This document shows, piece by piece, positions 1 to 64,000 of a stretch of 64,000 nucleotides of DNA; position 1 is the stretch's first letter, and the number at the start of each line of letters is the position of its first letter. The notes under the pieces are model-generated. The model ran no database searches, had not been told where the DNA came from, and saw only the letters and a list, made by a program, of their open reading frames with translations. The stretch is from Escherichia coli (GTDB lineage Bacteria; Pseudomonadota; Gammaproteobacteria; Enterobacterales; Enterobacteriaceae). Both the position numbers and the translations under genes were made by a program. Location of the stretch: the NCBI RefSeq assembly GCF_029227855.1, contig NZ_CP074356.1; one strand, given 5' to 3'.

Positions 1-1328
1 TGACGCTGGGGAGCATTCGGTTGAATGCCTGAAAGATTGAAATTGCGTTGCCATATTGCGAGCTGTTTATCTGCAAATTCTTCAGTTAGCTTGTGTTGCG
101 ATTGCAGAAGAAGAATTAAACCGTCCCATTTGTTCAAGTTAGGATACAACCGACAATATGCGCAAGCATGTTTAACTGACGGTGCGTTTTCCAGCAACTG
201 ACGTATTTCCTCGAACGTGAGCGGAACTCGACACCATACACAGATGTTAACCATAAATCGAAGCCCGGAGGCGTCCGGGTTAGCCAGTGTGGTCAGAATA
301 ATCCCTTTGACACCACCATCAGGATTGGCTTTCGCAAGAATATACATAGCGGCTAATCGCAGTGGGAATACATCCTGTAATAATCCCCATTCTGCCAGTT
401 TTAAAATATTGGCATCATGAATGGAGTCCAGCCCGTATAAAGCTGCCCGGCGCTGTGAGGGAGTATATTCAGTCGAGGTGACAACATGACGCCAGAATTG
501 CGCAACATCCATGACGTCATTAAGCATGTTTTTAGCGCGTAGACGGATCAACATATTGTTATCCAGCAGTAATGCGCCGTACAACTCCGGAGGAATTTCT
601 ATAGCTCGGTCAGTAAGGCTAAACAACGTTGCTTGTCGAATACGCGGCCAGCGGTCTTTTAACAGACGAGTTAATACCGCTTCGCTTAACGGTAATTGTT
701 GACGCAGCCAGTGGGTGACCGCCAGCATTCGTAACCCTTCGTCGGGCTGCTTGAGTATTAAAAGCAGCGAAGATTCATCATTAAAGTAGCCATATTCAAT
801 CAGCGTTTGTAATACTGCGCGGGAGAGTTTTTTATCAGGGCAAGTAAGCCAACACGTTAATTGTGGACGGCTATTTTCTGTCAATAAAAATCTAAGTATC
901 TCGTCTACAAATGCACGGTGATCGTAACGCTGGCATTGGAGAAGGTTACGTATCATGGGAAGATTAACGGCAAATGCCGCTGCATTCTTACCCTTCTTTA
1001 AATGACGTAACGCTATGGTTGCAGCAAGGCGAACCTCTTTTACCCAGTCATTAGCTGCAAGTAATAATTCTTCTATAGCTGCAACATCCTCTTTTTGTCC
1101 CAGACATTGCACGGCCTTTTCTCGTATATATCCATTGTGGTGATAGGTAAGCTGGCAAAGAACCAGAGTATTGTTGAGATCACAATCATGCGCTATATAA
1201 TTGCCTGGATCGGCTATCATCGCCTGGAGTTGTTGCTGGATAAGAAATAATTCACAGTCAACAGAATTATTCATTTCGACGTTAAACAAAACCCTGCGTG
1301 TAAATAATGTACGCAATCCTTTGAGCAT
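1..1328 (-). CDS. Hypothetical repeat-containing protein, partial (C-terminus lies beyond window start); possible HEAT/armadillo-like repeats
   Basis: Hand translation of the minus strand from ATG at 1328..1326 (MLKGLRTLFTRRVLFNVEMNNSVD...) stays open for about 442 codons to position 1; AAGGAA Shine-Dalgarno about 5 nt upstream and an in-frame TAA stop 6 codons upstream. Absent from the supplied ORF track, presumably because it has no stop inside the window. Recurrent ~30-40 aa Leu/Ala-rich units. Does not resemble K-12 YegQ, which occupies this position in K-12. Confidence 0.55.
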   Translation of the reverse strand, partial: MLKGLRTLFTRRVLFNVEMNNSVDCELFLIQQQLQAMIADPGNYIAHDCDLNNTLVLCQLTYHHNGYIREKAVQCLGQKEDVAAIEELLLAANDWVKEVRLAATIALRHLKKGKNAAAFAVNLPMIRNLLQCQRYDHRAFVDEILRFLLTENSRPQLTCWLTCPDKKLSRAVLQTLIEYGYFNDESSLLLILKQPDEGLRMLAVTHWLRQQLPLSEAVLTRLLKDRWPRIRQATLFSLTDRAIEIPPELYGALLLDNNMLIRLRAKNMLNDVMDVAQFWRHVVTSTEYTPSQRRAALYGLDSIHDANILKLAEWGLLQDVFPLRLAAMYILAKANPDGGVKGIILTTLANPDASGLRFMVNICVWCRVPLTFEEIRQLLENAPSVKHACAYCRLYPNLNKWDGLILLLQSQHKLTEEFADKQLAIWQRNFNLSGIQPNAPQR

Positions 1329-1450
1329 AATTTTCCTTATCAGTTATGAGGAGAAAACTCATTTCATGATTAATAATTTCTTGAGGGATAGTAACTCTGT
1401 GATGAGAGAAAATAAAGCCGGACGCCAACAACACGCGCCCGGCATCGTAA

Positions 1451-1783
1451 TTACGTATTGTCTTTTACCGTCTGGCTTGTGCCATTGGCTTTAACGGAGG
1501 CAATTCCGGTTTCACGAGATTGCGCGGTGGCGTACATTTGGCTGGAGCCGATAATTTGATGATTGGCGGCTTTCAGATTGAAATAGAATTTGCCGTTGCT
1601 TGCCGTTTTTTTCTCATAGCGTTCTTCTTGCGGGCTGTTGCTACGCACCGACGCGATACCCTTTTCCGCAGAGGCTTTTGAGGTATACAGCTCGCTGGTG
1701 AGGATAGTCTCACCATTGCCCGCTTTTAGCACAAACCGGAACTGATTATCACTGCTCTTACTGAGTTCAAACCAACCAGCCAT
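1451..1783 (-). CDS. yegP: UPF0339/DUF1508 family protein YegP
   Basis: Translation MAGWFELSKSSDNQFRFVLKAGNGETILTSELYTSKASAEKGIASV... matches remembered YegP (110 aa); AGGAG Shine-Dalgarno 7 nt upstream of ATG at 1783. The ORF-track 5' extension to 1822 is rejected. Confidence 0.8.
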   Translation of the reverse strand: MAGWFELSKSSDNQFRFVLKAGNGETILTSELYTSKASAEKGIASVRSNSPQEERYEKKTASNGKFYFNLKAANHQIIGSSQMYATAQSRETGIASVKANGTSQTVKDNT

Positions 1784-1962
1784 AATGACTCCTTGATTGA
1801 AATTGCGTATCGAAAACAGCATCTAAAGGTACTGTTTGCCAATTAAAGTATGAGCGATTTTCTGGTGCCTGCCAGGGCGGAGAGATCATGTCAGTTTGCT
1901 GACCATGCGTGGGATAATGTTGCCGGATCTGGTCTGAAGGCCATCTCCGGCAGGTAAAAATG

Positions 1963-2685
1963 TTAAACGATGCGGCAGGCGTCGGCTTCCCAGCGGTAAC
2001 CGACGCCGTAAACGGCACGGATAAAGGACTGTTCGGCGTCGAGAGATTCCAGCTTGCGACGCAGGTTTTTAATGTGGCTGTCGATGGTGCGGTCGGTTAC
2101 TACGCGGTAGTCGTCATAAAGATGATTGAGCAATTGCTCGCGGGAGAACACTTTTCCTGGTTCATGAGAGAGCGTTTTCAGCAGACGAAATTCCGCAGGC
2201 GTCAGGTCAAGCATTTTTCCGCGCCATGAAGCCTGAAAACGACCTTCGTCGATAATCAACGGGCTTTCAGCATCCTGTTGCTGCAACTCACGCTGCGGTT
2301 TGCAACGGCGCAAAATGGTTTTGACGCGCGCTACCACTTCCCGTGGGCTGTACGGCTTGCAGATATAATCATCTGCGCCAATTTCCAGCCCCAGCAGGCG
2401 GTCGATCTCTTCGATTTTTGCTGTCACCATCACGATCGGAATGTCAGAAAAACGACGAATTTCCCGACACAGCGTCAGGCCATCGGTGCCAGGGAGCATC
2501 AGATCCAGCAGGATCAGATCCGGTGGTGTCTGGCGCACATACGGCAGTACCTGATCGCCGTGGCTAATCAACGTTGGCGCATAGCTCGCAGCACGCAGAT
2601 AATCAATGAGTAACTGCCCCAGCTTCGGTTCATCTTCCACGATCAAAATACGCGGTGTGTTTTCGTCGATTGGTAACTCGGTCAT
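1963..2685 (-). CDS. baeR: OmpR-family response regulator BaeR
   Basis: 240 aa; receiver domain ([13 protein letters not shown]...[14 protein letters not shown]) plus winged-helix output domain; 4-nt overlap with baeS upstream. Confidence 0.95.
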
Positions 2686-4085
2686 ACTTCTCTCTGTAAA
2701 TCCCGTTCCAGCGGTAACTCTACTGTAATGCTTACCCCGCCAAAAGGCGAATGGGCAGCAATAATGCGGCCATTATGGGCTTCAACAATGTTCAGGCAAA
2801 TCGCCAGCCCCAGCCCGGAACCGCCGCTGGCGCGGTTGCGGGAGCCTTCGGCGCGATAAAAACGTTCAAACAATTTTTGTAGCTGATCGTCACTGACGCC
2901 CGGCGCGCTGTCGGCAAAGGTCAGTCGCACCGTTTTGTCGTGCTGCTCGGCAGAGATTTTCAGGCTGCCGCCGCTGTCAGTGTAGCGCAGGCTGTTTTCA
3001 AGTAAGTTATTGAATAACTGCATTAAACGGTCGCGATCGCCAAATACGGTAATACTGTCTGGCAGGGAGAATTGCAGTTTCAGGCCACGGCTGGCAAATC
3101 GTTCGCGAAATGCGCCGCCCGCTACTTCCAGCAGTGGGATCAAATCTACCGGTGCTTTTTGATAGGCGAGAGCGCCTTCATCAGACATCGACAACTGATG
3201 GAGATCGTCAACCAGTTTGGTCAGTGTACCGACCTCCGCCTGTAAAGACGCCACCGTCTCCGGCGTGAATTTACGCACGCCATCCTGAATGGCTTCCAGT
3301 TCACCGCGCAGCACCGCTAATGGCGTACGCAGTTCGTGAGAAATATCGGCCATAAAATCGCGGCGCATTTGCTGGTTTTTCTCCAGCGTGCTGGCGAGCT
3401 GGTTGAAGTCCTGCGCCAGTTTGCCCAGTTCATCTTCACTGGTGGGCGTCACGCGGGTTGTGAAATCGCCCGCCGCCAGTTTGTGCGTGCCGTCCACCAG
3501 CCGTTTGACCGGGGCCAACAGACCACGCGCCAGCAGAAAGGTGGCGAGCGCCGCGAGTAACGTTGCCAGGGCGACAATCAGCCAGCTGGTTTGCCGCTGT
3601 TGTTTATCGAAATTGATATCAGTATTGCGGGTCAGTCGCTCAACAGGGGAGGCAATCACCGCACCCACTTCCGCACCGTTGACCAGAATGGGTCGCCGTG
3701 TACCGTCAGGTGGAATCGGCGCTCGCGGACCAACCAGCACCTTGTTGTTTTGATCAACCACCCAGAACTGAGTACGCCAGCCGTGCGGCGGCATACCCGG
3801 GCCGGGTTTATCTTCCGAATTATCGTGTTCAAATGAACGCAGGATCTGAAAGACAAAGCGATCGTTGTTGCGCAGGAAGCGCCAGTTACCATGCTGCGCA
3901 TACTGCTCGCCAAGCGCATCACTTAACAGCTGTAATCGCTGTTCATTGCCGTGTTTGATGTAATCAATAAAGCCACGCTCAAAACTGATACGCACCGCCC
4001 AGTGCATACTGATCAGCAAGACAATGCAGGTGGCGAAAATCGCCAGAAACAGTTTGCCGGTAATACCAGGTCGCCAGAACTTCAT
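2682..4085 (-). CDS. baeS: Sensor histidine kinase BaeS
   Basis: 467 aa; N-terminal TM segments, H-box ([24 protein letters not shown]) and HATPase G-boxes (GGSGLGLAI). Confidence 0.95.
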
Positions 4086-5497
4086 TGCGCGCTCCTTTTT
4101 CGCCGCGAAATAGCTACATTTTGATGCGTATCGTTCGGCACTCTGGCAAAGATGAACGCCGGAAGGGCGATGATAAACGCCATGCTAAACCAGGTGTACA
4201 TAAAGACGGTTTGTGTGGTGCCGCTGTCGACGCTGACATGCTGCGAACCAAAAAGCCCCAGCAACAGCCCGGCGATGGTGACGCCGATACTCATCGACAA
4301 TTGCATAATCATCGACAGCAGGCTGTTTCCGCTGCTCGCCAGATTGTCCGGGAGATCTTTCAGCGTCAGGGTGTTCATGGAGGAGAAACGGGTCGAGTTG
4401 ACCATCCCTTGTAAAAACAGGACGAACGGCAAAACGTAGTACCAGCCCAGCAGAGCAGTGGTCATAAACAACAGGGTGACCAGCGACAGACCCAGCGTGG
4501 TCGCCACCAGTACCCGACGGTAGCCAAAGCGATTCACCACCTGTACCATAATTCGCTTCATTCCCATGCTGCCAAGCACCATCGGGATCATCATCAGTCC
4601 GGCATGAAACGGTGAGAAGCCAAGGCCAATTTGCAGGAAAACCGGTGTCATAAAGGGCAACATGCCACTGCCAATACGTCCGGCAAAGCTCCCCGCCAGG
4701 CCCAGCGAAAAGGTACGAGTGCGGAACAGTTTCAGACTGAACAGGGCGCGGTTGTTATTTCTGGCGTGCAGCAGATAAAGCACCAGTGCCACCACGCCAA
4801 CTGCGACCAGGCCAGCAATCGCCAGCGGCGATAAACCTGTACCTTTACTGCCGTCCAGTGCCAGGGTTAATACCGCCATGCCAACCGCCAGCAATAAAAA
4901 GCCGGAAAGATCAAAGCGCCGCGTCTGCATGGTGTAGTTCGGCATTAACATCAGTGTGGCGATCGCGCCAATAATCCCCACCGGAATGTTGATCAAAAAG
5001 ATCCAGTGCCACGACGCGTATTCCACCAGCAGACCGCCGAGCGCCGGACCGAGCAGCGGACCGACCTGACCGGGTAACGTGACAAAGGTCATCGCCGCCA
5101 TATATTGCTCGCGCGGTACGATTTTCATCACCGTCAACCTGCCGACCGGCACCATCATCGCGCCGCCAACGCCCTGTAACGCGCGTGCCAGCAACAGTTC
5201 GTTCAGCGTGCCGGAAAGCGCGCAAAACAGTGAACCGAGAGTAAACAGCACGATGGCGGTAAAGAAAATATTGCGCACGCCGACTTTGTCCGCCAGCCAG
5301 CCGCTGGCGGGCAGCATCACCGCCACGGTCAGTACATAAGAGACAATGACCATGTGCATATGCAACGGACTTTCCCCGAGGCTTTGCGCCATTGAGGGAA
5401 GCGCGGTGTTAACGATGGTGGTGTCCAGCGACTGCATAAAGAAGCCGAAAGCCACAATCCACAATTGCCAGCGGGTGCTGTCGGGAAGATCTGTCAT
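4082..5497 (-). CDS. mdtD: MFS transporter MdtD
   Basis: 471 aa polytopic membrane protein with MFS-type repeats; sits in the mdtABCD-baeSR operon with a 4-nt overlap with baeS. Confidence 0.95.
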
Positions 5498-8400
5498 TTA
5501 CTCGGTTACCGTTTGTTTAGGTTTACGCGAAAAACGCAGCCGCAGACGGTCGAAAAAGAGATACACCACCGGCGTGGTATACAGCGTCAGAAGCTGGCTC
5601 ATTACCAGACCGCCGACAATGGTGATCCCCAGGGGTTGGCGCAGCTCCGAGCCGTCACCGCCCGACAATACCAGCGGCAGCGCGCCAAACAGCGCCGCCA
5701 GGGTAGTCATCATAATCGGGCGAAAACGCAGCAGACAGGCCTGGAAAATAGCTTCCTGCGGCGTCAGGTTACCGTGCCGTTGGGCTTCAAGCGCAAAATC
5801 GACCATCATAATGGCGTTTTTCTTCACGATGCCGATTAATAGCATGATCCCTATCAGGGCGATTAGGCTGAACGGGGCATTGAACAGCTCCAGCGCCAAC
5901 AGCGCTCCAACGCCCGCCGAGGGCAGGGTGGAGAGAATCGTCAGCGGATGTACGTAACTCTCGTAAAGGATACCCAGCACGATATACACCGTGGCGATGG
6001 CGGCGATAATCAGGATCACCTGCGAGTTCATCGTCTCCTGGAACACCTGCGCCGTGCCGGCAAAACTACCGCGCACCGTCGAAGGCACACCAAGCTGGGT
6101 CATTGCGCGATCGATCGCCGCACTGGCGTCCGAGAGCGATTTCCCGGTCGGCAGGTTAAACGAAATGGTCGAGGCCGCCGATAATCCCTGATGATTCACC
6201 GACAGCGGAGCATTCGCCGGTTGCCATTTAGCGAAATACGACAGCGGGATCGCTTTTCCTTCGTTATTGATAACGAACATTTTTTCCAGCGCGCTGATGT
6301 CCTGGGTATAGCGCGGATCCACTTCCATCACCACTTTGTACTGGTTCATCGGCTGGTAAATGGTCGAGATTTGCCGCTGACCGAAGGCGTTATTTAACAG
6401 GCTGTTGGCGGCCTGCACGTCGATTCCCAGCCGCGCCATGGTGTCGCGGTCGTAAACCAGATTCATCTCCGCGCCGTTATCCTGCTGATCGGAGTTCACG
6501 TCCGCCAGTTCCGGCAACGTTGCCAGTTTTTTGCGGATTTTCGGCTCCCATTCGCGCAGTGCCGCCAGGTCGTCGGATAACAACGTGTACTGGTAACTGG
6601 CGTTCGACTGACGTCCGCCAACGCGAATATCCTGTACCGCCATCAGGAACAGATTCGCCCCCGGTTCTTTCGCCAGTTTTACGCGCAGACGGTCGATAAT
6701 TTGCTGCGCCGTTTCGCTGCGTTCGTCGCGTGGCTTGAGGGTGATAAACATCATCCCACTGTTCACCCGCGAACCGCCGGTAAAGCCGGTGACATTATCC
6801 ACCGCCGGATCGTCACGGATAATTTTCATAAAATCCTGCAACTTACCGCGCATCGCCTGAAACGAAATACTCTGATCCGCCTGTATCCCGCCCATCAACA
6901 CGCCGGTGTCCTGCTCCGGGAAGAAGGTTTTCGGGATCGAGATATATAGCCAGATATTCAGCGCAATGGTGCCAAGCAGCACCACGCCCACCAGACGGGT
7001 ATGATTGAGCACCCATTTCAGCGACTTGCCATAGCCTTGTTGCAGGGCTACCAACATGCGACCAAAACCACGCAGTCGCTTTTGCTCGCGCGGCTTGCTG
7101 GCTTTTAGCATCCAGCCGCACATCATCGGCGTTAGCGTCAGGGAAACCAGCAACGAAATACCAATGGCGACAGAAAGCGTCACGGCAAACTCGCGTAACA
7201 GTCTGCCCGGCAATCCGCCCATCAACAGCAGCGGCAGAAACACCGCCACCAGTGACAGACTCATCGACAGCACCGTAAAACCGACTTCGCGAGTACCTTG
7301 CAGTGCGGCCTGTAGTGGTTTTATCCCCGCTTCCAGGTGACGGGCAATGTTTTCCAGCACCACGATGGCGTCATCCACCACGAAACCAGTAGCAATAGTG
7401 AGCGCCATTAACGACAGGTTATTGAGACTGAATCCGCACAGGTACATCGCCGCAAACGTACCAATCAGCGAAACCGGCACCGCAACGGCGGGAATAATAG
7501 TGGCGCGACCCGAGCGCAGGAATAAAAACACCACCAGAATCACCAGCGCCACCGAGATAATCAGCGTTTGCTCGACTTCTTCCAGCGAGGCGCGAATGGT
7601 GGGGGAGCGATCCTGGGCAATTTGCAGATCAATCGCCGCCGGAATGGTCTCCTGCAACTCCGGTAATTTTGCCCGGATGCTGTCAACCGTCTGGATTATA
7701 TTGGCTTCCGGCAGCTTGCGGATCATCAGCAAAATAGCCGGTTTGGCGTTGGTCATCCCGGCGTTACGTACATCTTGTACAGAGTCGGTCACCGTCGCCA
7801 CATCGCCCAGACGAACCGCGCCGCCGTTGTTGTAATGAATAATCAACGGCTGATATTCAGCGGCGGTTTTCAGTTCATCGTTAGTCTGGATCTGCCAGCG
7901 GTGAGTATCATCTTCCAGCGCCCCCTGCGGTTTACGCACGTTGGCATTGCTGATGGCGGTGCGCACATCGTCCAGCGACACGCCCTGATTAAACAGCGCC
8001 TGCGGATTCAGCCCGACGCGTACGGCGGGCAGCGAGCTGCCGCCAACATCGACATCACCGACACCGTCGATTTGCGAAATCGTCGGAGCCAACTGCGTCG
8101 AGGCGAAATCGTACAGTTCACCCTGCGAATAAGTATCGGACGTCAGCGTCAGGATCATTATTGGCGCATCCGACGGGTTCGCTTTGCGATAGGTCGGACG
8201 GCTGGGCATCCCGCTAGGCAGCAAACTTTGTGCGGCGTTGATCGCCGCTTGCACATCGCGCGCTGCGCCGTTGATATCGCGGTCAAAATCAAACTGCAAA
8301 ATAATGCGCGTGCTGCCGAGCGAACTGCTGGAGGTCATTTCACTGACCCCGGCAATGCGCCCAAGCGAACGTTCCAGCGGCGTGGCAACGGAAGACGCCA

Positions 8401-8575
8401 TTGTTTCTGGTGACGCACCGGGCAGCGAGGCGCTGACCATAATCACCGGAAAATCGACCTGCGGCAGTGGGGCGACCGGCAGCATACGGAAGCCCAGTAT
8501 GCCGCACAGGGTAATGGCGACCGACAGTAAAATCGTCGCCACCGGGCGGTAAATGAAGAGGGCAAAAAACTTCAC
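5498..8575 (-). CDS. mdtC: RND multidrug efflux pump subunit MdtC
   Basis: 1025 aa; AcrB/RND-family sequence ([29 protein letters not shown]...). Confidence 0.95.
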
Positions 8576-11500
8576 TTACGCCTCCTCTTCATGGCGAGCA
8601 AAGCGACTTTTGGTCCACAATGCCAGGCGGTCGAACAGCAGATAAATCACCGGCGTGGTGAACAGCGTCAGCACCTGGCTGACAATCAGACCGCCGACCA
8701 TGCCGATACCTAACGGACGACGCAGTTCCGCGCCGACCCCGGTACTCAACATCAGCGGCAGCGCGCCAAGCAGAGCCGCCAGAGTGGTCATCAGGATCGG
8801 ACGAAAACGTAACAGACAAGCCTGGTAGATTGCCTCGCGCGGCGACATGCCTTGCTCGCGCTCAGCAGCCAGCGCGAAGTCGATCATCATGATGGCGTTC
8901 TTCTTCACGATACCGATCAGCAAAATAATGCCGATAATCGCAATCACATCCAGCTCGCTACCGGCAATCAGTAACGCCAGCAGTGCGCCGACCCCTGCGG
9001 TGGGTAGCGTCGAGAGAATGGTGATCGGGTGAATAAAGCTCTCGTACAGAATGCCGAGCACGATATACATCGCCACCACCGCCGCGACAATCAGCCAGAC
9101 AGTGCTGCCCAACGCCGACTGGAAGGCGAGGGTGCTGCCCTGGAACTGCGTGGTGATATCCACCGGCAGATTCAGCGTCTTTTCGGTGTCCATAATCGCC
9201 TGCACCGCATCGCCCAGCGAATAGTTATCCGGCACGTTAAAGGAGATGGTCGTTACCGGGAACTGATCCAGATGGTTGATGGAAAGCGGCGCAAAACGCT
9301 GCTCAATTTTGGCAATTGAGCTTAACGGCACCACTCCACCGTCGCTGCTGGTCAGGCGAATGGTATCCAGCGCCGCGAGGCCTGGGGTATTTTCGGTGTT
9401 GTGTTCCAGCACCACGCGATACTGGTTAGCCTGAGTATAAATAGTGGAAATCAGCCGCTGACCAAACGCGTTGTACAGGGCGTTATCGACATCCGCCATG
9501 CTGATCCCCAGACGGCTGGCGCTGTCGCGATCAACATTGACATACGCCACCAGCCCTTTGTCCTGCCAGTCGCTGGAGACATCAGATAGCTGTGGCAGCT
9601 GCTGGAGTTTTTCCATCAACTGTGGCACCCAGGTACTGAGCGCATCCAGTGACGTGGCCTGCAAGGTAAACTGGTACTGGGTGCGGCTGACCTGAGTATC
9701 GATGGTCAGGTCCTGCGTTGGTTGCAGGAAGAGATCGACGCCCGGCACTTTATCCACCGCCGTTTGCAGACGGGCGATGACTTTTTGCACCCGATCATCA
9801 CGTTCATCCAGCGGTTTGAGGTTGATCTGCAAACGCGCACTGTTCAGCGACGGGTTAGTGCCATCAACGCCAACAAATGAGGTCAGACTTTGCACTGCCG
9901 GATCCTGCAAAATCACGTCCGCGACCTGGCGTTGCCGCTGGGCCATATTGGCAAAGGAGCTGGATTGCGGTGCCTGCAAAGTGCCCTGAATAATGCCGTT
10001 ATCCTGTACCGGGAAGAAACCTTTCGGAATGAACACCCACAACAGCACGCTAAGCAGCAGCGTGCTGAGTGCCACGCTTAAGGTCAGCCACGGATGATTC
10101 AGCACTTTCGCCAGTCCACGACCATAGGCGGCGATTATCCTGTCGAACATTTTCTCCGAGGCTCGGGAGAAGCGATTCTGTTTACGCAGCGACTCCTGGC
10201 TGAGCATCCGCGCGCACATCATCGGCGTCAGAGTCAGCGACACCACGGCTGAGATCAAAATTGCTACCGCCAGGGTAATGGCAAACTCGCGGAACAGTCG
10301 CCCGACGATATCGCCCATAAACAGTAGCGGGATCAGCACTGCAATCAGCGAGAAGGTCAGCGAGATAATGGTAAAACCGATTTCACCTGCGCCTTTGAGC
10401 GCCGCCGCCAGCGGTTTTTCGCCTTTTTCGATATAGCGCGAAATGTTCTCGATCACCACGATGGCGTCATCGACCACGAATCCGGTGGCGATAGTTAACG
10501 CCATCAGCGTCAGGTTATTGATCGAAAAATCGAGAAACACCATGACTGCGAAGGTGCCGATTAACGACAGCGGCACTGCGACGCCAGGAATAATGGTCGC
10601 CGGAATATTGCGCAAAAACAGGTAGATAATCATGACTACCAGCGCGATAGCCATCATCAGTTCAAACTGGGTATCGTCGACCGATGCGCGGATGTTGGTG
10701 GTGCGGTCAGAAAGCACCGTCACTTTTACCGATTTCGGCAAACTCTCGGTGAGTTGTGGCAGCATCTGCCGGATGCTGTCGGCGGTGGAGATAATGTTAG
10801 CACCGGGCTGGCGCTGAACATTCATCACAATGGCCTGTTCTTTGTTCGCCCACGCGCCGAGCCAGCTGTTTTCTGCTCCTTGCTCTACGGTTGCGACATC
10901 GCCCAGACGAATCGGCGCGCCGTTCTGGTAGGCGATGATCAGCTGGCGATACTCTTCGGCGGATTGCATCTGGTCGTTCGCGGAAAGTGTGACCGCACGG
11001 GAAGGGCCGTCGAGGCTACCTTTTGCCGAGTTAACGTTAGCGCCGGTAATAGCGGTGCGCACGGTTTCGCTGGTCAGGCCGAGGGCGGCAATCGCCTGGG
11101 CGTTAAGTTTGACGCGAACAGCCGGACGCTGGCCGCCGGAAAGCGTCACCAGGCCGACGCCGGAAATCTGCGAGATTTTTTGCGCGACGCGGGTTTCCAC
11201 CATATCTTCCACTTGCGTCATCGGCATGGCGGTTGAGGTGACAGCGAGCGTCATGATTGGCGGATCTGCCGGGTTCACTTTGCTGTAAACCGGCGGGTTA
11301 GGCAGATCGCTCGGTAGCAGGTTGGTCGCAGCGTTAATCGCGGCCTGCACTTCCTGCTCGGCGACATCCAGCGGTAATGTTAGCTGGAACTGCAAAGTGA
11401 TAACTGACGCACCGCCGGAACTTTGCGACGACATCTGTTTCAGGCCGGACATCTGCCCGAACTGGCGTTCGAGCGGCGCGGTAACGGCAGAGGTCATGAC

Positions 11501-11698
11501 ATCCGGGCTGGCACCTGGGTAGAGGGTGACCACCTGAATGGTTGGATAGTCCACTTCCGGCAGCGCCGAAACGGGCAGGGCACGATAACCGATAATCCCG
11601 GCGAGTAAGATCGCCACCATCAGCAGCGTGGTGGCGACAGGACGCATAATAAACAGGCGCGATGGGCCGCCTGTGCTGCTCGGGGGTAACACCTGCAT
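8576..11698 (-). CDS. mdtB: RND multidrug efflux pump subunit MdtB
   Basis: 1040 aa; RND family, paralogous to mdtC; start overlaps the mdtA stop. Confidence 0.95.
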
Positions 11699-12945
11699 CA
11701 GGAGCGTGCTCCTTTTTTCGCGTATTCGCGGCTGGTGGCTTTCTCTTCCGGAGTGGTGGCGCTCTGGGCTTCCACTACTTCCACTTTCGCCCCTTCGGTC
11801 AGGCGATCAATGCCGTCTGTCACTACGCGGTCGCCCGCAGAAATACCTGCGCGGATCACCACTTTCTGACTGTCCTGAATGCCCGGCGTCACCAGATGTT
11901 TGCTGACCTTGTTTTCGCTATTCAGCACCCAGACAAAATGGCCTTCATTGCCCATTTGCAGGGCGGCGGTGGGGATCACCACGGCGTTTTGTTCGGTGTC
12001 GACTAACATACGCGCGTTAACAAACTGATTGGGAAACAGTGCATCATCCTGATTATTAAAGCGTGCTTTCACTTTAATCGTACCGGTAGTGGCATCGATT
12101 TGGTTATCGAGGCTTAACAGCGTGCCTTCACTTAATTTCTTCGAGTTGGTGCGATCCCAGGCTTCAACAACCAGCGGTTTTCCGGCTTTTTGCGCCTGTA
12201 CTACGGTAGCGATATCGCTTTCCGGCAGGGTAAAGACTAAATCGATAGGGTGCGTCTGGGTGATCACCACAATCCCGGTGGTATCACCACTGGAGATTTG
12301 GTTACCAACATCAACCTGCTTGAGACCAACGCGACCATCGACTGGTGCGGTGATGCGGCTCCAGTCGAGTTGCAGCTGCGCGCTGGCGACGCTTGCTTCA
12401 TCAGCCTTAATGGTGCCTTCGGTTTCACTGACCAGCGCCTGTTGGGCATCCAGCTCCTGACGAGATACGAGATTGGTTTTTACCAGTTGTTGATAACGCG
12501 CCAGGTCACGGCGGGCGTTGGCAAGCGTGGCTTTATCTTTTGCCAGTTGGCCCTGGGCTTGTGCTAATGCAACTTTGAACTGGCTTGGGTCAATTTCTGC
12601 CAGTAAATCGCCTGCTTTGACCTGCTGGCCTTCCTGGAAATGTAACGCTATCAGTTGGCCGTCCACGCGGCTGCGCACCGTAACGGTATTAGCGGCGGTA
12701 ATGGTGCCAAGCCCGGTGAGGTAACGCGGAACTGCCTGTTCTACGGCGGTCGCCGCCTGAACCGGGGCTAATGGGCCGGAACGCATACCACGGCGACCAC
12801 CCGCTGGCGATTGCTGCGCTTGTTTCGTCGCCCCTGGGGCTGCACTCCGGGAGTCATTGCGGCCTTGCCAGAACCAGAATGCGGCGATGGCGGCGATAAC
12901 CACCACGATTACGATTACCCAACGGGATTTATAACTGCCTTTCAT
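11698..12945 (-). CDS. mdtA: RND efflux membrane fusion (periplasmic adaptor) protein MdtA
   Basis: 415 aa from ATG at 12945 ([27 protein letters not shown]...), matching remembered MdtA; the ORF-track 5' extension to 13092 is rejected. Confidence 0.9.
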
Positions 12946-12998
12946 CGTTAAGAGTTTCTCTTCCTGAAACGTTTCGCGGAATGATACTAGTGTAGCCA

Positions 12999-13016
12999 GC
13001 CAATAAGGGAGAAAAA
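12999..13016 (-). promoter_or_regulatory. Candidate BaeR-binding box in the mdtA promoter
   Basis: Minus strand reads TTTTTCTCCCTTATTGGC, close to the reported BaeR consensus TTTTTCTCCATDATTGGC, about 55 bp upstream of the mdtA start. Confidence 0.5.
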
Positions 13017-13175
13017 TGGAGGAATTATGAAACACTATCGGGAATCGTCTGAATGGCGGGCACATTTGCGAGCACGCATCCAGTAATAACACATGAAACT
13101 ATTTTATCTACGCGTTAGCGATAGACTACGTGCATGGCGAAAGGAGGTAAGCCGATGATTTCAGCGGGACGCTGA

Positions 13176-13320
13176 AACGGGAAAGCCCCTCCCGAGGAAG
13201 GGGCCATAAATAAATAAGGAAAGGGTCATGATGAAGCTACTCATCATCGTGGTGCTCTTAGTCATTAGCTGGCCAGCTTACTAAGACTACCAGGGCGGGG
13301 GAAACCCCGCTCTACCCTCA
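13176..13320 (-). ncRNA. Sib-type antisense sRNA, copy 1 (antitoxin of ibs)
   Basis: Minus-strand promoter TTGACA (13355..13350), 17-bp spacer, TACTTT (13332..13327); transcript fully overlaps ibs copy 1; GC-rich hairpin (13186..13205) followed by a U-rich stretch on the minus strand. Ends are approximate. Confidence 0.5.
13228..13284 (+). CDS. Type I toxin Ibs, 18 aa hydrophobic peptide (MMKLLIIVVLLVISWPAY)
   Basis: ATGATG start followed by a hydrophobic 18-codon ORF, typical of Ibs toxins, preceded by AAGGAAAGGG. Confidence 0.75.
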   Translation: MMKLLIIVVLLVISWPAY

Positions 13321-13506
13321 CTCCTGAAAGTATGCCTTCACGATAAGATTGTCAATCTGCAGGCTTTGCAGTCTGCGATCCTGCCAGCAAATATTCTTTG
13401 CGAGACGTTACGCAATAATCACACTGGAAACTATTTTATCCGCAAGTCAGCGATAGACTGCATACAGGGCGAAAGGAGGTAAGCCGACGATTTCAGCGGG
13501 ACGCTG

Positions 13507-13648
13507 AAACGGGAAAGCCCCTCCCGAGGAAGGGGCCTTAAATAAGGAAAGGGTCATGATGAAGATACTCATCATCGTGGTGCTCTTAGTGATTAGCTAC
13601 CCAGCATACTAAGACTACCAGGGCGGGGGAAACCCCGCTCTACCCTCA
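13507..13648 (-). ncRNA. Sib-type antisense sRNA, copy 2
   Basis: Same architecture as copy 1: minus-strand TTGACA (13683..13678), 17-bp spacer, TAATTT (13660..13655); hairpin plus U-rich 3' end near 13507. Ends are approximate. Confidence 0.5.
13556..13612 (+). CDS. Type I toxin Ibs, 18 aa (MMKILIIVVLLVISYPAY)
   Basis: Paralogue of copy 1 at the same position in repeat unit 2. Confidence 0.75.
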   Translation: MMKILIIVVLLVISYPAY

Positions 13649-13835
13649 CTCCTGAAATTATGCCTTCACGATAAGATTGTCAATCTGCAGGCTTTGCAGT
13701 CTGCGATCCTGCCAGCAAATATTCTTTGCGAGTCGTTACGCAATAATCACAGAGGAAACTATTTTGTTCACGCGTTAGCGATAGACTGCATTCAGGGCGA
13801 AAGGAGGTAAGCCGACGATTTCAGCGGGACGCTGA

Positions 13836-13983
13836 AACGGGAAACCCTCTCCCGGAGAAGAGGGCTTTTAATAAGGAAAGGGTTATGATGAAGCACGTCA
13901 TCATACTGGTGATACTCTTAGTGATTAGCTTCCAGGCTTACTAAGAACACCAGGGGGAGGTGGAAACCTCTCCCTAACCCTCA
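13836..13983 (-). ncRNA. Sib-type antisense sRNA, copy 3
   Basis: Minus-strand TTGACA (14018..14013), 17-bp spacer, TAATTT (13995..13990); diverged hairpin CCCTCTCCCGGAGAAGAGGG. Ends are approximate. Confidence 0.45.
13885..13944 (+). CDS. ibsA: Type I toxin Ibs, 19 aa (MMKHVIILVILLVISFQAY), IbsA-like
   Basis: The 19-aa peptide matches the remembered IbsA sequence; it is the most diverged of the three copies. Confidence 0.7.
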   Translation: MMKHVIILVILLVISFQAY

Positions 13984-14164
13984 CTCCTGAAATTATGTCA
14001 CTCCGCCCTTAGTGTCAATCGACGGCTCTCCGTTCTTGCGAGGCGAATAGCAAAATTTTCTGCGCCGCCGGGCCTAATTCTGAAAGTTTCTTCGTTTGCT
14101 CTTATTTCATTATTGCAGTCGGTATGATACCGGACCTCAATAATTCTCTAAGAAAGGATTTCTT

Positions 14165-14824
14165 ATGAGCGAACAAATCACGTTTGCCACCAGCGATTTT
14201 GCCAGTAACCCGGAACCACGTTGCCCCTGCATTTTGCTGTTGGATGTTTCTGGTTCGATGAGTGGTAGACCTATTAATGAACTTAACGCCGGATTGGTTA
14301 CCTTTCGCGATGAGCTGCTTGCCGATTCGCTGGCCTTAAAAAGAGTGGAACTCGGTATTGTGACGTTCGGCCCGGTGCATGTGGAACAACCCTTTACCAG
14401 CGCCGCTAATTTTTTCCCGCCCATCCTGTTTGCCCAAGGCGATACACCAATGGGGGCCGCCATTACCAAAGCCCTGGATATGGTTGAGGAGCGCAAACGT
14501 GAGTATCGCGCCAATGGTATTTCCTATTATCGTCCGTGGATTTTCCTGATCACTGATGGCGCACCAACCGATGAGTGGCAGGCTGCCGCCAACAAAGTGT
14601 TTCAGGGGGAAGAAGATAAGAAGTTTGCCTTCTTTTCCATCGGTGTTCAGGGGGCGGATATGAAGACTTTGGCACAAATCAGCGTTCGTCAGCCTTTGCC
14701 ACTGCAGGGATTACAATTCCGTGAACTGTTTAGCTGGTTATCCAGTTCGCTGCGTTCGGTTTCCCGCTCCACGCCGGGAACGGAAGTTGTGCTGGAAGCG
14801 CCAAAAGGCTGGACGTCAGTGTGA
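14165..14824 (+). CDS. yegL: von Willebrand factor A (vWA, TerY-like) domain protein YegL
   Basis: 219 aa; MIDAS motif DVSGSMSG in [15 protein letters not shown]; first gene of the yegL-yegK-yegI operon. Confidence 0.9.
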
Positions 14825-15582
14825 GCTGGCGTCTGGTCTATGCATCAACCGTTGGAACGTCGCACATCAGCGCGGACTTGCCTTGCCAGGATGCCTGCCA
14901 GATGCAGGTTGCCTGGTTAAATGACCAGCAGCCATTATTGTCGGTATTTGTCGCTGATGGCGCAGGCAGTGTCTCGCAGGGTGGCGAAGGCGCGATGCTC
15001 GCCGTCAATGAAGCGATGGCTTATATGTCGCAAAAAGTGCAGGGCGGGGAATTGGGGCTTAATGATGTCCTCGCCACGGATATTGTGCTGACCATTCGTC
15101 AACGACTTTTTGCCGAGGCGGAAGCCAAAGAATTAGCGGTTCGCGATTTTGCCTGCACATTTCTGGGACTGATTTCATCGCCTGACGGCACCTTGATTAT
15201 GCAGATTGGCGATGGCGGCGTGGTGGTAGATTTGGGTCACGGTCTGCAATTGCCTCTCACGCCGATGGTGGGTGAATATGCCAACATGACGCACTTCATT
15301 ACCGACGAAGATGCCGTTTCCAGACTGGAAACTTTCACCAGCACTGGGCGTGCGCATAAAGTTGCAGCATTTACGGATGGTATTCAGCGACTGGCGTTAA
15401 ATATGCTGGATAATTCTCCGCATGTGCCTTTCTTTACCCCGTTTTTCAATGGACTGGCGTCAGCAACGCAGGAACAACTCGATTTATTACCTGAATTGTT
15501 AAAGCAGTTTTTGTCCAGCCCGGCGGTAAACGAGCGTACCGATGATGATAAAACGTTGGCACTGGCGCTGTGGTTACCATGA
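14821..15582 (+). CDS. yegK: PP2C-family Ser/Thr protein phosphatase YegK (PphC)
   Basis: 253 aa; GTG start overlapping the yegL stop (GTGA); PP2C-like metal-binding signature (FVADGAGS...); matches remembered PphC. Confidence 0.9.
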
Positions 15583-17519
15583 AACCCACTTTATATACTG
15601 CTACTGGTGAGTGCGTTACGCCAGGCCGTGAACTGGGCAAAGGTGGCGAAGGCGCGGTTTATGATATCGAGGAGTTTGTCGATAGCGTCGCTAAGATTTA
15701 TCACACGCCGCCACCCGCCTTAAAACAGGACAAACTTGCCTTTATGGCTGCGACAGCTGACGCGCAGTTGTTGAATTATGTCGCCTGGCCGCAGGCAACG
15801 CTTCACGGTGGACGAGGCGGAAAGGTTATCGGTTTTATGATGCCAAAAGTTTCTGGTAAAGAACCGATTCATATGATCTATAGCCCGGCACATCGTCGCC
15901 AGAGTTACCCTCATTGTGCGTGGGATTTTCTACTCTATGTTGCGCGCAATATTGCTTCATCTTTTGCTACGATTCACGAGCACGGGCACGTCGTGGGTGA
16001 CGTAAACCAGAATAGCTTTATGGTAGGTCGCGACAGCAAAGTGGTGTTGATTGATAGCGACTCCTTTCAGATTAACGCTAATGGCACGTTGCATTTATGC
16101 GAAGTTGGCGTGTCGCATTTTACGCCGCCAGAGCTACAAACCTTGTCGTCATTTGTCGGCTTTGAACGCACAGAAAATCACGATAATTTTGGCCTAGCGT
16201 TGCTGATTTTTCACGTCTTGTTTGGTGGGCGGCATCCTTATTCTGGTGTGCCGCTTATCTCTGATGCGGGGAATGCACTGGAGACGGATATTGCCCATTT
16301 CCGTTATGCCTACGCGTCAGATAATCAGCGACGTGGTTTAAAACCGCCGCCACGATCTATTCCGCTGTCGATGTTACCGGGCGATGTTGAAGCCATGTTT
16401 CAGCAGGCATTCACGGAAAGTGGCGTGGCAACCGGGCGTCCGACGGCAAAAGCGTGGGTAGCGGCACTTGATTCTCTACGCCAACAGTTAAAGAAATGTA
16501 CCGTTTCGGCAATGCATGTTTACCCCGGTCATTTGACTGACTGCCCGTGGTGTGCGCTGGATAATCAAGGCGTTATCTATTTTATTGATCTCGGCGAAGA
16601 GGTCATTACCACCGGCGGTGATTTTGTGCTGGCGAAAGTCTGGGCGATGGTGATGGCGTCAGTAGCACCGCCAGCATTGCAACTGCCATTACCCGATCAT
16701 TTTCAACCGACCGGCAGGCCGCTTCCTTTAGGCCTGTTACGGCGTGAATACATCATTCTGATTGAGATCGCACTGTCAGCGTTATCGCTGTTGCTTTGCG
16801 GCCTTCAGACAGAACCGCGTTATATTATTTTGGTTCCTGTGCTGGCGGCTATCTGGATTATTGGCAGCCTGACAAGCAAAGCGTACCAAGCAGAAATCCA
16901 GCAACGCCGTGAGGCGTTTAATCGTGCGAAAATGGACTATGACCATTTAGTCAGCCAGACCCAACGGTTGGGCGGGCTGGAAGGTTTTATAGCCAAACGG
17001 ACGATGCTCGAAAAAATGAAGGACGAAATTCTTGGGTTACCGGAAGAAGAAAAGCGCGATCTGGCAGCACTTCAGGACACCGCAAGGGAACGGCAGAAGC
17101 AGAAGTTTCTGGAGGGATTTTTTATTGATGTTGCCTCTATTCCCGGCGTTGGCCCTGTGCGTAAAGCGGCGTTACGGTCCTTTGGTATTGAAACGGCGGC
17201 AGACGTTACCCGACGGAGCGTTAAGCAAGTGAAAGGTTTTGGTGATCATCTGACCCAGGCGGTTATCGACTGGAAAGCGAGTTGCGAACGCCGTTTTGTT
17301 TTCAGGCCGAACGAAGCGGTAACGCCTGCAGACAGACAAGCGGTAATGGCAAAAATGGCCGCCAAACGACATCGGCTGGAATCGGCGCTGACTGTCGGCG
17401 CGACAGAGTTGCAGCGATTCCGCCTTCATGCTCCAGCACGGACCATGCCGTTGATGGAACCGTTACGTCAGGCGGCAGAAAAACTGGCTCAGGCGCAGGC
17501 AGATTTAAGCCGCTGCTGA
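15579..17519 (+). CDS. yegI: Hanks-type (eukaryotic-like) Ser/Thr protein kinase YegI
   Basis: ATG at 15579 overlaps the yegK stop (ATGA); glycine-rich loop LGKGGEGAVYD, catalytic-loop-like HVVGDVNQNS and DFG-like IDSDSF; C-terminal predicted TM segment and coiled-coil region. An alternative GTG start at 15570 is possible. Confidence 0.9.
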   Translation: MKPTLYTATGECVTPGRELGKGGEGAVYDIEEFVDSVAKIYHTPPPALKQDKLAFMAATADAQLLNYVAWPQATLHGGRGGKVIGFMMPKVSGKEPIHMIYSPAHRRQSYPHCAWDFLLYVARNIASSFATIHEHGHVVGDVNQNSFMVGRDSKVVLIDSDSFQINANGTLHLCEVGVSHFTPPELQTLSSFVGFERTENHDNFGLALLIFHVLFGGRHPYSGVPLISDAGNALETDIAHFRYAYASDNQRRGLKPPPRSIPLSMLPGDVEAMFQQAFTESGVATGRPTAKAWVAALDSLRQQLKKCTVSAMHVYPGHLTDCPWCALDNQGVIYFIDLGEEVITTGGDFVLAKVWAMVMASVAPPALQLPLPDHFQPTGRPLPLGLLRREYIILIEIALSALSLLLCGLQTEPRYIILVPVLAAIWIIGSLTSKAYQAEIQQRREAFNRAKMDYDHLVSQTQRLGGLEGFIAKRTMLEKMKDEILGLPEEEKRDLAALQDTARERQKQKFLEGFFIDVASIPGVGPVRKAALRSFGIETAADVTRRSVKQVKGFGDHLTQAVIDWKASCERRFVFRPNEAVTPADRQAVMAKMAAKRHRLESALTVGATELQRFRLHAPARTMPLMEPLRQAAEKLAQAQADLSRC

Positions 17520-17531
17520 GCCATTTTTCAA

Positions 17532-18884
17532 TTAACGAAACACCACTTCCGCCCAGCGTGCCAGCCCGGCGGTGACGGAGCCAAAGTCATCGCCGCCTGC
17601 AATCGGAATGCCCGGCAACTGTTCTGCCAGCGCTTTTTTAATCAGCGGCGAACGGGCGCTACCGCCGGTCAGGTAGATGACATCCGGTTTTTCCTGGGCG
17701 TTATCCAGCGCCAGTTGCACCTGTTCCAGAATCCGCATCAGTGGCTGGTTGAGGGCGCTTTCCAGCCCTTGCTGGCTAATCAGCGTAGCCAGTTCATCGC
17801 TGATAAACGGCAGTGAGGCGCGGGTTTCCGCTACGCTTGAAAGCGCAATTTTGCTCTCTTCTGCGCTACGTACCAGGCGATAGCTTAAACGCTGACGCCA
17901 GACTTTCTGTAACAGGGCCACTTTTTCCGGTTCGCGGGCATCGCGTACCAGATCGTTAAGCAGACGACCGTTGGCACTACTGTAGAAATCACTTTGCGCA
18001 GGTACGTCGTTGATGGCAACCGCATTCCACCACGGCAGAATCGGCAGGGCGATGCCTTTTTCGGTTTCGCCACCCATGCCCAGTAACGGCATCAGGTTTT
18101 TAAACGCCAGTGCGATATCCAGATCGTTACCGCCAATACGGCAACCACTGTGACCCAGCAGGCTGGCTTCACGATCGAGACGCGAACGCCACTGCGGCCC
18201 CATCAGCAGCAATGAACAGTCAGTCGTACCACCGCCGATATCCACCACCAGCACCCGTTTTTCTTCCTGCAAGGTGGCTTCGTAATCCAGCCCAGCCGCG
18301 ACCGGCTCGTACTGGAATACCACATCCTTAAACCCGGCACGCTTCGCCGCGCGTTCCAGAATCCCCTGCGCCTGGGTGTTTGCTTCATCGCCGCCCAGCC
18401 CCTGGAAGTTGATAGGGCGACCAATCACCGCCTGAGTAATCGCTTCTGGCAGCTGTGCCTGCGCCTGCTGGCGAATGTGCAACATCATTGCGCAGACCAG
18501 ATCCTCAAACAGCGCTACCTGCTGCGGTTTTAAGCCGCTGGCACCGAGGAACGATTTTGGTGATTTCACAAACCACACTTCTTCTGGATCATCAATGTAC
18601 TGTGCCAGTGAGGAAAGACCGAACTGCACGCTTTTCGCCGTAACATCGATATCTTCTTCGCGGTTATAACGAATCGCCCGACGCAACAGCGCCTGCGTTT
18701 CATCGTCGTCTGCCGGAACATCATGATGGCGGTACAGCCATTCGCTTACCGCTTCACGCGTTGGCGCGCAAAGCATTGAAGGCAGCAGCGTGCTGTCGTT
18801 TTCCATTTTCAGTAATTGCGGCTTACCGTCGCGCATGACCGCCACTGAACAGTTTGCTGTACCGTAATCAAAACCAATAAACAC
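17532..18884 (-). CDS. yegD: Hsp70/actin-like ATPase family protein YegD
   Basis: 450 aa from GTG at 18884 with GGGGA Shine-Dalgarno upstream; phosphate-1 motif FIGFDYGTANCSVAV and DIGGGTTDCSLL (Hsp70 fold); convergent with yegI. Confidence 0.85.
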   Translation of the reverse strand: MFIGFDYGTANCSVAVMRDGKPQLLKMENDSTLLPSMLCAPTREAVSEWLYRHHDVPADDDETQALLRRAIRYNREEDIDVTAKSVQFGLSSLAQYIDDPEEVWFVKSPKSFLGASGLKPQQVALFEDLVCAMMLHIRQQAQAQLPEAITQAVIGRPINFQGLGGDEANTQAQGILERAAKRAGFKDVVFQYEPVAAGLDYEATLQEEKRVLVVDIGGGTTDCSLLLMGPQWRSRLDREASLLGHSGCRIGGNDLDIALAFKNLMPLLGMGGETEKGIALPILPWWNAVAINDVPAQSDFYSSANGRLLNDLVRDAREPEKVALLQKVWRQRLSYRLVRSAEESKIALSSVAETRASLPFISDELATLISQQGLESALNQPLMRILEQVQLALDNAQEKPDVIYLTGGSARSPLIKKALAEQLPGIPIAGGDDFGSVTAGLARWAEVVFR

Positions 18885-19017
18885 GAAATAATCCCCATGC
18901 CGGTGAAGAAGGGGCGTGACTTTAGCGAAATGTTGCCGTCGCGACAACCGGAATATGAAAGCAAAGCGTAGCGTCTGAATAACGTTTATGCTGAAAGCGG
19001 ATTAACAAGGAGATGCG

Positions 19018-19875
19018 ATGTATACCTTGAACTGGCAGCCGCCGTATGACTGGTCGTGGATGTTGGGATTTCTCGCCGCCCGTGCGGTGAACGGTGTGGA
19101 AACGGTCGCTGACGATTATTATGCCCGTAGTCTGGCGGTGGGCGAATGTCGCGGCGTGGTGACTGCTATTCCGGATATAGCCAGCCATACTCTGCACATA
19201 AATTTAAGTGCAGGTTTAGAACCCGTTGCCGCAGAGTGTCTGGCGAAAATGAGCCGCCTGTTTGATCTGCAATGTAACCCGCAGATTGTTAACGGTGCGT
19301 TGGGCAAGTTAGGCGCGGCACGGCCCGGATTGCGTTTACCCGGTTGTGTTGATGCTTTTGAGCAGGGCGTGCGGGCGATTTTAGGCCAGCTGGTGAGCGT
19401 GGCGATGGCGGCAAAATTGACCGCCAGAGTGGCACAGCTTTATGGCGAACGGCTGGATGATTTTCCGGATTATGTCTGCTTCCCCACGCCTCAGCGGCTG
19501 GCAGCAGCCGACCCGCAGGCATTAAAAGCGTTAGGTATGCCGTTGAAACGGGCAGAGGCGCTGATTAATCTGGCAAATGCGGCGCTGGAGGGCACCTTAC
19601 CAATGACAATTCCGGGCGACGTAGAGCAAGCGATGAAAACGCTGCAAACTTTTCCGGGTATCGGGCGCTGGACGGCGAATTATTTCGCCTTACGTGGCTG
19701 GCAGGCGAAAGATGTTTTCCTGCCGGATGATTATCTGATTAAACAGCGATTTCCGGGAATGACACCGGCACAAATCCGCCGTTATGCCGAACGCTGGAAG
19801 CCCTGGCGTTCTTATGCGCTGTTGCATATCTGGTATACGGAAGGCTGGCAACCAGACGGAACGGACGAATTGTAG
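19018..19875 (+). CDS. alkA: 3-methyladenine DNA glycosylase II AlkA
   Basis: 285 aa; MYTLNWQPPYDWSWMLGFLAARAV... matches remembered AlkA. Confidence 0.95.
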   Translation: MYTLNWQPPYDWSWMLGFLAARAVNGVETVADDYYARSLAVGECRGVVTAIPDIASHTLHINLSAGLEPVAAECLAKMSRLFDLQCNPQIVNGALGKLGAARPGLRLPGCVDAFEQGVRAILGQLVSVAMAAKLTARVAQLYGERLDDFPDYVCFPTPQRLAAADPQALKALGMPLKRAEALINLANAALEGTLPMTIPGDVEQAMKTLQTFPGIGRWTANYFALRGWQAKDVFLPDDYLIKQRFPGMTPAQIRRYAERWKPWRSYALLHIWYTEGWQPDGTDEL

Positions 19876-19897
19876 GCCTGATACGCCGCATCAGGCG
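19876..19897. repeat. REP (repetitive extragenic palindromic) element
   Basis: GCCTGATACGCCGCATCAGGC palindrome immediately after the alkA stop. Confidence 0.45.
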
Positions 19898-19912
19898 ATG
19901 GGGAAGCTCGCC

Positions 19913-22900
19913 TCAGTTAATCGCGAAATAACTGCTATTCACCAGCAAATCCAGCGGTTGGGCATCGGCAATCACATCGCCATAAATCAGATCGACGCCG
20001 ATGCCAGAAAGCGTATCCATCACCAGGGGTAAAACTACTGGCCCGGCGATGGTCTTCATCCCGAGCCGCTGAGCGTGCCCCTGAATGATCGTAATCAGCA
20101 TCTCATCCATCAAATTTCCCTGCACGTTGGCGCATAACTCACCATCAAGTAGTAGGTAATCTGCCATATTTGCTTTCAGCGAGTTGAAGATTTGCAGATC
20201 GCGGCCCACCTGACTGAATACGATCCGACATCCCGCCAGCCGCAGTTTTTGCACGCTTTCTGCGTGATCTAAAATCGCTTCTGCCGGAATAATCAGATGT
20301 AATAACCGTGGTGGTAAAGGGCTGTTTTCCAGCTGTTCAAGCAGTTCATTTACCAGTGTGGCGCTACTCAAACCGGCAACAGAAAGGGGGAGGGCGATGC
20401 TTATGCCTTTACTGGCAATCGCTTTTGCGGCCTGCTGGAAAAAATCGTGGAATACCCGTCGGTCAAGAGCATGGCTAAGTGCCGGATCGCTGAAGCTACG
20501 ACGAAATGTTTGTTCATCAATAATCTCGCCTTCGCAACTCCAGAGCTTAAGTGAAATCAGCCACAAATTACGTGCTTCCGGGATCCGCGGCGAAGCGACA
20601 CCGTGGGCGATCATCATCAACTGATTCTCTTTAATCATCCGCCACTGTTCATCAAGCGACATCGCCGCCCGTTCGCTATGTGCGGTAGCTTGCTGCGGTT
20701 CGTAAATCGTCACCCGGCCCCGGCCACCATTTTTGGAGGCATAACAGGCGATATCAGCCTGCGACATCACTTCAGCCGCCTGATGATTGTTGTCATCAAT
20801 CAAGGTAATCCCGGCACTGGCACCTACCCGATGTACACGTCCTTCCCAGATAAAGTGATAGTCATTCACGGCGCTGATAATGCGTGTAGCGATAAAACGC
20901 GCACTTTCGACATTACAATCTGGCAGCAGCAGACCAAATTCATCGCCACCGAGTCGCGCCAGCACGTCGCTGGAGCGCAGCATACTCAGCATCAACGACG
21001 CCAGTTCGCGCAGTAAAGCGTCGCCAGCGGCGTGCCCGGCGCTGTCATTCACCGCTTTAAAGCGATCAAGATCGATAAACACCAGTGCATGTCGCTGATG
21101 TGTACTGTTTACCGTTTGCAGCAGGATGCGTAGTTGCTTCTCAAAACTGGCGCGATTGGCGAGATGCGTCAGTGCATCATGGGAGGCGCTGTAGCTCAGC
21201 TGGCGCAGCATTTTGCGCGATTCGGTGACGTCCTGAATCACCAGAACCGAGCCTATATTGCTGCCGTCCAGAGTACTTAACGGCGTAATACTATAATGCA
21301 CGTCGTAGCTGCCGCCGCTCCGACAGTGCAACACCACATCTTGTTCAATCGCGGAACGTGAGGTGTCGGCACTGTAAATGTTCTCCATTAATGGTCCGTT
21401 GTCGCCAAAAGTAATATGCAACACCGTTAGGAGCGGAACACCTAATGCTTCTTCCTGCGTCCAGCCGCTCATCTTCTCCGCCACCGGATTCATAAAGGTA
21501 ATTTTCATCGCCATATCAATACAGACCACGGCTTCACCGATGGAGTCCAGCGTAATGTGCAGGCGCTCTTTTTCCTGAAACAATGCCTCGTTAAGCTGTT
21601 TCACTTCGGTCATATCCATATTAATGCCGAGCAGGCGTTCGACTTCGCCTTCTTTATTCAGTACCCGGTTAGCGAGGGCGCGGATATGGCGAATGCCGTC
21701 TTTCACGGTAATGCGAAATTCCAGTTTAAAGGGAGAGCGTGATTGCAATGAATCGCGAATCACTTTTTCGGCGTGCTGGCGATCTTCCGGCAGCACGCAC
21801 TCGTACCACACCTGCCAGTTCGGTTTGATATGCGGAGGAATTTCATACAGCTCGAACATCCGCTTATCCCAGCTAAAAATATTCGGCTTTAGCTCCCACT
21901 CCCAGATGCCAATCCCGCCCGCTTCGTTAGCCAGCGTGATGCGCTCCATCAGTTGCTGATTCACCTGTTCGGTGCGTTTTAGCTCGTTAATGTCTTCAAT
22001 CTGAGCGATAAAATAGAGCGGCGTGCCATCCGTGTGGCGTACCAGTGAGACGGCAAGCAACGCCCAGACAACATCGCCATTGCGGTTGTAGTAGCGTTTT
22101 TCCATTGAATAGGTGTTTATTTCACCGCTGATCAGCTTTTCAACCTGTTGCAGATCTTTATTGAGATCCTCCGGCCAGGTCAGTTGCTGAAAGGTGAGTC
22201 CGCGCAGTTCTTCCTGACTGTAACCGAGAAACTGGCAGAGTGCTTTGTTGGATTGCAGCCATTGCCCTTCGGTGCCCACTAATGCCATGCCGATGGCGGA
22301 ATATTCCATCGCGTTACGAAAACGGGTTTCGCTTTCGGAAATGTGTTTGCGTTCCGCACGAAAGGCATACATCACCATGGTCATGATGTTGGCGGGCAGC
22401 AGGATCAGCAAAAACGGTAGCCACGGCATATGGCTCATCAGGTATGTACGCGGCGTAGCAAGCAGGGAGGGATCAGCGGCCATCATCAGTGACACCATCA
22501 TCACCGTGGTAAGGAAGATCAAAAAGGCTTCCATTCGTGGCAGGCGCACGGCGCTCCACATCAACAGCACAATAATGAAAGTAAAAGGCCACGGCAGATA
22601 CAGCATCGAAAGCCAGCTTAACGTCAGTGTGATGGCTAACGTGAGCAGCGACTCAAAAAGCAACCGTGGGTTGCGATGGCGCAGCAGATAGTGTGGTTTA
22701 AATAACAACCCCAGCGGCACCAGTGCCAGTGCGCCGATGGATTCTGAAAGTACCCATATCAAAAATGCCCTGAGAGGATCGTCTCCGGGCGTCAGCAGGA
22801 CAACCAGAACACCCCCCAACAGAGGCGGAACAATGGCGCTGCCGAGTGCCAGACGCAGCCAGTCAGCCAGATTTTGCAATGGGTTATACCACGGCAGCAA

Positions 22901-23230
22901 TTTACGCAGTAGCACTGCCCCGACCACGGCTTCAACAATATTGATGGTCGTCCAGGTCATGTTCAGCGAGCTGGTGGAAAAAAGCAGGATGGATGCGGCG
23001 ATATTTCCCAGCGAGCAGCTCAGCGCAATCCCCGGCCACATGCGCCCGGCATGGCGATAAAACGCCACCATCATGATGGACGTCGGGAACCACAATGGGG
23101 CGAGTTGGGTGCCAAACTGCGAAAGCTCAAGCGAGAAAAGGGTAAAGATAAACGAGACTAAACCTAAACTGACCAGGTGAAGCAGCGGGTGGGGCAGGGC
23201 AATTAATACATGCTGTGATTGTTTGCTCAT
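19913..23230 (-). CDS. dgcE: Diguanylate cyclase DgcE (YegE); MASE1-PAS-GGDEF-degenerate EAL
   Basis: 1105 aa; N-terminal polytopic membrane domain, PAS repeats, GGDEF motif (ARLGGDEFGLLL) and a C-terminal EAL-like domain. Confidence 0.95.
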   Translation of the reverse strand: MSKQSQHVLIALPHPLLHLVSLGLVSFIFTLFSLELSQFGTQLAPLWFPTSIMMVAFYRHAGRMWPGIALSCSLGNIAASILLFSTSSLNMTWTTINIVEAVVGAVLLRKLLPWYNPLQNLADWLRLALGSAIVPPLLGGVLVVLLTPGDDPLRAFLIWVLSESIGALALVPLGLLFKPHYLLRHRNPRLLFESLLTLAITLTLSWLSMLYLPWPFTFIIVLLMWSAVRLPRMEAFLIFLTTVMMVSLMMAADPSLLATPRTYLMSHMPWLPFLLILLPANIMTMVMYAFRAERKHISESETRFRNAMEYSAIGMALVGTEGQWLQSNKALCQFLGYSQEELRGLTFQQLTWPEDLNKDLQQVEKLISGEINTYSMEKRYYNRNGDVVWALLAVSLVRHTDGTPLYFIAQIEDINELKRTEQVNQQLMERITLANEAGGIGIWEWELKPNIFSWDKRMFELYEIPPHIKPNWQVWYECVLPEDRQHAEKVIRDSLQSRSPFKLEFRITVKDGIRHIRALANRVLNKEGEVERLLGINMDMTEVKQLNEALFQEKERLHITLDSIGEAVVCIDMAMKITFMNPVAEKMSGWTQEEALGVPLLTVLHITFGDNGPLMENIYSADTSRSAIEQDVVLHCRSGGSYDVHYSITPLSTLDGSNIGSVLVIQDVTESRKMLRQLSYSASHDALTHLANRASFEKQLRILLQTVNSTHQRHALVFIDLDRFKAVNDSAGHAAGDALLRELASLMLSMLRSSDVLARLGGDEFGLLLPDCNVESARFIATRIISAVNDYHFIWEGRVHRVGASAGITLIDDNNHQAAEVMSQADIACYASKNGGRGRVTIYEPQQATAHSERAAMSLDEQWRMIKENQLMMIAHGVASPRIPEARNLWLISLKLWSCEGEIIDEQTFRRSFSDPALSHALDRRVFHDFFQQAAKAIASKGISIALPLSVAGLSSATLVNELLEQLENSPLPPRLLHLIIPAEAILDHAESVQKLRLAGCRIVFSQVGRDLQIFNSLKANMADYLLLDGELCANVQGNLMDEMLITIIQGHAQRLGMKTIAGPVVLPLVMDTLSGIGVDLIYGDVIADAQPLDLLVNSSYFAIN

Positions 23231-23547
23231 TACCGCTTTATCCGCAAGACCAGGTCGCCAGTATTCGTTTCTGTGTTTATGCTAGTACAAAAGTTTTACA
23301 TTTTATATGCGAATTGCTCATAAAGTGACGTAAAGGCGGATAATTTGCGCAACTTCGTATAACAATTTTTACCTTGCATTAAAACTGAACAACGTAATTT
23401 GCCACCGGGAATTATTCGTCAACAATTACTCTGAGCGCGCGGCAACGCTATTCGACTGGTATCAGGCGGATGAAATCCCTATAATTGCCGCGTTTGGCGC
23501 TTCGTCGCCCCCTTCCTAACATCCAGGTTAATCAGGTCGCTAAATAT

Positions 23548-24189
23548 ATGACTGATCAGTCTCATCAGTGCGTCATTATCGGTATCGCTGGCGCATCGGC
23601 TTCCGGCAAGAGTCTTATTGCCAGTACCCTTTATCGTGAATTACGTGAGCAAGTCGGTGATGAACACATCGGCGTAATTCCCGAAGACTGCTATTACAAA
23701 GATCAAAGCCATCTGTCGATGGAAGAACGCGTTAAGACCAACTACGACCATCCCAGCGCGATGGATCACAGCCTGCTGCTTGAGCATTTACAAGCATTGA
23801 AACGCGGCTCGGCCATTGACCTGCCGGTTTACAGCTATGTTGAACATACGCGTATGAAAGAAACGGTGACGGTTGAGCCGAAGAAAGTCATCATTCTCGA
23901 AGGCATTTTGCTGCTGACGGATGCGCGTTTGCGTGATGAACTTAACTTCTCAATTTTCGTTGATACCCCGCTGGATATCTGCCTGATGCGCCGCATCAAG
24001 CGTGACGTTAACGAGCGTGGGCGTTCAATGGATTCAGTGATGGCGCAATATCAAAAAACCGTGCGCCCGATGTTCCTGCAATTCATTGAGCCTTCTAAAC
24101 AATATGCGGACATTATCGTGCCGCGCGGCGGGAAAAACCGCATCGCCATCGATATATTGAAAGCGAAAATAAGTCAGTTCTTTGAATAA
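23548..24189 (+). CDS. udk: Uridine/cytidine kinase
   Basis: 213 aa from ATG at 23548 ([23 protein letters not shown]-loop); the ORF-track 5' extension is rejected. Confidence 0.95.
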
Positions 24190-24280
24190 GCTTGATAAAT
24201 TGTGTACCGTTCAGTGATAACCTGGTATGCCCTTGACGTAATTGGCGTTAAGGGAGTGATGCGCGAAAGGAGAAAATGCC

Positions 24281-24862
24281 ATGCGTCTGTGTGACCGAGA
24301 TATTGAAGCCTGGCTTGATGAAGGCCGTTTGTCGATCAACCCACGTCCGCCAGTGGAGCGTATTAACGGCGCGACGGTGGATGTACGCCTGGGCAATAAA
24401 TTTCGTACCTTCCGTGGTCACACGGCAGCGTTTATCGATCTGAGCGGTCCCAAAGATGAAGTGAGCGCCGCGCTTGACCGCGTGATGAGCGATGAGATCG
24501 TTCTCGATGAAAGCGAGGCGTTCTATCTTCACCCAGGAGAGCTGGCGCTGGCGGTGACGCTGGAGTCGGTGACGCTGCCAGCCGATCTGGTGGGCTGGCT
24601 GGACGGGCGTTCCTCATTGGCGCGTCTGGGGCTGATGGTGCACGTCACCGCGCACCGCATCGATCCGGGCTGGTCTGGCTGCATTGTGCTGGAGTTCTAC
24701 AACTCCGGTAAGCTGCCGCTGGCGCTGCGTCCGGGCATGTTAATTGGTGCGCTGAGCTTTGAGCCGCTTTCCGGCCCGGCGGCGCGACCATACAACCGCC
24801 GCGAAGATGCGAAATATCGCAACCAGCAGGGCGCGGTAGCCAGCCGAATCGATAAAGACTAA
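24281..24862 (+). CDS. dcd: dCTP deaminase
   Basis: 193 aa; [23 protein letters not shown]... matches remembered Dcd. Confidence 0.95.
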
Positions 24863-24883
24863 TTCAGGCCCATTGAGGATACC

Positions 24884-26737
24884 ATGAGACGATTTCTGAC
24901 GACGCTGATGATACTCCTGGTCGTGCTGGTGGCCGGGTTATCTGCGTTAGTGTTGCTGGTGAATCCGAATGATTTCCGCGACTATATGGTCAAGCAAGTT
25001 GCTGCACGTAGCGGTTATCAATTGCAGCTCGACGGGCCACTGCGTTGGCACGTCTGGCCGCAGCTTAGTATCCTCTCCGGGCGAATGTCTCTCACTGCCC
25101 AGGGCGCGAGCCAGCCACTGGTTCGCGCAGACAACATGCGTCTGGACGTGGCGCTTTTACCACTGCTGAGTCATCAACTGAGCGTTAAGCAGGTGATGCT
25201 AAAAGGGGCAGTGATTCAACTGACGCCGCAGACGGAAGCGGTGCGCAGTGAAGACGCTCCGGTTGCACCGCGCGACAATACCTTGCCGGATCTGTCAGAC
25301 GATCGCGGATGGTCGTTTGATATATCCAGTCTTAAGGTGGCGGACAGCGTGCTGGTGTTCCAGCATGAAGATGACGAGCAGGTGACAATCCGCAATATTC
25401 GCCTGCAAATGGAACAAGATCCCCAACATCGTGGTTCATTTGAGTTCTCCGGGCGGGTTAATCGCGATCAGCGCGATCTCACGATATCCCTTAACGGTAC
25501 GGTAGATGCTTCTGATTATCCGCATGATTTAACGGCGGCTATTGAACAAGTTAACTGGCAGTTGCAGGGTGCAGATTTACCAAAACAAGGTATTCAGGGG
25601 CAGGGGAGTTTCCAGGCCCAGTGGCAGGAGTCACATAAACGCCTTTCATTTAACCAAATTAGTTTGACCGCCAATGACAGTACGCTGAGCGGGCAAGCAC
25701 AGGTCACGCTGACAGAGCAACCGGAATGGCAGCTGAGACTGCAATTTCCGCAACTGAATCTTGACAACCTCATCCCGCTTAATGAAACAGCGAACGGTGA
25801 GAACGGTACCGCGCAGCAAGGGCAGAGCCAATCAACGTTGCCGCGCCCGGTCATTTCTTCGCGTATTGATGAACCGGCCTATCAGGGACTGCAAGGCTTT
25901 ACGGCTGATATTTTGTTGCAGGCCAGTAACGTGCGCTGGCGCGGAATGAATTTTACAGATGTTGCCACGCAAATGACCAACAAGTCGGGTTTGCTGGAAA
26001 TTACTCAACTGCAGGGCAAACTTAACGGTGGACAGGTTTCACTGCCGGGCACGCTGGACGCGACATCAATAAATCCGCGGATAAACTTCCAGCCACGGCT
26101 GGAAAACGTTGAGATTGGTACCATTCTGAAGGCGTTTAACTATCCGATTTCGTTGACCGGAAAGATGTCACTGGCTGGTGATTTCTCCGGTGCTGACATA
26201 GATGCCGACGCATTCCGCCATAACTGGCAAGGACAGGCACATGTCGAAATGACCGACACGCGCATGGAAGGGATGAACTTCCAGCAGATGATTCAGCAAG
26301 CGGTAGAACGTAATGGTGGTGATGTGAAGGCCGCTGAAAACTTCGATAACGTAACGCGTCTTGACCGCTTTACCACCGATTTGACGTTGAAGGATGGCGT
26401 CGTGACGTTAAACGACATGCAAGGTCAATCGCCCATGCTGGCGCTTTCCGGGGCTGGTACGTTGAATCTGGCGGAGCAAACCTGTGACACCCAGTTTGAT
26501 ATTCGGGTCGTGGGGGGCTGGAACGGGGAAAGTAAACTGATTGATTTCCTGAAAGAAACGCCAGTACCGCTGCGGGTTTATGGCAACTGGCAGCAACTCA
26601 ATTACAGCCTGCAAGTGGATCAGTTACTGCGCAAACATCTACAGGACGAAGCGAAACGTCGCCTGAATGACTGGGCCGAGCGGAATAAAGATTCCCGCAA
26701 TGGCAAAGATGTGAAGAAGTTGCTGGAGAAGATGTAG
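24884..26737 (+). CDS. asmA: Outer membrane assembly protein AsmA
   Basis: 617 aa; N-terminal signal anchor MRRFLTTLMILLVVLVAGLSALVLLV; AsmA family. Confidence 0.95.
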   Translation: MRRFLTTLMILLVVLVAGLSALVLLVNPNDFRDYMVKQVAARSGYQLQLDGPLRWHVWPQLSILSGRMSLTAQGASQPLVRADNMRLDVALLPLLSHQLSVKQVMLKGAVIQLTPQTEAVRSEDAPVAPRDNTLPDLSDDRGWSFDISSLKVADSVLVFQHEDDEQVTIRNIRLQMEQDPQHRGSFEFSGRVNRDQRDLTISLNGTVDASDYPHDLTAAIEQVNWQLQGADLPKQGIQGQGSFQAQWQESHKRLSFNQISLTANDSTLSGQAQVTLTEQPEWQLRLQFPQLNLDNLIPLNETANGENGTAQQGQSQSTLPRPVISSRIDEPAYQGLQGFTADILLQASNVRWRGMNFTDVATQMTNKSGLLEITQLQGKLNGGQVSLPGTLDATSINPRINFQPRLENVEIGTILKAFNYPISLTGKMSLAGDFSGADIDADAFRHNWQGQAHVEMTDTRMEGMNFQQMIQQAVERNGGDVKAAENFDNVTRLDRFTTDLTLKDGVVTLNDMQGQSPMLALSGAGTLNLAEQTCDTQFDIRVVGGWNGESKLIDFLKETPVPLRVYGNWQQLNYSLQVDQLLRKHLQDEAKRRLNDWAERNKDSRNGKDVKKLLEKM

Positions 26738-26755
26738 GTTACCAGGTGACTTGTC

Positions 26756-26797
26756 CTGTAGGCCTGATAAGACGCCTGAAGCGTCGCATCAGGCGTT
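26756..26797. repeat. REP element
   Basis: GTAGGCCTGATAAGACGCCTGAAGCGTCGCATCAGGC, a typical REP palindrome downstream of asmA. Confidence 0.5.
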
Positions 26798-27029
26798 CGT
26801 GGCGGCACCATTATATTCTGAATATGTAAGATCGAAGGCTGTTCCGTTCACTTGATGTTCCTCGTTACTATGTAACGCTCAAGCCGGTGAACGTGCCAGG
26901 GTGGCTCAATCTCCACCACCCTGGCAACCCGGGCCCACACCCCCGCTGTGATGTCCGTTTACCACAGACAACGCTTCATTGCTGAAGTTATAAGGCGTTA
27001 CGCAGCATCGGGTAAAATGACCGATACCA

Positions 27030-28613
27030 TCACACCTCGTACTCCATCTCGCCATCCTTATGCAGCGGAATAATCTGCACCTTCTGCACGCGATGGCTTT
27101 CCACCTGCAACGTTTTGAGCAAGTAATCCCCTACCTGAACTTCTTCGCCAGGTTTTGGAATACGCTGCAAATATTCCATCAGCAGCCCGGCAATGGTGTG
27201 ATATTCGCGTTTCTCATCCAGCGGTAGCGGCACATATTGCACCAGATCTTCCAGCGGCATATGACCATTCGCCGTCCAGGAACCGTCCGCATTTTTCTGA
27301 ATATCATGGCGGGCGTCGATCTCTTCCACTTCGTTCGGTAAGTTACCGGCAATGGTTTCTGTGACGTCACTTAATGTCACAATCCCTTCCACTGAACCAA
27401 ACTCATCCACCACAAAAGCAAAGTGCGTGCGGGCATTACGGAACTGCTCCAGGGCTGGTAACAACGGCAAGGTTTCCGGGAACACCAGCGGCTGGCGAAT
27501 CAACACCCGCAGGTTGAGCGGTTCGCCGCGCAGTGACTGTTGTAGCAGGTCGATAACGTGAACAACACCGAGCAAATCTTCTGCGTCATCACCGTCGGTA
27601 ACCACCAGCCGCGTATGCTGATTTCGCTCCAGCAACTGGCGGATCTCGTCTTCCGGCGCGTTGAGATCGATATGCTCAATATCGTGGCGCGACGTCATAA
27701 TGCTGCTGACGGTACGCTGATTAAGATTAAGGACCCGCTCAATCATCCGCCGTTCCTGCGGGTTAAAGATCTGCTGGTTACCATGATCCACCAGCATGGA
27801 CGCGGTTTCGGCGTCCAGTTCCGCATCTTCTTTTTGCCCGCTAAGCAGGCGCATTACCGCTTCGGTAGTCCGCTGGCGCAGCGTCTGGTTAGCGGAAAGA
27901 AAACGTCGCCGGTTAAAGATAGCCAACTGATTGAGCGCCTCGATCATCACCGAGAAACCAATGGCAGCGTACAGGTAGCCTTTCGGAATGACGAAGCCGA
28001 AACCTTCCGCCACCAGGCTAAAGCCAATCATCAACAGGAAACTTAAGCAGAGTATGACGATGGTCGGGTGGCTATTAACAAACTGAGTTAACGGCTTGCT
28101 GGCCATCAACATCAGGCTGATAGCGATAACGACGGCGGCCATCATGACCAGTAAATGGTCGACCATTCCGACGGCGGTAATCACCGAGTCGAGTGAGAAG
28201 ATGGCGTCCAGCACCACAATTTGCGTCACCACCCCCCAGAACTTCGCACCTTTGCGTTGCGTGGGGTTATTGCTGTCTTTCCCTTCCAGCCGTTCGTTCA
28301 ACTCCATCGTGGCTTTGAACAACAGGAAGAAACCACCAAACAGCATGATTAAGTCGCGGGCGCTAAAGGTAAACGAGCGGAAGCTGAACAGTGGTTGCGT
28401 CAGGGTGACCAGCCAGGAGATTGACGCCAGCAGTAACAGGCGCATTAACATTGCCAGCAGCAGCCCGGTAACTCGTGCGCGGTCACGCTGCTTCGGCGGT
28501 AGTTTTTCGGCGAGGATGGCAATAAAGACCAGGTTATCAATGCCGAGGACCAGTTCGATCACAATCAGCGTGATTAACCCGGCCCAGATAGACGGATCGG
28601 CAATCCATTCCAT
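27030..28613 (-). CDS. yegH: TerC-family membrane protein with CBS/CorC domains YegH
   Basis: 527 aa from ATG at 28613 ([30 protein letters not shown], TerC motif); C-terminal CBS pair and CorC domain. Confidence 0.9.
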
Positions 28614-29044
28614 AGTAAGTACAAAACCTATTCGTTGTATGACAAATGTCACAATTCGATCATGGATAAATCAGGGCAAAAATGCAATGTTACGGCACTA
28701 TTTATCTCACATTATTTGAGGATTATAACATCGCATTATCCCTGAATTAAAAGTGGTAATAATAAAATATTATTTAAGAAATATCGCATATAGATACGCC
28801 GTATTAAATATTGTCAACATAAAGAAACTCCTAAAAAATACCACACATGACACTTAATATAATTCTTAAAAATAGCCAATTGCCGATTTGTTACCTTGCC
28901 TGCAATTCCGTTAGCTGTAACACTTCCTCCTGCATTATTGTAGAGCTAATATTCAATTACCATAATGCCACCTTATATCTGGAAAATTAATATCCGGAAT
29001 AACGCTTTTTCATAAACGACTGCGTTAGAAAATCTAAGCTAAAT

Positions 29045-29083
29045 CAGTGTATTGGTAGCTAAAAAGCCAGGGGCGGTAGCGTG
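29045..29083 (+). promoter_or_regulatory. JUMPstart element with ops (GGCGGTAGCGTG, RfaH recruitment) in the colanic acid operon leader
   Basis: CAGTGTATTGGTAGCTAAAAAGCCAGGGGCGGTAGCGTG matches the 39-bp JUMPstart consensus; ops core at 29072..29083, about 180 bp upstream of wza. Confidence 0.7.
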
Positions 29084-29261
29084 TCTGGATGCCTGAAAGA
29101 CCAGTCTGAATTATTCTTTCAATAGCCTGCGGATGAAATCAATTTTTTTAGGACTGATGCCAGTTAAATTTTTATTCAATTAACTGCAAGGTAAATGTGC
29201 ATGGCGACATTGCTATTAATAGTGCACAGGATAATTACTCTGCCAAAGTGATAAATAAACA

Positions 29262-30401
29262 ATGATGAAATCCAAAATGAAATTGATGCCATTATTGGTG
29301 TCAGTAACCTTGATAAGCGGTTGCACAGTACTTCCGGGCAGCAATATGTCTACGATGGGTAAAGACGTCATCAAACAGCAGGACGCTGATTTCGATCTCG
29401 ACAAAATGGTGAATGTTTATCCGTTGACCCCGCGCCTGATTGATCAATTACGCCCACGCCCCAACGTAGCGCGCCCCAATATGACGCTGGAAAGCGAGAT
29501 CGCGAATTACCAGTATCGCGTCGGGCCGGGGGACGTTCTTAATGTCACCGTCTGGGATCACCCGGAGCTCACCACGCCAGCCGGTCAGTACCGCAGCTCC
29601 AGCGACACCGGCAACTGGGTACAGCCTGACGGCACCATGTTCTACCCGTATATCGGCAAGGTTCACGTCGTGGGGAAAACGCTCGCTGAAATCCGCAGTG
29701 ATATTACCGGGCGCTTAGCGACGTACATCGCTGATCCGCAGGTGGACGTTAATATCGCCGCCTTCCGCTCACAAAAGGCCTATATCTCCGGTCAGGTGAA
29801 TAAATCCGGTCAACAGGCGATCACCAACGTGCCACTGACCATTCTCGATGCCATCAACGCCGCAGGTGGCCTGACCGACACCGCTGACTGGCGCAACGTG
29901 GTGCTAACACACAATGGTCGTGAAGAACGCATTTCTTTGCAGGCGCTGATGCAAAACGGCGACCTCAATCAGAACCGACTGCTTTATCCTGGCGATATTC
30001 TCTACGTGCCGCGTAATGATGATCTGAAAGTGTTTGTGATGGGTGAAGTGAAAAAACAGAGCACCCTGAAAATGGACTTTAGCGGCATGACCCTGACTGA
30101 AGCCCTGGGCAATGCTGAAGGCATCGACATGACCACCTCCAACGCCAGCGGCATCTTTGTCATTCGTCCGCTGAAAGGCGAGGGCGGGCGTAACGGCAAG
30201 ATTGCCAATATCTATCAGCTGGATATGTCCGATGCCACGTCGCTGGTGATGGCGACAGAATTCCGCCTGCAACCTTATGACGTGGTGTATGTCACCACCG
30301 CACCGGTTTCCCGCTGGAACCGTCTGATCAATCAGTTGCTGCCAACTATTAGCGGTGTCCGTTACATGACGGATACAGCCAGCGACATTCATAACTGGTA
30401 A
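29262..30401 (+). CDS. wza: Colanic acid outer membrane export lipoprotein Wza
   Basis: 379 aa; lipoprotein signal [21 protein letters not shown]. Confidence 0.95.
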
Positions 30402-30406
30402 TCGTC

Positions 30407-30850
30407 ATGTTTAACAACATCTTAGTTGTCTGCGTCGGCAATATTTGCCGTTCCCCGACGGCGGAACGCTTACTGCAACGTTATCACCCGGAGCTAAAAG
30501 TGGAGTCCGCTGGACTCGGCGCGCTGGTCGGAAAGGGCGCTGATCCTACCGCTATCAGCGTCGCCGCAGAACATCAACTGTCTCTGGAAGGTCATTGCGC
30601 ACGGCAAATCAGCCGCCGTCTGTGTCGCAACTACGACCTGATTCTGACCATGGAAAAGCGCCATATCGAACGCTTATGCGAGATGGCACCGGAGATGCGC
30701 GGCAAAGTGATGCTGTTTGGTCACTGGGATAACGAATGTGAAATCCCCGATCCGTATCGCAAAAGCCGGGAAACGTTTGCAGCGGTGTACACATTACTTG
30801 AACGGTCTGCCCGCCAGTGGGCGCAGGCATTGAACGCAGAGCAGGTATAA
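30407..30850 (+). CDS. wzb: Low-molecular-weight protein-tyrosine phosphatase Wzb
   Basis: 147 aa; CX5R P-loop VCVGNICRSPTAE. Confidence 0.95.
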   Translation: MFNNILVVCVGNICRSPTAERLLQRYHPELKVESAGLGALVGKGADPTAISVAAEHQLSLEGHCARQISRRLCRNYDLILTMEKRHIERLCEMAPEMRGKVMLFGHWDNECEIPDPYRKSRETFAAVYTLLERSARQWAQALNAEQV

Positions 30851-30852
30851 GA

Positions 30853-33015
30853 ATGACAGAAAAAGTAAAACAACATGCCGCTCCGGTAACGGGCAGTGAT
30901 GAAATCGATATTGGTCGCCTGGTCGGCACCGTCATTGAAGCGCGCTGGTGGGTGATTGGCATCACCGCCGTATTTGCCCTCTGTGCCGTGGTTTACACCT
31001 TCTTCGCCACGCCGATTTATAGTGCCGACGCACTGGTACAAATCGAGCAAAACAGCGGCAATTCGTTAGTGCAGGACATTGGTTCGGCATTAGCCAACAA
31101 ACCGCCAGCATCGGACGCCGAGATCCAGTTGATTCGTTCGCGTCTGGTGCTTGGTAAAACGGTGGACGATCTCGACCTCGATATTGCAGTGAGCAAAAAC
31201 ACGTTCCCGATTTTCGGTGCGGGCTGGGATCGCCTGATGGGACGCCAGAACGAGACGGTAAAAGTGACCACCTTTAACCGCCCGAAAGAGATGGCGGATC
31301 AGGTGTTTACGCTTAATGTGCTGGACGATAAAAACTACACTCTGAGCAGCGATGGCGGCTTTAGCGCCCGTGGGCAAGCGGGCCAGATGCTGAAAAAAGA
31401 AGGCGTCACACTGATGGTTGAAGCCATTCACGCCAGCCCGGGCAGTGAGTTTACCGTCACCAAATACTCCACGCTGGGGATGATCAACCAACTGCAAAAC
31501 AGCCTGACGGTAATGGAGAACGGCAAAGACGCAGGCGTACTGAGCCTGACTTATACCGGTGAAGATCGCGAACAGATCCGCGACATTCTTAACAGCATCG
31601 CTCGTAACTATCAGGAACAAAATATTGAGCGCAAATCGGCGGAAGCGTCGAAAAGCCTCGCTTTCCTCGCGCAACAGTTACCGGAAGTACGTAGCCGCCT
31701 TGATGTTGCCGAAAACAAACTGAATGCCTTCCGTCAGGATAAAGATTCTGTTGATCTGCCGCTGGAAGCGAAAGCGGTGCTCGATTCGATGGTGAACATC
31801 GACGCGCAGTTGAACGAACTGACCTTTAAAGAGGCGGAAATCTCCAAGCTGTACACTAAAGTTCACCCGGCGTACCGCACGCTGCTGGAGAAACGGCAGG
31901 CGCTGGAAGACGAAAAAGCCAAACTGAACGGGCGTGTAACGGCGATGCCGAAAACCCAGCAGGAAATTGTCCGTCTGACCCGCGATGTCGAGTCTGGTCA
32001 ACAGGTCTATATGCAACTGCTGAATAAAGAGCAGGAGCTGAAAATCACCGAAGCCAGCACCGTCGGCGATGTGCGCATTGTTGACCCGGCAATCACCCAG
32101 CCTGGCGTGCTAAAACCGAAGAAAGGGCTGATTATCCTCGGCGCGATTATCCTTGGCCTGATGCTCTCTATCGTGGGTGTGCTGCTGCGCTCGTTGTTTA
32201 ATCGCGGCATCGAAAGCCCGCAGGTGCTGGAAGAACACGGTATCAGCGTCTATGCCAGCATCCCGTTGTCGGAATGGCAGAAAGCGCGCGATAGCGTCAA
32301 AACCATCAAAGGGATTAAACGCTATAAACAGAGCCAGCTACTGGCGGTGGGGAATCCAACCGATCTGGCGATTGAAGCCATTCGCAGTCTGCGTACCAGT
32401 CTGCACTTCGCGATGATGCAGGCACAGAACAATGTGTTGATGATGACAGGGGTTAGCCCGTCAATCGGTAAAACCTTTGTCTGCGCCAACCTGGCGGCGG
32501 TGATCAGCCAGACCAATAAACGGGTGTTGTTGATCGACTGCGATATGCGCAAAGGCTACACCCACGAGCTGTTGGGCACTAATAACGTTAATGGCCTGTC
32601 GGAAATTCTGATTGGTCAGGGCGATATTACTACCGCTGCTAAACCGACCTCTATTGCCAAATTTGACCTGATCCCGCGCGGTCAGGTACCGCCAAATCCT
32701 TCTGAACTGTTGATGAGCGAACGCTTTGCCGAACTGGTGAACTGGGCGAGTAAAAACTACGACCTGGTGTTGATTGATACGCCGCCGATTCTGGCAGTGA
32801 CCGATGCCGCAATTGTTGGTCGTCATGTCGGAACCACGTTAATGGTGGCGCGTTATGCGGTCAACACATTGAAAGAAGTGGAAACCAGTCTGAGCCGCTT
32901 TGAGCAAAACGGTATTCCGGTGAAAGGGGTGATTCTGAACTCCATCTTCCGCCGCGCCAGCGCGTATCAGGATTATGGCTATTACGAATACGAATATAAG
33001 TCGGACGCGAAATAA
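30853..33015 (+). CDS. wzc: Tyrosine autokinase / polysaccharide co-polymerase Wzc
   Basis: 720 aa from ATG at 30853 (MTEKVKQHAAP...); Walker A GVSPSIGKT and C-terminal Tyr-rich tail YQDYGYYEYEYKSD. Confidence 0.95.
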   Translation: MTEKVKQHAAPVTGSDEIDIGRLVGTVIEARWWVIGITAVFALCAVVYTFFATPIYSADALVQIEQNSGNSLVQDIGSALANKPPASDAEIQLIRSRLVLGKTVDDLDLDIAVSKNTFPIFGAGWDRLMGRQNETVKVTTFNRPKEMADQVFTLNVLDDKNYTLSSDGGFSARGQAGQMLKKEGVTLMVEAIHASPGSEFTVTKYSTLGMINQLQNSLTVMENGKDAGVLSLTYTGEDREQIRDILNSIARNYQEQNIERKSAEASKSLAFLAQQLPEVRSRLDVAENKLNAFRQDKDSVDLPLEAKAVLDSMVNIDAQLNELTFKEAEISKLYTKVHPAYRTLLEKRQALEDEKAKLNGRVTAMPKTQQEIVRLTRDVESGQQVYMQLLNKEQELKITEASTVGDVRIVDPAITQPGVLKPKKGLIILGAIILGLMLSIVGVLLRSLFNRGIESPQVLEEHGISVYASIPLSEWQKARDSVKTIKGIKRYKQSQLLAVGNPTDLAIEAIRSLRTSLHFAMMQAQNNVLMMTGVSPSIGKTFVCANLAAVISQTNKRVLLIDCDMRKGYTHELLGTNNVNGLSEILIGQGDITTAAKPTSIAKFDLIPRGQVPPNPSELLMSERFAELVNWASKNYDLVLIDTPPILAVTDAAIVGRHVGTTLMVARYAVNTLKEVETSLSRFEQNGIPVKGVILNSIFRRASAYQDYGYYEYEYKSDAK

Positions 33016-33023
33016 CGAGATCC

Positions 33024-33082
33024 GCTGTCGGATGCGATGCTGACGCATCTTATCCGACCTCCGTTCACGCCGCATCCGGCAA
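33024..33082. repeat. REP-like palindromic unit(s) (possible BIME)
   Basis: CGGATGCGATGCTGACGCATCTTATCCGACC ... CGCCGCATCCGGC between wzc and wcaA. Confidence 0.35.
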
Positions 33083-33143
33083 CAGAACCCGTAAACAAGC
33101 TTATAAACCGGCAGAACATCTCGACACTCCGGGAGAACAACCT

Positions 33144-33983
33144 ATGAAAGACAATCCGCTGATCTCAATCTATATGCCGACCTGGAATCGCCAACAACTG
33201 GCGATTCGGGCGATAAAATCGGTCCTGCGCCAGGACTATAATAACTGGGAGATGATCATCGTGGATGATTGCTCCACCTCCTGGGAACAACTGCAACAGT
33301 ACGTCACCGCCCTCAACGATCCGCGTATTACTTACATTCACAACGACATAAACAGCGGGGCGTGCGCGGTACGTAACCAGGCGATTATGCTGGCGCAAGG
33401 GGAATACATCACCGGGATCGATGATGATGATGAATGGACGCCCAACCGCTTGAGCGTCTTCCTCGCCCATAAACAGCAACTGGTCACACACGCCTTTTTG
33501 TACGCTAACGACTACGTTTGCCAGGGCGAAGTCTATTCCCAACCAGCAAGTTTGCCGCTATATCCCAAATCGCCGTATTCACGCCGCCTGTTCTATAAAC
33601 GCAATATCATTGGCAATCAGGTCTTTACCTGGGCGTGGCGTTTCAAAGAGTGTTTGTTTGATACCGAACTGAAAGCGGCACAGGATTACGACATCTTCCT
33701 GCGGATGGTGGTGGAGTATGGCGAACCGTGGAAAGTGGAAGAGGCGACGCAGATCCTGCATATCAATCACGGCGAAATGCAGATCACCTCGTCACCGAAA
33801 AAATTCTCCGGATACTTCCACTTTTACCGTAAGCACAAAGACAAATTTGACCGCGCCAGCAAAAAATATCAGCTGTTTACCCTCTACCAGATCCGCAATA
33901 AACGCATGACCTGGCGCACTTTGCTGACGCTGCTGTCGGTGCGTAACGGCAAACGTCTGGCTGATGGTATTCGGGGGCGCTAA
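33144..33983 (+). CDS. wcaA: Colanic acid glycosyltransferase WcaA (GT2)
   Basis: 279 aa; GT2 signature ISIYMPTWNRQ...DDCS. Confidence 0.9.
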   Translation: MKDNPLISIYMPTWNRQQLAIRAIKSVLRQDYNNWEMIIVDDCSTSWEQLQQYVTALNDPRITYIHNDINSGACAVRNQAIMLAQGEYITGIDDDDEWTPNRLSVFLAHKQQLVTHAFLYANDYVCQGEVYSQPASLPLYPKSPYSRRLFYKRNIIGNQVFTWAWRFKECLFDTELKAAQDYDIFLRMVVEYGEPWKVEEATQILHINHGEMQITSSPKKFSGYFHFYRKHKDKFDRASKKYQLFTLYQIRNKRMTWRTLLTLLSVRNGKRLADGIRGR

Positions 33984-33985
33984 AG

Positions 33986-34474
33986 ATGCTGGAAGATCTG
34001 CGCGCCAACAGCTGGAGTTTACGCCCGTGCTGCATGGTTCTTGCCTATCGCGCCGCTCATTTTTGTTCGGTGTGGCGCAAAAAGAACGTTCTCAACAATA
34101 TTTGGGCGGCCCCGCTGCTGGTGCTGTATCGCATTATCACCGAATGCTTTTTCGGTTATGAAATCCAGGCAGCCGCAACCATTGGTCGCCGCTTTACTAT
34201 CCATCACGGTTACGCCGTAGTGATCAATAAAAACGTGGTTGCGGGGGATGATTTCACCATTCGCCACGGCGTCACTATCGGCAATCGTGGTGCCGATAAC
34301 ATGGCATGTCCACACATTGGCAACGGCGTCGAACTCGGTGCCAACGTCATTATTCTTGGTGATATCACGCTTGGTAACAACGTCACCGTGGGCGCGGGCA
34401 GCGTGGTGCTCGACTCTGTCCCGGACAACGCGCTGGTGGTGGGAGAAAAAGCGCGAGTGAAGGTAATTAAATGA
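33986..34474 (+). CDS. wcaB: Colanic acid acetyltransferase WcaB (hexapeptide-repeat)
   Basis: 162 aa; left-handed beta-helix hexapeptide repeats. Confidence 0.9.
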   Translation: MLEDLRANSWSLRPCCMVLAYRAAHFCSVWRKKNVLNNIWAAPLLVLYRIITECFFGYEIQAAATIGRRFTIHHGYAVVINKNVVAGDDFTIRHGVTIGNRGADNMACPHIGNGVELGANVIILGDITLGNNVTVGAGSVVLDSVPDNALVVGEKARVKVIK

Positions 34475-35688
34475 ATATTCTGCAATTTAATGTGCGACTG
34501 GCGGAAGGCGGTGCGGCAGGTGTGGCGTTAGATCTCCACCAGCGAGCACTGCAACAGGGGCTGGCGTCACATTTTGTCTACGGCTACGGCAAAGGCGGCA
34601 AAGAGAGCGTCAGCCATCAGAACTATCCGCAGGTCATCAAATATACGCCGCGGATGACCGCGATGGCGAATATTGCTCTGTTTCGTCTGTTTAATCGCGA
34701 TCTGTTTGGCAATTTCAATGAGTTATATCGCACCATTACTCGCACACCGGGTCCGGTGGTCCTGCATTTTCATGTGCTGCACAGCTACTGGCTAAATCTT
34801 AAGAGCGTGGTGCGCTTTTGCGAAAAGGTGAAAAACTATAAACCGGACGTCACTCTGGTCTGGACGCTGCACGACCACTGGAGCGTTACCGGACGCTGCG
34901 CCTTTACCGACGGTTGTGACGGCTGGAAAACAGGCTGCCGGAAATGCCCGACCTTAAATAATTATCCGCCGGTGAAGATTGATCGCGCACACCAGCTGGT
35001 GGCGGGCAAACGCCAGTTATTCCGTGAGATGCTGGCGCTGGGCTGTCAGTTTATTTCCCCCAGCCAGCATGTGGCTGATGCTTTCAATAGTCTGTACGGT
35101 CCAGGGCGTTGCCGGATTATCAATAATGGCATTGATATGGCAACCGAAGCGATTCTGGCGGACTTGCCTCCGGTGCGCGAAACTCAGGGCAAGCCGAAAA
35201 TCGCGGTGGTAGCGCATGACCTGCGTTACGACGGCAAGACTAACCAGCAACTGGTGCGTGAGATGATGGCGCTGGGCGACAAAATCGAACTACATACCTT
35301 CGGTAAGTTCTCGTCGTTCACCGCTGGCAACGTGGTTAATCACGGCTTTGAAACTGACAAGCGCAAGTTGATGAGCGCGCTCAATCAGATGGATGCGCTG
35401 GTATTCAGTTCTCGCGTCGATAACTACCCACTGATTTTGTGTGAGGCGCTATCGATTGGTGTGCCGGTGATTGCCACCCATAGCGACGCGGCACGTGAAG
35501 TGTTGCAAAAATCCGGCGGTAAAACCGTCAGCGAAGAAGACGTGCTGCAACTGGTGCAGTTAAGCAAACCGGAAATCGCGCAGGCGATATTTAGTACCAC
35601 GCTGGCTGAGTTCAGCCAACGCAGCCGCGTCGCCTACAGTGGACAACAGATGCTGGAGGAGTATGTCAACTTCTATCAGAATCTGTAG
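34471..35688 (+). CDS. wcaC: Colanic acid glycosyltransferase WcaC
   Basis: 405 aa; position and sequence consistent with WcaC. Confidence 0.9.
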   Translation: MNILQFNVRLAEGGAAGVALDLHQRALQQGLASHFVYGYGKGGKESVSHQNYPQVIKYTPRMTAMANIALFRLFNRDLFGNFNELYRTITRTPGPVVLHFHVLHSYWLNLKSVVRFCEKVKNYKPDVTLVWTLHDHWSVTGRCAFTDGCDGWKTGCRKCPTLNNYPPVKIDRAHQLVAGKRQLFREMLALGCQFISPSQHVADAFNSLYGPGRCRIINNGIDMATEAILADLPPVRETQGKPKIAVVAHDLRYDGKTNQQLVREMMALGDKIELHTFGKFSSFTAGNVVNHGFETDKRKLMSALNQMDALVFSSRVDNYPLILCEALSIGVPVIATHSDAAREVLQKSGGKTVSEEDVLQLVQLSKPEIAQAIFSTTLAEFSQRSRVAYSGQQMLEEYVNFYQNL

Positions 35689-36880
35689 CTACCTGCTGCT
35701 GCCGCTGATTTACCTGTTGGTTAACGTCAAAATCGCCCAGCTTGGCGAAAGTTTCCCCATCACCATCGTCACTTTTTTACCCGTCTTGTTATTGCTGTTT
35801 TTAGAACGCATCAGCGTTAAAAAATTGATGATTGCCTTAGGGATTGGCGCGGGACTCACGGCGTTTAACTACCTGTTTGGTCAGTCGTTGGATGCCAGTA
35901 AATACGTCACTTCAACCATGCTGTTTGTCTATATTGTGATCATTATTGGCATGGTGTGGAGTATTCGCTTTAAAACGATTTCGCCCCACAACCACCGCAA
36001 GATATTACGCTTTTTTTATCTGGTGGTCGGGTTGGTGGTGGCGCTGGCGGCGGTGGAGATGGCGCAAATTATCCTCACCGGTGGCAGCAGTATTATGGAG
36101 TCGATTTCAAAATATCTGATTTACAGCAACAGCTATGTACTGAATTTCATTAAATTCGGCGGCAAGCGCACGACAGCACTTTATTTCGAACCGGCATTTT
36201 TCGCTCTGGCATTAATCTCAATTTGGCTCAGCATCAAACAGTTTGGTATCAAAACCCCTAAAACCGATGCTATGATTCTCGCAGGGATAATATTATCCGG
36301 ATCGTTTTCAGGGGTTATGACCTTTATCCTGTTTTATTTGCTGGAGTGGGCATTTCAATATCTGAATAAAGAGGCGATTAAGAAAAAGTTACCGTTAGCA
36401 TTGATTTCTCTGGCTGTATTCCTGGTTGGTGTGGTAATTGCATTTCCTTATATTTCCACCCGTCTGGGCGATTTAGGTACGGAAGGATCGTCATCATATT
36501 ATCGTATTGTCGGTCCGCTGGTGATGGTCGGTTATTCTTTGACCCATATTGACGGTGTAGTCAGATTTGGCTCACTTTATGAATATGTCGCATCATTCGG
36601 AATATTTAACGGTGCGGATGTCGGAAAAACCATAGACAATGGTTTGTATCTGCTGATTATTTATTTTTCCTGGTTCGCGGTGTTTTTATCACTGTGGTAC
36701 ATGGGGAAAGTGATAAAAATGATGATCAACGCTTTTGGTGATAACCGCAATTTTCGCGTGCAATTATATCTTTTTACTCCGGTATCGCTGTTTTTTACCG
36801 GTTCGATATTTAGCCCGGAATATGCATTTTTAATCGTCTGTCCGTTTATTTTGCGAAAAGCGTTAAATATTACGAGGTAA
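35663..36880 (+). CDS. wcaD: Colanic acid polymerase WcaD
   Basis: 405 aa from ATG at 35663 ([22 protein letters not shown]...); polytopic membrane protein. Confidence 0.9.
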
Positions 36881-36890
36881 GAATAAGAAC

Positions 36891-37637
36891 ATGTTGCTTA
36901 GCATAATCACTGTCGCGTTTCGTAACCTCGCAGGGATAGTCAAAACACACGCCTCGCTGGCGCATCTGGCGCAGGCGGACGATATCAGCTTCGAATGGAT
37001 TGTTGTCGATGGCGGTTCCAATGACGGCACCCGTGAGTACCTGGAAAATCTCAATGGTATCTATAACCTACGCTTTGTCAGCGAGCCAGATAACGGTATC
37101 TACGACGCCATGAACAAGGGCATTGCGATGGCACAAGGCAAGTTCGCGTTGTTTCTCAACTCGGGCGATATTTTTCATCAGGATGCCGCAAATTTTGTCC
37201 GTAAGTTAAAAGTGCAAAAAGATAACGTGATGATCACCGGCGATGCGCTGCTGGATTTTGGCGACGGGCATAAGATTAAACGTAGCGCCAAACCGGGGTG
37301 GTATATTTATCACAGCCTGCCCGCCAGTCATCAGGCGATATTTTTTCCGGTATCCGGCTTGAAAAAATGGCGTTATGACCTGGAATATAAAGTTTCTTCC
37401 GACTACGCGCTGGCAGCCAAAATGTATAAAGCCGGTTATGCATTTAAAAAACTCAATGGCCTGGTGTCTGAATTTTCTATGGGTGGAGTATCTACCACCA
37501 ATAATATGGAATTATGTGCTGACGCCAAAAAAGTCCAACGGCAGATATTGCACGTGCCTGGCTTTTGGGCTGAATTATCCTGGCATTTACGCCAACGTAC
37601 TACCTCAAAGACGAAAGCCTTATATAACAAAAGCTGA
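36891..37637 (+). CDS. wcaE: Colanic acid glycosyltransferase WcaE (GT2)
   Basis: 248 aa; [15 protein letters not shown]...[10 protein letters not shown]. Confidence 0.9.
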
Positions 37638-37652
37638 ATATAAGGGAAAACG

Positions 37653-38201
37653 ATGCAGGATTTAAGTGGTTTCTCGGTGCCGAAAGGGTTCCGGGGCGGC
37701 AACGCTATTAAAGTGCAATTGTGGTGGGCGGTACAGGCAACATTATTTGCCTGGTCGCCACAAGTATTGTATCGCTGGCGGGCATTTTTATTACGTTTAT
37801 TCGGCGCAAAAATAGGAAAAAACGTAGTTATTCGTCCGTCAGTAAAAATTACCTATCCGTGGAAATTAACCTTAGGTGATTACGCGTGGGTCGGCGATGA
37901 CGTCAATTTATATACCCTCGGTGAAATAACCATTGGCGCACATTCGGTGATATCGCAAAAAAGTTATTTATGCACCGGGAGCCACGACCATGCAAGTCAA
38001 CATTTCACCATTAACGCCACGCCTATTGTGATTGGCGAGAAATGCTGGCTGGCGACAGATGTTTTTGTTGCCCCAGGCGTCACGATTGGCGACGGCACCG
38101 TCGTGGGTGCACGAAGCAGTGTTTTTAAATCGCTCCCGGCAAATGTGGTTTGCCGGGGGAATCCCGCAGTGGTGATACGCGAACGCGTTGAAACTGAATA
38201 A
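37653..38201 (+). CDS. wcaF: Colanic acid acetyltransferase WcaF
   Basis: 182 aa; hexapeptide-repeat acyltransferase. Confidence 0.9.
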   Translation: MQDLSGFSVPKGFRGGNAIKVQLWWAVQATLFAWSPQVLYRWRAFLLRLFGAKIGKNVVIRPSVKITYPWKLTLGDYAWVGDDVNLYTLGEITIGAHSVISQKSYLCTGSHDHASQHFTINATPIVIGEKCWLATDVFVAPGVTIGDGTVVGARSSVFKSLPANVVCRGNPAVVIRERVETE

Positions 38202-38227
38202 ATTCAAAAAATACAGAGGAATAAGAC

Positions 38228-39349
38228 ATGTCAAAAGTCGCTCTCATCACCGGTGTAACCGGACAAGACGGTTCTTACCTGGCAGAGTTTCTGCTGGAAA
38301 AAGGTTACGAGGTGCATGGTATTAAGCGTCGCGCATCGTCATTCAACACCGAGCGCGTGGATCACATTTATCAGGATCCGCACACCTGCAACCCGAAATT
38401 CCATCTGCATTATGGCGACCTGAGTGATACCTCCAACCTGACGCGCATTTTGCGTGAAGTGCAGCCGGATGAAGTGTACAACCTGGGCGCAATGAGCCAC
38501 GTTGCGGTTTCTTTTGAGTCACCGGAATATACCGCAGACGTCGATGCGATGGGTACGCTGCGCCTGCTCGAGGCGATCCGCTTCCTCGGTCTGGAAAAGA
38601 AAACCCGTTTCTATCAGGCTTCCACCTCTGAACTGTATGGTCTGGTGCAGGAAATTCCGCAGAAAGAGACCACGCCGTTCTACCCGCGATCTCCGTATGC
38701 GGTCGCCAAACTGTACGCCTACTGGATCACCGTTAACTACCGCGAATCCTACGGCATGTACGCCTGTAACGGTATTCTCTTCAACCATGAATCCCCGCGC
38801 CGCGGCGAAACCTTCGTTACCCGCAAAATCACCCGCGCAATCGCCAACATCGCCCAGGGGCTGGAATCGTGCCTGTACCTCGGCAATATGGATTCCCTGC
38901 GTGACTGGGGCCACGCCAAAGACTACGTAAAAATGCAGTGGATGATGCTGCAACAGGAACAGCCGGAAGATTTCGTTATCGCGACCGGCGTTCAGTACTC
39001 CGTACGTCAGTTCGTGGAAATGGCGGCAGCACAGCTGGGCATCAAACTGCGCTTTGAAGGCACGGGTGTTGAAGAGAAGGGCATTGTGGTTTCCGTCACC
39101 GGGCATGACGCGCCGGGCGTTAAACCGGGCGATGTGATTATCGCCATTGATCCGCGTTACTTCCGTCCGGCAGAAGTTGAAACGCTGCTCGGTGACCCGA
39201 CCAAAGCGAACGAAAAACTGGGCTGGAAACCGGAAATCACCCTCAGAGAGATGGTGTCTGAAATGGTGGCTAATGACCTCGAAGCGGCGAAAAAACACTC
39301 TCTGCTGAAATCTCACGGCTACGACGTGGCGATCGCGCTGGAGTCATAA
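38228..39349 (+). CDS. gmd: GDP-mannose 4,6-dehydratase
   Basis: 373 aa; [31 protein letters not shown]. Confidence 0.95.
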
Positions 39350-39351
39350 GC

Positions 39352-40317
39352 ATGAGTAGACAACGCATTTTTATCGCTGGCCATCGCGGGATGGTCGGTT
39401 CTGCCATCAGGCGGCAGCTCGAACAGCGCGGTGATGTGGAACTGGTATTACGCACCCGCGACGAGCTGAACCTGCTGGACAGCCGCGCGGTGCATGATTT
39501 CTTTGCCAGCGAACGTATTGACCAGGTCTATCTGGCGGCGGCGAAAGTGGGCGGCATTGTTGCCAACAACACGTATCCGGCGGATTTCATCTACCAGAAC
39601 ATGATGATTGAGAGCAACATCATTCACGCCGCGCATCAGAACGACGTGAACAAACTGCTGTTTCTCGGATCGTCCTGTATCTACCCGAAACTGGCAAAAC
39701 AGCCGATGGCAGAAAGCGAGTTATTGCAGGGTACGCTGGAGCCGACCAACGAGCCTTATGCCATTGCCAAAATCGCTGGGATCAAACTGTGCGAATCTTA
39801 CAACCGCCAGTATGGACGCGATTACCGCTCGGTCATGCCGACCAACCTGTATGGCCCGCATGACAACTTCCACCCGAGTAATTCGCATGTGATCCCAGCA
39901 TTGCTGCGTCGCTTCCACGAGGCGACGGCACAGAATGCGCCGGACGTGGTGGTGTGGGGCAGCGGTACACCGATGCGTGAATTTCTGCACGTCGATGATA
40001 TGGCGGCGGCAAGCATTCATGTGATGGAGCTGGCGCACGAAGTCTGGCTGGAAAACACCCAGCCGATGTTGTCGCACATTAACGTCGGCACGGGCGTTGA
40101 CTGCACCATCCGTGAACTGGCGCAAACCATCGCCAAAGTGGTGGGTTACAAAGGTCGGGTGGTTTTTGATGCCAGCAAACCGGATGGCACACCGCGCAAA
40201 CTGCTGGATGTGACGCGCCTGCATCAGCTTGGCTGGTATCACGAAATCTCACTGGAAGCGGGGCTTGCCAGCACTTACCAGTGGTTCCTTGAGAATCAAG
40301 ACCGCTTTCGGGGGTAA
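39352..40317 (+). CDS. fcl: GDP-L-fucose synthase (WcaG)
   Basis: 321 aa; [24 protein letters not shown]. Confidence 0.95.
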
Positions 40318-40319
40318 TG

Positions 40320-40799
40320 ATGTTTTTACGTCAGGAAGACTTTGCCACGGTAGTGCGCTCCACTCCGCTTGTCTCTCTCGACTTTATTGTTGAGAACAGT
40401 CGCGGCGAGTTTCTGCTTGGCAAAAGAACCAACCGCCCGGCGCAGGGTTACTGGTTTGTGCCGGGAGGGCGCGTGCAGAAAGACGAAACGCTGGAAGCCG
40501 CATTTGAGCGGCTGACGATGGCGGAACTGGGGCTGCGTCTGCCGATAACAGCAGGCCAGTTTTACGGTGTCTGGCAGCACTTTTATGACGATAACTTCTC
40601 CGGCACGGATTTCACCACTCACTATTTGGTGCTCGGTTTTCGCTTCAGAGTAGCGGAAGAAGAGCTGTTACTGCCGGATGAGCAGCATGACGATTACCGC
40701 TGGCTGACGCCGGACGCACTGCTCGCCAGTGACAATGTTCACGCTAACAGCCGCGCCTATTTTCTCGCTGAGAAGCGTGCCGGAGTACCCGGATTATGA
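40320..40799 (+). CDS. gmm: GDP-mannose mannosyl hydrolase (Nudix; WcaH/NudD)
   Basis: 159 aa from the second ATG ([21 protein letters not shown]); Nudix fold. Confidence 0.9.
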
Positions 40800-42019
40800 A
40801 AATACTGGTCTACGGCATTAACTACTCGCCGGAGTTAACCGGCATCGGCAAATACACCGGAGAGATGGTGGAATGGCTTGCGGCACAAGGTCATGAGGTG
40901 CGGGTCATAACCGCACCGCCTTACTACCCGCAGTGGCAGGTGGGCGAGAACTATTCCGCCTGGCGCTACAAACGAGAAGAGGGGGCCGCCACGGTGTGGC
41001 GCTGCCCGCTGTACGTGCCAAAACAGCCGAGCACCCTGAAACGCTTGTTGCATCTCGGCAGTTTTGCCGTCAGCAGTTTTTTCCCGTTGATGGCGCAACG
41101 TCGCTGGAAGCCGGATCGCATTATTGGCGTGGTGCCAACGCTGTTTTGCACGCCGGGAATGCGCCTGCTGGCGAAACTCTCTGGCGCGCGTACCGTGCTG
41201 CATATTCAGGATTACGAAGTGGACGCCATGCTGGGGCTGGGCCTTGCCGGAAAAGGCAAAGGCGGCAAAGTGGCACAGCTGGCGACGGCGTTCGAACGTA
41301 GCGGACTGCATAACGTCGATAACGTCTCCACGATTTCGCGCTCGATGATGAATAAAGCCATCGAAAAAGGCGTGGCGGCGGAAAACGTCATCTTCTTCCC
41401 CAACTGGTCGGAAATCGCCCGTTTTCAATATGTTGCAGACGCCGATGTTGATGCCCTTCGTAACCAGCTTGGCCTGCCGGATAACAAAAAAATCATTCTT
41501 TACTCCGGCAATATTGGTGAAAAGCAGGGGCTGGAAAACGTTATTGAAGCTGCCGATCACCTGCGCGATGAACCGCTGATTTTTGCCATTGTCGGGCAGG
41601 GCGGCGGCAAAGCGCGGCTGGAAAAAATGGCGCAGCAGCGCGGACTGCGCAACATGCAATTTTTTCCGCTGCAATCGTATGACGCTTTACCCGCACTGCT
41701 GAAGATGGGCGATTGCCATCTGGTGGTGCAAAAACGCGGCGCGGCAGATGCCGTATTGCCGTCGAAACTGACCAATATTCTGGCGGTAGGCGGTAACGCG
41801 GTGATTACCGCAGAAGCCCACACCGAACTGGGGCAGCTTTGCGAAACCTTTCCGGGCATTGCGGTTTGCGTAGAGCCGGAATCGGTCGAGGCGCTGGTGG
41901 CGGGGATCCGTCAGGCGCTCCTGCTGCCCAAACACAACACGGTGGCATGTGAATATGCCGAACGCACGCTCGATAAAGAGAACGTGTTACGTCAATTTAT
42001 AAATGATATTCGGGGATAA
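40796..42019 (+). CDS. wcaI: Colanic acid glycosyltransferase WcaI
   Basis: 407 aa; [24 protein letters not shown]. Confidence 0.9.
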
Positions 42020-42021
42020 TT

Positions 42022-43458
42022 ATGGCGCAGTCGAAACTCTATCCAGTTGTGATGGCAGGTGGCTCCGGTAGCCGCTTATGGCCGCTTTCCCGCGTACTTT
42101 ACCCCAAGCAGTTTTTATGCCTGAAAGGCGATCTCACCATGCTGCAAACCACCATCTGCCGCCTGAACGGCGTGGAGTGCGAAAGCCCGGTGGTGATTTG
42201 CAATGAGCAGCACCGCTTTATTGTCGCGGAACAGCTGCGTCAACTGAACAAACTCACCGAGAATATTATTCTCGAACCGGCAGGGCGTAACACTGCACCT
42301 GCCATTGCACTGGCGGCGCTGGCGGCAAAACGTCATAGCCCGGAGAGCGACCCGTTAATGCTGGTGCTGGCGGCGGATCATGTGATTGCCGATGAAGACG
42401 CGTTCCGTGCCGCCGTGCGTAATGCCATGCCGTATGCCGAAGCGGGCAAGCTGGTGACCTTTGGCATTGTGCCGGATCTACCAGAAACCGGTTATGGCTA
42501 TATTCGTCGCGGTGAAGTGTCTGCGGGTGAGCAGGATACGGTGGCCTTTGAAGTGGCGCAGTTTGTCGAAAAACCGAATCTGGAAACCGCTCAGGCCTAT
42601 GTGGCAAGCGGCGAATATTACTGGAACAGCGGTATGTTTCTGTTCCGCGCCGGACGCTATCTCGAAGAACTGAAAAAATATCGCCCGGATATTCTCGACG
42701 CCTGTGAAAAAGCGATGAGCGCCGTCGATCCGGATCTCGATTTTATTCGTGTGAATGAAGACGCGTTTCTGGCGTGCCCGGAAGAGTCGGTGGATTACGC
42801 GGTCATGGAACGTACGGCAGATGCTGTTGTGGTGCCGATGGATGCGGGCTGGAGCGATGTTGGTTCCTGGTCCTCTTTATGGGAAATCAGCGCCCACACC
42901 GCCGAGGGCAACGTTTGCCACGGCGATGTGATTAATCATAAAACTGAAAACAGCTATGTGTACGCCGAATCTGGCCTGGTCACCACCGTCGGGGTGAAAG
43001 ATTTGGTGGTAGTGCAGACCAAAGATGCGGTGCTGATTGCCGACCGTAACGCGGTACAGGATGTGAAAAAAGTGGTCGAGCAGATCAAAGCCGACGGTCG
43101 CCATGAGCATCGGGTGCATCGCGAAGTGTATCGTCCGTGGGGCAAATATGACTCTATTGATGCGGGCGACCGCTACCAGGTGAAACGCATCACCGTGAAA
43201 CCGGGCGAAGGCTTGTCAGTACAGATGCACCATCACCGCGCGGAACACTGGGTAGTGGTCGCGGGAACGGCAAAAGTCACTATTGACGGTGATATCAAAC
43301 TGCTTGGTGAAAACGAGTCCATTTATATTCCGCTGGGGGCGACGCACTGCCTGGAAAACCCGGGGAAAATTCCGCTCGATTTAATTGAAGTGCGCTCCGG
43401 CTCTTATCTCGAAGAGGATGATGTGGTGCGCTTCGCGGATCGCTACGGACGGGTGTAG
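42022..43458 (+). CDS. cpsB: Mannose-1-phosphate guanylyltransferase (ManC/CpsB)
   Basis: 478 aa; [24 protein letters not shown]. Confidence 0.95.
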
Positions 43459-43558
43459 CCGTTGAATAATCAACCGGATTAATTCTCCGGTAAATAACGA
43501 AAAAACAAAATTGGCCGCTTCGGTCAGGGCCAACTATTGCCTGAAAAAGGGTAACGAT

Positions 43559-44929
43559 ATGAAAAAATTAACCTGCTTTAAAGCCTATGATATTCGCGGG
43601 AAATTAGGCGAAGAACTGAATGAAGATATTGCCTGGCGTATTGGGCGTGCCTATGGCGAATTTCTCAAACCGAAAACCATTGTGTTAGGCGGTGATGTCC
43701 GCCTCACCAGCGAAACCTTAAAACTGGCGCTGGCAAAAGGTTTACAGGATACGGGCGTCGATGTGCTGGATATTGGCATGTCCGGCACCGAAGAGATCTA
43801 TTTCGCCACGTTCCATCTCGGCGTGGCTGGCGGCATTGAAGTTACCGCCAGCCATAACCCGATGGATTACAACGGCATGAAACTGGTGCGCGAAGGGGCT
43901 CGCCCGATCAGCGGCGATACCGGACTGCGCGACGTCCAGCGTCTGGCAGAAGCCAATGACTTCCCTCCTGTCGATGAAACCAAACGCGGTCGCTATCAGC
44001 AAATCAATCTGCGTGACGCTTACGTTGATCACCTGTTCGGCTATATCAACGTCAAAAACCTCACGCCGCTCAAGCTGGTGATCAACTCCGGGAACGGCGC
44101 GGCGGGGCCGGTGGTGGACGCCATTGAAGCTCGCTTTAAAGCCCTCGGCGCACCCGTGGAATTGATCAAAGTGCACAACACGCCGGACGGGAATTTCCCC
44201 AACGGTATACCTAACCCGCTGCTGCCGGAATGTCGCGACGACACCCGCAATGCGGTCATCAAACACGGCGCGGATATGGGCATTGCTTTTGATGGCGATT
44301 TTGACCGCTGCTTCCTGTTTGACGAAAAAGGGCAGTTTATCGAGGGCTACTACATTGTCGGCCTGCTGGCAGAAGCGTTCCTCGAAAAAAATCCCGGCGC
44401 GAAGATCATCCACGATCCACGTCTCTCCTGGAACACCGTTGATGTGGTGACTGCCGCTGGCGGCACGCCGGTGATGTCGAAAACCGGACACGCCTTTATT
44501 AAAGAACGTATGCGCAAGGAAGACGCCATCTACGGTGGCGAAATGAGCGCTCACCATTACTTCCGCGATTTCGCTTACTGTGACAGCGGCATGATCCCGT
44601 GGCTGCTGGTCGCCGAACTGGTGTGCCTGAAAGGAAAAACGCTGGGCGAACTGGTGCGCGACCGGATGGCGGCGTTTCCGGCAAGCGGTGAGATCAACAG
44701 CAAACTGGCACACCCCGTTGAGGCGATTAACCGCGTGGAACAGCATTTTAGCCGTGAGGCGCTGGCGGTGGATCGCACCGATGGCATCAGCATGACCTTT
44801 GCCGACTGGCGCTTTAACCTGCGCTCCTCCAACACCGAACCGGTGGTGCGGTTGAATGTGGAATCGCGCGGCGATGTACCGCTGATGGAAGCGCGAACGC
44901 GAACTCTGCTGACGTTGCTGAACGAGTAA
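43559..44929 (+). CDS. cpsG: Phosphomannomutase (ManB/CpsG)
   Basis: 456 aa from ATG at 43559 ([20 protein letters not shown]); active-site TASHNP. Confidence 0.95.
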
Positions 44930-44983
44930 TGTCGGATCTTCCCTTACCCCACTGCGGGTAAGGGGCTAATAACAGGAACAACG

Positions 44984-46378
44984 ATGACAAATCTAAAAAA
45001 GCGCGAGCGAGCGAAAACCAATGCATCGTTAATCTCTATGGTGCAACGCTTTTCAGATATCACCATCATGTTTGCCGGGCTATGGCTGGTTTGCGAAGTC
45101 AGCGGACTGTCATTCCTCTACATGCACCTGTTGGTGGCGCTGATTACGCTGGTGGTGTTCCAGATGCTGGGCGGCATCACCGATTTTTATCGCTCATGGC
45201 GCGGTGTTCGGGCAGCGACAGAATTTGCCCTGCTGCTACAAAACTGGACCTTAAGCGTGATTTTCAGCGCCGGACTGGTGGCGTTCAACAATGATTTCGA
45301 CACGCAACTGAAAATCTGGCTGGCGTGGTATGGGCTGACCAGCATCGGACTGGTGGTTTGCCGTTCGTGTATTCGCATTGGTGCGGGCTGGCTGCGTAAT
45401 CATGGCTATAACAAGCGCATGATTGCGGTGGCGGGGGATTTAGCCGCCGGACAAATGCTGCTTGAGAGCTTCCGTAATCAGCCGTGGTTAGGGTTTGAAG
45501 TGGTGGGCGTTTACCACGACCCGAAACCGGGTGGCGTTTCTAACGACTGGGCGGGTAATCTGCAACAGCTGGTCGAGGATGCGAAAGCGGGCAAGATTCA
45601 TAACGTCTATATCGCGATGCAAATGTGCGACGGCGCACGAGTGAAAAAACTGGTCCATCAACTGGCGGATACCACCTGTTCGGTGCTGCTGATCCCCGAT
45701 GTCTTTACCTTCAACATTCTCCATTCCCGTATCGAAGAGATGAACGGCGTACCGGTGGTGCCGCTGTATGACACGCCGCTTTCCGGGGTTAACCGCCTGC
45801 TCAAACGTGCGGAAGATATTGTGCTGGCGACGCTTATCCTGCTGCTGATCTCCCCGGTGCTGTGCTGCATTGCGCTGGCGGTAAAACTGAGCTCACCGGG
45901 GCCGGTTATTTTCCGCCAGACTCGCTACGGCATGGATGGCAAGCCGATCAAAGTGTGGAAGTTCCGTTCTATGAAAGTGATGGAGAACGACAAAGTGGTG
46001 ACTCAGGCGACGCAGAACGATCCGCGCGTTACTAAAGTGGGGAACTTTCTGCGCCGCACTTCGCTGGATGAACTGCCGCAGTTTATCAATGTGCTGACTG
46101 GCGGGATGTCGATTGTGGGGCCACGTCCGCACGCCGTGGCGCATAACGAACAATATCGCCAGCTCATTGAAGGCTACATGCTGCGCCATAAGGTGAAACC
46201 GGGCATTACCGGCTGGGCGCAGATTAATGGCTGGCGTGGCGAAACCGACACGCTGGAGAAAATGGAAAAACGCGTCGAGTTCGACCTTGAGTACATCCGC
46301 GAATGGAGCGTCTGGTTCGATATCAAAATCGTTTTCCTGACGGTATTCAAAGGCTTCGTTAACAAAGCGGCATATTGA
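44984..46378 (+). CDS. wcaJ: UDP-glucose:undecaprenyl-phosphate glucose-1-phosphate transferase WcaJ
   Basis: 464 aa; polyprenyl-phosphate hexose-1-phosphate transferase C-terminal domain. Confidence 0.95.
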   Translation: MTNLKKRERAKTNASLISMVQRFSDITIMFAGLWLVCEVSGLSFLYMHLLVALITLVVFQMLGGITDFYRSWRGVRAATEFALLLQNWTLSVIFSAGLVAFNNDFDTQLKIWLAWYGLTSIGLVVCRSCIRIGAGWLRNHGYNKRMIAVAGDLAAGQMLLESFRNQPWLGFEVVGVYHDPKPGGVSNDWAGNLQQLVEDAKAGKIHNVYIAMQMCDGARVKKLVHQLADTTCSVLLIPDVFTFNILHSRIEEMNGVPVVPLYDTPLSGVNRLLKRAEDIVLATLILLLISPVLCCIALAVKLSSPGPVIFRQTRYGMDGKPIKVWKFRSMKVMENDKVVTQATQNDPRVTKVGNFLRRTSLDELPQFINVLTGGMSIVGPRPHAVAHNEQYRQLIEGYMLRHKVKPGITGWAQINGWRGETDTLEKMEKRVEFDLEYIREWSVWFDIKIVFLTVFKGFVNKAAY

Positions 46379-46379
46379 T

Positions 46380-47858
46380 ATGAGCTTACGTGAAAAAACC
46401 ATCACCGGCGCGAAGTGGTCGGCGATTGCCACGGTGATCATCATCGGCCTCGGGTTGGTGCAGATGACCGTGCTGGCGCGGATTATCGACAACCACCAGT
46501 TCGGCCTGCTTACCGTGTCTCTGGTGATTATCGCGCTGGCAGATACGCTTTCTGACTTCGGTATCGCTAACTCGATTATTCAGCGAAAAGAAATCAGCCA
46601 CCTTGAACTCACCACGTTGTACTGGTTGAACGTCGGGCTGGGGCTTGTGGTGTGCGTGGCGGTGTTTTTGTTGAGTGATGCCATTGGCGACATGCTGAAT
46701 AACCCGGACCTGGCACCGTTGATTAAAACATTGTCGCTGGCGTTTGTGGTGATCCCCCACGGGCAGCAGTTCCGCGCGTTGATGCAAAAAGAGCTGGAGT
46801 TCAACAAAATTGGCATGATCGAAACCAGCGCGGTGCTGGCGGGCTTCACTTTTACTGTGGTTAGCGCCCATTTCTGGCCGCTGGCAATGACTGCGATCCT
46901 CGGTTATCTGGTCAATAGTGCGGTAAGAACGCTGCTGTTTGGCTACTTTGGCCGCAAAATTTATCGCCCCGGTCTGCACTTCTCGCTGGCGTCGGTAGCA
47001 CCGAACTTACATTTTGGTGCCTGGCTGACGGCGGACAGCATCATCAACTATCTCAACACCAACCTTTCAACGCTGGTGCTGGCGCGTATTCTCGGCGCGG
47101 GCGTGGCAGGGGGATACAACCTGGCGTACAACGTGGCCATTGTGCCGCCGATGAAGCTGAACCCAATCATCACCCGCGTGTTGTTTCCGGCATTTGCCAA
47201 AATTCAGGACGACACCGAAAAGCTGCGCGTCAACTTCTACAAGCTGCTGTCGGTGGTGGGGATTATCAACTTTCCGGCGCTGCTGGGGCTGATGGTGGTG
47301 TCGAATAACTTTGTACCGCTGGTCTTTGGTGAGAAGTGGAACAGCATTATTCCGGTGCTGCAATTGCTGTGTGTGGTGGGTCTGCTGCGTTCCGTGGGTA
47401 ACCCGATTGGTTCGCTGCTGATGGCTAAAGCGCGGGTCGATATCAGCTTTAAATTCAACGTATTCAAAACCTTTCTGTTTATTCCGGCGATTGTTATAGG
47501 TGGGCAGATGGCGGGCGCAATCGGCGTCACGCTCGGCTTCCTGCTGGTGCAGATTATCAACACCATTCTGAGCTATTTCGTGATGATTAAACCGGTTCTT
47601 GGTTCCAGTTATCGCCAGTACATCCTGAGTTTATGGCTGCCGTTTTATCTCTCGCTGCCGACGCTGGTGGTCAGTTATGCGCTGGGCATTGTGCTGAAAG
47701 GGCAACTGGCGCTGGGGATGCTGCTGGCGGTGCAAATAGCCGCGGGCGTGCTGGCGTTTGTGGTGATGATTGTGCTGTCGCGCCATCCGCTGGTGGTGGA
47801 GGTGAAGCGTCAGTTTTGTCGCAGCGAAAAAATGAAAATGCTTTTACGGGCGGGGTGA
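46380..47858 (+). CDS. wzxC: Colanic acid repeat-unit flippase WzxC
   Basis: 492 aa polytopic membrane protein of the MOP/Wzx type. Confidence 0.9.
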   Translation: MSLREKTITGAKWSAIATVIIIGLGLVQMTVLARIIDNHQFGLLTVSLVIIALADTLSDFGIANSIIQRKEISHLELTTLYWLNVGLGLVVCVAVFLLSDAIGDMLNNPDLAPLIKTLSLAFVVIPHGQQFRALMQKELEFNKIGMIETSAVLAGFTFTVVSAHFWPLAMTAILGYLVNSAVRTLLFGYFGRKIYRPGLHFSLASVAPNLHFGAWLTADSIINYLNTNLSTLVLARILGAGVAGGYNLAYNVAIVPPMKLNPIITRVLFPAFAKIQDDTEKLRVNFYKLLSVVGIINFPALLGLMVVSNNFVPLVFGEKWNSIIPVLQLLCVVGLLRSVGNPIGSLLMAKARVDISFKFNVFKTFLFIPAIVIGGQMAGAIGVTLGFLLVQIINTILSYFVMIKPVLGSSYRQYILSLWLPFYLSLPTLVVSYALGIVLKGQLALGMLLAVQIAAGVLAFVVMIVLSRHPLVVEVKRQFCRSEKMKMLLRAG

Positions 47859-47929
47859 ATGGTTGTTTTAGGCTCCGGCAATAAAAACAACAACATAACC
47901 TCACCTGGCACCAAATTTATGAGGAAAAA

Positions 47930-49210
47930 ATGAAATTACTGATTCTGGGCAACCACACTTGCGGCAACCGCGGCGACAGCGCCATCTTGCGCGGCTTACT
48001 TGATGCCATCAACATCCTCAATCCACATGCCGAAGTGGACGTAATGAGCCGCTATCCGGTCAGTTCTTCCTGGCTGCTCAACCGCCCGGTAATGGGCGAT
48101 CCGCTGTTCCTGCAAATGAAACAACACAACAGCGCGGCGGGCGTTGTCGGGCGCGTTAAAAAAGTCCTCCGTCGCCGCTACCAGCATCAGGTATTGCTCT
48201 CACGCGTCACCGACACTGGCAAGCTGCGTAATATCGCCATCGCCCAGGGATTCACCGACTTCGTGCGCTTGCTGTCAGGTTACGACGCCATTATTCAGGT
48301 CGGCGGATCGTTTTTTGTCGATCTCTATGGTGTGCCGCAGTTTGAACACGCACTTTGCACGTTTATGGCGAAAAAGCCGCTGTTTATGATTGGTCACAGC
48401 GTCGGTCCCTTCCTGGATGAGCAATTTAACCAACTGGCAAACTACGTTTTTGGTCACTGCGACGCGCTGATCCTGCGCGAATCGGTCAGCCTTGATTTGA
48501 TGAAACGCAGCAATATCACTACCGCAAAAGTTGAACATGGCGTCGATACCGCGTGGCTGGTCGATCACCACATAGAAGATTTCACCGCCAGCTATGCCGT
48601 CCAACACTGGCTGGACGTTGCCGCACAACAGAAAACGGTAGCAATTACCTTGCGCGAACTGGCACCGTTCGACAAACGTCTCGGCACCACTCAACAAGCG
48701 TATGAAAAAGCCTTTGCCGGGGTGGTCAATCACATTCTCGACGAAGGGTATCAGGTGATTGCGCTCTCCACCTGTACGGGCATCGACAGCTATAACAAAG
48801 ACGACCGCATGGTGGCGCTCAACCTGCGCCAGCACATCAGCGATCCTGCCCGTTACCACGTAGTGATGGATGAACTCAACGATCTGGAAATGGGCAAAAT
48901 TCTCGGTGCCTGTGAACTCACCGTCGGCACGCGCCTGCACTCAGCCATTATCTCGATGAACTTTGCCACTCCGGCGATTGCCATCAACTACGAACATAAA
49001 TCCGCCGGGATCATGCAGCAGTTGGGGCTGCAAGAGATGGCGATTGATATCCGTCATTTACTGGACGGCAGCTTGCAAGCGATGGTTGCGGATACCTTAG
49101 GCCAGCTTCCGGTGCTGAACGCACGACTTAGCGAAGCCGTCAGTCGTGAGCGTCAGACAGGAATGCAGATGGTGCAGTCCGTACTGGAACGCATCGGGGA
49201 GGTGAAATGA
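47930..49210 (+). CDS. wcaK: Colanic acid pyruvyl transferase WcaK
   Basis: 426 aa; MKLLILGNHTCGNRGDSAILRGLL. Confidence 0.9.
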   Translation: MKLLILGNHTCGNRGDSAILRGLLDAINILNPHAEVDVMSRYPVSSSWLLNRPVMGDPLFLQMKQHNSAAGVVGRVKKVLRRRYQHQVLLSRVTDTGKLRNIAIAQGFTDFVRLLSGYDAIIQVGGSFFVDLYGVPQFEHALCTFMAKKPLFMIGHSVGPFLDEQFNQLANYVFGHCDALILRESVSLDLMKRSNITTAKVEHGVDTAWLVDHHIEDFTASYAVQHWLDVAAQQKTVAITLRELAPFDKRLGTTQQAYEKAFAGVVNHILDEGYQVIALSTCTGIDSYNKDDRMVALNLRQHISDPARYHVVMDELNDLEMGKILGACELTVGTRLHSAIISMNFATPAIAINYEHKSAGIMQQLGLQEMAIDIRHLLDGSLQAMVADTLGQLPVLNARLSEAVSRERQTGMQMVQSVLERIGEVK

Positions 49211-50427
49211 AGGTCGGCTTCTTTTTACTGAAATTCCCGCTGTCTTCGGAAACCTTCGTCCTCAACCAAATCACTGCGTTTATTGATATGGGCTTTGAGG
49301 TGGAGATTGTCGCGCTGCAAAAAGGCGATACAGAGAACACCCACGCGGCATGGACGAAATACAACCTTGCCGCCAGAACCCGCTGGTTACAGGACGAACC
49401 TACGGGCAAAGTGGCGAAGCTGCGCCACCGCGTCAGCCAGACGTTACGTGGCATTCATCGTAAAAATACCTGGCAGGCGCTCAACCTCAAACGCTATGGT
49501 GCCGAGTCGCGGAACCTGATTTTGTCTGCCATTTGCGGCCAGGTCGCAACACCGTTTCGCGCCGATGTGTTCATCGCTCATTTTGGCCCGGCGGGGGTAA
49601 CCGCAGCAAAACTACGGGAACTGGGTGTCATTCGCGGCAAAATTGCCACTATCTTCCACGGCATTGATATCTCCAGTCGGGAAGTGCTCAACCACTACAC
49701 TCCCGAATATCAGCAACTGTTCCGCCGTGGCGACCTGATGCTACCGATCAGCGATCTTTGGGCCGGAAGGCTGCAAAAAATGGGCTGCCCGAGGGAAAAA
49801 ATTGCCGTATCGCGCATGGGCGTGGACATGACGCGCTTTAGCCCGCGTCCGGTGAAAGCGCCCGCAACGCCGCTGGAAATCATATCCGTCGCACGCTTAA
49901 CCGAGAAAAAAGGTCTGCATGTAGCGATTGAAGCCTGCCGTCAGTTGAAAGAGCAGGGCGTGGCATTTCGTTATCGCATCCTCGGCATTGGCCCGTGGGA
50001 ACGACGCCTGCGCACCCTCATCGAACAATATCAACTGGAAGATGTGGTAGAGATGCCGGGCTTTAAACCGAGCCACGAAGTGAAAGAGATGCTCGATGAC
50101 GCGGATGTTTTCCTGCTGCCTTCGGTAACGGGTGCGGATGGCGATATGGAAGGCATTCCAGTGGCGCTAATGGAAGCGATGGCGGTCGGCATTCCGGTGG
50201 TTTCTACTCTGCATAGCGGAATACCGGAACTAGTGGAGGCTGACAAATCCGGCTGGCTGGTGCCTGAGAACGATGCTCGCGCACTGGCACAACGTCTGGC
50301 GGCATTTAGCCAACTGGACACTGACGAACTGGCTCCGGTCGTCAAACGTGCGCGCGAAAAAGTCGAACACGATTTTAACCAGCAGGTGATTAATCGAGAA
50401 CTCGCCAGTTTGTTACAGGCTTTATAG
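49207..50427 (+). CDS. wcaL: Colanic acid glycosyltransferase WcaL (GT4)
   Basis: 406 aa; GT4 family. Confidence 0.9.
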
Positions 50428-50437
50428 AGGAGAACGC

Positions 50438-51832
50438 ATGCCATTTAAAAAACTCTCCCGACGCACCTTCCTGACGGCAAGCTCGGCGCTTGCCTTCCTC
50501 CATACCCCTTTCGCCCGTGCACTTCCTGCCCGAGCAAGCGTTAACATTAACGATTACAATCCACACGACTGGATTGCTTCATTTAAACAAGCCTTCAGCG
50601 AAGGGCAAACGGTCGTCGTGCCTGCCGGATTGGTTTGCGACAATATCAACACCGACATCTTCATTCCTGCAGGTAAAACGTTACACATCCTTGGAAGCCT
50701 GCGCGGCAACGGCAGAGGGCGATTTGTCTTACAGGACGGCAGCCAGGTGACAGGGGAGGAGGGCGGCAGTATGCATAACATCACCCTGGATGTGCGTGGT
50801 TCTGACTGCACCATCAAAGGGCTGGCGATGAGCGGCTTTGGTCCGGTAACGCAGATTTATATCGGCGGCAAAAACAAACGGGTCATGCGCAACCTGACCA
50901 TCGATAACCTGACCGTTAGCCACGCTAATTACGCCATCTTACGCCAGGGATTTCATAACCAGATTATCGGTGCCAACATCACCAACTGTAAGTTCAGCGA
51001 CTTACAGGGCGACGCCATTGAATGGAACGTGGCGATTAACGACCGTGATATTTTGATATCCGACCACATCATCGAGCGCATCAACTGTACCAACGGCAAA
51101 ATCAACTGGGGCATCGGCATAGGCCTTGCGGGGAGTACTTATGATAATAACTACCCGGAAGACCAGGCAGTGAAAAACTTTGTCGTGGCGAATATCACGG
51201 GATCGGATTGTCGACAGTTGATCCATGTTGAAAATGGTAAACATTTTGTTATTCGTAATATCAAAGCCCGCAATATCACGCCGGATTTCAGTAAGAAAGC
51301 AGGTATTGATAACGCCACAGTTGCTATTTATGGTTGTGACAACTTTGTGATTGATAATATTGAAATGATTAATAGTGCCGGGATGTTAATCGGCTATGGG
51401 GTAATTAAAGGCAAATATCTCTCGATACCGCAGAATTTCCGGGTGAATAATATTCAACTGGATAATACTCATCTTGCTTATAAATTGCGCGGCATTCAAA
51501 TCTCCGCCGGGAATGCTGTCTCCTTTGTGGCGCTGACTAACATTGAGATGAAGCGTGCCTCGCTTGAGCTACACAATAAACCGCAACACCTTTTTATGCG
51601 TAATATCAAGGTGATGCAGGAATCCGCAGTTGGACCCGCATTGAGCATGAACTTCGACATGCGCAAAGACGTTCGCGGCGTGTTTATGGCGAAAAAAGAA
51701 ACACTGCTATCTCTTGCAAATGTTCATGCGGTGAATGAAAAAGGACAAAGCTCGGTCGATATCGACAGGATTAATCACCATATTGTTAATGTGGAAAAGA
51801 TTAACTTTAGATTGCCGGAACGGAGAGAGTAG
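50438..51832 (+). CDS. wcaM: Colanic acid biosynthesis protein WcaM
   Basis: 464 aa; N-terminal signal region [28 protein letters not shown]; beta-helix-like repeats. Confidence 0.9.
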
Positions 51833-52006
51833 ATTTGCGACCATTCCTGGAAAAATGGAGCCATACTTAGGAACAATGCTACTGCAATCCACAACGAAGC
51901 GGCGTAACATTACAAGTAATTCAGTAATCAATTCAGGGTAATTGATGCTGGCGAAAAAAATCGAACAAGCTATAATTCAGCAACCATTTTACAGGTGGAT
52001 GAAATA

Positions 52007-52900
52007 ATGACGAATTTAAAAGCAGTTATTCCTGTAGCGGGTCTTGGGATGCATATGTTGCCTGCCACTAAGGCGATTCCCAAAGAGATGCTACCCATCG
52101 TCGACAAGCCAATGATTCAGTACATTGTTGACGAGATTGTGGCTGCAGGGATCAAAGAAATCCTCCTGGTAACTCACGCGTCCAAGAACGCGGTCGAAAA
52201 CCACTTCGACACCTCTTATGAATTAGAATCTCTCCTTGAGCAGCGCGTGAAGCGTCAACTGCTTGCGGAAGTGCAGTCCATCTGTCCTCCGGGCGTGACC
52301 ATTATGAACGTGCGTCAGGGCGAACCTTTAGGTTTAGGCCACTCCATTTTATGTGCACGACCTGCTATTGGTGACAACCCATTTGTCGTGGTGCTGCCAG
52401 ACGTTGTGATCGACGACGCGAGTGCCGACCCGCTGCGTTACAACCTTGCTGCCATGATTGCGCGCTTCAACGAAACGGGCCGCAGCCAGGTGCTGGCAAA
52501 ACGTATGCCGGGTGACCTCTCTGAATACTCTGTCATCCAGACCAAAGAGCCGCTGGACCGTGAAGGTAAGGTCAGCCGCATTGTTGAATTTATCGAAAAA
52601 CCAGATCAGCCGCAGACGCTGGACTCAGACATCATGGCCGTTGGCCGCTATGTGCTTTCTGCCGATATTTGGCCGGAGCTAGAACGCACTCAGCCTGGTG
52701 CATGGGGACGTATCCAACTGACAGATGCTATTGCCGAACTGGCGAAAAAACAGTCCGTTGAAGCCATGCTGATGACCGGCGACAGTTACGACTGCGGTAA
52801 AAAAATGGGTTATATGCAAGCGTTCGTGAAGTATGGACTACGCAACCTGAAAGAAGGGGCGAAGTTCCGTAAAGGGATTGAGAAGCTGTTAAGCGAATAA
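52007..52900 (+). CDS. galF: UTP-glucose-1-phosphate uridylyltransferase-like regulatory subunit GalF
   Basis: 297 aa from ATG at 52007 ([30 protein letters not shown]). Confidence 0.95.
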
Positions 52901-53157
52901 TGAAAATCTAACCGAATGTAACGGTTGATAAGAAAATTGTAACGGCAGTGAGGATTCGTGGCGAAAGTAATTGTTGCGAATATTCCTGCCGTTGTTTTAT
53001 ATAAACAATCAGAATAACAACGAGTTAGCAATAGGATTTTAGTCAAAGTTTTCCAGGATTTTCCTTGTTTCCAGAGCGGATTGGTAAGACAATTAGCGTT
53101 TGAATTTTTCGGGTTTAGCGCGAGTGGGTAACGCTCGTCACATCGTAGACATGCATG

Positions 53158-53196
53158 CAGTACTCTGGTAGCTGTAAAGCCAGGGGCGGTAGCGTG
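53158..53196 (+). promoter_or_regulatory. JUMPstart element with ops (GGCGGTAGCGTG) upstream of the O-antigen cluster
   Basis: CAGTACTCTGGTAGCTGTAAAGCCAGGGGCGGTAGCGTG, 39 bp; ops core at 53185..53196, about 100 bp upstream of the first O-antigen gene. Confidence 0.75.
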
Positions 53197-53297
53197 TCTA
53201 GTTCAATCCGAGTAAATTAAAAATAATAGTTTTGGAAAAATTGTCTTTATAATGTTAACAAAGCAAGAGTAGGTAATACATATCGTTTTGACATGTA

Positions 53298-54362
53298 TTG
53301 CACTTAAAGAAAACATATCAATTAAATTATCATACTATGCTTATTTACAATACAATATTTGTCTTTTTATCATTTCTTGCACTTTTAGATTTAAGTCATA
53401 AAAAAAATTTGTTATTTTTTTTATTTCCTTGTTTTATATTACTACTGTTAACTGCTATTCGTGGTAATGGAGGAGATGATTTTTATGTGTATGAAAAATA
53501 TTTTAACGCTCTTCCTAATGAAATTTTTAACTATGGATATGGTTATTATAGTTTAAATATGTTTGTTAAAAATTTTGGAGAGTATCCTTTTTTTATTATC
53601 ATTTCATCAATAATATGCATAACTCTTCAGGCAATTTTTATTTATCGTGAGACTGAAAAACCAACTCTGGTTTTGTTTTTATTTTATTCAACTAGCTTTT
53701 TATGGTTGGATTTTATTTTAATTAGGCAGTCAATTTCCGTTGGTTTTTTTATTTTGGCAATATCATTTTTCAAAAATAATAAAAAAATTTTTGCCTGTCT
53801 GTTTTTGATTCTATCTTCATTATTTCATGAGACCGCTATTTTTGCTGGAGTAGTTTTTTATATTTTATACAGAGCCGAGAAGGCAGGTTTTCTTTTTACA
53901 ATTGGCTCGGTATTAATTATTGCACCATTTTTATCTGATATAATCACTATCATAAATGATATGACGATAAAAAATAATAATATAACTCTCTATCTGGAGC
54001 AGCGTACCTTACCAAGCATTGCAAATGTAATTGAGTTAACAATAGCATTTGTTGCATTTTATATAATTAATAAAAATTCCGTGTTTAGAGAGAGTAATGA
54101 GTATAAAATATATAAAAGTATACTATATTCTTCACTATGCATACTATTATTGTCTTATACAATCCCATCATTGGCTAGATTCCTAGAATTTTTTCGTTTT
54201 TTTTACTTCATTTTAGTAGTTAGAATGCTAATGCAATTTAATGTGAGAAGTAGATATCTTTTTTTTGTAATTATACTAGCGTACTGTTTTATGAGACTTA
54301 ATAGCTTCATAAATCAATTTGATTCTGGTTTTGATTATATTTATAATGGAAAAATACTGTGA
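53298..54362 (+). CDS. wzy: Polytopic membrane protein, candidate O-antigen polymerase Wzy (EpsG-like)
   Basis: 354 aa, very hydrophobic with multiple predicted TM segments, AT-rich codon usage; first gene after galF. Assignment as Wzy rather than Wzx is a judgement from size and composition only. Confidence 0.5.
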   Translation: MHLKKTYQLNYHTMLIYNTIFVFLSFLALLDLSHKKNLLFFLFPCFILLLLTAIRGNGGDDFYVYEKYFNALPNEIFNYGYGYYSLNMFVKNFGEYPFFIIISSIICITLQAIFIYRETEKPTLVLFLFYSTSFLWLDFILIRQSISVGFFILAISFFKNNKKIFACLFLILSSLFHETAIFAGVVFYILYRAEKAGFLFTIGSVLIIAPFLSDIITIINDMTIKNNNITLYLEQRTLPSIANVIELTIAFVAFYIINKNSVFRESNEYKIYKSILYSSLCILLLSYTIPSLARFLEFFRFFYFILVVRMLMQFNVRSRYLFFVIILAYCFMRLNSFINQFDSGFDYIYNGKIL

Positions 54363-55228
54363 CTATATTATTTTCTGTTATTACTCCTACCTATAATAGG
54401 GCAGATGAGTTAAGCTCATTGTTCAAAAGTCTTAATAATCAAGAGGGTATCGAATTCGAATGGGTGATAATTGATGATGGTTCTGAAGATCATACACAAC
54501 AACAAGTTAATGACTTCAAAAAACATAATAAAAACATCACAGATATAAAATATTTTTATCAAGAGAATAAAGGTAAAAATTCTGCTGTAATTAGAGGGAT
54601 TCAGAATGCTTCCGGCGATTATATTGTGGTGATTGATAGCGATGATTATTTATTGGATGATGCTTTAATAAGAGTAAAAAATATATTAGATGAAGAGAGT
54701 GTTAATGGCGATGATAAAATAATTGGCATTTCAGGTGTTAAAGTTAAAAGTGATTTCACACCTGTAAGTTATATTAGCAACTCTTCGGCATTGCGAATGA
54801 GTCATTATGAGTGGTTTTATAAGTTTCAGCGGTTAGGTGATCGGATTGACTTTTATAAAGCCCGAGTGCTTAAAGAGAAAATATTTAATGCATTTCCAAA
54901 GGAAAAGTTTATTACAGAAGACGCATATTGGTTGGACCTCGTTGGGGAAAAAATTTTCATAAATGAACCGTTATTAGTAATAAAATATTTAGAGGGAGGG
55001 CTTAGTTCAAGTTACTCATTACTCCTGCGAAACAGTCCTTTTGGAACATCATATTATTATTATATTCTATTAATTAATGCTGATAATTTTAAAACAAAAC
55101 TTAAAGCATCATTATTGATGATGTACTATATATTTGTTACCATATTAAAAAATAGTAATATAGTAATTGGGTTATTGTCACTCATGTTATTTCCAATCTT
55201 ATGTATAATAAAATTCTTTCGAAGCTAA
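54359..55228 (+). CDS. Glycosyltransferase family 2
   Basis: 289 aa; MTILFSVITPTYNRADEL...WVIIDDGSEDHT (GT2 DXD region). Confidence 0.8.
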   Translation: MTILFSVITPTYNRADELSSLFKSLNNQEGIEFEWVIIDDGSEDHTQQQVNDFKKHNKNITDIKYFYQENKGKNSAVIRGIQNASGDYIVVIDSDDYLLDDALIRVKNILDEESVNGDDKIIGISGVKVKSDFTPVSYISNSSALRMSHYEWFYKFQRLGDRIDFYKARVLKEKIFNAFPKEKFITEDAYWLDLVGEKIFINEPLLVIKYLEGGLSSSYSLLLRNSPFGTSYYYYILLINADNFKTKLKASLLMMYYIFVTILKNSNIVIGLLSLMLFPILCIIKFFRS

Positions 55229-56406
55229 GAAACACTATTCTTCCTTGTTTCACTCTAGGAACGTCGACGATTTTTTTCTTTGCGATAGGTTTCTTCTTTG
55301 GTATAAATGAAAAATCTGATTTTATATTATTTACGATTACTTTACTTTCAACCATTGGAACTATTCTTCAAATTTCTTGGTATGGATTGTTACCTCGTTT
55401 GAGTTCGAGTTCAAGCTTAAAATTTTTAGGTTATATTATTTCTAATGGTTTTATCTACTGTTTGATCATAAATACCCTACCATTTGTGATTTTAACTCTG
55501 AACTTTACAAACTTTTTTTTTGCAGGGTGTCTCTACTCTTTATTTTTCCAACTGCATCAGTATCTTAAGAATGTTTTTGTTTATCTTGGGCGGCTTAAAG
55601 CATTTTATATTTTTGATGCCATCGGCTATGCCATATGTGTTATAAGTATTACTGTGTTCCAAAAATATCTATTACATTCAAACCCTCAGGATTTATTTGT
55701 TCTGCTTTCGTTATGTTGGCTTTTAATAGTAATTGGTGAGGTCGTACATCTTAAACTATATATTAATTATGACATATCTGTAAAGCCTGTTTATGTATGT
55801 ATTATTCCAACATGGAAAACAAGGATTGCAAACAGTGGTTTTATTGTGAAAGATCTTTTAACTGCGTATGCGCTTAATATACTTGCGCCGGTAGGCGGTT
55901 TAACTATATATTCATACGCAAGTAAGATTTCAACAGCTGTTTTTCAATTATTCTCTCAATATAAAGTAAATGCTTGGGTGGGCAGCATAAGAAAAAAAAG
56001 GTTAAGTGAAGTAGAATACGGTGATATAAAAAAAGTGTCATTATCTTCTTCAATTGATTTTTGTATTTTTCAGATCGTTGCATGGCTTTGTATCTTACCT
56101 ATTATATTATATAATGGCACAAATATAAATATTGAATGGTATGTATTAAGTATTATTACTGGTGGATTACTATACTTGATACAATCAATGGAACAGCCTT
56201 ATGCTAGATTTATTTATATGTCACGACATTTTACCGATATTGCCATCGCAGATGGAATAAATTTTATTATTTATATGGTTTTCTTTTCATATGGATTGTT
56301 AATGTTAAATGTATATTATCTATTTTTAGGTATTATATTAGCTCAATTATGTTCACTAGTTACTTATTCTTTATTTTGCAAGAGGTTGTTTAGGAATGAT
56401 ACCTAA
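55201..56406 (+). CDS. wzx: Polytopic membrane protein, candidate O-antigen flippase Wzx
   Basis: 401 aa with about 10-12 hydrophobic segments; the ORF overlaps the upstream GT2 gene by 28 nt, so the true start is uncertain. Confidence 0.5.
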   Translation: MYNKILSKLRNTILPCFTLGTSTIFFFAIGFFFGINEKSDFILFTITLLSTIGTILQISWYGLLPRLSSSSSLKFLGYIISNGFIYCLIINTLPFVILTLNFTNFFFAGCLYSLFFQLHQYLKNVFVYLGRLKAFYIFDAIGYAICVISITVFQKYLLHSNPQDLFVLLSLCWLLIVIGEVVHLKLYINYDISVKPVYVCIIPTWKTRIANSGFIVKDLLTAYALNILAPVGGLTIYSYASKISTAVFQLFSQYKVNAWVGSIRKKRLSEVEYGDIKKVSLSSSIDFCIFQIVAWLCILPIILYNGTNINIEWYVLSIITGGLLYLIQSMEQPYARFIYMSRHFTDIAIADGINFIIYMVFFSYGLLMLNVYYLFLGIILAQLCSLVTYSLFCKRLFRNDT

Positions 56407-57052
56407 AATAATACATTACTGTTGGTTCGGGGGCGGGGATAAACCTGCTTTAGTTAAAAAATGTATGGGGACATGGGAAAAAGTCTTGCCTGGTTGGGAT
56501 ATTATTGAATGGAACGAAGATAATTCGCCAGTATCAGTTCCTTATGTAAAAAATGCGTTAGAAGATAAACGATATGCATTTGCTGCTGATTATGTAAGAT
56601 TCTATGCGCTAAAAACCATGGGAGGAGTTTATCTTGATACTGATATGGAATTGATCAAAGATATTTCTCCGCTTTTGAATAATAAATTCTTTACAGCGAA
56701 AGAATCAGAGGAGCTTATTAATGCAGCAATAATGGGGAGTGAAAAAGATGGGAGATTTGTCAATTTAGTAATCCAAGAATTACAATTGCGCACAGGACAT
56801 ACTTACGAATCTATACCAAAAATACTTACTGATATATTTAATACAGGAAATGGATTTAAAGATGAAACAACCATTTATGATAAGGAATATTTTTATCCTT
56901 ATAATCCCTTTGATAATAAACGAAATGAAGTTAAACAACTTTTCTATTGTGATATAACTCCTCATACTTATGCCATTCATCACTGGCAACAAAGTTGGCA
57001 CTATACATTTCTTGAACGGGTTATTAACAGAATAAGGATGCTTATAAAGTGA
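56396..57052 (+). CDS. Glycosyltransferase (sugar-transferase DXD family, GT32-like)
   Basis: 218 aa; MIPKIIHYCWFGGG...YLDTDMELIKD, typical of the Gly_transf_sug family. Confidence 0.7.
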   Translation: MIPKIIHYCWFGGGDKPALVKKCMGTWEKVLPGWDIIEWNEDNSPVSVPYVKNALEDKRYAFAADYVRFYALKTMGGVYLDTDMELIKDISPLLNNKFFTAKESEELINAAIMGSEKDGRFVNLVIQELQLRTGHTYESIPKILTDIFNTGNGFKDETTIYDKEYFYPYNPFDNKRNEVKQLFYCDITPHTYAIHHWQQSWHYTFLERVINRIRMLIK

Positions 57053-57819
57053 GTGGAAATAAATTAATAAGCATAATTATGGCATCAAATAAAATAGATG
57101 AGTTTCTACCTCTGGCAATAAACTCAATTCTTGAACAAACATATCAAAATATCGAAGTGATTTTTGTTGCTAATGGTGATAAAGCTCACTGTATTAGTTT
57201 GTATATAAAAAATTTTTTTAAAGATGAGCGAATCAAAATTTATGAAACACCAATAGGCCAACTATCACATGCGCTTAACCTCGCTATTTCTAACGCATCG
57301 GGTGATTATATTGCCCGCATGGATGCTGATGACATTAGTTTACCTGAGCGATTAACTAAACAGTTGGAATATTTAAGGTCACATAATTTAGATATGGTAG
57401 GTTCGGATATAATTCACATAGATACAAATGGAGAAGTTATTGGGATTAAACATTATCCCAAAGGGTTAAATAAAATTAACAAACAATTGTATTTTAGGAA
57501 TACTTTTTCGCATAGCACTATACTAATCAAAAAAAAAATACTCATTTCAGCGAGAGGCTACAATGCTGGATTTAATTCAGAGGACTATGATCTCTGGTTA
57601 AGATTAAGACGGAAGAATATCAAATGGGATAATATGGAGGAATGCCTCTTAAAATATCGTATACATAGTGCATCTACACAAAGGAAGAGATTGGGTTACG
57701 CCGAAGTCGCGGGTTATTCTCTACGTGAATTTTTATTACGTTTCTCATTTATTGGTATTTTTTCTGTTTTAATTCATATTGTTAAAGTTTATATTAAATC
57801 ATCTTCTCATGAAGAATGA
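57049..57819 (+). CDS. Glycosyltransferase family 2
   Basis: 256 aa; ISIIMASNKIDEFLPLAINSILEQTYQNIEVIFV...DADD. Confidence 0.8.
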   Translation: MSGNKLISIIMASNKIDEFLPLAINSILEQTYQNIEVIFVANGDKAHCISLYIKNFFKDERIKIYETPIGQLSHALNLAISNASGDYIARMDADDISLPERLTKQLEYLRSHNLDMVGSDIIHIDTNGEVIGIKHYPKGLNKINKQLYFRNTFSHSTILIKKKILISARGYNAGFNSEDYDLWLRLRRKNIKWDNMEECLLKYRIHSASTQRKRLGYAEVAGYSLREFLLRFSFIGIFSVLIHIVKVYIKSSSHEE

Positions 57820-58010
57820 TTTATATTTTAGGATAATTAACTATTTAAATTAGAATCATTTGAGCAAACTTAGGTAACTCTATATAATACACAGCATTGC
57901 AAATGAGTAACATATTGGAATAGCCATTCAATGGTAATATTACAAATTGCTTTAATAATAATGGATCATTTAGCTATGGTGCAATATTTTCTTCTTGCGG
58001 AATTTTACCC

Positions 58011-59129
58011 ATGAAAATACTTCTAATAGGAAACCTCTCTGATACTATTGTATTATTCAGAGAGAAGTTAATAAGAGAGTTGATTAAAAAAAATATCACG
58101 GTTTATACATTAACGATGGATTCTAATCAAGAAAACTTCAACATCATTGCCAGCTACGGGGCCAAACCTGATTCATACTCTTTTTCTCGTTCAGGTACAA
58201 ATCCTTTTTCTGATATTTGGGATACATACAAATTAAATAAAAAAATAAAAAAAATAAAACCTGACGTTGTTCTTTCTTTTTTTCCAAAACCTGTTATTTA
58301 TGGTTCTTTAGCTGCTAAAATAGCAGGGGTGAAAAAAATATTTAGTCTCTTGGAAGGACTTGGTTTTTGCTATACGAATAATTCTAGTCCAATTAGTCTC
58401 AAAAGGAAGATATTAAAATGTATACAAACAATGCTATACAGAATTAGCTTGCCATTATGTAATAAAGTTTTTTTCTTAAACAAGGATGATTTTAATGATC
58501 TCATTATTGATAATAAAATAACCATAAAGAATTATGAAATAATTGGTGGAATTGGTGTTAATTTAGAAGAGTACAGTTATAAGCAACCAAAGATTGATAA
58601 AATACATTTTGGGATGGTTTCGCGATTACTAGTCGAGAAAGGTATTCGCGAATTTGTTTTGGCCGCGAGCCAGGTGAAAAAAAAATTTCCTGAGGTCGAA
58701 TTTAGTATTGCTGGCGCAATTGATGATAATCCTGGTGGTATAACCGAAGATGAGATAAAAAAATGGGAATCAGAGGGGGTTGTCAAATTTTTAGGTCAAG
58801 TTTCTAATGTTAAAAGTTATTTATCTAATATCTCTGTTTTCGTTTTGCCATCTTACCGAGAAGGCGTACCAAGAAGTACTCAAGAAGCGATGGCTATTGG
58901 GCTTCCAATAATTACAACTAATGTTCCTGGTTGTCGTGATACAATTATCAATATGGTAAATGGAATCATGATCCCACCATTTGATATTCAGTCTCTAGCG
59001 GACGCAATGGTATTTTTTATACAAAACCCTCAGAGTATAACAATAATGGGTAGAGAAAGTAGAATAATTGCAGAGAAAAAGTTTAATGAAATAGAAGCCG
59101 CGAATAAATTACTTAAATTAATAATCTAA
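58011..59129 (+). CDS. Glycosyltransferase family 4 (GT-B, retaining)
   Basis: 372 aa; C-terminal EX7E-type region PSYREGVPRSTQEAMAIGLPIITTNVPG. Confidence 0.8.
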   Translation: MKILLIGNLSDTIVLFREKLIRELIKKNITVYTLTMDSNQENFNIIASYGAKPDSYSFSRSGTNPFSDIWDTYKLNKKIKKIKPDVVLSFFPKPVIYGSLAAKIAGVKKIFSLLEGLGFCYTNNSSPISLKRKILKCIQTMLYRISLPLCNKVFFLNKDDFNDLIIDNKITIKNYEIIGGIGVNLEEYSYKQPKIDKIHFGMVSRLLVEKGIREFVLAASQVKKKFPEVEFSIAGAIDDNPGGITEDEIKKWESEGVVKFLGQVSNVKSYLSNISVFVLPSYREGVPRSTQEAMAIGLPIITTNVPGCRDTIINMVNGIMIPPFDIQSLADAMVFFIQNPQSITIMGRESRIIAEKKFNEIEAANKLLKLII

Positions 59130-59159
59130 TATATAGATTAACATCTACCGGAGTGTTTT

Positions 59160-60179
59160 ATGGCTATTCTTGTTACTGGCGGAGTTGGTTATATCGCTTC
59201 GCACACTATTATAACTTTACTAGAAAAAGGTGAAGAAGTTATAATACTTGATAATTTATCAAATTCATTCTACGAATCTTTGCATAAAGTTAAAAAAATT
59301 ACCGGGTATGATAGTCGATTTTATAGAGGTGATATACTTGACAAAGAGCTCTTACGCAAAATATTCAAAGAAAACACTATTTCTGACGTAATTCATTTTG
59401 CAGGCTATAAATCTGTAAAAGAATCCATTTCTCACCCATTGAAATACTATCAAAATAACGTTTCTGGTACATTGTCATTAATAGATGCGATGGGGGAGGC
59501 TTGTGTAAAAAGTTTGATTTTTAGCTCATCAGCTACAGTATATGGTGAACCAGAAAGAATACCTTTAGATGAAAATTGCAGAATTGGAGGTACAACGAAT
59601 CCATACGGCACGTCCAAGTTATTCGTAGAAAAATTCCTTATTGATTATTCACATGCATTCCCTGATTTTAGAACTACCATCTTAAGATATTTCAACCCTG
59701 TCGGTGCTCATCCATCTGGTGAAATAGGGGAAGATCCCAATGGTATACCTAACAACTTAATGCCATATATATGTCAAGTTGCTATAGGGAAGCAACAACA
59801 CCTCACTATCTTTGGTAGCGATTATCCAACAAAAGATGGTACAGGTGTTCGTGATTATATCCATGTCATGGATCTTGCTGAAGGGCATGTTGCAGCGTTA
59901 GAACATCGAAATGAAGGAGCAAATTGCAAGATCTATAATCTCGGGACGGGCACAGGATACTCAGTACTGGAACTTGTTGATGCATTTCAAAGAGTTACTG
60001 CACGTAAAGTTCCATATGTATTCAGTAAACGACGACCTGGTGATATTGCTGAGTGTTGGTCTGATCCTTCTAAGGCTTATAGGGAACTTGGATGGAAAGC
60101 GAAGCGTGGGTTGGAAGAAATGGTTCGAGATGCCTGGAATTGGCAACAAAAGAATCCGAACGGTTATATAAAAGCATGA
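59160..60179 (+). CDS. gne: NAD-dependent UDP-hexose 4-epimerase (GalE/Gne family)
   Basis: 339 aa; Rossmann motif VTGGVGYIASH and catalytic YGTSK; UDP-GlcNAc versus UDP-Glc specificity cannot be told from sequence alone. Confidence 0.8.
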   Translation: MAILVTGGVGYIASHTIITLLEKGEEVIILDNLSNSFYESLHKVKKITGYDSRFYRGDILDKELLRKIFKENTISDVIHFAGYKSVKESISHPLKYYQNNVSGTLSLIDAMGEACVKSLIFSSSATVYGEPERIPLDENCRIGGTTNPYGTSKLFVEKFLIDYSHAFPDFRTTILRYFNPVGAHPSGEIGEDPNGIPNNLMPYICQVAIGKQQHLTIFGSDYPTKDGTGVRDYIHVMDLAEGHVAALEHRNEGANCKIYNLGTGTGYSVLELVDAFQRVTARKVPYVFSKRRPGDIAECWSDPSKAYRELGWKAKRGLEEMVRDAWNWQQKNPNGYIKA

Positions 60180-60297
60180 ATGCTCAATGGTATTTTTGTC
60201 AATCTTAAAAATTATCGATTTTATGTATCCTGAGTTAACATAGCATCTACATTGACCTGAGTTATGTTTCGCAGTATCACCCTGACAGGAGTAAACA

Positions 60298-61704
60298 ATG
60301 TCAAAGCAACAGATCGGCGTAGTCGGTATGGCAGTGATGGGGCGCAACCTTGCGCTCAACATCGAAAGCCGTGGTTATACCGTCTCTATTTTCAACCGTT
60401 CCCGTGAGAAGACGGAAGAAGTGATTGCCGAAAATCCAGGCAAGAAACTGGTTCCTTACTATACGGTGAAAGAGTTTGTTGAATCTCTGGAAACGCCTCG
60501 TCGCATCCTGTTAATGGTGAAAGCAGGTGCAGGCACGGATGCTGCTATTGATTCCCTCAAGCCGTACCTCGATAAAGGTGACATCATCATTGATGGTGGT
60601 AACACCTTCTTCCAGGACACCATTCGTCGTAACCGTGAGCTTTCTTCAGAAGGCTTTAACTTCATCGGTACCGGTGTCTCCGGTGGTGAAGAAGGTGCGC
60701 TGAAAGGTCCTTCCATTATGCCTGGTGGGCAGAAAGAAGCCTATGAACTGGTAGCGCCGATCCTGACCAAAATCGCCGCAGTAGCTGAAGACGGAGAGCC
60801 ATGCGTTACCTATATTGGTGCCGATGGTGCAGGTCACTATGTGAAGATGGTTCACAACGGTATTGAATACGGTGATATGCAACTGATTGCTGAAGCCTAT
60901 TCTCTCCTGAAAGGCGGCCTGAATCTCTCTAACGAAGAACTGGCACAGACCTTTACCGAGTGGAATAACGGTGAACTGAGTAGCTATCTGATCGACATCA
61001 CCAAAGATATCTTCACCAAAAAAGATGAAGACGGTAACTACCTGGTTGATGTGATCCTGGATGAAGCAGCAAACAAAGGTACGGGCAAATGGACCAGCCA
61101 GAGCGCGCTGGATCTCGGCGAACCACTGTCTCTGATTACCGAGTCTGTGTTTGCACGTTATATCTCTTCTCTGAAAGATCAGCGCGTTGCCGCATCTAAA
61201 GTTCTTTCTGGTCCGCAAGCGCAGCCGGCAGGCGACAAAGCTGAGTTCATTGAAAAAGTTCGCCGTGCGCTGTATCTGGGCAAAATCGTTTCTTACGCTC
61301 AGGGCTTTTCTCAGCTACGCGCCGCGTCTGAAGAGTACAATTGGGATCTGAACTACGGCGAAATCGCGAAGATTTTCCGTGCTGGTTGCATCATCCGTGC
61401 GCAGTTCCTGCAGAAAATCACCGATGCATATTCCGAAAACCCGCAGATCGCTAACCTGCTGCTGGCTCCGTACTTCAAGCAAATTGCCGATGACTACCAG
61501 CAGGCGCTGCGTGATGTCGTTGCTTATGCGGTACAGAACGGTATCCCGGTTCCGACCTTCGCCGCTGCGGTTGCCTATTATGACAGCTACCGTGCTGCTG
61601 TTCTGCCTGCGAATCTGATCCAGGCTCAGCGTGACTATTTTGGTGCGCATACTTATAAGCGCATTGATAAAGAAGGTGTGTTCCATACTGAATGGCTGGA
61701 TTAA
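60298..61704 (+). CDS. gnd: 6-phosphogluconate dehydrogenase, decarboxylating
   Basis: 468 aa; [27 protein letters not shown]; GC content abruptly higher than the upstream O-antigen genes. Confidence 0.95.
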
Positions 61705-61730
61705 TCTGATTTAACCAACAATAAATTGAG

Positions 61731-61760
61731 GCCCGGCGTATATTACGCCGGGCTTTTTTG
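61731..61760 (+). terminator. Rho-independent terminator of gnd
   Basis: GCCCGGCGTATATTACGCCGGGC hairpin followed by TTTTTTG. Confidence 0.75.
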
Positions 61761-61764
61761 TGCA

Positions 61765-62472
61765 CAGAAAACCCCCAGCTAGGCTGGGGGTTCCGGAAAG
61801 CTTTCAGCTTTGAGCCAGTTATTAAAACCCCTTTTGATTTGTTAAAACACTTTGCGGTCTGGCAACTGCAAGTGTCAAACAAGAAATCAAAAGGGGGTCC
61901 CAATGGGGAACGAAAAGAGCTTAGCGCACACCCGATGGAACTGTAAATATCACATAGTTTTTGCGCCAAAATACCGAAGACAGGTGTTCTACAGAGAGAA
62001 GCGTAGAGCAATAGGCAGTATTTTGAGAAAGCTGTGTGAGTGGAAAAGCGTACGGATTCTGGAAGCTGAATGCTGTGCAGATCATATCCATATGCTTGTG
62101 GAGATCCCGCCCAAAATGAGCGTATCCGGCTTTATGGGATATCTGAAAGGGAAAAGCAGTCTGATGCTTTACGAGCAGTTTGGTGATTTGAAATTCAAAT
62201 ACAGGAACAGGGAGTTCTGGTGCAGAGGGTACTACGTCGATACGGTGGGTAAGAACACGGCGAAGATACAGGATTACATAAAGCACCAGCTTGAAGAGGA
62301 TAAAATGGGAGAGCAGTTATCGATTCCCTATCCGGGCAGCCCGTTTACGGGCCGTAAGTAACGAAGTTGGATGCAAATGTCAGATCGTGTGCGCCTGTTA
62401 GGGCGCGGCTGGTAAGAGAGCCTTATAGGCGCATTTGAAAAACCTCCGGCTATGCCGGAGGATATTTATTTT
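61765..62472 (+). mobile_element. IS200-family insertion sequence (IS200/IS605 family); boundaries approximate
   Basis: About 0.7 kb element between gnd and ugd carrying a tnpA ORF; left-end hairpin CCCCCAGCTAGGCTGGGGG and right-end hairpin CCTCCGGCTATGCCGGAGG. gnd and ugd are directly adjacent in K-12. Confidence 0.7.
61903..62361 (+). CDS. tnpA: IS200 transposase TnpA (HUH Y1 transposase)
   Basis: 152 aa from ATG at 61903; MGNEKSLAHTRWNCKYHIVFAPKYRRQVFY...HIHMLVEIPPK (HuH motif) is characteristic of IS200 TnpA. Confidence 0.85.
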   Translation: MGNEKSLAHTRWNCKYHIVFAPKYRRQVFYREKRRAIGSILRKLCEWKSVRILEAECCADHIHMLVEIPPKMSVSGFMGYLKGKSSLMLYEQFGDLKFKYRNREFWCRGYYVDTVGKNTAKIQDYIKHQLEEDKMGEQLSIPYPGSPFTGRK

Positions 62473-62654
62473 TACCAATTATCTTATAGACTAAATTTCA
62501 CTGCTTAATATTAACTTAATAAATATCAGCTATTCTTATAAAGAAATTCTGAATTGTTTTTCGTTGCGTTGACCATCCAACAACGTAGCGTTAAAACTTT
62601 TAGCTCTTATCAGGATGCTAAAAACATCATGATTCACAGTTAAGTTAATTCTGA

Positions 62655-63830
<1,176 letters not shown>

Positions 63831-63840
63831 CATCCTGTTA

Positions 63841-63871
63841 TCAGGGCTATTTACGCCCTGATTGTCTTTTG
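63841..63871 (+). terminator. Rho-independent terminator of ugd
   Basis: TCAGGGCTATTTACGCCCTGA hairpin followed by TTGTCTTTTGTT. Confidence 0.6.
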
Positions 63872-63975
63872 TTACTTGCGTAACAATTCATTATTTTTAT
63901 CAATTATCCTATAGCATTCATGAGGATTATCGCTAAACTATGCGGACTTGGAAATTTCCGTCAGTTAGGGTAATG

Positions 63976-64000
63976 ATGAGAGTAGAAAATAATAATGTTT
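63976..64000 (+). CDS. wzzB: O-antigen chain-length determinant WzzB, first 8 codons only (continues beyond window)
   Basis: ATG AGA GTA GAA AAT AAT AAT GTT gives MRVENNNV, the remembered WzzB N-terminus, at the expected position after ugd. Confidence 0.5.

Follow-up and report, generated by a model that had tools for sequence, protein, structure and literature searches.

The sequence upstream of wza, the first gene of the colanic-acid operon, raises the question of how much of it is a transcribed leader and what its different parts do. Colanic acid forms the capsule that Escherichia coli and its relatives make under stress. In the 64,000 bp of E. coli DNA analysed here (the window), a first-pass annotation had described positions 28614–29261 as an unusually long, AT-rich leader of approximately 650 bp that includes a JUMPstart element, is expected to hold the Rcs-dependent promoter and may hold further regulatory RNA structure. 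We conclude that this stretch is ordinary: it is the familiar control region that the colanic-acid capsule operon shares with its divergent neighbour yegH. Its regulation by RcsAB and by JUMPstart/RfaH, its silencing by H-NS and the promoter itself had all been published before. The stretch very probably acts as a bidirectional yegH/colanic-acid (wza-wcaM) control region that works by mechanisms already described.

The yegH–wza spacer and its conservation

Positions 28614–29261 correspond exactly to the 648 bp spacer between yegH (27030–28613, minus strand), which encodes a TerC-family membrane protein and whose coding sequence starts at 28613, and wza (29262–30401, plus strand). The gene starts were taken from the annotation of NZ_AP045174.1, a genome that is 100% identical and is an E. 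coli chromosome annotated yegH/wza-wzb-wzc-wca; for yegH, the open reading frame list and the RefSeq annotation of this identical genome were used. The GC content of the spacer is 0.27–0.40 in 200 bp windows, compared with about 0.50–0.60 in the flanking genes, and the overall value of 0.336 against approximately 0.53 in the flanks gives it the AT-richness of H-NS-silenced regulatory DNA. No other intergenic gap in the first 50 kb of the window is as long; the next two measure 317 and 292 bp.

Eighty related loci were retrieved, all of them colanic-acid-type wza loci with Wza identities of 87% or more. In 76 of the 80, from over 20 genera, yegH lies next to wza in divergent orientation, and across these 76 loci the distance between the two genes is 475–935 bp (mostly 650–760 bp) with a GC content of 0.35–0.41. 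As the same configuration is found in 76/80 related loci, the length and AT-richness of the spacer are not a quirk of this strain.

The spacer allele of this strain is nonetheless rare, with only 3/4833 E. coli genomes at least 99% identical over 28400–29500. The cps (wza) region of E. coli K-12 is this very locus: its flanking genes, JUMPstart and Wza protein (WP_000978094.1) are the same, and the two spacers align end to end. They are 91% identical, compared with 97.7% in the flanking coding sequences, and this strain has an 11 bp deletion in the early leader. All of the conserved blocks described below are intact in the rare allele. Import from E. whittamii was considered and set aside, as the spacer identity of 93% leaves no clear donor.

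A phylogenetic footprint of 77 spacers revealed discrete blocks with identities of 0.72–0.99, divided by stretches with identities of 0.25–0.37. As the neutral benchmark we used the four-fold sites of wza, which have an identity of 0.53 and reach a maximum of 0.62 over 28 consecutive four-fold sites. Approximately 60% of the spacer lies in at least ten blocks of 0.72–0.99, far above the 0.53 benchmark, that extend from −150 to +331 relative to the predicted wza start and are also found on the yegH side. About 40% evolves at the four-fold-site rate or faster (28690–28770, 28789–28810, 28838–28852, 28874–28888, 28940–29040 and 29192–29213), tolerating indels and one repeat-element insertion. While this fast-evolving fraction would fit a spacer that is functionless AT-rich filler outside the promoter-proximal ~100 bp and JUMPstart, the conserved blocks and their spread across the spacer contradict that explanation, and we consider it extremely improbable. 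The same extent of conservation contradicts the outcome foreseen in the first-pass annotation in which only the promoter-proximal ~100 bp would matter.

Predicted promoters and RcsAB-like boxes

Comparison of 76 Enterobacteriaceae loci split the spacer into four parts. The first (28614–28689) contains the candidate yegH promoter and a short 5′ UTR with published CRP and PhoB sites. Using published sequences and K-12 coordinates, the CRP in vitro footprint tgTATGAcaaatgTCACAatt (PMC12871828) was located in the window at 28636–28656 and the PhoB ChIP motif TGTCACAATTCGATCATG (PMC10294691) at 28647–28664. The stretch that includes both (28636–28664) has a conservation of 0.77 in 58 species. In the PhoB study, expression of wza and yegH was unchanged (PMC10294691). 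The candidate yegH promoter (28659–28687, minus strand) consists of a −35 TTGCAT (28682–28687) and a −10 CATGAT (28659–28664), both read as the reverse complement and separated by 17 bp. It was missed by a strict promoter scan. Its position is conserved (42/59 species), unlike that of any other sigma70-like site on the minus strand, and both hexamer regions are 0.87 conserved. Transcription of yegH probably starts at approximately 28652, which would give a 5′ UTR of about 39 nt. The yegH side would therefore amount to ~75 bp, made up of a short 5′ UTR and a weak, conserved promoter that the CRP and PhoB sites overlap. Between it and the region that would activate wza lie ~80 bp of AT-rich, indel-rich and unconstrained spacer (28690–28770), in which identity to the window is 0.37, under the 0.53 benchmark.

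The third part (28775–28868) contains three RcsAB-like boxes, all on the plus strand, and an invariant TGTCAA. Box D (TAAGAAATATCGCA; 28775–28788) matches the RcsAB consensus at 9/14 positions, including 6/6 of those that are strongly conserved, and is centred at −149.5 from the predicted wza start, with a conservation of 0.72 compared with 0.29 in its flank. Box E (TAAAGAAACTCCTA; 28820–28833) is a 10/14 match with an invariant TCCTA half, centred at −104.5 and with a conservation of 0.81. Box F (TAATATAATTCTTA; 28855–28868), a 10/14 match on either strand, is centred at −69.5 and has a conservation of 0.85, or 0.93 to the family majority. The nearly invariant TGTCAA (0.99) is part of TTGTCAAC at 28811–28818, which on the minus strand reads TTGACA.

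When the 14 bp RcsAB operator consensus TaAGaatatTCctA was used to search the spacer, no match with three or fewer mismatches was returned, and the 9 matches of at least 9/14 are no excess over the 8.8 expected from shuffled sequences. The consensus search, which had been suggested earlier as a check, is thus uninformative on its own and was dropped as a stand-alone test. As equally good matches are as frequent in shuffled sequence, consensus matching cannot pick the operator among boxes D, E and F, which have 9–10/14 consensus matches and 5–6/6 strong positions and are distinguished solely by their conservation (0.72–0.85). The K-12 cps (wza) promoter region and RcsAB box were reportedly described by Stout in 1996 and by Wehland and Bernhard in 2000. 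The Rcs dependence of wza is taken here from the literature, where RcsA–RcsB binding and RcsAB-dependent activation are asserted and wza is stated to have a single promoter that carries an RcsAB box. We infer that one or more of the candidate boxes D, E and F is this published box. The three boxes, in the same orientation, would form an upstream activating region of ~95 bp from which RcsA–RcsB activates transcription.

The predicted wza (cps) core promoter (28896–28924, plus strand) has a −35 TTGCCT (28896–28901), a 17 bp spacer that ends in an extended −10 TG (28916–28917), and a −10 AACACT (28919–28924) that is AACAAT in most genera. With the extended −10 included, TTGCCT-17-TGn-AACACT was the top sigma70 PWM site in 41/41 species tested, and its position is conserved in 58/59 species. 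The block 28889–28935 is 0.75–0.81 conserved without indels, and conservation ends just past the predicted start. The strict promoter scan misses this site and calls only TTGTCA-17-AAAAAT at 28811–28839, and the number of sites called is no higher than in shuffled sequences. The called site was rejected because only its −35, supplied by the TGTCAA block, is invariant, while its −10 and spacer are not conserved. A second candidate −10, TAATAT (28947–28952), was also rejected: it lies among frequent indels, and from one genus to another it is not at a constant distance from the conserved block. A 49 aa minus-strand ‘hypothetical protein’ (approximately 28814–28963), annotated by PGAP in many E. 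coli, was judged spurious because in this strain its frame is interrupted by a stop at codon 6 and because it lies over conserved promoter DNA.

From the sequence, wza transcription is predicted to start near 28931, a position that maps to approximately 2,137,587 in K-12, 341 nt ahead of the wza ATG there. As the predicted promoter at 28896–28924 places the start there, the wza 5′ leader (28931–29261, plus strand) would be ~331 nt long. The leader of approximately 650 bp described in the first-pass annotation was exact in its coordinates and real in its length and AT-richness, but only about 331 nt of it would be transcribed ahead of wza, and the yegH-proximal ~75 bp is assigned to yegH. The Rcs-dependent promoter that was expected in the spacer is supported by the literature, by three family-conserved RcsAB-like boxes and by one positionally conserved promoter. 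This promoter, weak, of the sigma70 type and with an extended −10, would need activation by RcsAB and, on AT-rich DNA, would otherwise be silenced by H-NS. In strain CFT073, H-NS binds over the wza promoter and represses initiation, and wza has been reported to be occupied by H-NS/StpA and to be de-repressed in strains mutated for hns/stpA (PMC9765446).

JUMPstart and the conserved blocks downstream of ops

The early leader (28940–29040, plus strand) is variable, with an identity of 0.30 across species and large indels. It bears the 11 bp deletion and is 73% identical to K-12, compared with 97.7% in the flanking coding sequences. The JUMPstart noted previously in the leader was confirmed at 29045–29083 (plus strand), where the 38–39 nt model RF01707 scores 57.3 bits, above the gathering score of 35. 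The match includes the ops 12-mer (GGCGGTAGnnTG), here GGCGGTAGCGTG at 29072–29083 on the coding (non-template) strand. There are two copies of the ops pattern in the window, where 0.1 are expected. This copy, on the plus strand, is 190 nt upstream of the wza ATG and downstream of the sole conserved promoter, and the ops-to-ATG distance is 186–199 nt in about 70 of the 76 loci. In CFT073 it is likewise 190 nt (PMC9765446, text and Data set S2), and an RfaH ChIP signal at the wza ops is seen in a Δhns ΔstpA background and is absent in ΔrfaH (PMC9765446). Following ~110 nt of freely evolving sequence, JUMPstart/ops would pause RNA polymerase and load RfaH, which would sustain elongation, against Rho and H-NS, over the remaining 190 untranslated nt and the 20-gene operon.

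The segment between ops and the ATG includes primary-sequence blocks that are as conserved as JUMPstart in more than 20 genera (0.78–0.93, compared with 0.53 at four-fold sites). Post-ops block 1 (ATTATTCTgTCAATAGCCTGCGGATGAA; 29110–29137, plus strand) has an identity of 0.78 in 55 species, post-ops block 2 (TTTTTTTAGGACTGATGCCAGTTAAATTT; 29143–29171, plus strand) has an identity of 0.86, and a further conserved block is located at 29180–29191. A variable segment follows (29192–29213, plus strand; 0.46 identity), which in Citrobacter amalonaticus contains a repeat-element insertion of ~118 bp. The last block (29214–29261, plus strand; …GCACAGGATAATTACTCTGCCAAAGTGATAAATAAACA) is a nearly invariant translation-initiation block without a Shine-Dalgarno sequence, with an identity of 0.84 across its 48 nt, rising to 0.93 in the final 28 nt. 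This most conserved block adjoins the wza start codon, and its conservation extends into the first codons. Among 35 genes in the window, wza has the weakest anti-Shine-Dalgarno pairing (−1.6 kcal/mol) and the least structured −30 to +30 region (−2.4 kcal/mol; GC 0.28). A leader shared with the other JUMPstart in the window (53158–53196), in an O-antigen leader, was considered and rejected. As the sequence downstream of that second JUMPstart is unrelated, the post-ops blocks are specific to wza. No ATG open reading frame of at least eight codons in the leader is common to more than 19/59 species. Small upstream frames at 29133, 29157 and 29195/29201 and one on the minus strand were discarded as not conserved; in several genera, the eight-codon frame at 29157 has ATA or ATT in place of its start codon.

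The start region suggests that ribosomes load onto wza independently of a Shine-Dalgarno sequence and with the assistance of RfaH. However, the P. vulneris clade has lost JUMPstart/ops together with post-ops block 1. As block 2 and the start block are retained in this clade, they cannot depend strictly on RfaH loading. Near-invariance over 48 nt exceeds what an unstructured A/U-rich start would need, and a sequence-specific partner is conceivable. Tentatively, the post-ops blocks may be a cis-acting module that serves ribosome loading at the wza start or protects the untranslated transcript from Rho. Our search of the literature turned up no account of these blocks.

A long leader with a fixed ops-to-ATG distance of ~190 nt and blocks under purifying selection could also be a structured regulatory RNA beyond JUMPstart, such as a riboswitch, thermosensor or attenuator, and this could explain the low-temperature preference of colanic-acid synthesis. 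In the MFE fold there is a possible local AU-rich hairpin, CAGUUAA/UUAACUG (29161–29186, plus strand), that is kept in about 75% of alignment cells (74.7% paired), and P. vulneris has a different, 9 bp hairpin in the same place. In CAGUUAA/UUAACUG, 5 pairs have compensatory changes, but many pairs are broken. The MFE of the leader is no better than that of shuffled sequences (z = +0.20 for 251 nt and +0.27 for 333 nt), and RNAalifold on 55 species recovered essentially the JUMPstart hairpin alone, with a covariation term of −0.68 kcal/mol and 3 compensatory pairs, each of which lies within JUMPstart or spans it. When the MFE structure of the window sequence was imposed on the alignment, 69.8% of cells were paired, compared with 68.4% in shuffles, and the 19 compensatory pairs are no excess over the 20.4 expected. 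Rfam returned no family other than JUMPstart at E ≤ 10, and the window, Lelliottia and Salmonella leaders contain no terminator-like sites. An intrinsic attenuator at the conserved U7–8 run (29143–29149) was rejected, as a preceding G+C-rich stem is lacking in three genera. With folding like that of shuffled sequence, no covariation and no Rfam match beyond JUMPstart, the earlier suggestion of further regulatory RNA structure was not borne out, and a structured leader is very unlikely.

The post-ops blocks might instead act as DNA, through H-NS/StpA nucleation or bridging to the upstream AT-rich DNA or as the operator of a transcription factor. GATAAAT, which resembles the core of the H-NS high-affinity motif, is found at both ends of the spacer (28665–28671 and 29250–29256), the TGTCAAT of the block at 28811–28818 recurs in post-ops block 1 in most genera, and blocks persist in the clade that lacks ops. 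The coverage of the wza promoter region by H-NS in CFT073, with repression of initiation (PMC9765446), is also consistent with a role at the DNA level. We nevertheless regard such a role as rather doubtful: degenerate recognition by H-NS would not normally fix 48 nt across more than 20 genera, no factor was found for TGTCAAT, and the top block abuts the start codon and first codons, as expected of a translation-initiation determinant. Primary-sequence conservation without structure is typical of base-pairing or protein sites, and the blocks could be an mRNA platform for a trans-acting regulator, either an Hfq-dependent sRNA or a CsrA-like protein, that gates wza translation or Rho access. Four GGA motifs are present at conserved positions (29087, 29132, 29151 and 29229). 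We consider this unlikely, and know of no sRNA partner for the wza leader blocks. In an EPEC csrA mutant, colanic-acid genes were up to 50-fold higher, but EMSA with CsrA-His6 on the wza 5′ UTR was negative and the authors call the effect indirect (PMC6333774). On this negative EMSA, CsrA was set aside as a direct regulator of the leader.

Comparison with known systems and implications

The wza leader shares features with several known systems. In Erwinia amylovora amsG and Pantoea stewartii cps, the RcsAB box precedes the first start codon by several hundred bp and JUMPstart is in the leader. The logic of a far-upstream RcsAB operator and a long JUMPstart leader ahead of an exopolysaccharide operon is the same as at wza. 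Like the RfaH/ops leaders of rfaQ/waa, hlyCABD, kps and O-antigen wzx, that of wza is untranslated and has the ops 12-mer GGCGGTAGCGTG on the non-template strand. A first gene without a Shine-Dalgarno sequence is said to have been described by Burmann and colleagues in 2012 as typical of RfaH operons. The resemblance includes an H-NS-bound locus, RfaH detected by ChIP (PMC9765446) and the absence of a Shine-Dalgarno sequence from wza. The rcsA promoter, with two RcsAB boxes, is likewise silenced by H-NS and preceded by multiple RcsAB-like sites (PMC11879457), whereas the candidate boxes of wza number three, share one orientation and are spaced by 45 and 35 bp. Where wza differs from the other RfaH operons is in the ops-to-start distance, which in CFT073 is 190 nt for wza, 40–71 nt for wzx, kps and rfa, and ~634 nt for hly.

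Fusions to cps/wza are the standard read-out of Rcs envelope stress and among the most used reporters in enterobacterial genetics. A map in which about half of the spacer is leader, and in which constrained parts are told from free ones, is mainly useful for building and interpreting such fusions, as is the finding that, of 35 genes in the window, wza has the start region with the least structure and the poorest Shine-Dalgarno pairing. If the post-ops blocks do form a cis-acting module, this would be a sequence-specific partner for Shine-Dalgarno-independent initiation in an RfaH-type operon. Should they specify ribosome loading or Rho protection, the coupling of RfaH to the ribosome would become testable on a natural and simple leader.

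The yegH–wza spacer and its conservation

The long AT-rich gap before wza that was described in the first-pass annotation is real, and its limits are exact. The 648 bp spacer at 28614–29261 is bounded by the start codons of yegH (− strand, CDS 27030–28613) and wza (+ strand, 29262), both in the ORF list and in the RefSeq annotation of NZ_AP045174.1, an E. coli chromosome with 100% identity. Its GC content is 0.336 overall and 0.27–0.40 per 200 bp window, against approximately 0.50–0.60 in the flanking genes. Within the first 50 kb of the window no gap is longer, and the next two measure 317 and 292 bp. The spacer is the known cps/wza control region, for which an Rcs-dependent promoter, an RcsAB box, JUMPstart/ops-RfaH antitermination and H-NS silencing have already been published.

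When Wza proteins were sought in one genome per species, 80 loci were found in more than 20 genera, including Escherichia, Citrobacter, Salmonella, Enterobacter, Lelliottia, Kosakonia, Phytobacter, Franconibacter, Siccibacter, Atlantibacter, Trabulsiella, Cedecea and Buttiauxella. In 76 of these, yegH adjoins wza and is divergent from it, with a spacer of 475–935 bp (mostly 650–760 bp; GC 0.35–0.41). Seventy-seven spacers were aligned and identity to the window was computed over 58 non-redundant species. The neutral benchmark, 133 four-fold degenerate wza sites in the same genomes, had a mean identity of 0.53 and a maximum of 0.62 over 28 consecutive sites. The spacer consists of blocks well over this benchmark, split by stretches at or under it such as 28690–28770 (0.37) and the indel-rich 28940–29040 (0.30).

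The pattern is repeated within E. coli. Identity to K-12 is 97.7% in the flanking CDS; in the spacer it is 100% at 28614–28669, approximately 90% at 28670–28940, 73% at 28941–29040, which includes an 11 bp deletion near 29024, and 99.5% at 29041–29261. The differences cluster in 28670–29040. The window carries a rare allele of 28400–29500, with at least 99% identity in only 3 of the 4833 complete E. coli genomes that have a match (95–99%, n = 106; 90–95%, n = 4723). No clear donor of the rare spacer allele was found, and the spacer of E. whittamii is only 93% identical.

Candidate promoters and the Rcs operator

A strict promoter scan of the spacer returned only TTGTCA-17-AAAAAT (28811–28839), and the number of sites was not above that in shuffled sequences. 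With a sigma70 weight matrix and a bonus for an extended −10, the candidate wza promoter is TTGCCT (28896–28901), a 17 bp gap, TG (28916–28917) and AACACT (28919–28924), the −10 reading AACAAT in most genera. This was the top site between the RcsAB-like boxes and JUMPstart in 41/41 species tested, and the sole positionally conserved + strand site outside JUMPstart (58/59 species). It lies in an indel-free block, 28889–28935, that is 0.75 identical to the window and 0.81 to the family majority. Conservation stops a few bases past the predicted start and is followed by free sequence up to JUMPstart, as expected of a promoter and an unconstrained early transcript, and we infer that wza transcription starts at approximately 28931. 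The cps start was reportedly mapped by Stout in 1996. An alternative −10, TAATAT (28947–28952), was rejected as it is in an indel-rich part and its distance to the conserved block varies. The 49 aa hypothetical protein WP_162829205.1 (− strand, 28814–28963; 1415–1564 in the related locus L002), called in many E. coli by the NCBI pipeline, looks spurious because the ORF overlaps the conserved boxes and the promoter; in the window, it is interrupted by a stop codon at its sixth position.

The RcsAB motif search proposed in the first-pass annotation could not settle the position of the operator. The consensus used, TaAGaatatTCctA, had no match in the spacer at up to three mismatches, and matches of at least 9/14 were as common as in the shuffled spacer (9 observed, 8.8 expected). 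Conservation singled out three RcsAB-like 14-mers, all on the + strand with the TC..A half toward the promoter: box D (TAAGAAATATCGCA, 28775–28788; identity 0.72), box E (TAAAGAAACTCCTA, 28820–28833; 0.81) and box F (TAATATAATTCTTA, 28855–28868; 0.85). Measured from the predicted start, they are centred at −149.5, −104.5 and −69.5, with spacings of 45 and 35 bp. RcsAB boxes are located approximately 100 bp ahead of the transcription start; box E, which contains TCCTA, is presumably the wza RcsAB box. Several occupied sites at wza would not be unusual, as two RcsAB boxes have been reported at the rcsA promoter (PMC11879457). One of the five matches to the consensus at up to three mismatches in the window, TGCGAATATTCCTG, is at 52975–52988, approximately 180 bp upstream of a second JUMPstart (53158–53196).

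Upstream of the wza promoter, conservation is highest at TGTCAA(T/C), 28811–28818 (0.99 at 28812–28817). The heptamer TGTCAAT reappears approximately 300 bp downstream in most genera, where the window has TTTCAAT, and both TGTCAA copies read as a perfect TTGACA on the − strand.

Only one site is conserved on the − strand (42/59 species), TTGCAT-17-CATGAT, whose −10 occupies 28659–28664. We take this as the putative yegH promoter, with a predicted 5′ UTR of approximately 39 nt. A published CRP in vitro footprint maps to 28636–28656 (PMC12871828) and a published PhoB ChIP motif to 28647–28664 (PMC10294691). They overlap one another as well as the candidate yegH promoter at its −10 and start, approximately 35–50 bp from the yegH ATG, in a region (28636–28664; 0.77) where the palindrome TGACAAnTGTCA is kept across genera. 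Expression of neither wza nor yegH was affected in the PhoB study (PMC10294691). Also conserved on this side are GATCATGGATAA (28657–28669) and AAATGCAATG (28680–28689), both 0.87.

The leader and the segment between ops and wza

At E ≤ 10, Rfam returned a single family from 28000–30000, JUMPstart (RF01707) at 29045–29083 (57.3 bits; identity 0.84–0.88), which includes the ops 12-mer GGCGGTAGCGTG at 29072–29083. Given a start near 28931, the predicted leader would be approximately 331 nt, with ops beginning at +142. In approximately 70 of the 76 loci, ops is 186–199 nt from the wza ATG, in agreement with the 190 nt published for CFT073 (PMC9765446). This fixed-length segment contains post-ops blocks 1 (29110–29137; 0.78), 2 (29143–29171; 0.86) and 3 (29180–29191; 0.77), a variable segment (29192–29213; 0.46) and a start-region block up to the ATG (29214–29261; 0.84, and 0.93 over the last 28 nt). 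The blocks are conserved on a par with JUMPstart.

The folding energy of the leader was no better than that of its dinucleotide-shuffled versions (29040–29290, z = +0.20; 28958–29290, z = +0.27). RNAalifold on 55 non-redundant species gave −12.2 kcal/mol with a covariation term of −0.68, essentially the JUMPstart hairpin alone. When the MFE structure of the window was placed on the alignment, 69.8% of cells were paired (68.4% in shuffles), with 19 compensatory pairs where 20.4 were expected; a possible AU-rich hairpin (29161–29167/29180–29186) was maintained in approximately 75% of cells. The leaders of the window, Lelliottia and Salmonella contain no terminator-like sites, and no ATG ORF of at least eight codons is common to more than 19/59 species. 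An eight-codon ORF at 29157 was rejected: several genera have ATA or ATT in place of its start codon, with the neighbouring nucleotides still conserved. As there is no excess structure or covariation, terminator or shared upstream ORF, the constraint between ops and the ATG acts on primary sequence. Of the first-pass interpretation, the Rcs-dependent promoter and RcsAB part holds and the further regulatory RNA structure is unsupported; the AT-rich gap is present, but the predicted leader is about half of it.

A second JUMPstart/ops (RF01707, 60 bits), between the galF-like ORF at the end of the colanic acid cluster and the O-antigen genes (53158–53196), is followed by sequence unrelated to the wza leader, and the post-ops blocks are thus wza-specific. 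The window holds other RNA elements. Between mdtA and yegL, a tandem array of three SIB antitoxin RNAs (RF00113, 140–149 bits; 13213–14018) faces as many annotated Ibs toxin ORFs; K-12 presumably has two copies there (sibA and sibB). There are also an algC RNA motif (RF02929, 77 bits; 43505–43554) in the 100 bp cpsB–cpsG gap inside the colanic acid operon and a match to the Hfq-binding sRNA STnc490 (RF01405, 144.6 bits; 61770–61893) close to the window end.

Natural variants of the leader were also found. In the Pseudescherichia vulneris clade (loci L037, L038 and L041; spacer approximately 476 bp), the blocks on the yegH side have been lost, as have post-ops block 1 and JUMPstart/ops; the clade represents a natural ops-less wza leader. 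As it retains post-ops block 2 (with TTTTTAGGACTGATGCCAGTTA) and the start-region block, along with boxes D–F and the promoter block, these two post-ops elements are not strictly ops-dependent. In Citrobacter amalonaticus S646 (L047), two inverted copies of an approximately 118 bp repeat element lie at spacer positions ~25–140, next to yegH, and ~745–865, exactly in the variable leader segment, the latter extending ops-to-ATG to 308 nt. In another Citrobacter sp. (L007), ops carries a G-to-A substitution.

Possible roles of the post-ops blocks

The blocks could be a DNA-level element for H-NS or a transcription factor. GATAAAT, which we take to be the core of tCGATAAATT, the motif reported to bind H-NS with high affinity, is found within conserved blocks at both spacer ends (28665–28671 and 29250–29256) and would fit an H-NS filament bridged across the promoter; TGTCAAT is also found both upstream and in post-ops block 1. 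Alternatively, an sRNA or a protein could bind them in the mRNA. The candidate that suggests itself is CsrA, as colanic acid genes are up to 50-fold higher in a csrA mutant, but the published CsrA EMSA on the wza 5′ UTR was negative (PMC6333774).

A ribosome-loading element is a further idea. In a comparison of 35 annotated genes of the window, wza has the weakest anti-Shine-Dalgarno pairing (−1.6 kcal/mol), and its −30 to +30 region is the least structured and most A/U-rich (−2.4 kcal/mol; GC 0.28). RfaH is described as a factor that brings ribosomes to nascent mRNA, suppresses pausing and keeps out NusG/Rho; in CFT073, H-NS covers the wza promoter and RfaH is detected at the wza ops once H-NS and StpA are removed (PMC9765446). 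The simplest reading is that RcsAB would counter H-NS and turn on a weak wza promoter, that RfaH loaded at ops would take polymerase across 190 untranslated nt, and that the unstructured wza start may then be initiated without a Shine-Dalgarno sequence, with RfaH assisting.

To the published control of this region, the present analysis adds a block-level map, a conserved promoter geometry and a fixed-length ops-to-ATG segment with unstructured, non-coding conserved blocks. Together with the SD-poor start region, these blocks pose a modest, testable question.

Follow-up and report, generated by a model that had tools for sequence, protein, structure and literature searches.

RfaH-dependent polysaccharide operons

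In the quoted parts of the RfaH literature, RfaH is described as binding only RNA polymerase that stands at or beyond an ops sequence exposed on the non-template strand, where it replaces NusG. It suppresses pausing and Rho-dependent termination, counters the roadblocks formed by H-NS and StpA, and recruits S10 for coupling to translation. A lack of ribosome-binding sites is reported in such excerpts for RfaH operons (waaQ, rfb), and colanic acid production is termed RfaH-regulated. For the JUMPstart/RfaH mechanism at the colanic acid operon, later papers, in the passages available, cite Stout 1996 and Hobbs & Reeves 1994.

An experimentally described case is the same operon in E. coli CFT073, where wza-wcaM is one of four 'cryptic RfaH-regulated loci' with an RfaH ChIP-seq signal after deletion of hns and stpA (PMC9765446). 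The CFT073 wza promoter is silenced by H-NS in rich medium (Hustmyer et al. 2022, PMC9765446), and at wza RfaH is seen by ChIP when both hns and stpA are deleted but not in the rfaH mutant (PMC9765446). In Data set S2 of that work, the wza ops is listed with the sequence GGCGGTAGCGTG and the position -190 relative to wza; it lies on the non-template strand of the UTR and is RfaH-positive, and the start site is entered as 'NA' (PMC9765446). A JUMPstart ahead of the colanic acid genes was already known in the mid-1990s; demonstration of RfaH at its ops followed in 2022.

The group 1 capsule clusters (E. coli K30, Klebsiella cps) also carry JUMPstart/ops ahead of wza-wzb-wzc and a stem-loop after wzc, but, according to passages that cite Rahn & Whitfield 2003, they are located after galF and begin with wzi. 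In the quoted sources, RfaH-dependent read-through of the stem-loop after wzc was studied in these group 1 clusters and not in the colanic acid operon. A claim that colanic acid genes downstream of wzc need RfaH was discarded, as in the passages available it traces to the K30 capsule cluster.

The colanic acid locus and the yegH-wza spacer

The window, by which we mean the whole 64-kb stretch of E. coli DNA analysed, carries in order udk-dcd-asmA, yegH on the (-) strand, wza-wzb-wzc-wcaA...wcaM on the (+) strand, galF, an O23-type O-antigen cluster, gnd, ugd, wzzB, and hisIE. Gene positions were taken from the annotation of one genome with an identical spacer and mapped onto the window by tblastn; the yegH-wza spacer is 100% identical to that of three E. 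coli genomes. By this mapping yegH occupies 27030..28613 (-), and the wza-wcaM colanic acid operon, the presumed target of RfaH-modified polymerase, spans 29262..51832 (+) with 20 genes in 22.6 kb, in agreement with the ~23 kb given by an earlier sequence-only reading of this DNA. Between them lies a spacer of 648 bp (28614..29261) with 33.6% GC, compared to 52.7% in the operon, a composition that fits the H-NS binding reported at the locus. The earlier reading had described a ~600-bp AT-rich leader. The AT-richness and the approximate length hold; however, this is the whole intergenic region between divergent genes, and therefore not all of the 648 bp is leader.

In the K-12 cps (wza) leader, which is flanked by yegH and wza as well, the 39-nt JUMPstart is identical and the 178 nt from ops to the wza ATG differ at one base. 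The upstream part is more divergent: the window carries an 11-bp deletion ~20 nt upstream of JUMPstart, and its identity to K-12 falls from 94% beside yegH to 88% over the Rcs and promoter blocks and to 75% from there to JUMPstart. In CFT073, the same operon is preceded by the same ops 12-mer at the same 190 nt from the ATG (PMC9765446). This sharing of sequence and spacing with a site of known occupancy means that the interpretation given below is supported and not new. CFT073 is, however, another strain, and occupancy there was shown only in the hns stpA double mutant. The ChIP signal at its ops implies that ops is transcribed in CFT073; it is possible that in the double mutant, as opposed to Rcs-induced cells, this reflects spurious initiation. 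The window ops is also identical to the top-scoring CFT073 ops sequences, those of rfaQ, wzx, and wza (PMC9765446).

The two sides of the spacer have different distributions within the species. Of 4818 E. coli genomes, 4205 match the segment from JUMPstart to the ATG (217 nt) with at least 99% identity, while the 432 nt on the promoter side (28614..29044) reach at least 99% identity in only 4 of 5426 E. coli genomes and are 90-95% identical in 4803. The window thus joins a rare promoter-side allele to the species-wide ops-side allele, which suggests a recombination junction near the element.

The JUMPstart element and its ops core

A 39-nt JUMPstart, CAGTGTATTGGTAGCTAAAAAGCCAGGGGCGGTAGCGTG, is present at 29045..29083 (+), exactly where the sequence-only reading had placed it. 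Rfam family RF01707 (JUMPstart) matches precisely this interval over model positions 1-38 of 38, scoring 57.3 bits where the gathering score is 35, with a whole-window E-value of 1.6e-10 (cmscan). The last 12 nt (29072..29083, +) are GGCGGTAGCGTG, which bears out the claim of a perfect ops core. For transcription of wza this sequence lies on the non-template, coding-sense strand, and it fits the 12-nt ops consensus GGCGGTAGnnTG. The distance to wza, given earlier as about 180 bp, is 178 nt from the end of ops to the ATG at 29262, or 190 nt if counted from the start of ops. The element is placed in an untranslated spacer, on the same strand as wza and ahead of a 20-gene polysaccharide operon.

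Given the base composition, ~0.0075 exact copies of GGCGGTAGCGTG would be expected in the 64-kb window; two are observed, both on the (+) strand and both in operon leaders. The shorter ops-core 8-mer GGCGGTAG occurs four more times, for a total of six against 1.3 expected. These additional copies are all intragenic, at 41782..41789 (+), 28495..28502 (+), 10264..10271 (-), and 17659..17666 (-), and one of them is on the non-template strand inside wcaI. None has T11/G12, so that the full 12-nt ops is confined to the two leader copies. Intragenic 8-mers of this class, lacking T11/G12, do not recruit RfaH (Hustmyer et al. 2022, PMC9765446).

We are highly confident that 29045..29083 is the JUMPstart/ops native to wza-wcaM, the colanic acid operon of E. 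coli, and a loading site for RfaH. The action of RfaH at this operon, proposed earlier, is supported by the full JUMPstart, the perfect non-template ops, the position in an untranslated region before a long polysaccharide operon, the Shine-Dalgarno-poor start of wza, and the ChIP-seq data from CFT073.

The 5' half of JUMPstart contains a hairpin at 29052..29070 (+), with the arms UUGGU (29052-56) and GCCAG (29066-70) and a 9-nt loop. Its five base pairs are followed by the conserved tail GGGCGGUAGCGUG, and no non-canonical pair was flagged in the cmscan alignment. Position U11 of ops (29082), which we take to be the pause position, is 12 nt downstream of the 3' base of this hairpin (29070). 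Such a distance is typical of pause hairpins.

The hairpin invites another explanation, namely that JUMPstart acts mainly as RNA, either as a hairpin cis-regulator or as a short ops leader transcript that titrates RfaH in the manner of RirA, an sRNA from the waaQ leader. Recognition of the non-template DNA would in that case be secondary. The name of the Rfam family, 'JUMPstart RNA', implies a cis-regulatory structure, and the 12-nt distance to the presumed pause may point to a link with pause hairpins. Moreover, the outer pair of the hairpin covaries: among the matches listed, 118 distinct JUMPstarts have C-G in 49 cases, U-A in 37, U.G in 24, and no pairing in 8, and a 3' A is accompanied by a 5' U in 37 of 38 cases. 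Both bases of this pair sit at positions left free by the degenerate search pattern. On the other hand, the 39-mer folded by itself as RNA is not unusually stable (z = -0.03), two of the five hairpin pairs in the wza leader are U.G wobbles, an RNAalifold analysis of the leader yields essentially no covariation signal, and ops is reported, in the quoted literature, to work only on the non-template strand. We consider a mainly RNA-level role highly improbable; an RNA contribution would complement loading of RfaH at the DNA level and not replace it.

The second JUMPstart in the window, absent from the earlier reading, lies at 53158..53196 (+), between galF and the O23-type O-antigen cluster (RF01707, 60 bits), with an identical ops. 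It shares with the wza copy its 3' 24 nt, including ops, and a following first gene without a Shine-Dalgarno sequence: 152 nt downstream is the ATG of wzy (53337), for which no Shine-Dalgarno pairing is predicted (+1.7 kcal/mol). It differs at six positions in the 5' half, has a stronger hairpin, and precedes a constitutively transcribed O-antigen (rfb) cluster of 31% GC, whereas the wza copy belongs to an Rcs-induced operon. JUMPstarts of this galF-O-antigen class are bound by RfaH in wild-type CFT073 (PMC9765446).

Conservation of the element

Of 5426 complete E. coli genomes, 4140 contain the exact 39-mer and a further 437 carry it with one mismatch. The gene rfaH is outside the window; it was found in 5425 of the 5426 genomes, and the species can accordingly be taken to encode RfaH. 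Within the yegH-wza spacer, constraint is strongest between ops and the ATG.

A degenerate JUMPstart pattern searched against one genome per species yielded at least 120 loci; among the matches listed, nearly all are in Enterobacterales, with additional ones in Shewanella and Aeromonas. Neighbouring genes identified by tblastn sort these loci, again among the matches listed, into three classes. In class 1, JUMPstart is found between yegH and wza-wzb-wzc, at the same distance from wza as in the window. The hosts include Citrobacter, Salmonella enterica arizonae, Kluyvera, Pseudocitrobacter, another Enterobacteriaceae isolate, E. coli, and E. whittamii, and this gene order around JUMPstart is shared by six genera of Enterobacteriaceae. 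In class 2, JUMPstart follows yegH but precedes other EPS clusters (Pantoea, Mixta, Erwinia, Winslowiella, Brenneria, Pectobacterium, Serratia). In class 3, it is located after wcaM-galF and ahead of O- or K-antigen clusters. Among the matches listed, JUMPstart is the one element that class-1 leaders have in common with their yegH-linked EPS counterparts in Erwiniaceae, Pectobacteriaceae, and Yersiniaceae.

Some JUMPstarts were found in records titled Arthrobacter sp., Erysipelotrichia, Thomasclavelia, Peptococcaceae MAGs, and Martelella alba (loci L019, L048, L060, L066, and L087). At L019 and L060 the adjacent galF is 94-98% identical to that of E. coli, and L087 carries asmA, yegH, and wza. 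Enterobacterial genes beside JUMPstart in these three records suggest that the assemblies are probably contaminated or misbinned.

To obtain a footprint of the spacer, we aligned 18 class-1 leaders from six genera. The conserved blocks are 28640-28689 next to yegH, three Rcs-box-like sites, 28888-28930, JUMPstart, and the 3' leader; the stretch 28935-29040 is variable.

The promoter side of the spacer

The RcsAB box was defined by the 14-bp consensus TaAGaatatTCcta (Wehland & Bernhard 2000). A strict search allowing at most three mismatches gave no site in the yegH-wza spacer. In the interval 28700..29000, which the earlier reading suggested searching for an RcsAB box, there are three conserved candidates, at 28775..28868 (+); none of them comes within three mismatches of the consensus. 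Site A (28775..28788, +; TAAGAAATATCGCA) matches it at 9 of 14 positions, including all five most-conserved ones, and is conserved in Escherichia, Citrobacter, and Salmonella in the leader alignment. Site B (28820..28833, +; TAAAGAAACTCCTA) matches at 10 of 14 positions, and its right half, TCCTA, is invariant in 18 of 18 aligned leaders. Site C (28855..28868, +; TAATATAATTCTTA), also with 10 of 14 matches, is nearly invariant in the 18 leaders and agrees at 11 of 14 positions with the K. pneumoniae galF RcsAB box TAAGATTATTCTCA. The candidate strings had no match in the literature searched, and nothing usable was found there on where the promoter, the start site, or the RcsAB box of wza is located. 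Given their conservation, control by Rcs through these Rcs-box-like candidates, in addition to RfaH, is plausible.

A candidate core promoter at 28896..28924 (+) consists of the putative -35 element TTGCCT (28896-901), a 17-nt spacer, and the extended -10 element TGtAACACT (28916-24). It falls inside the block 28888-28930, the most conserved part of the upstream spacer in the 18 leaders from six genera. The position of this block suggests that transcription of wza may start near 28931, which would give a leader of ~330 nt and place ops 141 nt from the start. A simple sigma-70 scan of the spacer missed this candidate and returned only TTGTCA-17-AAAAAT at 28811-28839, with fewer matches than in shuffled sequences. 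Another promoter candidate, TTGTAG-17-CATAAT (28938-28966), was rejected, as it is not conserved outside Escherichia. The terminator scan found no site in the leader.

At the opposite end of the spacer, a palindrome TGACAAATGTCA followed by ATTCGATCATGGATAA (28641..28670) adjoins the start of yegH and is kept in nearly all 18 leaders. A role as an operator, either of yegH alone or of both divergent genes, is possible.

The leader between ops and wza

The 3' leader from ops to the wza ATG (29084..29261, +) combines high conservation with a start region that almost lacks a Shine-Dalgarno sequence. The part 29108..29261 is near-invariant across six genera, especially GCACAGGATAATTACTCTGCCAAAGTGATAAATAAACAATG directly before the start codon. 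The predicted duplex of the wza start region with the anti-Shine-Dalgarno sequence is -1.6 kcal/mol, the weakest among the wca genes scored, most of which have values from -4.7 to -12.3. This near-absence agrees with the RfaH operons for which, in the quoted sources, ribosome-binding sites are reported to be lacking.

Conserved RNA structure as the cause of this conservation was rejected: the RNAalifold covariation term for 17 leaders is -0.17, and the single-sequence MFE has z = -0.17. The conservation is thus at the level of sequence. RNAalifold did propose a 7-bp pairing of the JUMPstart arm UUGGUAG (29052-58) with an invariant CUGCCAA (29240-46). Such a pairing could link the passage of polymerase through ops to the translation of wza. 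We have set it aside, as both sides never vary and the CUGCCAA box, like other blocks of the 3' leader, is absent from class-2 leaders. There is a slim chance that 29108..29261 forms a dedicated module, on which the ribosome recruited by RfaH might land or to which an unknown protein or sRNA might bind.

As JUMPstart at this locus has been described before, its identification here has little discovery value. It is useful for annotation, as the element is real and the geometry of the leader is fixed in this strain. What retains interest is the unexplained conserved leader between ops and the Shine-Dalgarno-poor start of wza.

RfaH and transcription of the wza-wcaM operon

We searched the operon for the signals that RfaH-modified polymerase might override. 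Intrinsic-terminator-like sites are not enriched in it, with 23 found and 23.4 expected, which speaks against intrinsic terminators as the intra-operon targets of RfaH and makes Rho- or H-NS-dependent signals more likely. RfaH is better described here as a processivity factor that works against Rho and H-NS and couples transcription to the ribosome than as a classical antiterminator acting at intrinsic terminators. Only four gaps exceed 50 nt in wza-wcaM, and most wca genes lie close together and are coupled in translation.

The largest untranslated gap, of 128 nt, separates wzc from wcaA. It contains two REP-like palindromic units (33027..33082), in a region that folds more stably than shuffled sequences (z = -3.0). 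A REP-like hairpin without a U-tract, identified from sequence and fold, is located at 33027..33058 (+). By analogy with the stem-loop that follows wzc in the group 1 capsule clusters, this hairpin may mark a site of attenuation or Rho loading, whose effect RfaH would overcome. It differs from its counterpart in those clusters in being REP-like and lacking a U-tract. In another gap, the 100 nt between cpsB and cpsG, the Rfam algC RNA motif (RF02929, 77.3 bits) is found at 43505..43554 (+), directly ahead of the phosphomannomutase gene.

The compact structure of the operon bears on whether RfaH matters much for its distal genes. The element could be conserved and yet functionally minor, with initiation by RcsAB and silencing by H-NS governing expression and RfaH adding little distally. 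The packed, coupled wca genes, with four gaps above 50 nt and no excess of intrinsic terminators, leave few obvious entry points for Rho. In addition, wild-type CFT073 in rich medium has neither an RNA polymerase nor an RfaH signal at the locus, and RfaH appears only after deletion of hns and stpA. Still, conservation is far higher in the 39-mer and in the whole leader from ops to the ATG than elsewhere in the spacer, and JUMPstart is kept at the same position across genera. That wza almost lacks a Shine-Dalgarno sequence is an argument for coupling of the RfaH type being required to translate the first gene, and the literature, in its quoted parts, calls colanic acid production RfaH-regulated. 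We therefore regard a minor role as quite improbable, and prefer RfaH loading at ops with an effect along the operon.

Under RfaH loading, transcription would begin at an Rcs-activated, H-NS-silenced promoter upstream of JUMPstart, with a putative start near 28931. RNA polymerase would transcribe ~140 nt and pause at ops, where the non-template GGCGGTAGCGTG would form a small hairpin exposed at the surface of the enzyme. RfaH would recognise this hairpin, bind in place of NusG, and refold its C-terminal domain. The polymerase modified in this way would resist pausing, backtracking, Rho-dependent termination, and H-NS roadblocks over 22.6 kb, and RfaH would probably recruit the ribosome to the wza start, which is almost without a Shine-Dalgarno sequence.

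Other RNA elements in the window

Away from the operon, Rfam matches include three tandem SIB RNA genes at 13213..14018 (-) (RF00113, 140-149 bits), which encode antitoxin RNAs of the Ibs/Sib type I toxin-antitoxin system. A match to the Hfq-binding sRNA STnc490 (RF01405, 144.6 bits) is located at 61770..61893 (+), near the 3' end of gnd.

Follow-up and report, generated by a model that had tools for sequence, protein, structure and literature searches.

A JUMPstart element with an intact ops site, a probable RfaH loading point, at the left border of the Escherichia coli O23 O-antigen cluster

In structural work on the 12-nt ops site (ops12), G4, G5, A7 and G8 were found to be essential for RfaH recruitment, with a contribution of C3 and T6, and T11-G12 was found to induce a pause, the non-template strand folding into a small hairpin from which a T is flipped out (Zuber et al. 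2018, PMC5995543). For the O-antigen ('wzx') unit of E. coli CFT073 (serogroup O6), an RNA-seq-defined transcription unit (TU) start has been located 67 nt ahead of the first ops base, together with a sigma-70 ChIP peak upstream of ops and an RfaH ChIP peak running from the leader through wzx, wzy, glycosyltransferase genes, galE, cpsB, cpsG, gnd, ugd and wzzB; upon deletion of rfaH, RNA polymerase (RNAP) occupancy 5.4 kb downstream fell to approximately one third relative to control units, the RfaH-dependent travelling ratio being about 0.34 (Hustmyer et al. 2022, PMC9765446). In the same strain the wza unit was silenced at initiation and bound RfaH only in an hns stpA double deletion strain, and E. 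coli K-12 is cited as having two RfaH-bound operons (PMC9765446). In the O-antigen literature, JUMPstart is the conserved sequence that borders every E. coli O-antigen cluster on the left. For the rfb cluster of E. coli O7, Marolda and Valvano reportedly described, in 1998, a promoter between galF and the first gene (rmlB), with a transcript start upstream of JUMPstart; the leader is said to be about 173 nt long, with a JUMPstart carrying two GGTAGC ('ops') repeats, and leader stem-loops were reportedly proposed as well.

The window analyzed here is a stretch of 64,000 nucleotides of E. coli DNA, read on one strand. Comparison of the whole window with all 4,227 Rfam families (cmscan) placed the JUMPstart family (RF01707) at exactly 53158-53196 on the plus strand, where the 39 bases are CAGTACTCTGGTAGCTGTAAAGCCAGGGGCGGTAGCGTG. 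The match covered model positions 1-38 of 38 and scored 60 bits (gathering score 35), with E-values of 2.7e-11 for the whole window and 1.7e-13 in a local scan; a permissive local Rfam scan of 53000-53400 (E up to 1) returned no match besides JUMPstart. The 3' end of the element is an exact copy of the 12-base ops, GGCGGTAGCGTG (53185-53196, +), and this exact site and the full-length Rfam match confirm the 39-bp JUMPstart/ops motif proposed in the initial annotation. The first GGTAGC of an internal direct repeat (half-ops) was found at 53167-53172 (+). All positions of the 12-nt ops requirement (GGCGGTAGnnTG), including C3-G8 and the pause dinucleotide T11-G12, are present at 53185-53196, and the 12-mer is identical to ops12, RfaH-recruitment and pause bases included (Zuber et al. 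2018, PMC5995543); in CFT073, the O-antigen, wza and rfaQ units also carry this ops (PMC9765446). The site, at which the non-template strand would recruit RfaH and signal a pause, has the orientation of the genes downstream and a non-coding position; the entire element is non-coding and sits between the end of galF (52900) and the start of wzy (53337), all on the plus strand, as expected for a polysaccharide cluster. The described JUMPstart (Hobbs and Reeves 1994; RF01707) has the same 39 bases and the same place downstream of galF, and only one base differs here: at 53162 the sequence reads CAGTA instead of the common E. coli form CAGTG (G-to-A), a position that departs from the Rfam consensus too, the variant being present in 5 of the 98 sampled loci described below. 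Folding of the 12-nt ops as DNA gave only a marginal hairpin (-0.9 kcal/mol), a value that is uninformative on the protein-bound structure.

Allowing for up to one mismatch, GGCGGTAGCGTG was found at two sites in the window (29072-29083 and 53185-53196), both of them exact and on the plus strand, while 0.32 were expected by shuffling. The former belongs to another JUMPstart/ops copy (29045-29083, +) with a full-length Rfam match of 57.3 bits, which precedes wza in the colanic acid cluster; the element in front of the O-antigen genes had thus been correctly counted as the second. The wza ATG is 190 nt from the first ops base of this copy, the same spacing as in the wza unit of CFT073. The flanks of the two copies are unrelated, with almost nothing in common outside the element. 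The 8-mer GGCGGTAG occurs six times in the window (1.3 expected from shuffles), and the four extra copies, at 10264, 17659, 28495 and 41782, all lack the terminal nnTG, so that the complete 12-mer with its terminal TG is found only in the two JUMPstart copies. At least two of the extra copies are intragenic, namely those at 28495 (within a TerC-family ORF) and 41782 (within ORF 40796-42019); according to published work, ops-like sites inside coding regions fail to load RfaH.

The conserved galF gene (52007-52900, +; Pfam NTP_transferase) lies upstream of the O-antigen locus, and in the O23 genome NZ_CP019256 the RefSeq galF stops at the equivalent of 52900. A run of 440 bases that starts at the galF stop and reaches into the first gene showed 100% identity with E. 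coli 13TMH22, in whose RefSeq annotation the genes are named O23-family wzy and wzx; the locus is the E. coli O23 O-antigen cluster. Its first gene, wzy (53337-54362, +), codes for the O23-family O-antigen polymerase, based on the RefSeq annotation of the identical stretch and on a Pfam EpsG match (E = 1e-35), and is followed by the remaining O23 genes (54359-60179, +) in the order GT2, wzx (a 401-aa membrane protein), GT32-like, GT2, GT4 and gne/galE (GalE/Gne epimerase), with gnd and ugd beyond them. In the CFT073 O6 cluster the downstream genes are different, and wzx rather than wzy comes first (Hustmyer et al. 2022, PMC9765446). The GC content drops at 53197, stays at 0.23-0.34 from 53200 to approximately 59600 (0.42-0.55 in the flanks) and recovers near gnd, the O23 cluster from wzy through gne thus comprising about 7 kb at 23-34% GC. 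Being an AT-rich operon, the cluster is therefore probably bound by H-NS and prone to Rho termination. The second GT2 gene and the GT4 gene are separated by a 191-bp non-coding gap (57820-58010), which includes TTGAGC-17-TATAAT (57860-57888) and may correspond either to an internal promoter or to a seam from cluster assembly; promoter-like matches in DNA this rich in AT do not exceed chance.

The portion of the leader located between the element and wzy (53197-53336, +) is O23-specific and AT-rich (24% GC), cross-serogroup similarity stopping at 53196. The start of wzy is ATG 53337 according to RefSeq, 140 nt after the element, while the longest ORF begins at TTG 53298, 101 nt after it. The latter explains the distance of about 100 bp to the first O-antigen gene given in the initial annotation, a figure that holds for the TTG start but falls short of the RefSeq start. 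An NCBIfam scan returned no informative match on the wzy start codon, and no GGAG- or AGGA-like Shine-Dalgarno sequence was detected within 25 nt before either candidate start. A long, AT-rich operon and a first gene without a canonical Shine-Dalgarno sequence, both hallmarks of RfaH operons, are therefore found at this locus. The described RfaH/ops system likewise combines an ops on the non-template strand, a 5' leader, a long AT-rich operon and a first gene without a Shine-Dalgarno sequence, and no difference from it was seen at the sequence level. The spacing is nevertheless wide: the first ops base is 152 nt away from the first gene (113 nt for the TTG start), compared with 71 nt in CFT073 O6, 87 nt in K-12 and 190 nt for wza. 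Measured between the last ops base and the start codon, the 140 nt found here exceed the 29-60 nt of the CFT073 O-antigen, kps and rfa units, but are fewer than in CFT073 wza and far fewer than in hly, and the post-ops leader of O23 (140 nt, 24% GC) is about twice as long as those of CFT073 O6 or K-12 O16.

In order to define the left border of the serogroup-specific DNA, the stretch from galF to JUMPstart was compared by megablast with 5,426 complete E. coli genomes, and was found in at least 3,572 of them. In nearly all of the matches listed, the alignment ended at query base 296, equivalent to window position 53196 and the last base of the element, and alignments going on into the O23-specific part were obtained for only 20 of the complete genomes. 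Six other serogroup contexts, picked by their similarity to the whole intergenic region and having as first gene rfbB, pseB, or an acetyltransferase gene then neuB, were also aligned: the element was 90-97% identical among them, and the following 74 nt 31-40%. In addition, metagenome contigs were scanned with a 40-nt JUMPstart pattern, which yielded 101 stretches and, together with earlier loci, a set of 98 usable loci. As these were found by a near-exact pattern, they speak for the breadth of contexts and not for the conservation of the element; 38 distinct downstream sequence types were counted after it, and the majority-base frequency per 10-nt block went from 0.90-0.96 upstream to 0.46-0.54 from the first downstream block onwards. 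Since both the similarity and the majority-base frequency drop at 53196, the serogroup-specific DNA begins, on its left side, precisely where the element ends, and the conserved stretch from galF to JUMPstart can therefore be used as left homology arm in O-antigen cluster exchange.

The element was conserved across unrelated clusters, as seen in the six serogroup contexts selected by similarity and in its recurrence before wza. In NCCP13983 the element was 90% identical to that of the window, and the 60 nt preceding it only 38%. The retention of the element while the adjoining 60 nt diverged points to selection acting on the element itself, and not merely on its flank, as judged from the aligned sequences. 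The pentamer TCTAG, located right after the element (53197-53201), opens several unrelated downstream types, and the wza copy goes on with TCTGG; the conserved element may therefore be 3-5 nt longer than the usual 39 bp.

Regarding transcription, a long hairpin at 52940-52994 followed by the U-run UUGUUUUAU was recovered by RNA folding immediately after galF (52940-53001, +), with a free energy of -27.7 kcal/mol and a z-score of -5.16, none of 200 shuffles being as stable. Its consensus structure was kept in 7 of 7 serogroup contexts, mostly with invariant positions or one-sided changes, and it is likely the intrinsic terminator of galF. A simple terminator scan did not list this hairpin, probably due to criteria unfit for a long stem with internal mismatches. 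Downstream of it, a near-invariant, promoter-like block (53044-53097, +) showed 91-100% identity in the six other contexts, while the segments beside it were down to 43-61% (IMT5155) or 38% (NCCP13983). The proposed -35 (TTGTTT, 53065-53070) and -10 (GACAAT, 53088-53093) hexamers, separated by a 17-nt spacer and read by eye from the sequence, are weak (3/6 and 4/6 matches, respectively). In a consensus promoter scan this block was not listed, the only hits being weak matches in or next to coding sequence, so that its assignment as a promoter draws on conservation and on data from homologous loci.

The CFT073 sequence from galF to JUMPstart matches the window almost base for base, and without gaps over the part that runs from the promoter block through ops; carried over through this gap-free alignment, the TU start of CFT073 corresponds to window position 53118 approximately. 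When the O7 leader, reportedly of 173 nt, was transposed via the K-12 geometry, a start at about 53098 was obtained, which fits GACAAT better. The two estimates, one derived from RNA-seq boundaries and the other from the leader reported for O7, differ by about 20 nt, and under either of them the transcript would start upstream of the element, in the conserved 5' part of the leader (53098-53157, +; predicted start within 53098-53118). JUMPstart would then be located some 40-60 nt inside the transcript. Thus the initial annotation, which took the element as marking the start of the unit, has to be amended in this respect: the element would represent a loading site inside the leader, whose start would lie upstream, as in CFT073 (67 nt before ops). 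The complete leader would measure approximately 220-240 nt, in comparison with the 173 nt or so reported for O7 rfb, where the first gene is said to be rmlB instead of wzy. Conversely, the claim that the O-antigen genes form a unit separate from galF and the colanic acid genes gained support from the galF hairpin, the promoter-like block and the CFT073 data, in which the TU starts upstream of ops and the wza unit is separately silenced.

The reading that best accounts for these observations, to which we assign a probability of about 0.92, is that of a canonical JUMPstart/ops of the O23 O-antigen locus, at which RfaH would load in the leader of a separate transcription unit, both loading and RfaH dependence being extrapolated from homologous loci. 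Transcription would begin at a conserved sigma-70-type promoter, approximately 40-60 nt upstream of the element (roughly 53098-53118), past the terminator-like hairpin that would close galF. By analogy with what is established for identical ops sites elsewhere, RNAP would pause at the ops TG, and the exposed non-template GGCGGTAGCGTG would form a small hairpin that RfaH recognizes. RfaH would then remain with the polymerase until the unit ends, excluding NusG and thereby blocking Rho-dependent termination; as at those sites, it would also suppress pausing within the AT-rich, H-NS-coated cluster and bring the ribosome to a first gene without a Shine-Dalgarno sequence. The predicted outcome at this locus is that wzy, gne and all genes between them are expressed in full (about 7 kb, 23-34% GC). 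The rfaH gene is absent from the window. The literature already covers the element, where it lies, how it works and the fact that it borders E. coli O-antigen clusters, and nothing here is new to biology; the value is one of annotation, as the element marks to the base the left border of O23-specific DNA and, in all probability, the point of RfaH loading, which would explain the full expression of a 7-kb AT-rich, probably H-NS-bound cluster.

An alternative that we regard as unlikely is that the element acts mainly as structured leader RNA, through a 5-bp CUGGU/GCCAG hairpin or a longer stem that includes ops, with effects on mRNA stability, translation or attenuation in which RfaH has no part. 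In Rfam, JUMPstart is indeed represented as a cis-regulatory RNA, with this 5-bp hairpin in its model, and the leader (53098-53345) folds better than shuffles (z-score of -4.28), with a long stem (53146-53154 paired with 53192-53200) around the element. Stem-loops were reportedly proposed for the O7 leader by Marolda and Valvano in 1998. However, the short hairpin is broken in NCCP13983 (GCCTG for GCCAG), the O23-specific part of the leader showed no significant RNA structure (fold z-score of -0.19), and the best-conserved part of the element is the single-stranded ops, whose role at the DNA level has been demonstrated experimentally. The extended stem across the junction was evaluated for covariation in the 98 loci, which provided 50 distinct combinations of upstream and downstream sequence. 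The pair 53149/53197, G-C in K-12 vs. A-U in the window, had been suggestive before this test, but maintenance of the stem 53146-53154/53192-53200 by compensatory change was ruled out, as the paired combinations observed at four positions were those expected under independence (30 vs. 29.4, 12 vs. 11.6, 39 vs. 39.4 and 21 vs. 21.6; Fisher p = 1.0 at the four pairs).

It is also very unlikely that the O-antigen genes do not form a separate RfaH-dependent unit, most of their expression coming instead from galF read-through or from a promoter located after ops. The galF hairpin is a terminator by inference only, spurious promoters are frequent in AT-rich DNA, as noted for H-NS-silenced genes (PMC9765446), and a perfect TATAAT at 53248-53253, 52 nt after ops, could in principle give rise to RfaH-independent transcripts. 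Nevertheless, this TATAAT has neither an acceptable -35 nor a TG extension before it, and promoter-like matches in the AT-rich O23 DNA were no commoner than in shuffles. The galF hairpin, in turn, is strong and conserved and has a U-run behind it, in CFT073 both the sigma-70 peak and the TU start are upstream of ops (PMC9765446), and any transcripts reading through from galF would still cross ops and load RfaH. We consider it more improbable still that the element has no regulatory role at this locus and was kept solely as carried-along galF flank and recombination junction in O-antigen exchange. Similarity among serogroups does end exactly at the 3' end of the element, as a recombination boundary would, yet a role as boundary is compatible with one as loading site. 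Moreover, the same 39 bases recur before wza with unrelated flanks, the element stands in NCCP13983 as an island of conservation with both sides diverged, and RfaH does load at an identical ops in the homologous locus of CFT073 (PMC9765446). RfaH loading at a canonical JUMPstart/ops thus remains the preferred reading of the element. A further scenario, to which we give a low probability, is that the O23 leader, with its long post-ops part and its perfect TATAAT, holds a serogroup-specific second control point, for instance an RfaH-independent promoter silenced by H-NS or an uncharacterized leader signal; if so, the regulation of wzy in O23 would be unlike the textbook case.

Other elements were observed in the window. 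Between gnd and ugd, an IS200-family element (61770-62480) was found, comprising an STnc490 RNA match (61770-61893), a Y1 transposase ORF (61852-62361; Pfam E = 5e-38) and a GC-rich hairpin (62443-62461). The two genes are 960 bp apart here and 249 bp apart in NZ_CP019256, an O23 genome that otherwise matches; the RfaH-modified transcription known to read through into ugd and wzzB in CFT073 could be interrupted by the insertion. On the minus strand, at 13213-14018, Sib antitoxin RNA genes form a tandem array of three (Rfam RF00113, 140-149 bits each). Finally, the Rfam algC RNA motif gave a full-length match of 77 bits at 43505-43554 in the colanic acid cluster, starting in the gap after cpsB (which ends at 43458) and just before cpsG.

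Follow-up and report, generated by a model that had tools for sequence, protein, structure and literature searches.

The 64,000-nucleotide stretch of E. coli DNA analysed here (the window) carries a group of genes between galF and gnd that the original prediction, made from the letters alone, read as an AT-rich O-antigen cluster of a serogroup it could not name. Which O antigen does this locus specify, and can its genes account for the sugars and the assembly route of that antigen? We conclude, with a probability of about 95%, that 53298-60179 is the intact and ordinary O-antigen gene cluster of E. coli serogroup O23, which would operate by the Wzx/Wzy-dependent pathway and draw on housekeeping UDP-sugars only.

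Gene content between galF and gnd

Seven ORFs on the same strand fill the interval in the order wzy, GT2, wzx, GT32, GT2, GT4, gne, and these are the only genes between galF and gnd (Table 1). The G+C content of the cluster genes is 25.4-37.5% and their GC3 19-26%, compared with 51% and 56% for galF, 50% and 52% for gnd, and a G+C content of 49.8% for the whole window, as anticipated by the original prediction. E. coli O-antigen clusters typically combine low G+C with a position between galF and gnd (Liu et al. 2020, PMC7685785). Neither the ORF list nor the RefSeq annotation has rml, GDP-sugar, wzm or wzt genes between galF and gnd, which bears out the predicted lack of dTDP-rhamnose and GDP-sugar pathway genes. 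No IS element or frameshift was found inside the cluster; all seven ORFs are full length and identical in many independent isolates. A copy of IS200C lies outside the cluster, between gnd and ugd, and is absent from at least one other O23-derived genome.

Table 1. Features of the O-antigen locus and its flanks (positions in the window)
Feature	Position	Strand	Basis
Seven cluster ORFs	53298-54362, 54359-55228, 55201-56406, 56396-57052, 57049-57819, 58011-59129, 59160-60179	+	
galF, conserved upstream flank	52007..52900 (alternative start 51995)	+	RefSeq annotation of identical genome; G+C 51%
ops element GGCGGTAG in JUMPStart, galF-wzy intergenic	53185..53192	+	exact match in context CAGGGGCGGTAGCGTG
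wzy, predicted O23 O-antigen polymerase, 341 aa from ATG	53337..54362	+	Pfam EpsG; RefSeq name at 100% identity
GT2 glycosyltransferase, 289 aa, C-terminal hydrophobic helix	54359..55228	+	Pfam Glycos_transf_2 E = 2.4e-27; NCBIfam GT2 matches
wzx, predicted O23 O-unit flippase, 401 aa	55201..56406	+	predicted MOP-superfamily fold; RefSeq 'O23 family O-antigen flippase'
GT32-type glycosyltransferase, 218 aa	56396..57052	+	Pfam Gly_transf_sug PF04488 E = 4e-12; Caps_synth E = 3e-10
second GT2 glycosyltransferase, 256 aa	57049..57819	+	NCBIfam EpsE E = 2.9e-32, TuaG E = 2.8e-22
GT4 glycosyltransferase, 372 aa	58011..59129	+	Pfam Glycos_transf_1 E = 1.3e-30; Glyco_trans_4_2 E = 6.8e-10
gne, GalE-family UDP-hexose / UDP-N-acetylhexosamine 4-epimerase, 339 aa	59160..60179	+	TIGR01179 461.5 bits (cut-off 262.3)
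gnd, conserved downstream flank	60298..61704	+	RefSeq annotation; G+C 50%

Pfam and NCBIfam matches agree with the four glycosyltransferases proposed earlier, two of GT2, one GT32-like and one of GT4. The first GT2 enzyme carries a TM-like segment at residues 268-286, and the GT32-type enzyme has a Gly_transf_sug/DXD domain and is named 'glycosyltransferase family 32 protein' in RefSeq. The EpsE and TuaG matches of the second GT2 enzyme both fall below the equivalog cut-offs; its homologues carry Glycos_transf_2.

The ops element precedes the ATG of wzy by about 150 bp. In 64 kb about two copies of such an 8-mer would arise by chance, and the assignment is credible because of its position and flanking sequence rather than the 8-mer alone. 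ops is the loading site for the antiterminator RfaH. On the far side of the locus, wzzB, encoding the chain-length regulator, starts 146 bp past ugd in a 99.99% identical genome; this start corresponds to position 63976 of the window, whose end cuts the gene. Exploring the ORF list and the RefSeq annotation between wcaM and galF, we found no gnu gene, as would fit a unit that begins with GlcNAc.

Assignment to serogroup O23

Of 5,426 complete E. coli genomes, 18 contain the 7,301 bp that surround the cluster over their full length (100% coverage) at 99.9-100% identity, and over its entire 64 kb the window matches strain JNEC-KY178 at 99.99% identity. In the matching genomes wzy bears the RefSeq name "O23 family O-antigen polymerase" and wzx the name "O23 family O-antigen flippase", and both genes are 100% identical to those of the window. 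The published forward primer of an O23-specific wzx PCR matches exactly at 55580-55599, inside wzx, while the site of the reverse primer (55964-55983) has one extra base in an A run compared with the primer as printed, giving a predicted product of 404 bp against the 403 bp reported. Given the complete identity to clusters with 'O23 family' wzx and wzy and the exact match of the forward primer, we assign the locus to O23 on this indirect evidence, the label being drawn from RefSeq naming and from one primer pair whose printed reverse member departs from the sequence by a 1-nt indel. The unaided reading of the cluster was accurate in every element, and the serogroup that it could not name is O23.

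The cluster is already catalogued; the result assigns the strain to genotype O23, and its value is mainly bookkeeping. At the frequency seen among the complete genomes O23 is a rare serogroup; occasional reports place it in STEC/EAEC hybrids or in isolates from pigs and poultry.

Partial matches of 97.9% in pig ETEC genomes were considered as a distinct hybrid serogroup and rejected, since their annotation revealed IS1 truncation and pseudogenes; they are degraded O23 clusters and not a new type. Such IS1-truncated clusters in several pig ETEC genomes, together with a reported O23-genotype 'Orough' strain, 12-05829 (PMC6279748), lend some weight to the idea that the strain studied here is O23 by sequence but rough or non-typeable, owing to a defect elsewhere (waaL, wecA, wzzB or rfaH) or to a subtle one in the cluster. 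We consider this improbable, given that the seven uninterrupted ORFs are the same as those of many independent isolates.

Polymerase, flippase and epimerase

The two polytopic membrane proteins, both put forward earlier as candidates for Wzy and Wzx, can be told apart. The product of the first gene matches Pfam EpsG (PF14897) over residues 39-335 with E = 1.1e-35 and has about 10 hydrophobic segments in a hydropathy scan. RefSeq starts this gene at the ATG at 53337, and the TTG at 53298 only opens the longest ORF. By its sequence it is a genuine Wzy-type polymerase of the EpsG family, as a Wzx/Wzy-dependent pathway requires.

The product of the third gene is an orphan in sequence. Searched as a single sequence, it gave no Pfam match even at E <= 10, nor did any of the 11 family members; it had no match in NCBIfam and no sequence match in the PDB, and when tested against the Pfam Polysacc_synt profile it failed. 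A profile search of 1.84 billion cluster representatives recovered 17 proteins, with no protein bridging to a named family. The AlphaFold2 model (pLDDT 80.7, pTM 0.76), by contrast with the seven segments of a strict-threshold hydropathy scan that we set aside as an under-count, has 12 long helices. Its best Foldseek matches were WzxE (9g9n; E = 5.5e-6, TM 0.65) and MurJ (5t77/6nc6; TM 0.70), followed by MATE transporters. The WzxE and MurJ matches reached a Foldseek probability of 1.00, with modest TM scores (0.65-0.70) and about 13-16% sequence identity. We therefore take the third gene to encode the Wzx flippase, its membership of the PST family (MOP superfamily, 12-14 TMS) being indicated by predicted fold and genomic context. 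As the family escapes both Pfam and NCBIfam, automated pipelines that use HMMs only would miss the O23 flippase.

Could this 401-aa protein instead be some other MOP/MATE transporter or an accessory protein, with WzxE or WzxC flipping the O unit? The failure of all sequence searches and the presence of MATE exporters among the fold matches would be compatible with that. However, the top fold matches are flippases of lipid-linked sugars, the protein is the sole MOP-fold product of a cluster that has a Wzy and no wzm/wzt, and its position and its overlap with the upstream GT2 gene are kept in the modules of Citrobacter, Salmonella and Morganella, which together make a protein other than a flippase highly unlikely. 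The substrate of the terminal epimerase, predicted to be of GalE/Gne type, raises a similar question. Its RefSeq name, 'UDP-glucose 4-epimerase GalE', and its score above the cut-off of the GalE equivalog model are what one would expect of an ordinary second GalE that converts only UDP-Glc and UDP-Gal, with UDP-GalNAc coming from another enzyme. GalE entries of the PDB match it at E values of about 1e-122, the best being 1LRK (E = 3.7e-123), which places it in the GalE fold and family. Where E. coli GalE has Tyr299, however, this epimerase has Cys299, in line with Cys299 in 1LRK and with Cys307 in human GALE (1EK5). The gatekeeper residue at this position restricts E. coli GalE to non-acetylated substrates, and 1LRK is the Y299C mutant, which reportedly acquired activity on acetylated ones. 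Because of the small residue at the gatekeeper position, Gne would be expected to act on acetylated sugars. The 2020 review of E. coli O antigens places a gne in the O23 cluster and treats it as the supplier of UDP-GalNAc (PMC7685785). An enzyme confined to UDP-Glc and UDP-Gal is accordingly improbable, and Gne fits a UDP-GlcNAc/UDP-GalNAc (and UDP-Glc/UDP-Gal) epimerase of group 2 of the GalE family.

Proposed pathway and comparison with known clusters

The locus has a Wzy, a Wzx by predicted fold, neither wzm nor wzt, and a wzz nearby, a combination that points to the Wzx/Wzy pathway. Transcription would start upstream of wzy and be carried through the operon by RfaH recruited at the observed ops/JUMPStart element. 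WecA, encoded elsewhere, would form Und-PP-GlcNAc, and Gne would convert UDP-GlcNAc to UDP-GalNAc and, judging from the gatekeeper Cys, probably also interconvert UDP-Glc and UDP-Gal. The four glycosyltransferases would add four further sugars, so that a repeat unit of five residues, with Glc, Gal, GlcNAc and GalNAc as the candidate sugars, is expected from these enzymes and WecA, in agreement with the earlier estimate of four or five. By CAZy family rules, applied to the set as a whole and not enzyme by enzyme, the two inverting GT2 enzymes should account for two beta linkages and GT32 and GT4, both retaining, for two alpha linkages, the polymerisation linkage not counted. Wzx would then carry the unit, linked to Und-PP, across to the periplasmic side, Wzy, of EpsG type, would polymerise the units, and WzzB would set the chain length.

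An O23 repeat unit was reportedly published by Bartelt et al. in 1993. As listed in Liu et al. 2020 (PMC7685785), O23 contains one GlcNAc, deduced to be the initial sugar, and one GalNAc; for these two residues the listing is compatible with the gene content of the cluster including gne.

The RefSeq O23 clusters (Og23; e.g. NZ_AP045174.1 and NZ_CP019256.1) share with the present one an identical gene order, the same location between galF and gnd and the presence of gne, which Liu et al. 2020 (PMC7685785) also give for O23, and we detected no difference within the cluster. The O16 cluster of K-12 occupies the same locus, uses the same Wzx/Wzy pathway and has a similarly low G+C content. It differs in having rmlBDAC, glf and a gene for an O-acetyltransferase, whereas gne is the sole sugar-pathway gene of the O23 cluster. 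The predicted 12-helix fold of O23 Wzx is likewise that of WzxE, the lipid III flippase (9g9n), and of MurJ (5t77, 6nc6); unlike these, the O23 protein has no match to Pfam Polysacc_synt or MurJ, and its 401 aa put it among the shorter Wzx proteins.

Outside E. coli, Citrobacter freundii and Salmonella enterica subsp. houtenae carry wzy-GT2-wzx-GT32-GT2-GT4 in the same order between galF and gnd. Identity of the module proteins to those of O23 is 64-78% in Citrobacter and 58-72% in Salmonella; for galF and gnd it is 92-96%. The Citrobacter module retains only a 73-aa remnant of gne, and in that of Salmonella gnd is preceded by an additional Acyl_transf_3 gene. In Morganella morganii the module adjoins cpxRA, the order of the glycosyltransferases is rearranged, the GT4 enzyme is only 26% identical and gne is absent. 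Tentatively, O23 Wzx may represent a very small lineage of MOP flippases that current profile libraries miss and that travels with the six-gene module in Escherichia, Citrobacter, Salmonella and Morganella. If so, there would be a gap in the coverage of Wzx by profiles, and, provided that the O antigens of those hosts have not yet been linked to O23, the module would predict a shared or related O-unit backbone across the four genera.

Identity of the AT-rich cluster between galF and gnd

Exploring the region between galF (ending at 52900) and gnd (60298-61704), we found seven ORFs at 53298-60179, all on the plus strand and tightly packed, with several stop/start overlaps (see table). The G+C content in 500-base windows changes from 48-52% in galF to 26-35% in the cluster and to ~50% in gnd; taken singly, the cluster genes have a G+C content of 25.4-37.5% and a GC3 of 19-26%, as against 50-51% and 52-56%, respectively, in galF and gnd. 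The ORFs, the G+C content and the GC3 thus bear out the original prediction of seven AT-biased genes at this position, and the feature is real and far from chance. The spacer between galF and wzy carries GGCGGTAG at 53185 (context CAGGGGCGGTAGCGTG), which is the JUMPStart ops element; ops is used by RfaH in O-antigen operons. Additional exact GGCGGTAG octamers are present in the window at 28495, 29072 and 41782, the chance expectation being ~2 matches per 64 kb on both strands. The octamer at 29072, ~190 bp ahead of wza where the colanic acid operon begins, is probably functional, and those at 28495 and 41782, within yegH and wcaI, are probably chance matches.

Megablast of window 53000-60300 against 5,426 complete E. 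coli genomes revealed 18 genomes, from human, pig, chicken and wastewater, that match at 100% coverage and 99.9-100% identity. The RefSeq annotation of these matches gives "O23 family O-antigen polymerase" for the first gene (wzy, starting from the ATG at 53337), "O23 family O-antigen flippase" for the third (wzx), and GT2, GT32, glycosyltransferase, GT4 and galE for the rest. The full 64 kb window is colinear with E. coli JNEC-KY178 (NZ_AP045174.1 1851714-1915713; 99.99% identity), and the gene order around the cluster is standard, i.e. mdtABCD-baeSR, colanic acid cluster, galF, O-antigen cluster, gnd, ugd and wzzB.

As an independent check of O23 identity, we used the O23-specific wzx PCR primers listed in the supplement of PMC7403468 (403 bp product). 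The forward primer matched exactly at 55580-55599 (0 of 100 shuffles matched). The reverse primer as printed had no match in the window within two mismatches; its site is plainly at 55964-55983, where the window reads AAAGTAAATGC vs. AAAGTAATGC in the printed primer, which has one A fewer, and the predicted amplicon is 404 bp vs. the 403 bp stated. The mismatch reflects either a misprint or a reference that differs in the A run. These genes make up the O-antigen gene cluster already known for E. coli O23, which is intact here and has nothing unusual in its organization; the identical O23-named clusters, the wzx primer match and the family assignments confirm what had been observed from sequence and support its interpretation.

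Genes of the O23 cluster (window coordinates) and syntenic clusters in other genera (locus coordinates; identities are of proteins, relative to the window)
Feature	Coordinates	Strand	Length	Remarks
Wzy	53298-54362	+	354 aa (longest ORF)	
GT2	54359-55228	+	289 aa	Pfam Glycos_transf_2, E = 2.4e-27
Wzx	55201-56406	+	401 aa	predicted MOP flippase fold
GT32-type	56396-57052	+	218 aa	Gly_transf_sug, E = 4e-12
Second GT2	57049-57819	+	256 aa	NCBIfam EpsE/TuaG models
GT4	58011-59129	+	372 aa	Glycos_transf_1, E = 1.3e-30; Glyco_trans_4_2
Gne	59160-60179	+	339 aa	GalE equivalog model
Citrobacter freundii (L004)	6137-12312			64-78% identity; between galF and gnd; gne a 73-aa remnant
Salmonella enterica subsp. 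houtenae (L006)	6137-14973			58-72% identity; between galF and gnd; gne present; extra Acyl_transf_3 gene before gnd
Morganella morganii (L008)	6145-11870			44-63% identity; adjoins cpxRA

Assignment of Wzy, Wzx and Gne

Wzy matches Pfam EpsG (PF14897; E = 1.1e-35) across nearly its full length and has ~10 hydrophobic segments, indicating that the cluster does encode a Wzy-type protein. Wzx matched nothing in Pfam, even with the threshold relaxed to E <= 10, nothing in NCBIfam and, by sequence, nothing in the PDB, and none of 10 Wzx homologues carried a relevant Pfam family; when 1.84 billion cluster representatives were searched with a profile, only 17 proteins of this family were found. An AlphaFold2 model of Wzx, built on an 11-sequence alignment, shows twelve long helices (mean pLDDT 80.7, pTM 0.76). 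Its top PDB match by Foldseek was the lipid III flippase WzxE (9g9n; E = 5.5e-6, TM 0.65), followed by the lipid II flippase MurJ (5t77 and 6nc6; TM 0.70) and then by MATE transporters. Given that the matches are members of the MOP superfamily throughout, WzxE and MurJ among them, the model settles the choice that the original prediction had left open, with the first membrane protein as predicted Wzy and the product of the third gene as predicted Wzx. Both polytopic proteins, proposed as Wzy and Wzx candidates, are thereby upheld, and the family matches together with the Wzx fold agree with the expected set of two membrane proteins, four glycosyltransferases (two GT2, one GT32-like and one GT4) and a terminal epimerase. 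The O23 Wzx is invisible to profile HMM libraries, and annotation by HMMs only would miss the flippase.

Gne scored 461.5 bits with the GalE equivalog model, vs. a cut-off of 262.3. Its best PDB match is 1LRK, the Y299C mutant of E. coli GalE, and its Cys299 aligns with Cys299 of the 1LRK chain and with Cys307 of human GALE. Tyr299 of GalE is a bulky residue that shuts out N-acetylated substrates; with a Cys there, which the human enzyme has too, both UDP-Glc/UDP-Gal and UDP-GlcNAc/UDP-GalNAc can be epimerised. The equivalog score and Cys299 corroborate the assignment of the last gene to a GalE/Gne-type epimerase.

Predicted assembly of the O unit

A review of E. coli O antigens (PMC7685785) groups O23 with those that have a single D-GlcNAc and a single D-GalNAc, and deduces from the presence of gne in the cluster that GlcNAc is the initial sugar. 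The two sugars listed, GlcNAc and GalNAc, are compatible with the gene content, which includes gne. The window, in which gne is present and gnu is absent between wcaM and galF, agrees with PMC7685785 on O23. Judging by family membership, WecA likely primes Und-P with GlcNAc-1-P, Gne would supply UDP-GalNAc and probably UDP-Gal too, and the four glycosyltransferases would add four sugars, giving a predicted five-residue unit. CAZy family rules predict beta linkages for the two GT2 enzymes and alpha linkages for GT32 and GT4. Wzx would then flip the O unit, Wzy polymerise it and WzzB set chain length.

Neighbouring loci, degraded clusters and relatives in other genera

An IS200C-family tnpA lies in the gnd-ugd spacer (61903-62361) and is also present in JNEC-KY178. 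Between mdtA and yegL lie three tandem copies of an Ibs-type type I toxin locus (13065-13997), whose repeat units share 83-89% identity and whose annotation is two Ibs-family toxins and ibsA, and the minus strand of 1-1328 carries a HEAT-repeat domain protein gene, cut at the window start and annotated in JNEC-KY178. Several pig ETEC genomes, represented by three further megablast matches and by E. coli ETEC1720 (L002 5288-9725), whose gnd-ugd spacer lacks the tnpA, carry an O23 cluster that is 97.9% identical to the window but degraded: IS1 replaces the wcaM end, galF, wzy, the first GT2 gene and the wzx 5' end, the GT4 gene is broken and IS903B splits wzzB. These strains are presumably O-rough.

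Tracing Wzx homologues revealed syntenic clusters in three other genera (see table). Mild residual interest lies in this distribution of the wzy-GT2-wzx-GT32-GT2-GT4 module across genera and in a Wzx missed by profile HMMs. In Morganella morganii, unlike the window, the glycosyltransferase order is changed, GT4 is only 26% identical and gne is absent. The galF and gnd genes of Citrobacter and Salmonella are 92-96% identical to those of the window while the module is far more diverged, a pattern well known for an old O-antigen form that genera share.

Follow-up and report, generated by a model that had tools for sequence, protein, structure and literature searches.

Does the gene for an O-antigen membrane protein really begin inside the glycosyltransferase gene that precedes it, and if so, how did this arrangement arise and how is the second gene translated? 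The question is raised by a junction in a 64,000-nt stretch of Escherichia coli DNA, referred to below as the window, in which the 3' end of a family-2 glycosyltransferase gene (GT2; 54359..55228, plus strand, 289 aa, RefSeq WP_000153788.1) and the 5' end of a gene for a 401-aa membrane protein (wzx; 55201..56406, plus strand, RefSeq WP_001389120.1) share the 28 nt from 55201 to 55228. A preliminary description of the window had pointed out this overlap between different frames and the lack of an in-frame Met soon after the annotated wzx start, and had named the two products as a GT2 and a Wzx/Wzy-type membrane protein of an O-antigen cluster. These points hold. The sequence, the list of open reading frames and the RefSeq coordinates all agree on the shared stretch, the next in-frame Met is residue 331, and the gene identities are borne out by the Pfam match of GT2, the RefSeq names and the predicted fold of Wzx. 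The explanation that we consider likely, taken as a whole, is that the overlap is real, that wzx starts at ATG 55201, that the arrangement originated when an ATGA junction became ATAA, and that wzx is translated without any Shine-Dalgarno (SD) motif and with weak coupling to GT2.

Between 52 and 60 kb, the window carries the O-antigen genes of E. coli serogroup O23, arranged as galF (52007-52900), an EpsG-family wzy (53337-54362), GT2, wzx, a GT32 gene (56396-57052), a second GT2 gene (57049-57819), a GT4 gene (58011-59129), galE and gnd. The intergenic region between galF and wzy carries an exact match to the ops element (GGCGGTAG; 53185..53192, plus strand). The first GT2 gene starts with GTG and overlaps the wzy stop by 4 nt; its product matches PF00535 (E 1.6e-27) and has a hydrophobic C-terminal region that ends in a short basic tail. 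The GT2-wzx region is 100% identical in 18 complete E. coli genomes, in which RefSeq/PGAP gives both genes identical coordinates and calls WP_001389120.1 an 'O23 family O-antigen flippase'.

The 28-nt stretch (55201..55228, plus strand) is dual-coding, with wzx read in the -1 frame of GT2. Read as GT2, it specifies the final 8 residues and the stop (C-I-I-K-F-F-R-S-*, with the TAA at 55226-55228); read as wzx, it supplies the first 9 codons (M-Y-N-K-I-L-S-K-L). The A of the wzx start codon (ATG, 55201..55203, plus strand) is the third base of the GT2 codon for Leu281, and the TG supplies the first two bases of the TGT codon for Cys282 (55202-55204). At the other end of the overlap, the tetranucleotide CTAA (55225..55228, plus strand) consists of wzx codon 9 (CTA) and the next A, and contains the GT2 stop. 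Upstream, translation in the wzx frame is blocked by a TAA at 55156-55158; no ATG, GTG or TTG occurs in that frame between this stop and 55201, and ATG 55201 is the first canonical start after it.

An overlap of this length is not especially unusual. In surveys of same-strand overlaps, about 45% are 4 nt long, about 15% are 1 nt long, and more than 80% are under 30 bp (PMC3887535, PMC12548453). Overlaps in the ATGA phase are short in 87% of cases, and the long ones form a minority class (PMC3887535). Among the annotated genes of the window, overlaps of 4 nt (nine pairs), 1 nt, 11 nt, 26 nt and 28 nt were found. This count was made via the annotation of NZ_CP019256.1, which is offset by 584 nt in the colanic-acid region, and the wcaC/wcaD junction was placed directly in the window. 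That junction, 20 kb away, is a second pair of glycosyltransferase and membrane-protein genes, with an overlap of 26 nt (35663-35688). The 28-nt overlap therefore stands at the edge of the length tail and belongs, as an ordinary case, to a known class; RefSeq already annotates it in this form.

Both partners in the overlap are real protein-coding genes with many homologues, GT2 through PF00535 and Wzx through its MOP-superfamily fold. Pfam and NCBIfam scans of the window Wzx and its 10 close homologues, at E values up to 5, returned nothing relevant, and for that reason the family assignment is drawn from the predicted fold and from remote members that match MurJ. The family is small and isolated, with 17 members found in a profile search of 1.84 billion representative proteins. 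Two remote members (P0144 and P0146) exceed the gathering score of the Pfam MurJ model, a link that extends to the window Wzx in a transitive sense only. An AlphaFold2 model of Wzx built on a 15-sequence alignment has a pLDDT of 86.3 and a pTM of 0.82. In a Foldseek search against the PDB, its best matches are structures 9g9n and 9g9p (E 3e-7 to 8e-7, TM 0.64-0.67) of the Lipid III flippase WzxE; next come MurJ (7waw and 6nc6, TM 0.72) and also MATE transporters, and all 36 of the matches at E<=1e-3 are MOP members. Given the predicted MOP fold and the EpsG-type wzy in the cluster, the assignment of the 401-aa protein as a Wzx-type flippase appears sound at the level of fold and context.

The starts of database homologues are set by gene callers, and the junction DNA was therefore inspected directly in 8 diverged loci, which together with the window make up 9 lineages. 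The lineages and homologues come from Citrobacter freundii, C. portucalensis, C. sedlakii, Salmonella enterica subsp. arizonae and houtenae, Morganella morganii and metagenomes, in addition to Escherichia. The Wzx homologues are 43-67% identical to the window protein; for the full-length ones the alignment begins at Met1, with K4, I5 and K8 nearly invariant. In all 9 lineages, down to a Wzx identity of 43%, the stretch from the ATG through the GT2 stop measures exactly 28 nt, and in each the ATG is the first canonical start 3' of an in-frame stop. The adjoining junctions drift in the same loci: the 4-nt overlap of wzy with GT2 goes through 0 to a gap of +3 nt, and wzx overlaps the next gene by 11, 8 or 4 nt. 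With the same 28-nt geometry in nine of nine lineages, the overlap is, as judged by comparative sequence analysis, more than a chance juxtaposition of reading frames. Judged by its conservation, ATG 55201 is the start of wzx, which confirms the start of the O23 gene as given in RefSeq.

The conservation extends to the bases of the overlap and to both of its reading frames. In a DNA alignment of GT2 and wzx, the overlap ranks about 4th most conserved among 2,070 windows of 28 nt; its mean pairwise identity is 83%, compared with 62% overall and 55-60% in the immediate flanks. The bases that are invariant across it are ATG..T..TAAAAT...T...AA..TAA. Amino acid identity in the wzx frame rises from 0.20 in the 14 codons before the ATG to 0.67-0.71 in codons 1-9, a value partly confounded by the constraint that the GT2 frame places on the same bases; further on it is 0.55. 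The GT2 frame shows a step in the other direction, from 0.63-0.67 over its last 8 codons to 0.27 past the TAA. Within the overlap both frames are conserved, at about 0.67 amino acid identity each. Some changes that are synonymous in one frame are replacing in the other, arguing that both frames are read. A change between ATT and ATC, synonymous in wzx (Ile5), swaps Phe or Leu for Ser in GT2, and a change between TGT and TGC, synonymous in GT2, alters residue 2 of Wzx. By this sequence evidence, the dual-coding junction is specific to the O23-type gene-cluster family as found in Escherichia, Citrobacter, Salmonella and Morganella.

In both frames the A/T-rich overlap specifies Lys, Ile, Leu and Phe, and its A-runs give AAA Lys codons in each. 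This composition may suit both a basic GT2 tail and a basic, 'positive-inside' Wzx N-terminus, which is perhaps why the arrangement is tolerable. At its 3' end, wzx codon 9 is CTA in E. coli and ATA in the 8 other lineages, so that xTA is found in all 9. The recurrence of ATA in 8 of 8 other lineages is only suggestive, since ATA makes up 32-60% of the Ile codons here and the lineages are not independent.

How ribosomes reach the wzx start is a separate matter. No Shine-Dalgarno sequence is found in the 20 nt before the ATG in any of the 9 lineages. In the window this stretch (55181..55200, plus strand) lies inside the GT2 coding sequence and is AU-rich, unstructured and devoid of Shine-Dalgarno complementarity. 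The energy of its duplex with the anti-SD sequence is +1.5 kcal/mol in the window and at least +0.5 kcal/mol in all 9 lineages, compared with a mean of -1.8 kcal/mol for the cluster background and -3.3 to -6.5 kcal/mol for the glycosyltransferase genes; wzy likewise has no SD. Some SD-independent mechanism is thus needed, and one might expect the overlap to have been conserved for tight translational coupling, in which a ribosome that terminates at the GT2 TAA would move back about 25 nt to the wzx ATG and so fix the stoichiometry of GT2 and Wzx. The strict conservation of overlap length fits such a role, and SD-less coupling with selection of a start 5' of the stop is documented, for example in the MS2 coat-lysis system (discussed in PMC12548453). 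However, termination-reinitiation works efficiently when stop and start are about -4 to +3 nt apart and can still be detected up to about +30-40 nt, and the GT2/wzx spacing of -28 nt lies outside this range. Coupling declines faster with growing overlap than with growing spacing and was undetectable at -25 nt in an E. coli reporter series (Tian and Salis, summarised in PMC12548453), which makes tight termination-reinitiation from GT2 to wzx doubtful. Coupling by RNA unfolding fares no better. From -30 to +30 around the wzx start, the MFE is -0.1 to -3.4 kcal/mol and the GC content 15-27% in the 9 lineages; none has inhibitory structure there, and because the start region is essentially unstructured there is nothing for upstream ribosomes to melt. 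In addition, related clusters (see below) work with 4-nt overlaps or a 2-nt gap, arguing that the pathway can do without the 28-nt form, and constraint in two frames explains the strict conservation equally well. Conservation for the sake of coupling is thus unlikely on the present evidence.

The mode of translation that we favor instead is SD-independent initiation of wzx on the AU-rich, accessible mRNA of an ops-bearing, RfaH-type operon, probably at a low level. Ribosomes translating GT2 would provide at most modest help, and classical termination-reinitiation at -28 nt is unlikely to be efficient. From its sequence match, the ops element is presumably the RfaH loading site that is typical of O-antigen operons (JUMPstart/ops). 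Ribosome recruitment mediated by RfaH is documented mainly for 5'-proximal genes. RfaH may nonetheless contribute to wzx expression, and it strongly boosts the expression of SD-less reporters (PMC3905879).

The origin of the overlap can be approached through more distant relatives. The nearest outgroup flippases are 22-26% identical to Wzx and are encoded in syntenic clusters, with the order EpsG-type wzy, GT2, flippase, GT32, GT2 and GT4. The GT2/flippase junction is a 4-nt NTGA overlap in three of these, GTGA in L015 and ATGA in L016 and L017, and a gap of +2 nt in the fourth (the P0132 contig). When the junction DNA is aligned on the GT2 stop, which requires no indels, the outgroup sequence 'AAA ATG A' is matched by 'AAA ATA A' in the ingroup ('AAG CTA A' in E. 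coli), and the outgroup flippase ATG falls on ingroup wzx codon 9. One base, G or A, decides between the two architectures: with ATGA there is a start and a TGA stop, and with ATAA no start and a TAA stop.

These alignments suggest that the overlap probably arose by a single base change that destroyed an older start codon, and we propose that the tetranucleotide at 55225..55228 is the relic of the ancestral flippase start. The ancestor would have had the canonical ATGA start/stop overlap that persists in syntenic outgroups. One G-to-A change, from ATGA to ATAA, would have cost the flippase its start (ATG to ATA, now codon 9) and left GT2 with a stop (TGA to TAA). Initiation would then have shifted to an in-frame ATG eight codons 5', within the GT2 tail, at a position that became the invariant GT2 Cys codon. 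The junction would afterwards have stayed frozen, since almost all of its bases are under constraint in two frames. Of the two recognised routes of overlap formation, one is such a replacement of the start codon, by which the downstream gene is extended 5' (PMC3887535). The N-terminus of the ingroup Wzx is just 4-5 residues longer than those of the outgroups, rather than 8, so that the model also has to assume a further indel of 4 codons between TM1 and the old start. The fuller account, in which stop-preserving start loss was followed by a long lock under dual-frame constraint that lasted through inter-genus transfer, and in which the GT2 Cys is invariant solely for the sake of its neighbor's start, is more tentative, and we give it a little less than an even chance.

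The same one-base difference can also be read backwards. The 28-nt overlap would then be ancestral, and the outgroups would have gained a downstream ATG (ATAA to ATGA) that shrank their overlap to the favored 4 nt. Short overlaps are indeed the favored class (PMC3887535, PMC12548453), and a rooted neighbor-joining tree of the flippases, which consists of two sister clades with P0138 unplaced, gives no polarity for the 4-nt and 28-nt forms. However, an ATG at the upstream position requires TG at GT2 codon 282, and Cys occupies that column in 10 of 10 ingroup proteins compared with 1 of 106 other relatives (0 of the 64 in which Pro279 is aligned). Because Cys282, the supplier of the TG, is specific to the ingroup, the upstream ATG looks derived, and the reverse order of events is quite improbable.

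A loss of the GT2 stop was considered as well. If the TGA of an ancestral ATGA had mutated to a TGY Cys codon, GT2 would have been extended by 8 more codons to the next TAA. In simulations, overlaps form more often by a 3' extension of this kind (PMC3887535); the overlap is in the ATGA phase (28 = 3n+1), and the codon that lies on the ATG is TGT or TGC, one base away from TGA. The GT2 tails effectively rule this out, leaving it a very small probability. The tail after the conserved Pro279 is 10 residues long both in the ingroup and in L015-L017, and these tails align end to end; the median in the 64 other relatives with an aligned Pro is 13.5 residues, which argues that GT2 has not been lengthened. 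Furthermore, the outgroup flippase starts align with the ingroup GT2 stop and not with the ingroup ATG.

The preliminary description had offered the possibility that the true start is a non-ATG codon further downstream; on a slightly broader form of that idea, wzx would start at a non-ATG or later codon past the GT2 stop, and the overlap would be an annotation artefact. Start mis-annotation is often behind long overlaps, and ATG 55201 has no SD to recommend it. However, the next in-frame canonical start in the window is a TTG at residue 63, use of which would remove TM1 and TM2 of the MOP fold. Candidate downstream starts are scattered by lineage (residues 12, 14, 17, 24, 43, 63 and 119), and no alternative start is conserved among the 9 lineages. 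Residues 2-9 of Wzx have an identity of 0.67, as opposed to 0.20 just 5' in the same frame, which would be hard to reconcile with a start beyond them. The idea thus has scarcely any credibility left: the alignment of homologues, which had been put forward as the way to decide the matter, begins at Met1, with the ATG invariant in 9 of 9 lineages, and so locates the Wzx N-terminus at ATG 55201 and reveals no different start outside the overlap. The other option in that description, an unusually long and translationally coupled overlap, survives in part: the overlap is real and conserved, but its length is matched too closely by the survey figures and by wcaC/wcaD to be called unusual, and the coupling is unsupported given its reported absence at -25 nt. 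Finally, the chance that a programmed -1 ribosomal frameshift in the overlap yields a GT2-Wzx fusion is negligible and the idea was rejected, for although wzx lies in the -1 frame of GT2, as such a shift needs, and A-runs occur in its A/T-rich overlap with GT2 (AAAA; GAAAAAATAA in C. portucalensis and Morganella), an X_XXY_YYZ heptamer in the GT2 frame is absent from 9 of 9 lineages, no downstream structure is predicted (MFE about 0 to -3 kcal/mol), wzx has its own invariant ATG with an in-frame stop before it, and the genes are separate in the outgroups.

The arrangement has some practical consequences. Serotyping primers, knock-outs or expression constructs that are cut at the GT2 stop would shorten Wzx by nine residues, and any edit in the final eight codons of GT2 is at the same time an edit of the Wzx N-terminus. 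The locus is also a small but well-resolved example of the way in which a 4-nt overlap can turn into a long same-strand one and become frozen, and GT2 Cys282 illustrates that an 'invariant' residue can be kept for the sake of a neighboring gene. If the start-loss route is general, it could explain some of the long ATGA-phase overlaps, which are a minority class. If the favored reading is true, a Wzx flippase can be produced with neither an SD nor close coupling of stop and start, perhaps via RfaH-linked ribosome delivery. The GT2/wzx overlap reveals no new mechanism or system; its new element lies in the reconstructed origin (stop-preserving start loss with a hitch-hiking Cys codon) and in the strict conservation of the junction across genera, and nowhere else.

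Comparison with known systems places both the protein and the junction. Like WzxE (PDB 9g9n) and MurJ, the window Wzx is an all-helical protein of about 400 aa, with a predicted fold that matches theirs at TM-scores of 0.64-0.72, and like the Wzx O-unit flippases (the polysaccharide transporter family of the MOP superfamily) it belongs to a Wzx/Wzy-dependent O-antigen cluster between galF and gnd, where it is encoded beside an EpsG-type wzy. It differs from the known Wzx and MurJ proteins in that it and its close homologues, in a small and isolated family, have no match to the Pfam Polysacc_synt, MurJ or NCBIfam models. Among overlaps, one comparable case is wcaC/wcaD of the E. coli colanic-acid cluster, in which a glycosyltransferase gene is likewise followed, with a long overlap and within a polysaccharide operon, by the gene for a polytopic membrane protein of the same pathway; there the phase is different (26 = 3n+2), and the downstream gene encodes a polymerase rather than a flippase. 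The canonical 4-nt NTGA overlap with coupling (Brown and Wade 2025, PMC12548453) has the same frame relation and operon position and is the form found in 3 of the 4 outgroups, whereas the wzx start lies 24 nt further 5', so that stop and start are apart and little or no reinitiation is predicted. A further class is that of the long unidirectional ATGA-phase (3n+1) overlaps formed by start-codon replacement or through 5' extension of the gene that lies downstream (Cock & Whitworth, 2007 and 2010, and Sabath 2008, discussed in Fonseca et al. 2014, PMC3887535). The GT2/wzx junction resembles these in being a co-directional, out-of-frame operon pair that overlaps by less than 60 nt in an AT-rich cluster, and in the replacement of the downstream start by an upstream in-frame ATG inside the neighboring gene. 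It departs from them in two respects: the change that cost the flippase its old start apparently turned the GT2 stop from TGA into TAA as well, leaving the GT2 protein as it was, and the overlap has stayed at exactly 28 nt from genus to genus, even at protein identities as low as about 43%.

The O23-type cluster also occurs outside the Enterobacteriaceae, in Morganella morganii and on a related metagenome contig (loci L009/L010 and L012). The Morganella cluster adjoins cpxA rather than lying between galF and gnd, and its GT32 gene has been relocated to the cluster end. The 28-nt junction between the family-2 glycosyltransferase gene (GT2) and the flippase gene wzx is nevertheless intact in Morganella, and its persistence despite the changed location and gene order points to movement of the cluster between genera as one unit.

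Insertion sequences are present in the O23-type clusters of several other strains. In E. coli ETEC1722 (NZ_CP122844.1, locus L002, 5288-7014), IS1B stands in place of the 3' part of wcaM, galF, wzy, GT2 and the 5' part of wzx. The same replacement is found in ETEC1720, and in three E. coli genomes in total, porcine or other. RefSeq flags wzx in these genomes as a pseudogene lacking its N-terminus, and so the O23 cluster of the IS1B-bearing strains, including ETEC1722 and ETEC1720, is presumably inactive. In Citrobacter portucalensis GCA_032191895.1 (locus L007, 1460-3159), the interval from galF to GT2 holds a gene for an IS1 transposase but no called EpsG/wzy gene. Because the otherwise near-identical locus L008 carries wzy at 2133-3158, the wzy gene of L007 has probably been disrupted by IS1.

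Within the window, the start of wzy is ambiguous when judged by open reading frame (53298-53337), with a TTG at 53298 and the RefSeq ATG at 53337. As with wzx, no Shine-Dalgarno sequence precedes wzy (anti-SD duplex +1.7 kcal/mol). In GT2, the last ~60 residues of the protein (residues ~228-289, window ~55040-55228) are strongly hydrophobic (YYYYILLI...LLMMYYIFVTIL...IGLLSLMLFPILCII), and this region is closed by a short basic tail. This pattern of hydrophobic region plus basic tail, common to the wider GT2 family, suggests that the GT2 C-terminus is a membrane anchor beside the flippase.

The ops core GGCGGTAG is present in six copies in the window, versus 1.3 expected by chance. The copy at 53185-53192 is the expected JUMPstart/ops element upstream of the O23 operon, and two plus-strand copies, at 28495 and 29072, are close to where the colanic-acid operon begins. 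The remaining copies are at 10264 and 17659 (both minus strand) and 41782 (plus strand). Comparison of window ~28000-36000 with the otherwise matching strain 13TMH22 (NZ_CP019256.1) revealed a 584-nt offset that arises at some point upstream of wcaC, a sign that the two strains differ by an indel. The colanic-acid cluster also contains a further long overlap within the window between a glycosyltransferase gene and a gene for a polytopic membrane protein, namely the 26 nt (35663-35688) shared by wcaC (34471-35688) and wcaD, the latter starting at ATG 35663 according to RefSeq or at GTG 35639 if the longest open reading frame is taken.

Follow-up and report, generated by a model that had tools for sequence, protein, structure and literature searches.

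Large intergenic regions in O-antigen gene clusters have been described in Yersinia pseudotuberculosis, where they mark genes that were replaced and where the genes of long-standing modules have their start codons next to the preceding stop codon (Kenyon, Cunneen and Reeves 2017, PMC5399914). The O23 cluster of Escherichia coli resembles those clusters in that tightly packed modules meet at a large intergenic region. However, the gaps in Yersinia are read as recent, derived forms, whereas the gap in O23 is old and occurs in three genera, in clusters whose proteins share only 55-81% identity with those of O23. Both the O23 cluster itself and the interpretation of such a gap as a junction are already known. 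What is added here is that a gap of this kind can be old.

The window (the whole stretch of 64,000 nucleotides of E. coli DNA that was analysed, from contig NZ_CP074356.1 of assembly GCF_029227855.1) holds, judged by its sequence, the known and published E. coli O23 O-antigen gene cluster of the Wzx/Wzy-dependent type, because 18 complete E. coli genomes match the cluster region with 99.9% identity and because wzy and wzx are named "O23 family" by NCBI in the three records examined. We found no difference in gene order from the E. coli O23 cluster, and the gap is present in all 21 carrier genomes. The cluster lies between galF and gnd and consists of wzy, GT2, wzx, GT32, GT2, the gap, GT4 and gne, in this order. 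The features of the region are as follows:

51995-52900, galF, left flank of the cluster
53158-53196, plus strand, JUMPstart element with ops, upstream of the first O-antigen gene (Rfam RF01707, 60 bits, E 3.2e-12)
53185-53196, plus strand, ops site GGCGGTAGCGTG, exact match
53298-54362, plus strand, wzy, O23-family O-antigen polymerase of the EpsG family (start placed at 53337 by NCBI)
54359-55228, plus strand, gt2a, GT2 glycosyltransferase (Pfam, NCBI annotation)
55201-56406, plus strand, wzx, O23-family flippase of 401 aa (NCBI annotation)
56396-57052, plus strand, GT32 glycosyltransferase with DXD sugar-binding region (Pfam, NCBI annotation)
57049-57819, plus strand, gt2b, GT2 glycosyltransferase, last gene of the left block (PF00535)
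57820-58010, no strand, the gap, a non-coding spacer of 191 bp with 26.7% GC and few C (25 of 191)
57860-57888, plus strand, sigma-70-like site TTGAGC-17-TATAAT, 10 of 12 matches, 122 nt upstream of the GT4 ATG
57997-58002, plus strand, weak Shine-Dalgarno-like GCGGAA with its GGA core 9 nt before the GT4 ATG
58011-59129, plus strand, PglA-like GT4 glycosyltransferase, first gene of the shared right module (PF00534/PF13477)
59160-60179, plus strand, gne, galE-type UDP-hexose 4-epimerase, second gene of the shared module (sequence matches)
60298-61704, gnd, right flank of the cluster

For Wzx there was no Pfam match at E <= 0.001. The JUMPstart element with its exact ops site suggests that the O-antigen operon is RfaH-dependent, and in this respect the O23 cluster is like other long polysaccharide operons under RfaH/ops control. 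A second exact copy of GGCGGTAGCGTG is located at 29072-29083 of the window and presumably belongs to the JUMPstart of the colanic acid cluster. In E. coli 13TMH22, a urinary isolate, the wzzB gene downstream of the O23 cluster is truncated by an insertion of the IS1203 family (locus L001, 11866-13001).

There is also a variant lineage of O23, about 2-3% diverged, that comprises three pig ETEC strains and one metagenome contig. In this variant the gap measures 183 bp as the result of a 9-bp deletion and a 1-bp insertion. The metagenome contig (L006, UQVR01000036.1) has a length of 7,224 bp, is filed under "uncultured Tenericutes bacterium UMGS686" and carries an intact O23-variant cluster with all seven genes open and proteins that are 97-99% identical to those of E. 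coli; this contig most likely comes from E. coli and was misbinned. The variant clusters of the ETEC strains are degraded. In ETEC1720 (NZ_CP122859.1; locus L002, 3282-7719) and two other Belgian pig ETEC strains, an IS1 element has taken the place of wzy and the first GT2 gene, wzx is truncated and frameshifted, and the GT4 gene is split into fragments. These three strains probably do not produce an O antigen.

The initial annotation of this DNA had described a gap of about 190 bp between the GT2 and GT4 genes of an otherwise tightly packed cluster. The separation is indeed 191 bp, since the GT2 gene ends with the TGA at 57817-57819 and the first possible start of the GT4 gene after an in-frame stop is the ATG at 58011. 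The description of the other junctions is also essentially right: in order, they amount to -4, -28, -11, -4 and, from GT4 to gne, +30 bp, which leaves the gap as the one clear outlier by size; the distance from gne to gnd is +118 bp. Misplaced gene boundaries were considered as a source of the gap and ruled out, as the GT2 protein is full length (256 aa, compared with 245-257 aa in its family), the GT4 protein aligns from its first methionine with fifteen relatives, and the in-frame stop lies upstream of the GT4 start. No gene is placed in the gap by the NCBI annotation in the three annotated O23 records of the 21 complete carriers. The gap was also said to be AT-rich. With 26.7% GC this is true, but it is not distinctive, because GC content across the whole O-antigen cluster ranges from 22 to 38% and the gap matches the third-codon-position GC of the neighbouring genes (24-26%). 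This composition should be what is expected of unconstrained sequence in the O23 cluster. The gap is a single-copy sequence in each genome and was detected only in the 21 O23 genomes among 5,426 E. coli genomes, with no DNA match elsewhere among them. Taken for itself, it is a real yet ordinary non-coding spacer in a known cluster.

The O23 arrangement recurs in Citrobacter sedlakii and in Salmonella enterica subsp. houtenae and subsp. arizonae, where the identity of 55-81% to O23 extends over all seven genes. The junctions in the four collinear clusters are -4, -28, -11 or -4, -4, the gap, and 26-30 bp, and the gap at the GT2/GT4 junction is 191 bp long in O23, followed by 251, 253 and 278 bp in C. 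sedlakii, S. houtenae and S. arizonae, respectively. The spacing is not identical in the related clusters; it varies from 183 to 278 bp. A large gap at the same junction in four collinear clusters of three genera is more than chance. The relationships among E. coli, C. sedlakii, S. houtenae and S. arizonae come out identically with each of the seven genes. Given this agreement and a gap common to the collinear clusters, the O23 joint is old: these comparisons place the gap in the common ancestor of the four clusters and the joint before their divergence. The cluster of S. houtenae contains an additional acyltransferase gene (PF01757) between gne and gnd, separated from them by gaps of 823 and 571 bp (locus L088, 10176-12675). 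It looks like a later insertion and possibly serves O-acetylation.

Outside the collinear clusters, the parts on the two sides of the gap are found apart from each other. The right part, GT4 and gne, is present in E. coli O103, where the GT4 WbtG and the epimerase GalE share 61% and 70% of their amino acids with the O23 proteins and the pair adjoins gnd. The DNA of O23 and O103 is homologous from base 1 of the GT4 gene as far as base 2158 of 2169, where the match stops within 11 bases of the gne stop codon; upstream of the GT4 start codon no homology to O103 was found. The gap together with its flanks matches only O23 genomes. In O103, too, the homologous GT4 and epimerase genes by gnd are preceded by an AT-rich gap of similar size (185 bp). 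However, the gene upstream of it is wbtF, encoding a PglJ-like GT4, and not a GT2 gene, and the sequences of the two gaps are unrelated (z = -0.9). In Acinetobacter, Psychrobacter, Pseudomonas, Yersinia and others, the gene before this GT4 is usually WbtF-like and overlaps or nearly touches it; tight coupling (-4 to +3 bp) of the GT4 to a WbtF-like GT4 was found in seven other taxa. The junction of wbtF and GT4 is equally tight (-4 to +3) in the O103-type clusters of Pseudescherichia vulneris, Enterobacter bugandensis, Yersinia intermedia and Rahnella. Because the wbtF-wbtG junction is tight in six other taxa with this pair, four of them with O103-type clusters, the O103 gap is a derived state. 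The pair of a PglJ-like and a PglA-like GT4 as such is conserved across Acinetobacter, Psychrobacter, Pseudomonas, Yersinia, Franconibacter and others, with a junction of -14 to +3 bp (loci L007 to L085, at about 4900-7100). In the O103-type cluster of Yersinia intermedia, which resides at a locus other than galF-gnd, GT4 and gne are themselves 449 bp apart (locus L095, 7134-7584), and a large spacer is thus present inside the shared module.

In Escherichia albertii, a GT2 with 43% identity to that of O23 is followed by a gap of 140 bp, GT4 and gne. The left part is present without the right one in Citrobacter portucalensis, where gt2a, wzx, GT32 and gt2b have 61%, 49%, 67% and 64% identity to their O23 counterparts and gt2b is followed by a gap of 315 bp, a GT4 with only 26% amino acid identity to the O23 GT4, no gne, and gnd. 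This cluster has an IS1 element after galF, and no wzy was called in the approximately 1 kb before its first GT2 gene (locus L099, 1608-8181). Morganella and Providencia have the GT2 (63-65% identity) elsewhere in the chromosome, with yet other GT4s 23-25 bp downstream.

Phylogenetic trees also differ across the joint for O103, Franconibacter and E. albertii and agree in the four O23-type clusters. By neighbour-joining, with moderate bootstrap values throughout (70-92%), the WbtF tree groups O103 with Franconibacter (92%) and Franconibacter is joined by E. albertii instead in the trees of GT4 (70%) and gne (84%). Since both blocks occur elsewhere apart from each other and the trees of O103, Franconibacter and E. 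albertii disagree, the gap, as far as sequence comparison can tell, sits on the boundary of two independently assorting blocks. A seam between two horizontally acquired blocks had been proposed for this position, and the comparisons support it in the sense of a module boundary, but not of a recent joint. Among the four O23-type clusters there is no phylogenetic incongruence across the gap, so that the module argument rests on the other clusters. A compositional seam was rejected because there is no break at the gap, with a GC content of 0.32 on both sides and a GC3 of 0.24 for gt2b versus 0.25 for GT4. Neither a gene remnant nor a remnant of a mobile element was detected at the joint (chance-level matches in tblastn and no IS-like match). 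In O23 itself, no recent joining event is visible from the sequence.

The sequence of the gap behaves as that of a neutral spacer. Between O23 and its variant the identity of the gap is 96.2%, compared with 97.3 and 96.2% at the third codon positions of the flanking genes, with 10 indel columns. The corresponding values are 64.3% versus 73.7 and 72.9%, with 49 indel columns, for S. houtenae and S. arizonae, and 47.1% versus 47.7 and 49.1%, with 64 indel columns, for O23 and C. sedlakii. By this measure the gap evolves no more slowly than synonymous sites, with frequent indels, and no purifying selection on its sequence was detectable in the three pairs compared. Beyond close relatives the gaps cannot be aligned, as global and local scores equal those of shuffled sequences, with z < 1.5 for most pairs. 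The exception is the pair of Salmonella gaps (z = 13.6). One further comparison, of the O103 gap (locus L004, 8816-9000) with that of C. portucalensis (locus L099, 6763-7077), gave a local score of 20 (z = 3.8) that was reached by 0 of 300 shuffles; this is probably chance among 21 comparisons. Multiple and pairwise alignments revealed no conserved motif across the gaps beyond the ribosome-binding region, and the ribosome-binding motif is the only element of the gap that has a counterpart in related gaps. The same TGCGGAATTT is found as a Shine-Dalgarno-like motif in the gap of C. sedlakii, and the gaps of Salmonella, O103 and E. albertii have GGGA, AAGG or GGGG motifs before the ATG. The GGA/GGG motifs in the related gaps lie about 9-15 nt upstream of the GT4 start.

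Considering all this, we regard it as likely that the gap is a neutrally drifting spacer that was left at the old junction of two modules of the O23 operon. The left module would be the serogroup-specific wzy-GT2-wzx-GT32-GT2 and the right module the PglA-like GT4 with gne, which many O-antigen clusters appear to share next to gnd. Within the modules, tight or overlapping genes would allow translational coupling. At the joint no such fit would ever have been built, and the spacer would have remained.

Such a spacer has to be crossed by transcription. RNA polymerase that has picked up RfaH at an ops site resists Rho-dependent polarity. In the O23 cluster, transcription would start upstream of the JUMPstart element with ops at 53158-53196 and read through the gap. 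Of intrinsic terminators (a GC-rich hairpin with a T run) we found two sites in 52800-60400 and none in the gap, and the gap is unlikely to act as a Rho loading site, which it does not resemble because it is poor in C (25 C of 191). With a polymerase carrying RfaH and a C-poor, terminator-free gap, we infer that the 191 untranslated nucleotides would cost little; the action of RfaH known from such operons, if it extends across the O23 gap, would explain why the untranslated stretch is tolerated. For GT4, ribosomes would then have to initiate anew at the weak ribosome-binding site of this gene, with GGA 9 nt before the ATG.

The initial annotation had also raised an internal promoter in the gap. 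A functional sigma-70 promoter that is kept by selection and drives GT4 and gne independently of the JUMPstart promoter would explain why the spacer persists at the GT2/GT4 junction of all four collinear clusters, and AT-rich DNA readily produces promoters, often with some activity. TTGAGC-17-TATAAT is the only sigma-70-like site on the coding strand of the gap, it matches at 10 of 12 positions, and both E. coli O23 lineages, the variant included, retain its perfect TATAAT (57883-57888). However, in the intact cluster of the O23 variant the 9-bp deletion lies between the hexamers and breaks the spacing of the site. Promoter-like sites are not enriched either: the region contains 39 of them and 41.8 +/- 5.8 are expected from shuffles. 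When the same rule for promoter-like sites was applied to the gaps of the six clusters with a homologous GT4 and gne, four coding-strand sites were found in 1,298 bp, that is 0.62 per 200 bp, compared with 0.41-0.78 per 200 bp in the coding sequence of the same clusters. At least one promoter-like site is present in four of the six related gaps, but both Salmonella gaps lack a sigma-70-like site, and the four sites lie at distances between 18 and 122 nt from the ATG and cannot be aligned to one another, so that the E. coli O23 site has no aligned counterpart in the other gaps. A promoter under selection is also difficult to reconcile with the lack of detectable purifying selection on the gap and with the seven relatives that have the same GT4 without any gap. 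The proposed promoter thus found no support, being a site at background density that is not conserved outside E. coli O23. A literature search on internal promoters of O-antigen clusters and on the gap itself yielded nothing specific. Being at chance level, the motif evidence from the sequence neither supports nor excludes a promoter, and weak promoter activity in the gap is possible, given that the TATAAT is kept in both O23 lineages. A functional promoter that selection maintains is, in our estimation, unlikely.

An origin of the gap by gene decay was also considered. According to this explanation a gene that once lay between GT2 and GT4, or the end of one of the genes beside the gap, would have decayed and left the gap as its remnant; one candidate is the WbtF-like GT4 that usually precedes this GT4. 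Such a gene directly precedes GT4 in most relatives, gap lengths of 140-315 bp are compatible with leftover fragments, and other O-antigen clusters are known to have gene remnants at their junctions (PMC5399914). Nevertheless, a permissive tblastn search with 1,981 ORF products from all fetched loci against six gaps gave chance-level matches with a best E of 0.001 per query, and none in the O23 gap came from a member of the WbtF or gt2b families, although an old remnant would escape this detection, as the gap is saturated (47% identity between O23 and C. sedlakii). It also speaks against decay that the GT2 is full length and the GT4 aligned from residue 1, and the gap has no DNA match elsewhere in 5,426 E. 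coli genomes. A decayed gene is therefore, in our opinion, quite an improbable source of the gap.

The persistence of the gap might also be taken as evidence for selection on the spacer rather than on its sequence. All six enterobacterial galF-gnd clusters in which gt2b precedes a GT4 have gaps of 140-315 bp, and at the O23-type junction the gap has remained, at 183-278 bp, while the proteins diverged by about 30-45%. A neutral scar would be expected to shrink, and the persistence could mean that there is some selection for a spacer. Selection would then keep the spacer while its sequence drifts, for instance as a promoter that depends on composition only, as an uncoupling buffer or as a neutral landing zone. 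An uncoupling buffer would separate the translation of the shared module from that of the serogroup-specific genes, and a neutral landing zone would let the module swap between O-antigen clusters without harm to either neighbour. If true, a selected spacer would explain the gaps of 140-315 bp in all six clusters, which would be of modest interest. We consider selection of this kind rather improbable.

It is very improbable indeed that a small protein, or a small or structured RNA, is encoded here: an ORF of 27 codons (57931-58014) does exist, with a stop that overlaps the GT4 start (ATGA) as is typical of translational coupling, but it is restricted to E. coli O23 (none of the five further related gaps that were examined has an equivalent), carries one synonymous and three non-synonymous changes relative to the O23 variant and is of a length that we calculated to be free of stops by chance in about 9% of cases per frame at the composition of the gap, and an RNA is opposed by the absence of an Rfam match and a fold z of +0.8. 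Within 52800-60400 the JUMPstart element was the sole Rfam match, and the RNA fold of the gap is no more stable than that of shuffles, 164 of 200 of which fold as well. A structured RNA or riboswitch was rejected on these results. Two other candidates were dismissed, namely a repeated or mobile element, as the gap is single-copy, restricted to O23 genomes and without an IS-like match, and inverted repeats, as those in the gap are short and of the kind that AT-rich DNA gives by chance.

According to a review, the O23 antigen contains one GlcNAc and one GalNAc, with GlcNAc taken as the initiating sugar because gne is present in the cluster (PMC7685785). The GT4 protein matches the structure of PglA (8DQD) over its full length (E 2.1e-30, residues 13-369 of 372), and for WbtF the best match among named transferases is PglJ (E 3.7e-29); the scores stay far below the equivalog cut-offs of NCBIfam, none of which is reached. 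The arrangement is similar to that of PglJ and PglA in the N-linked protein glycosylation of Campylobacter, in that a full-length match to PglA, a PglJ-like WbtF and an adjoining gne are found. However, the acceptor is Und-PP-diNAcBac in Campylobacter and would be Und-PP-GlcNAc in O23. The right module plausibly makes UDP-GalNAc and adds an alpha-1,3-linked GalNAc to Und-PP-GlcNAc, because gne is adjacent and because O23 has one GalNAc and has GlcNAc first. A common reducing-end disaccharide would explain why different clusters share the module of GT4 and gne.

The gap on its own is of little importance. What it illustrates is that a junction gap can last much longer than an interpretation as a recent replacement would suggest, here across three genera. 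The PglA-like GT4 and gne behave as a portable 3' module next to gnd. Such a module may help to predict the reducing-end disaccharide of uncharacterised O antigens and to place recombination breakpoints in the evolution of serogroups.
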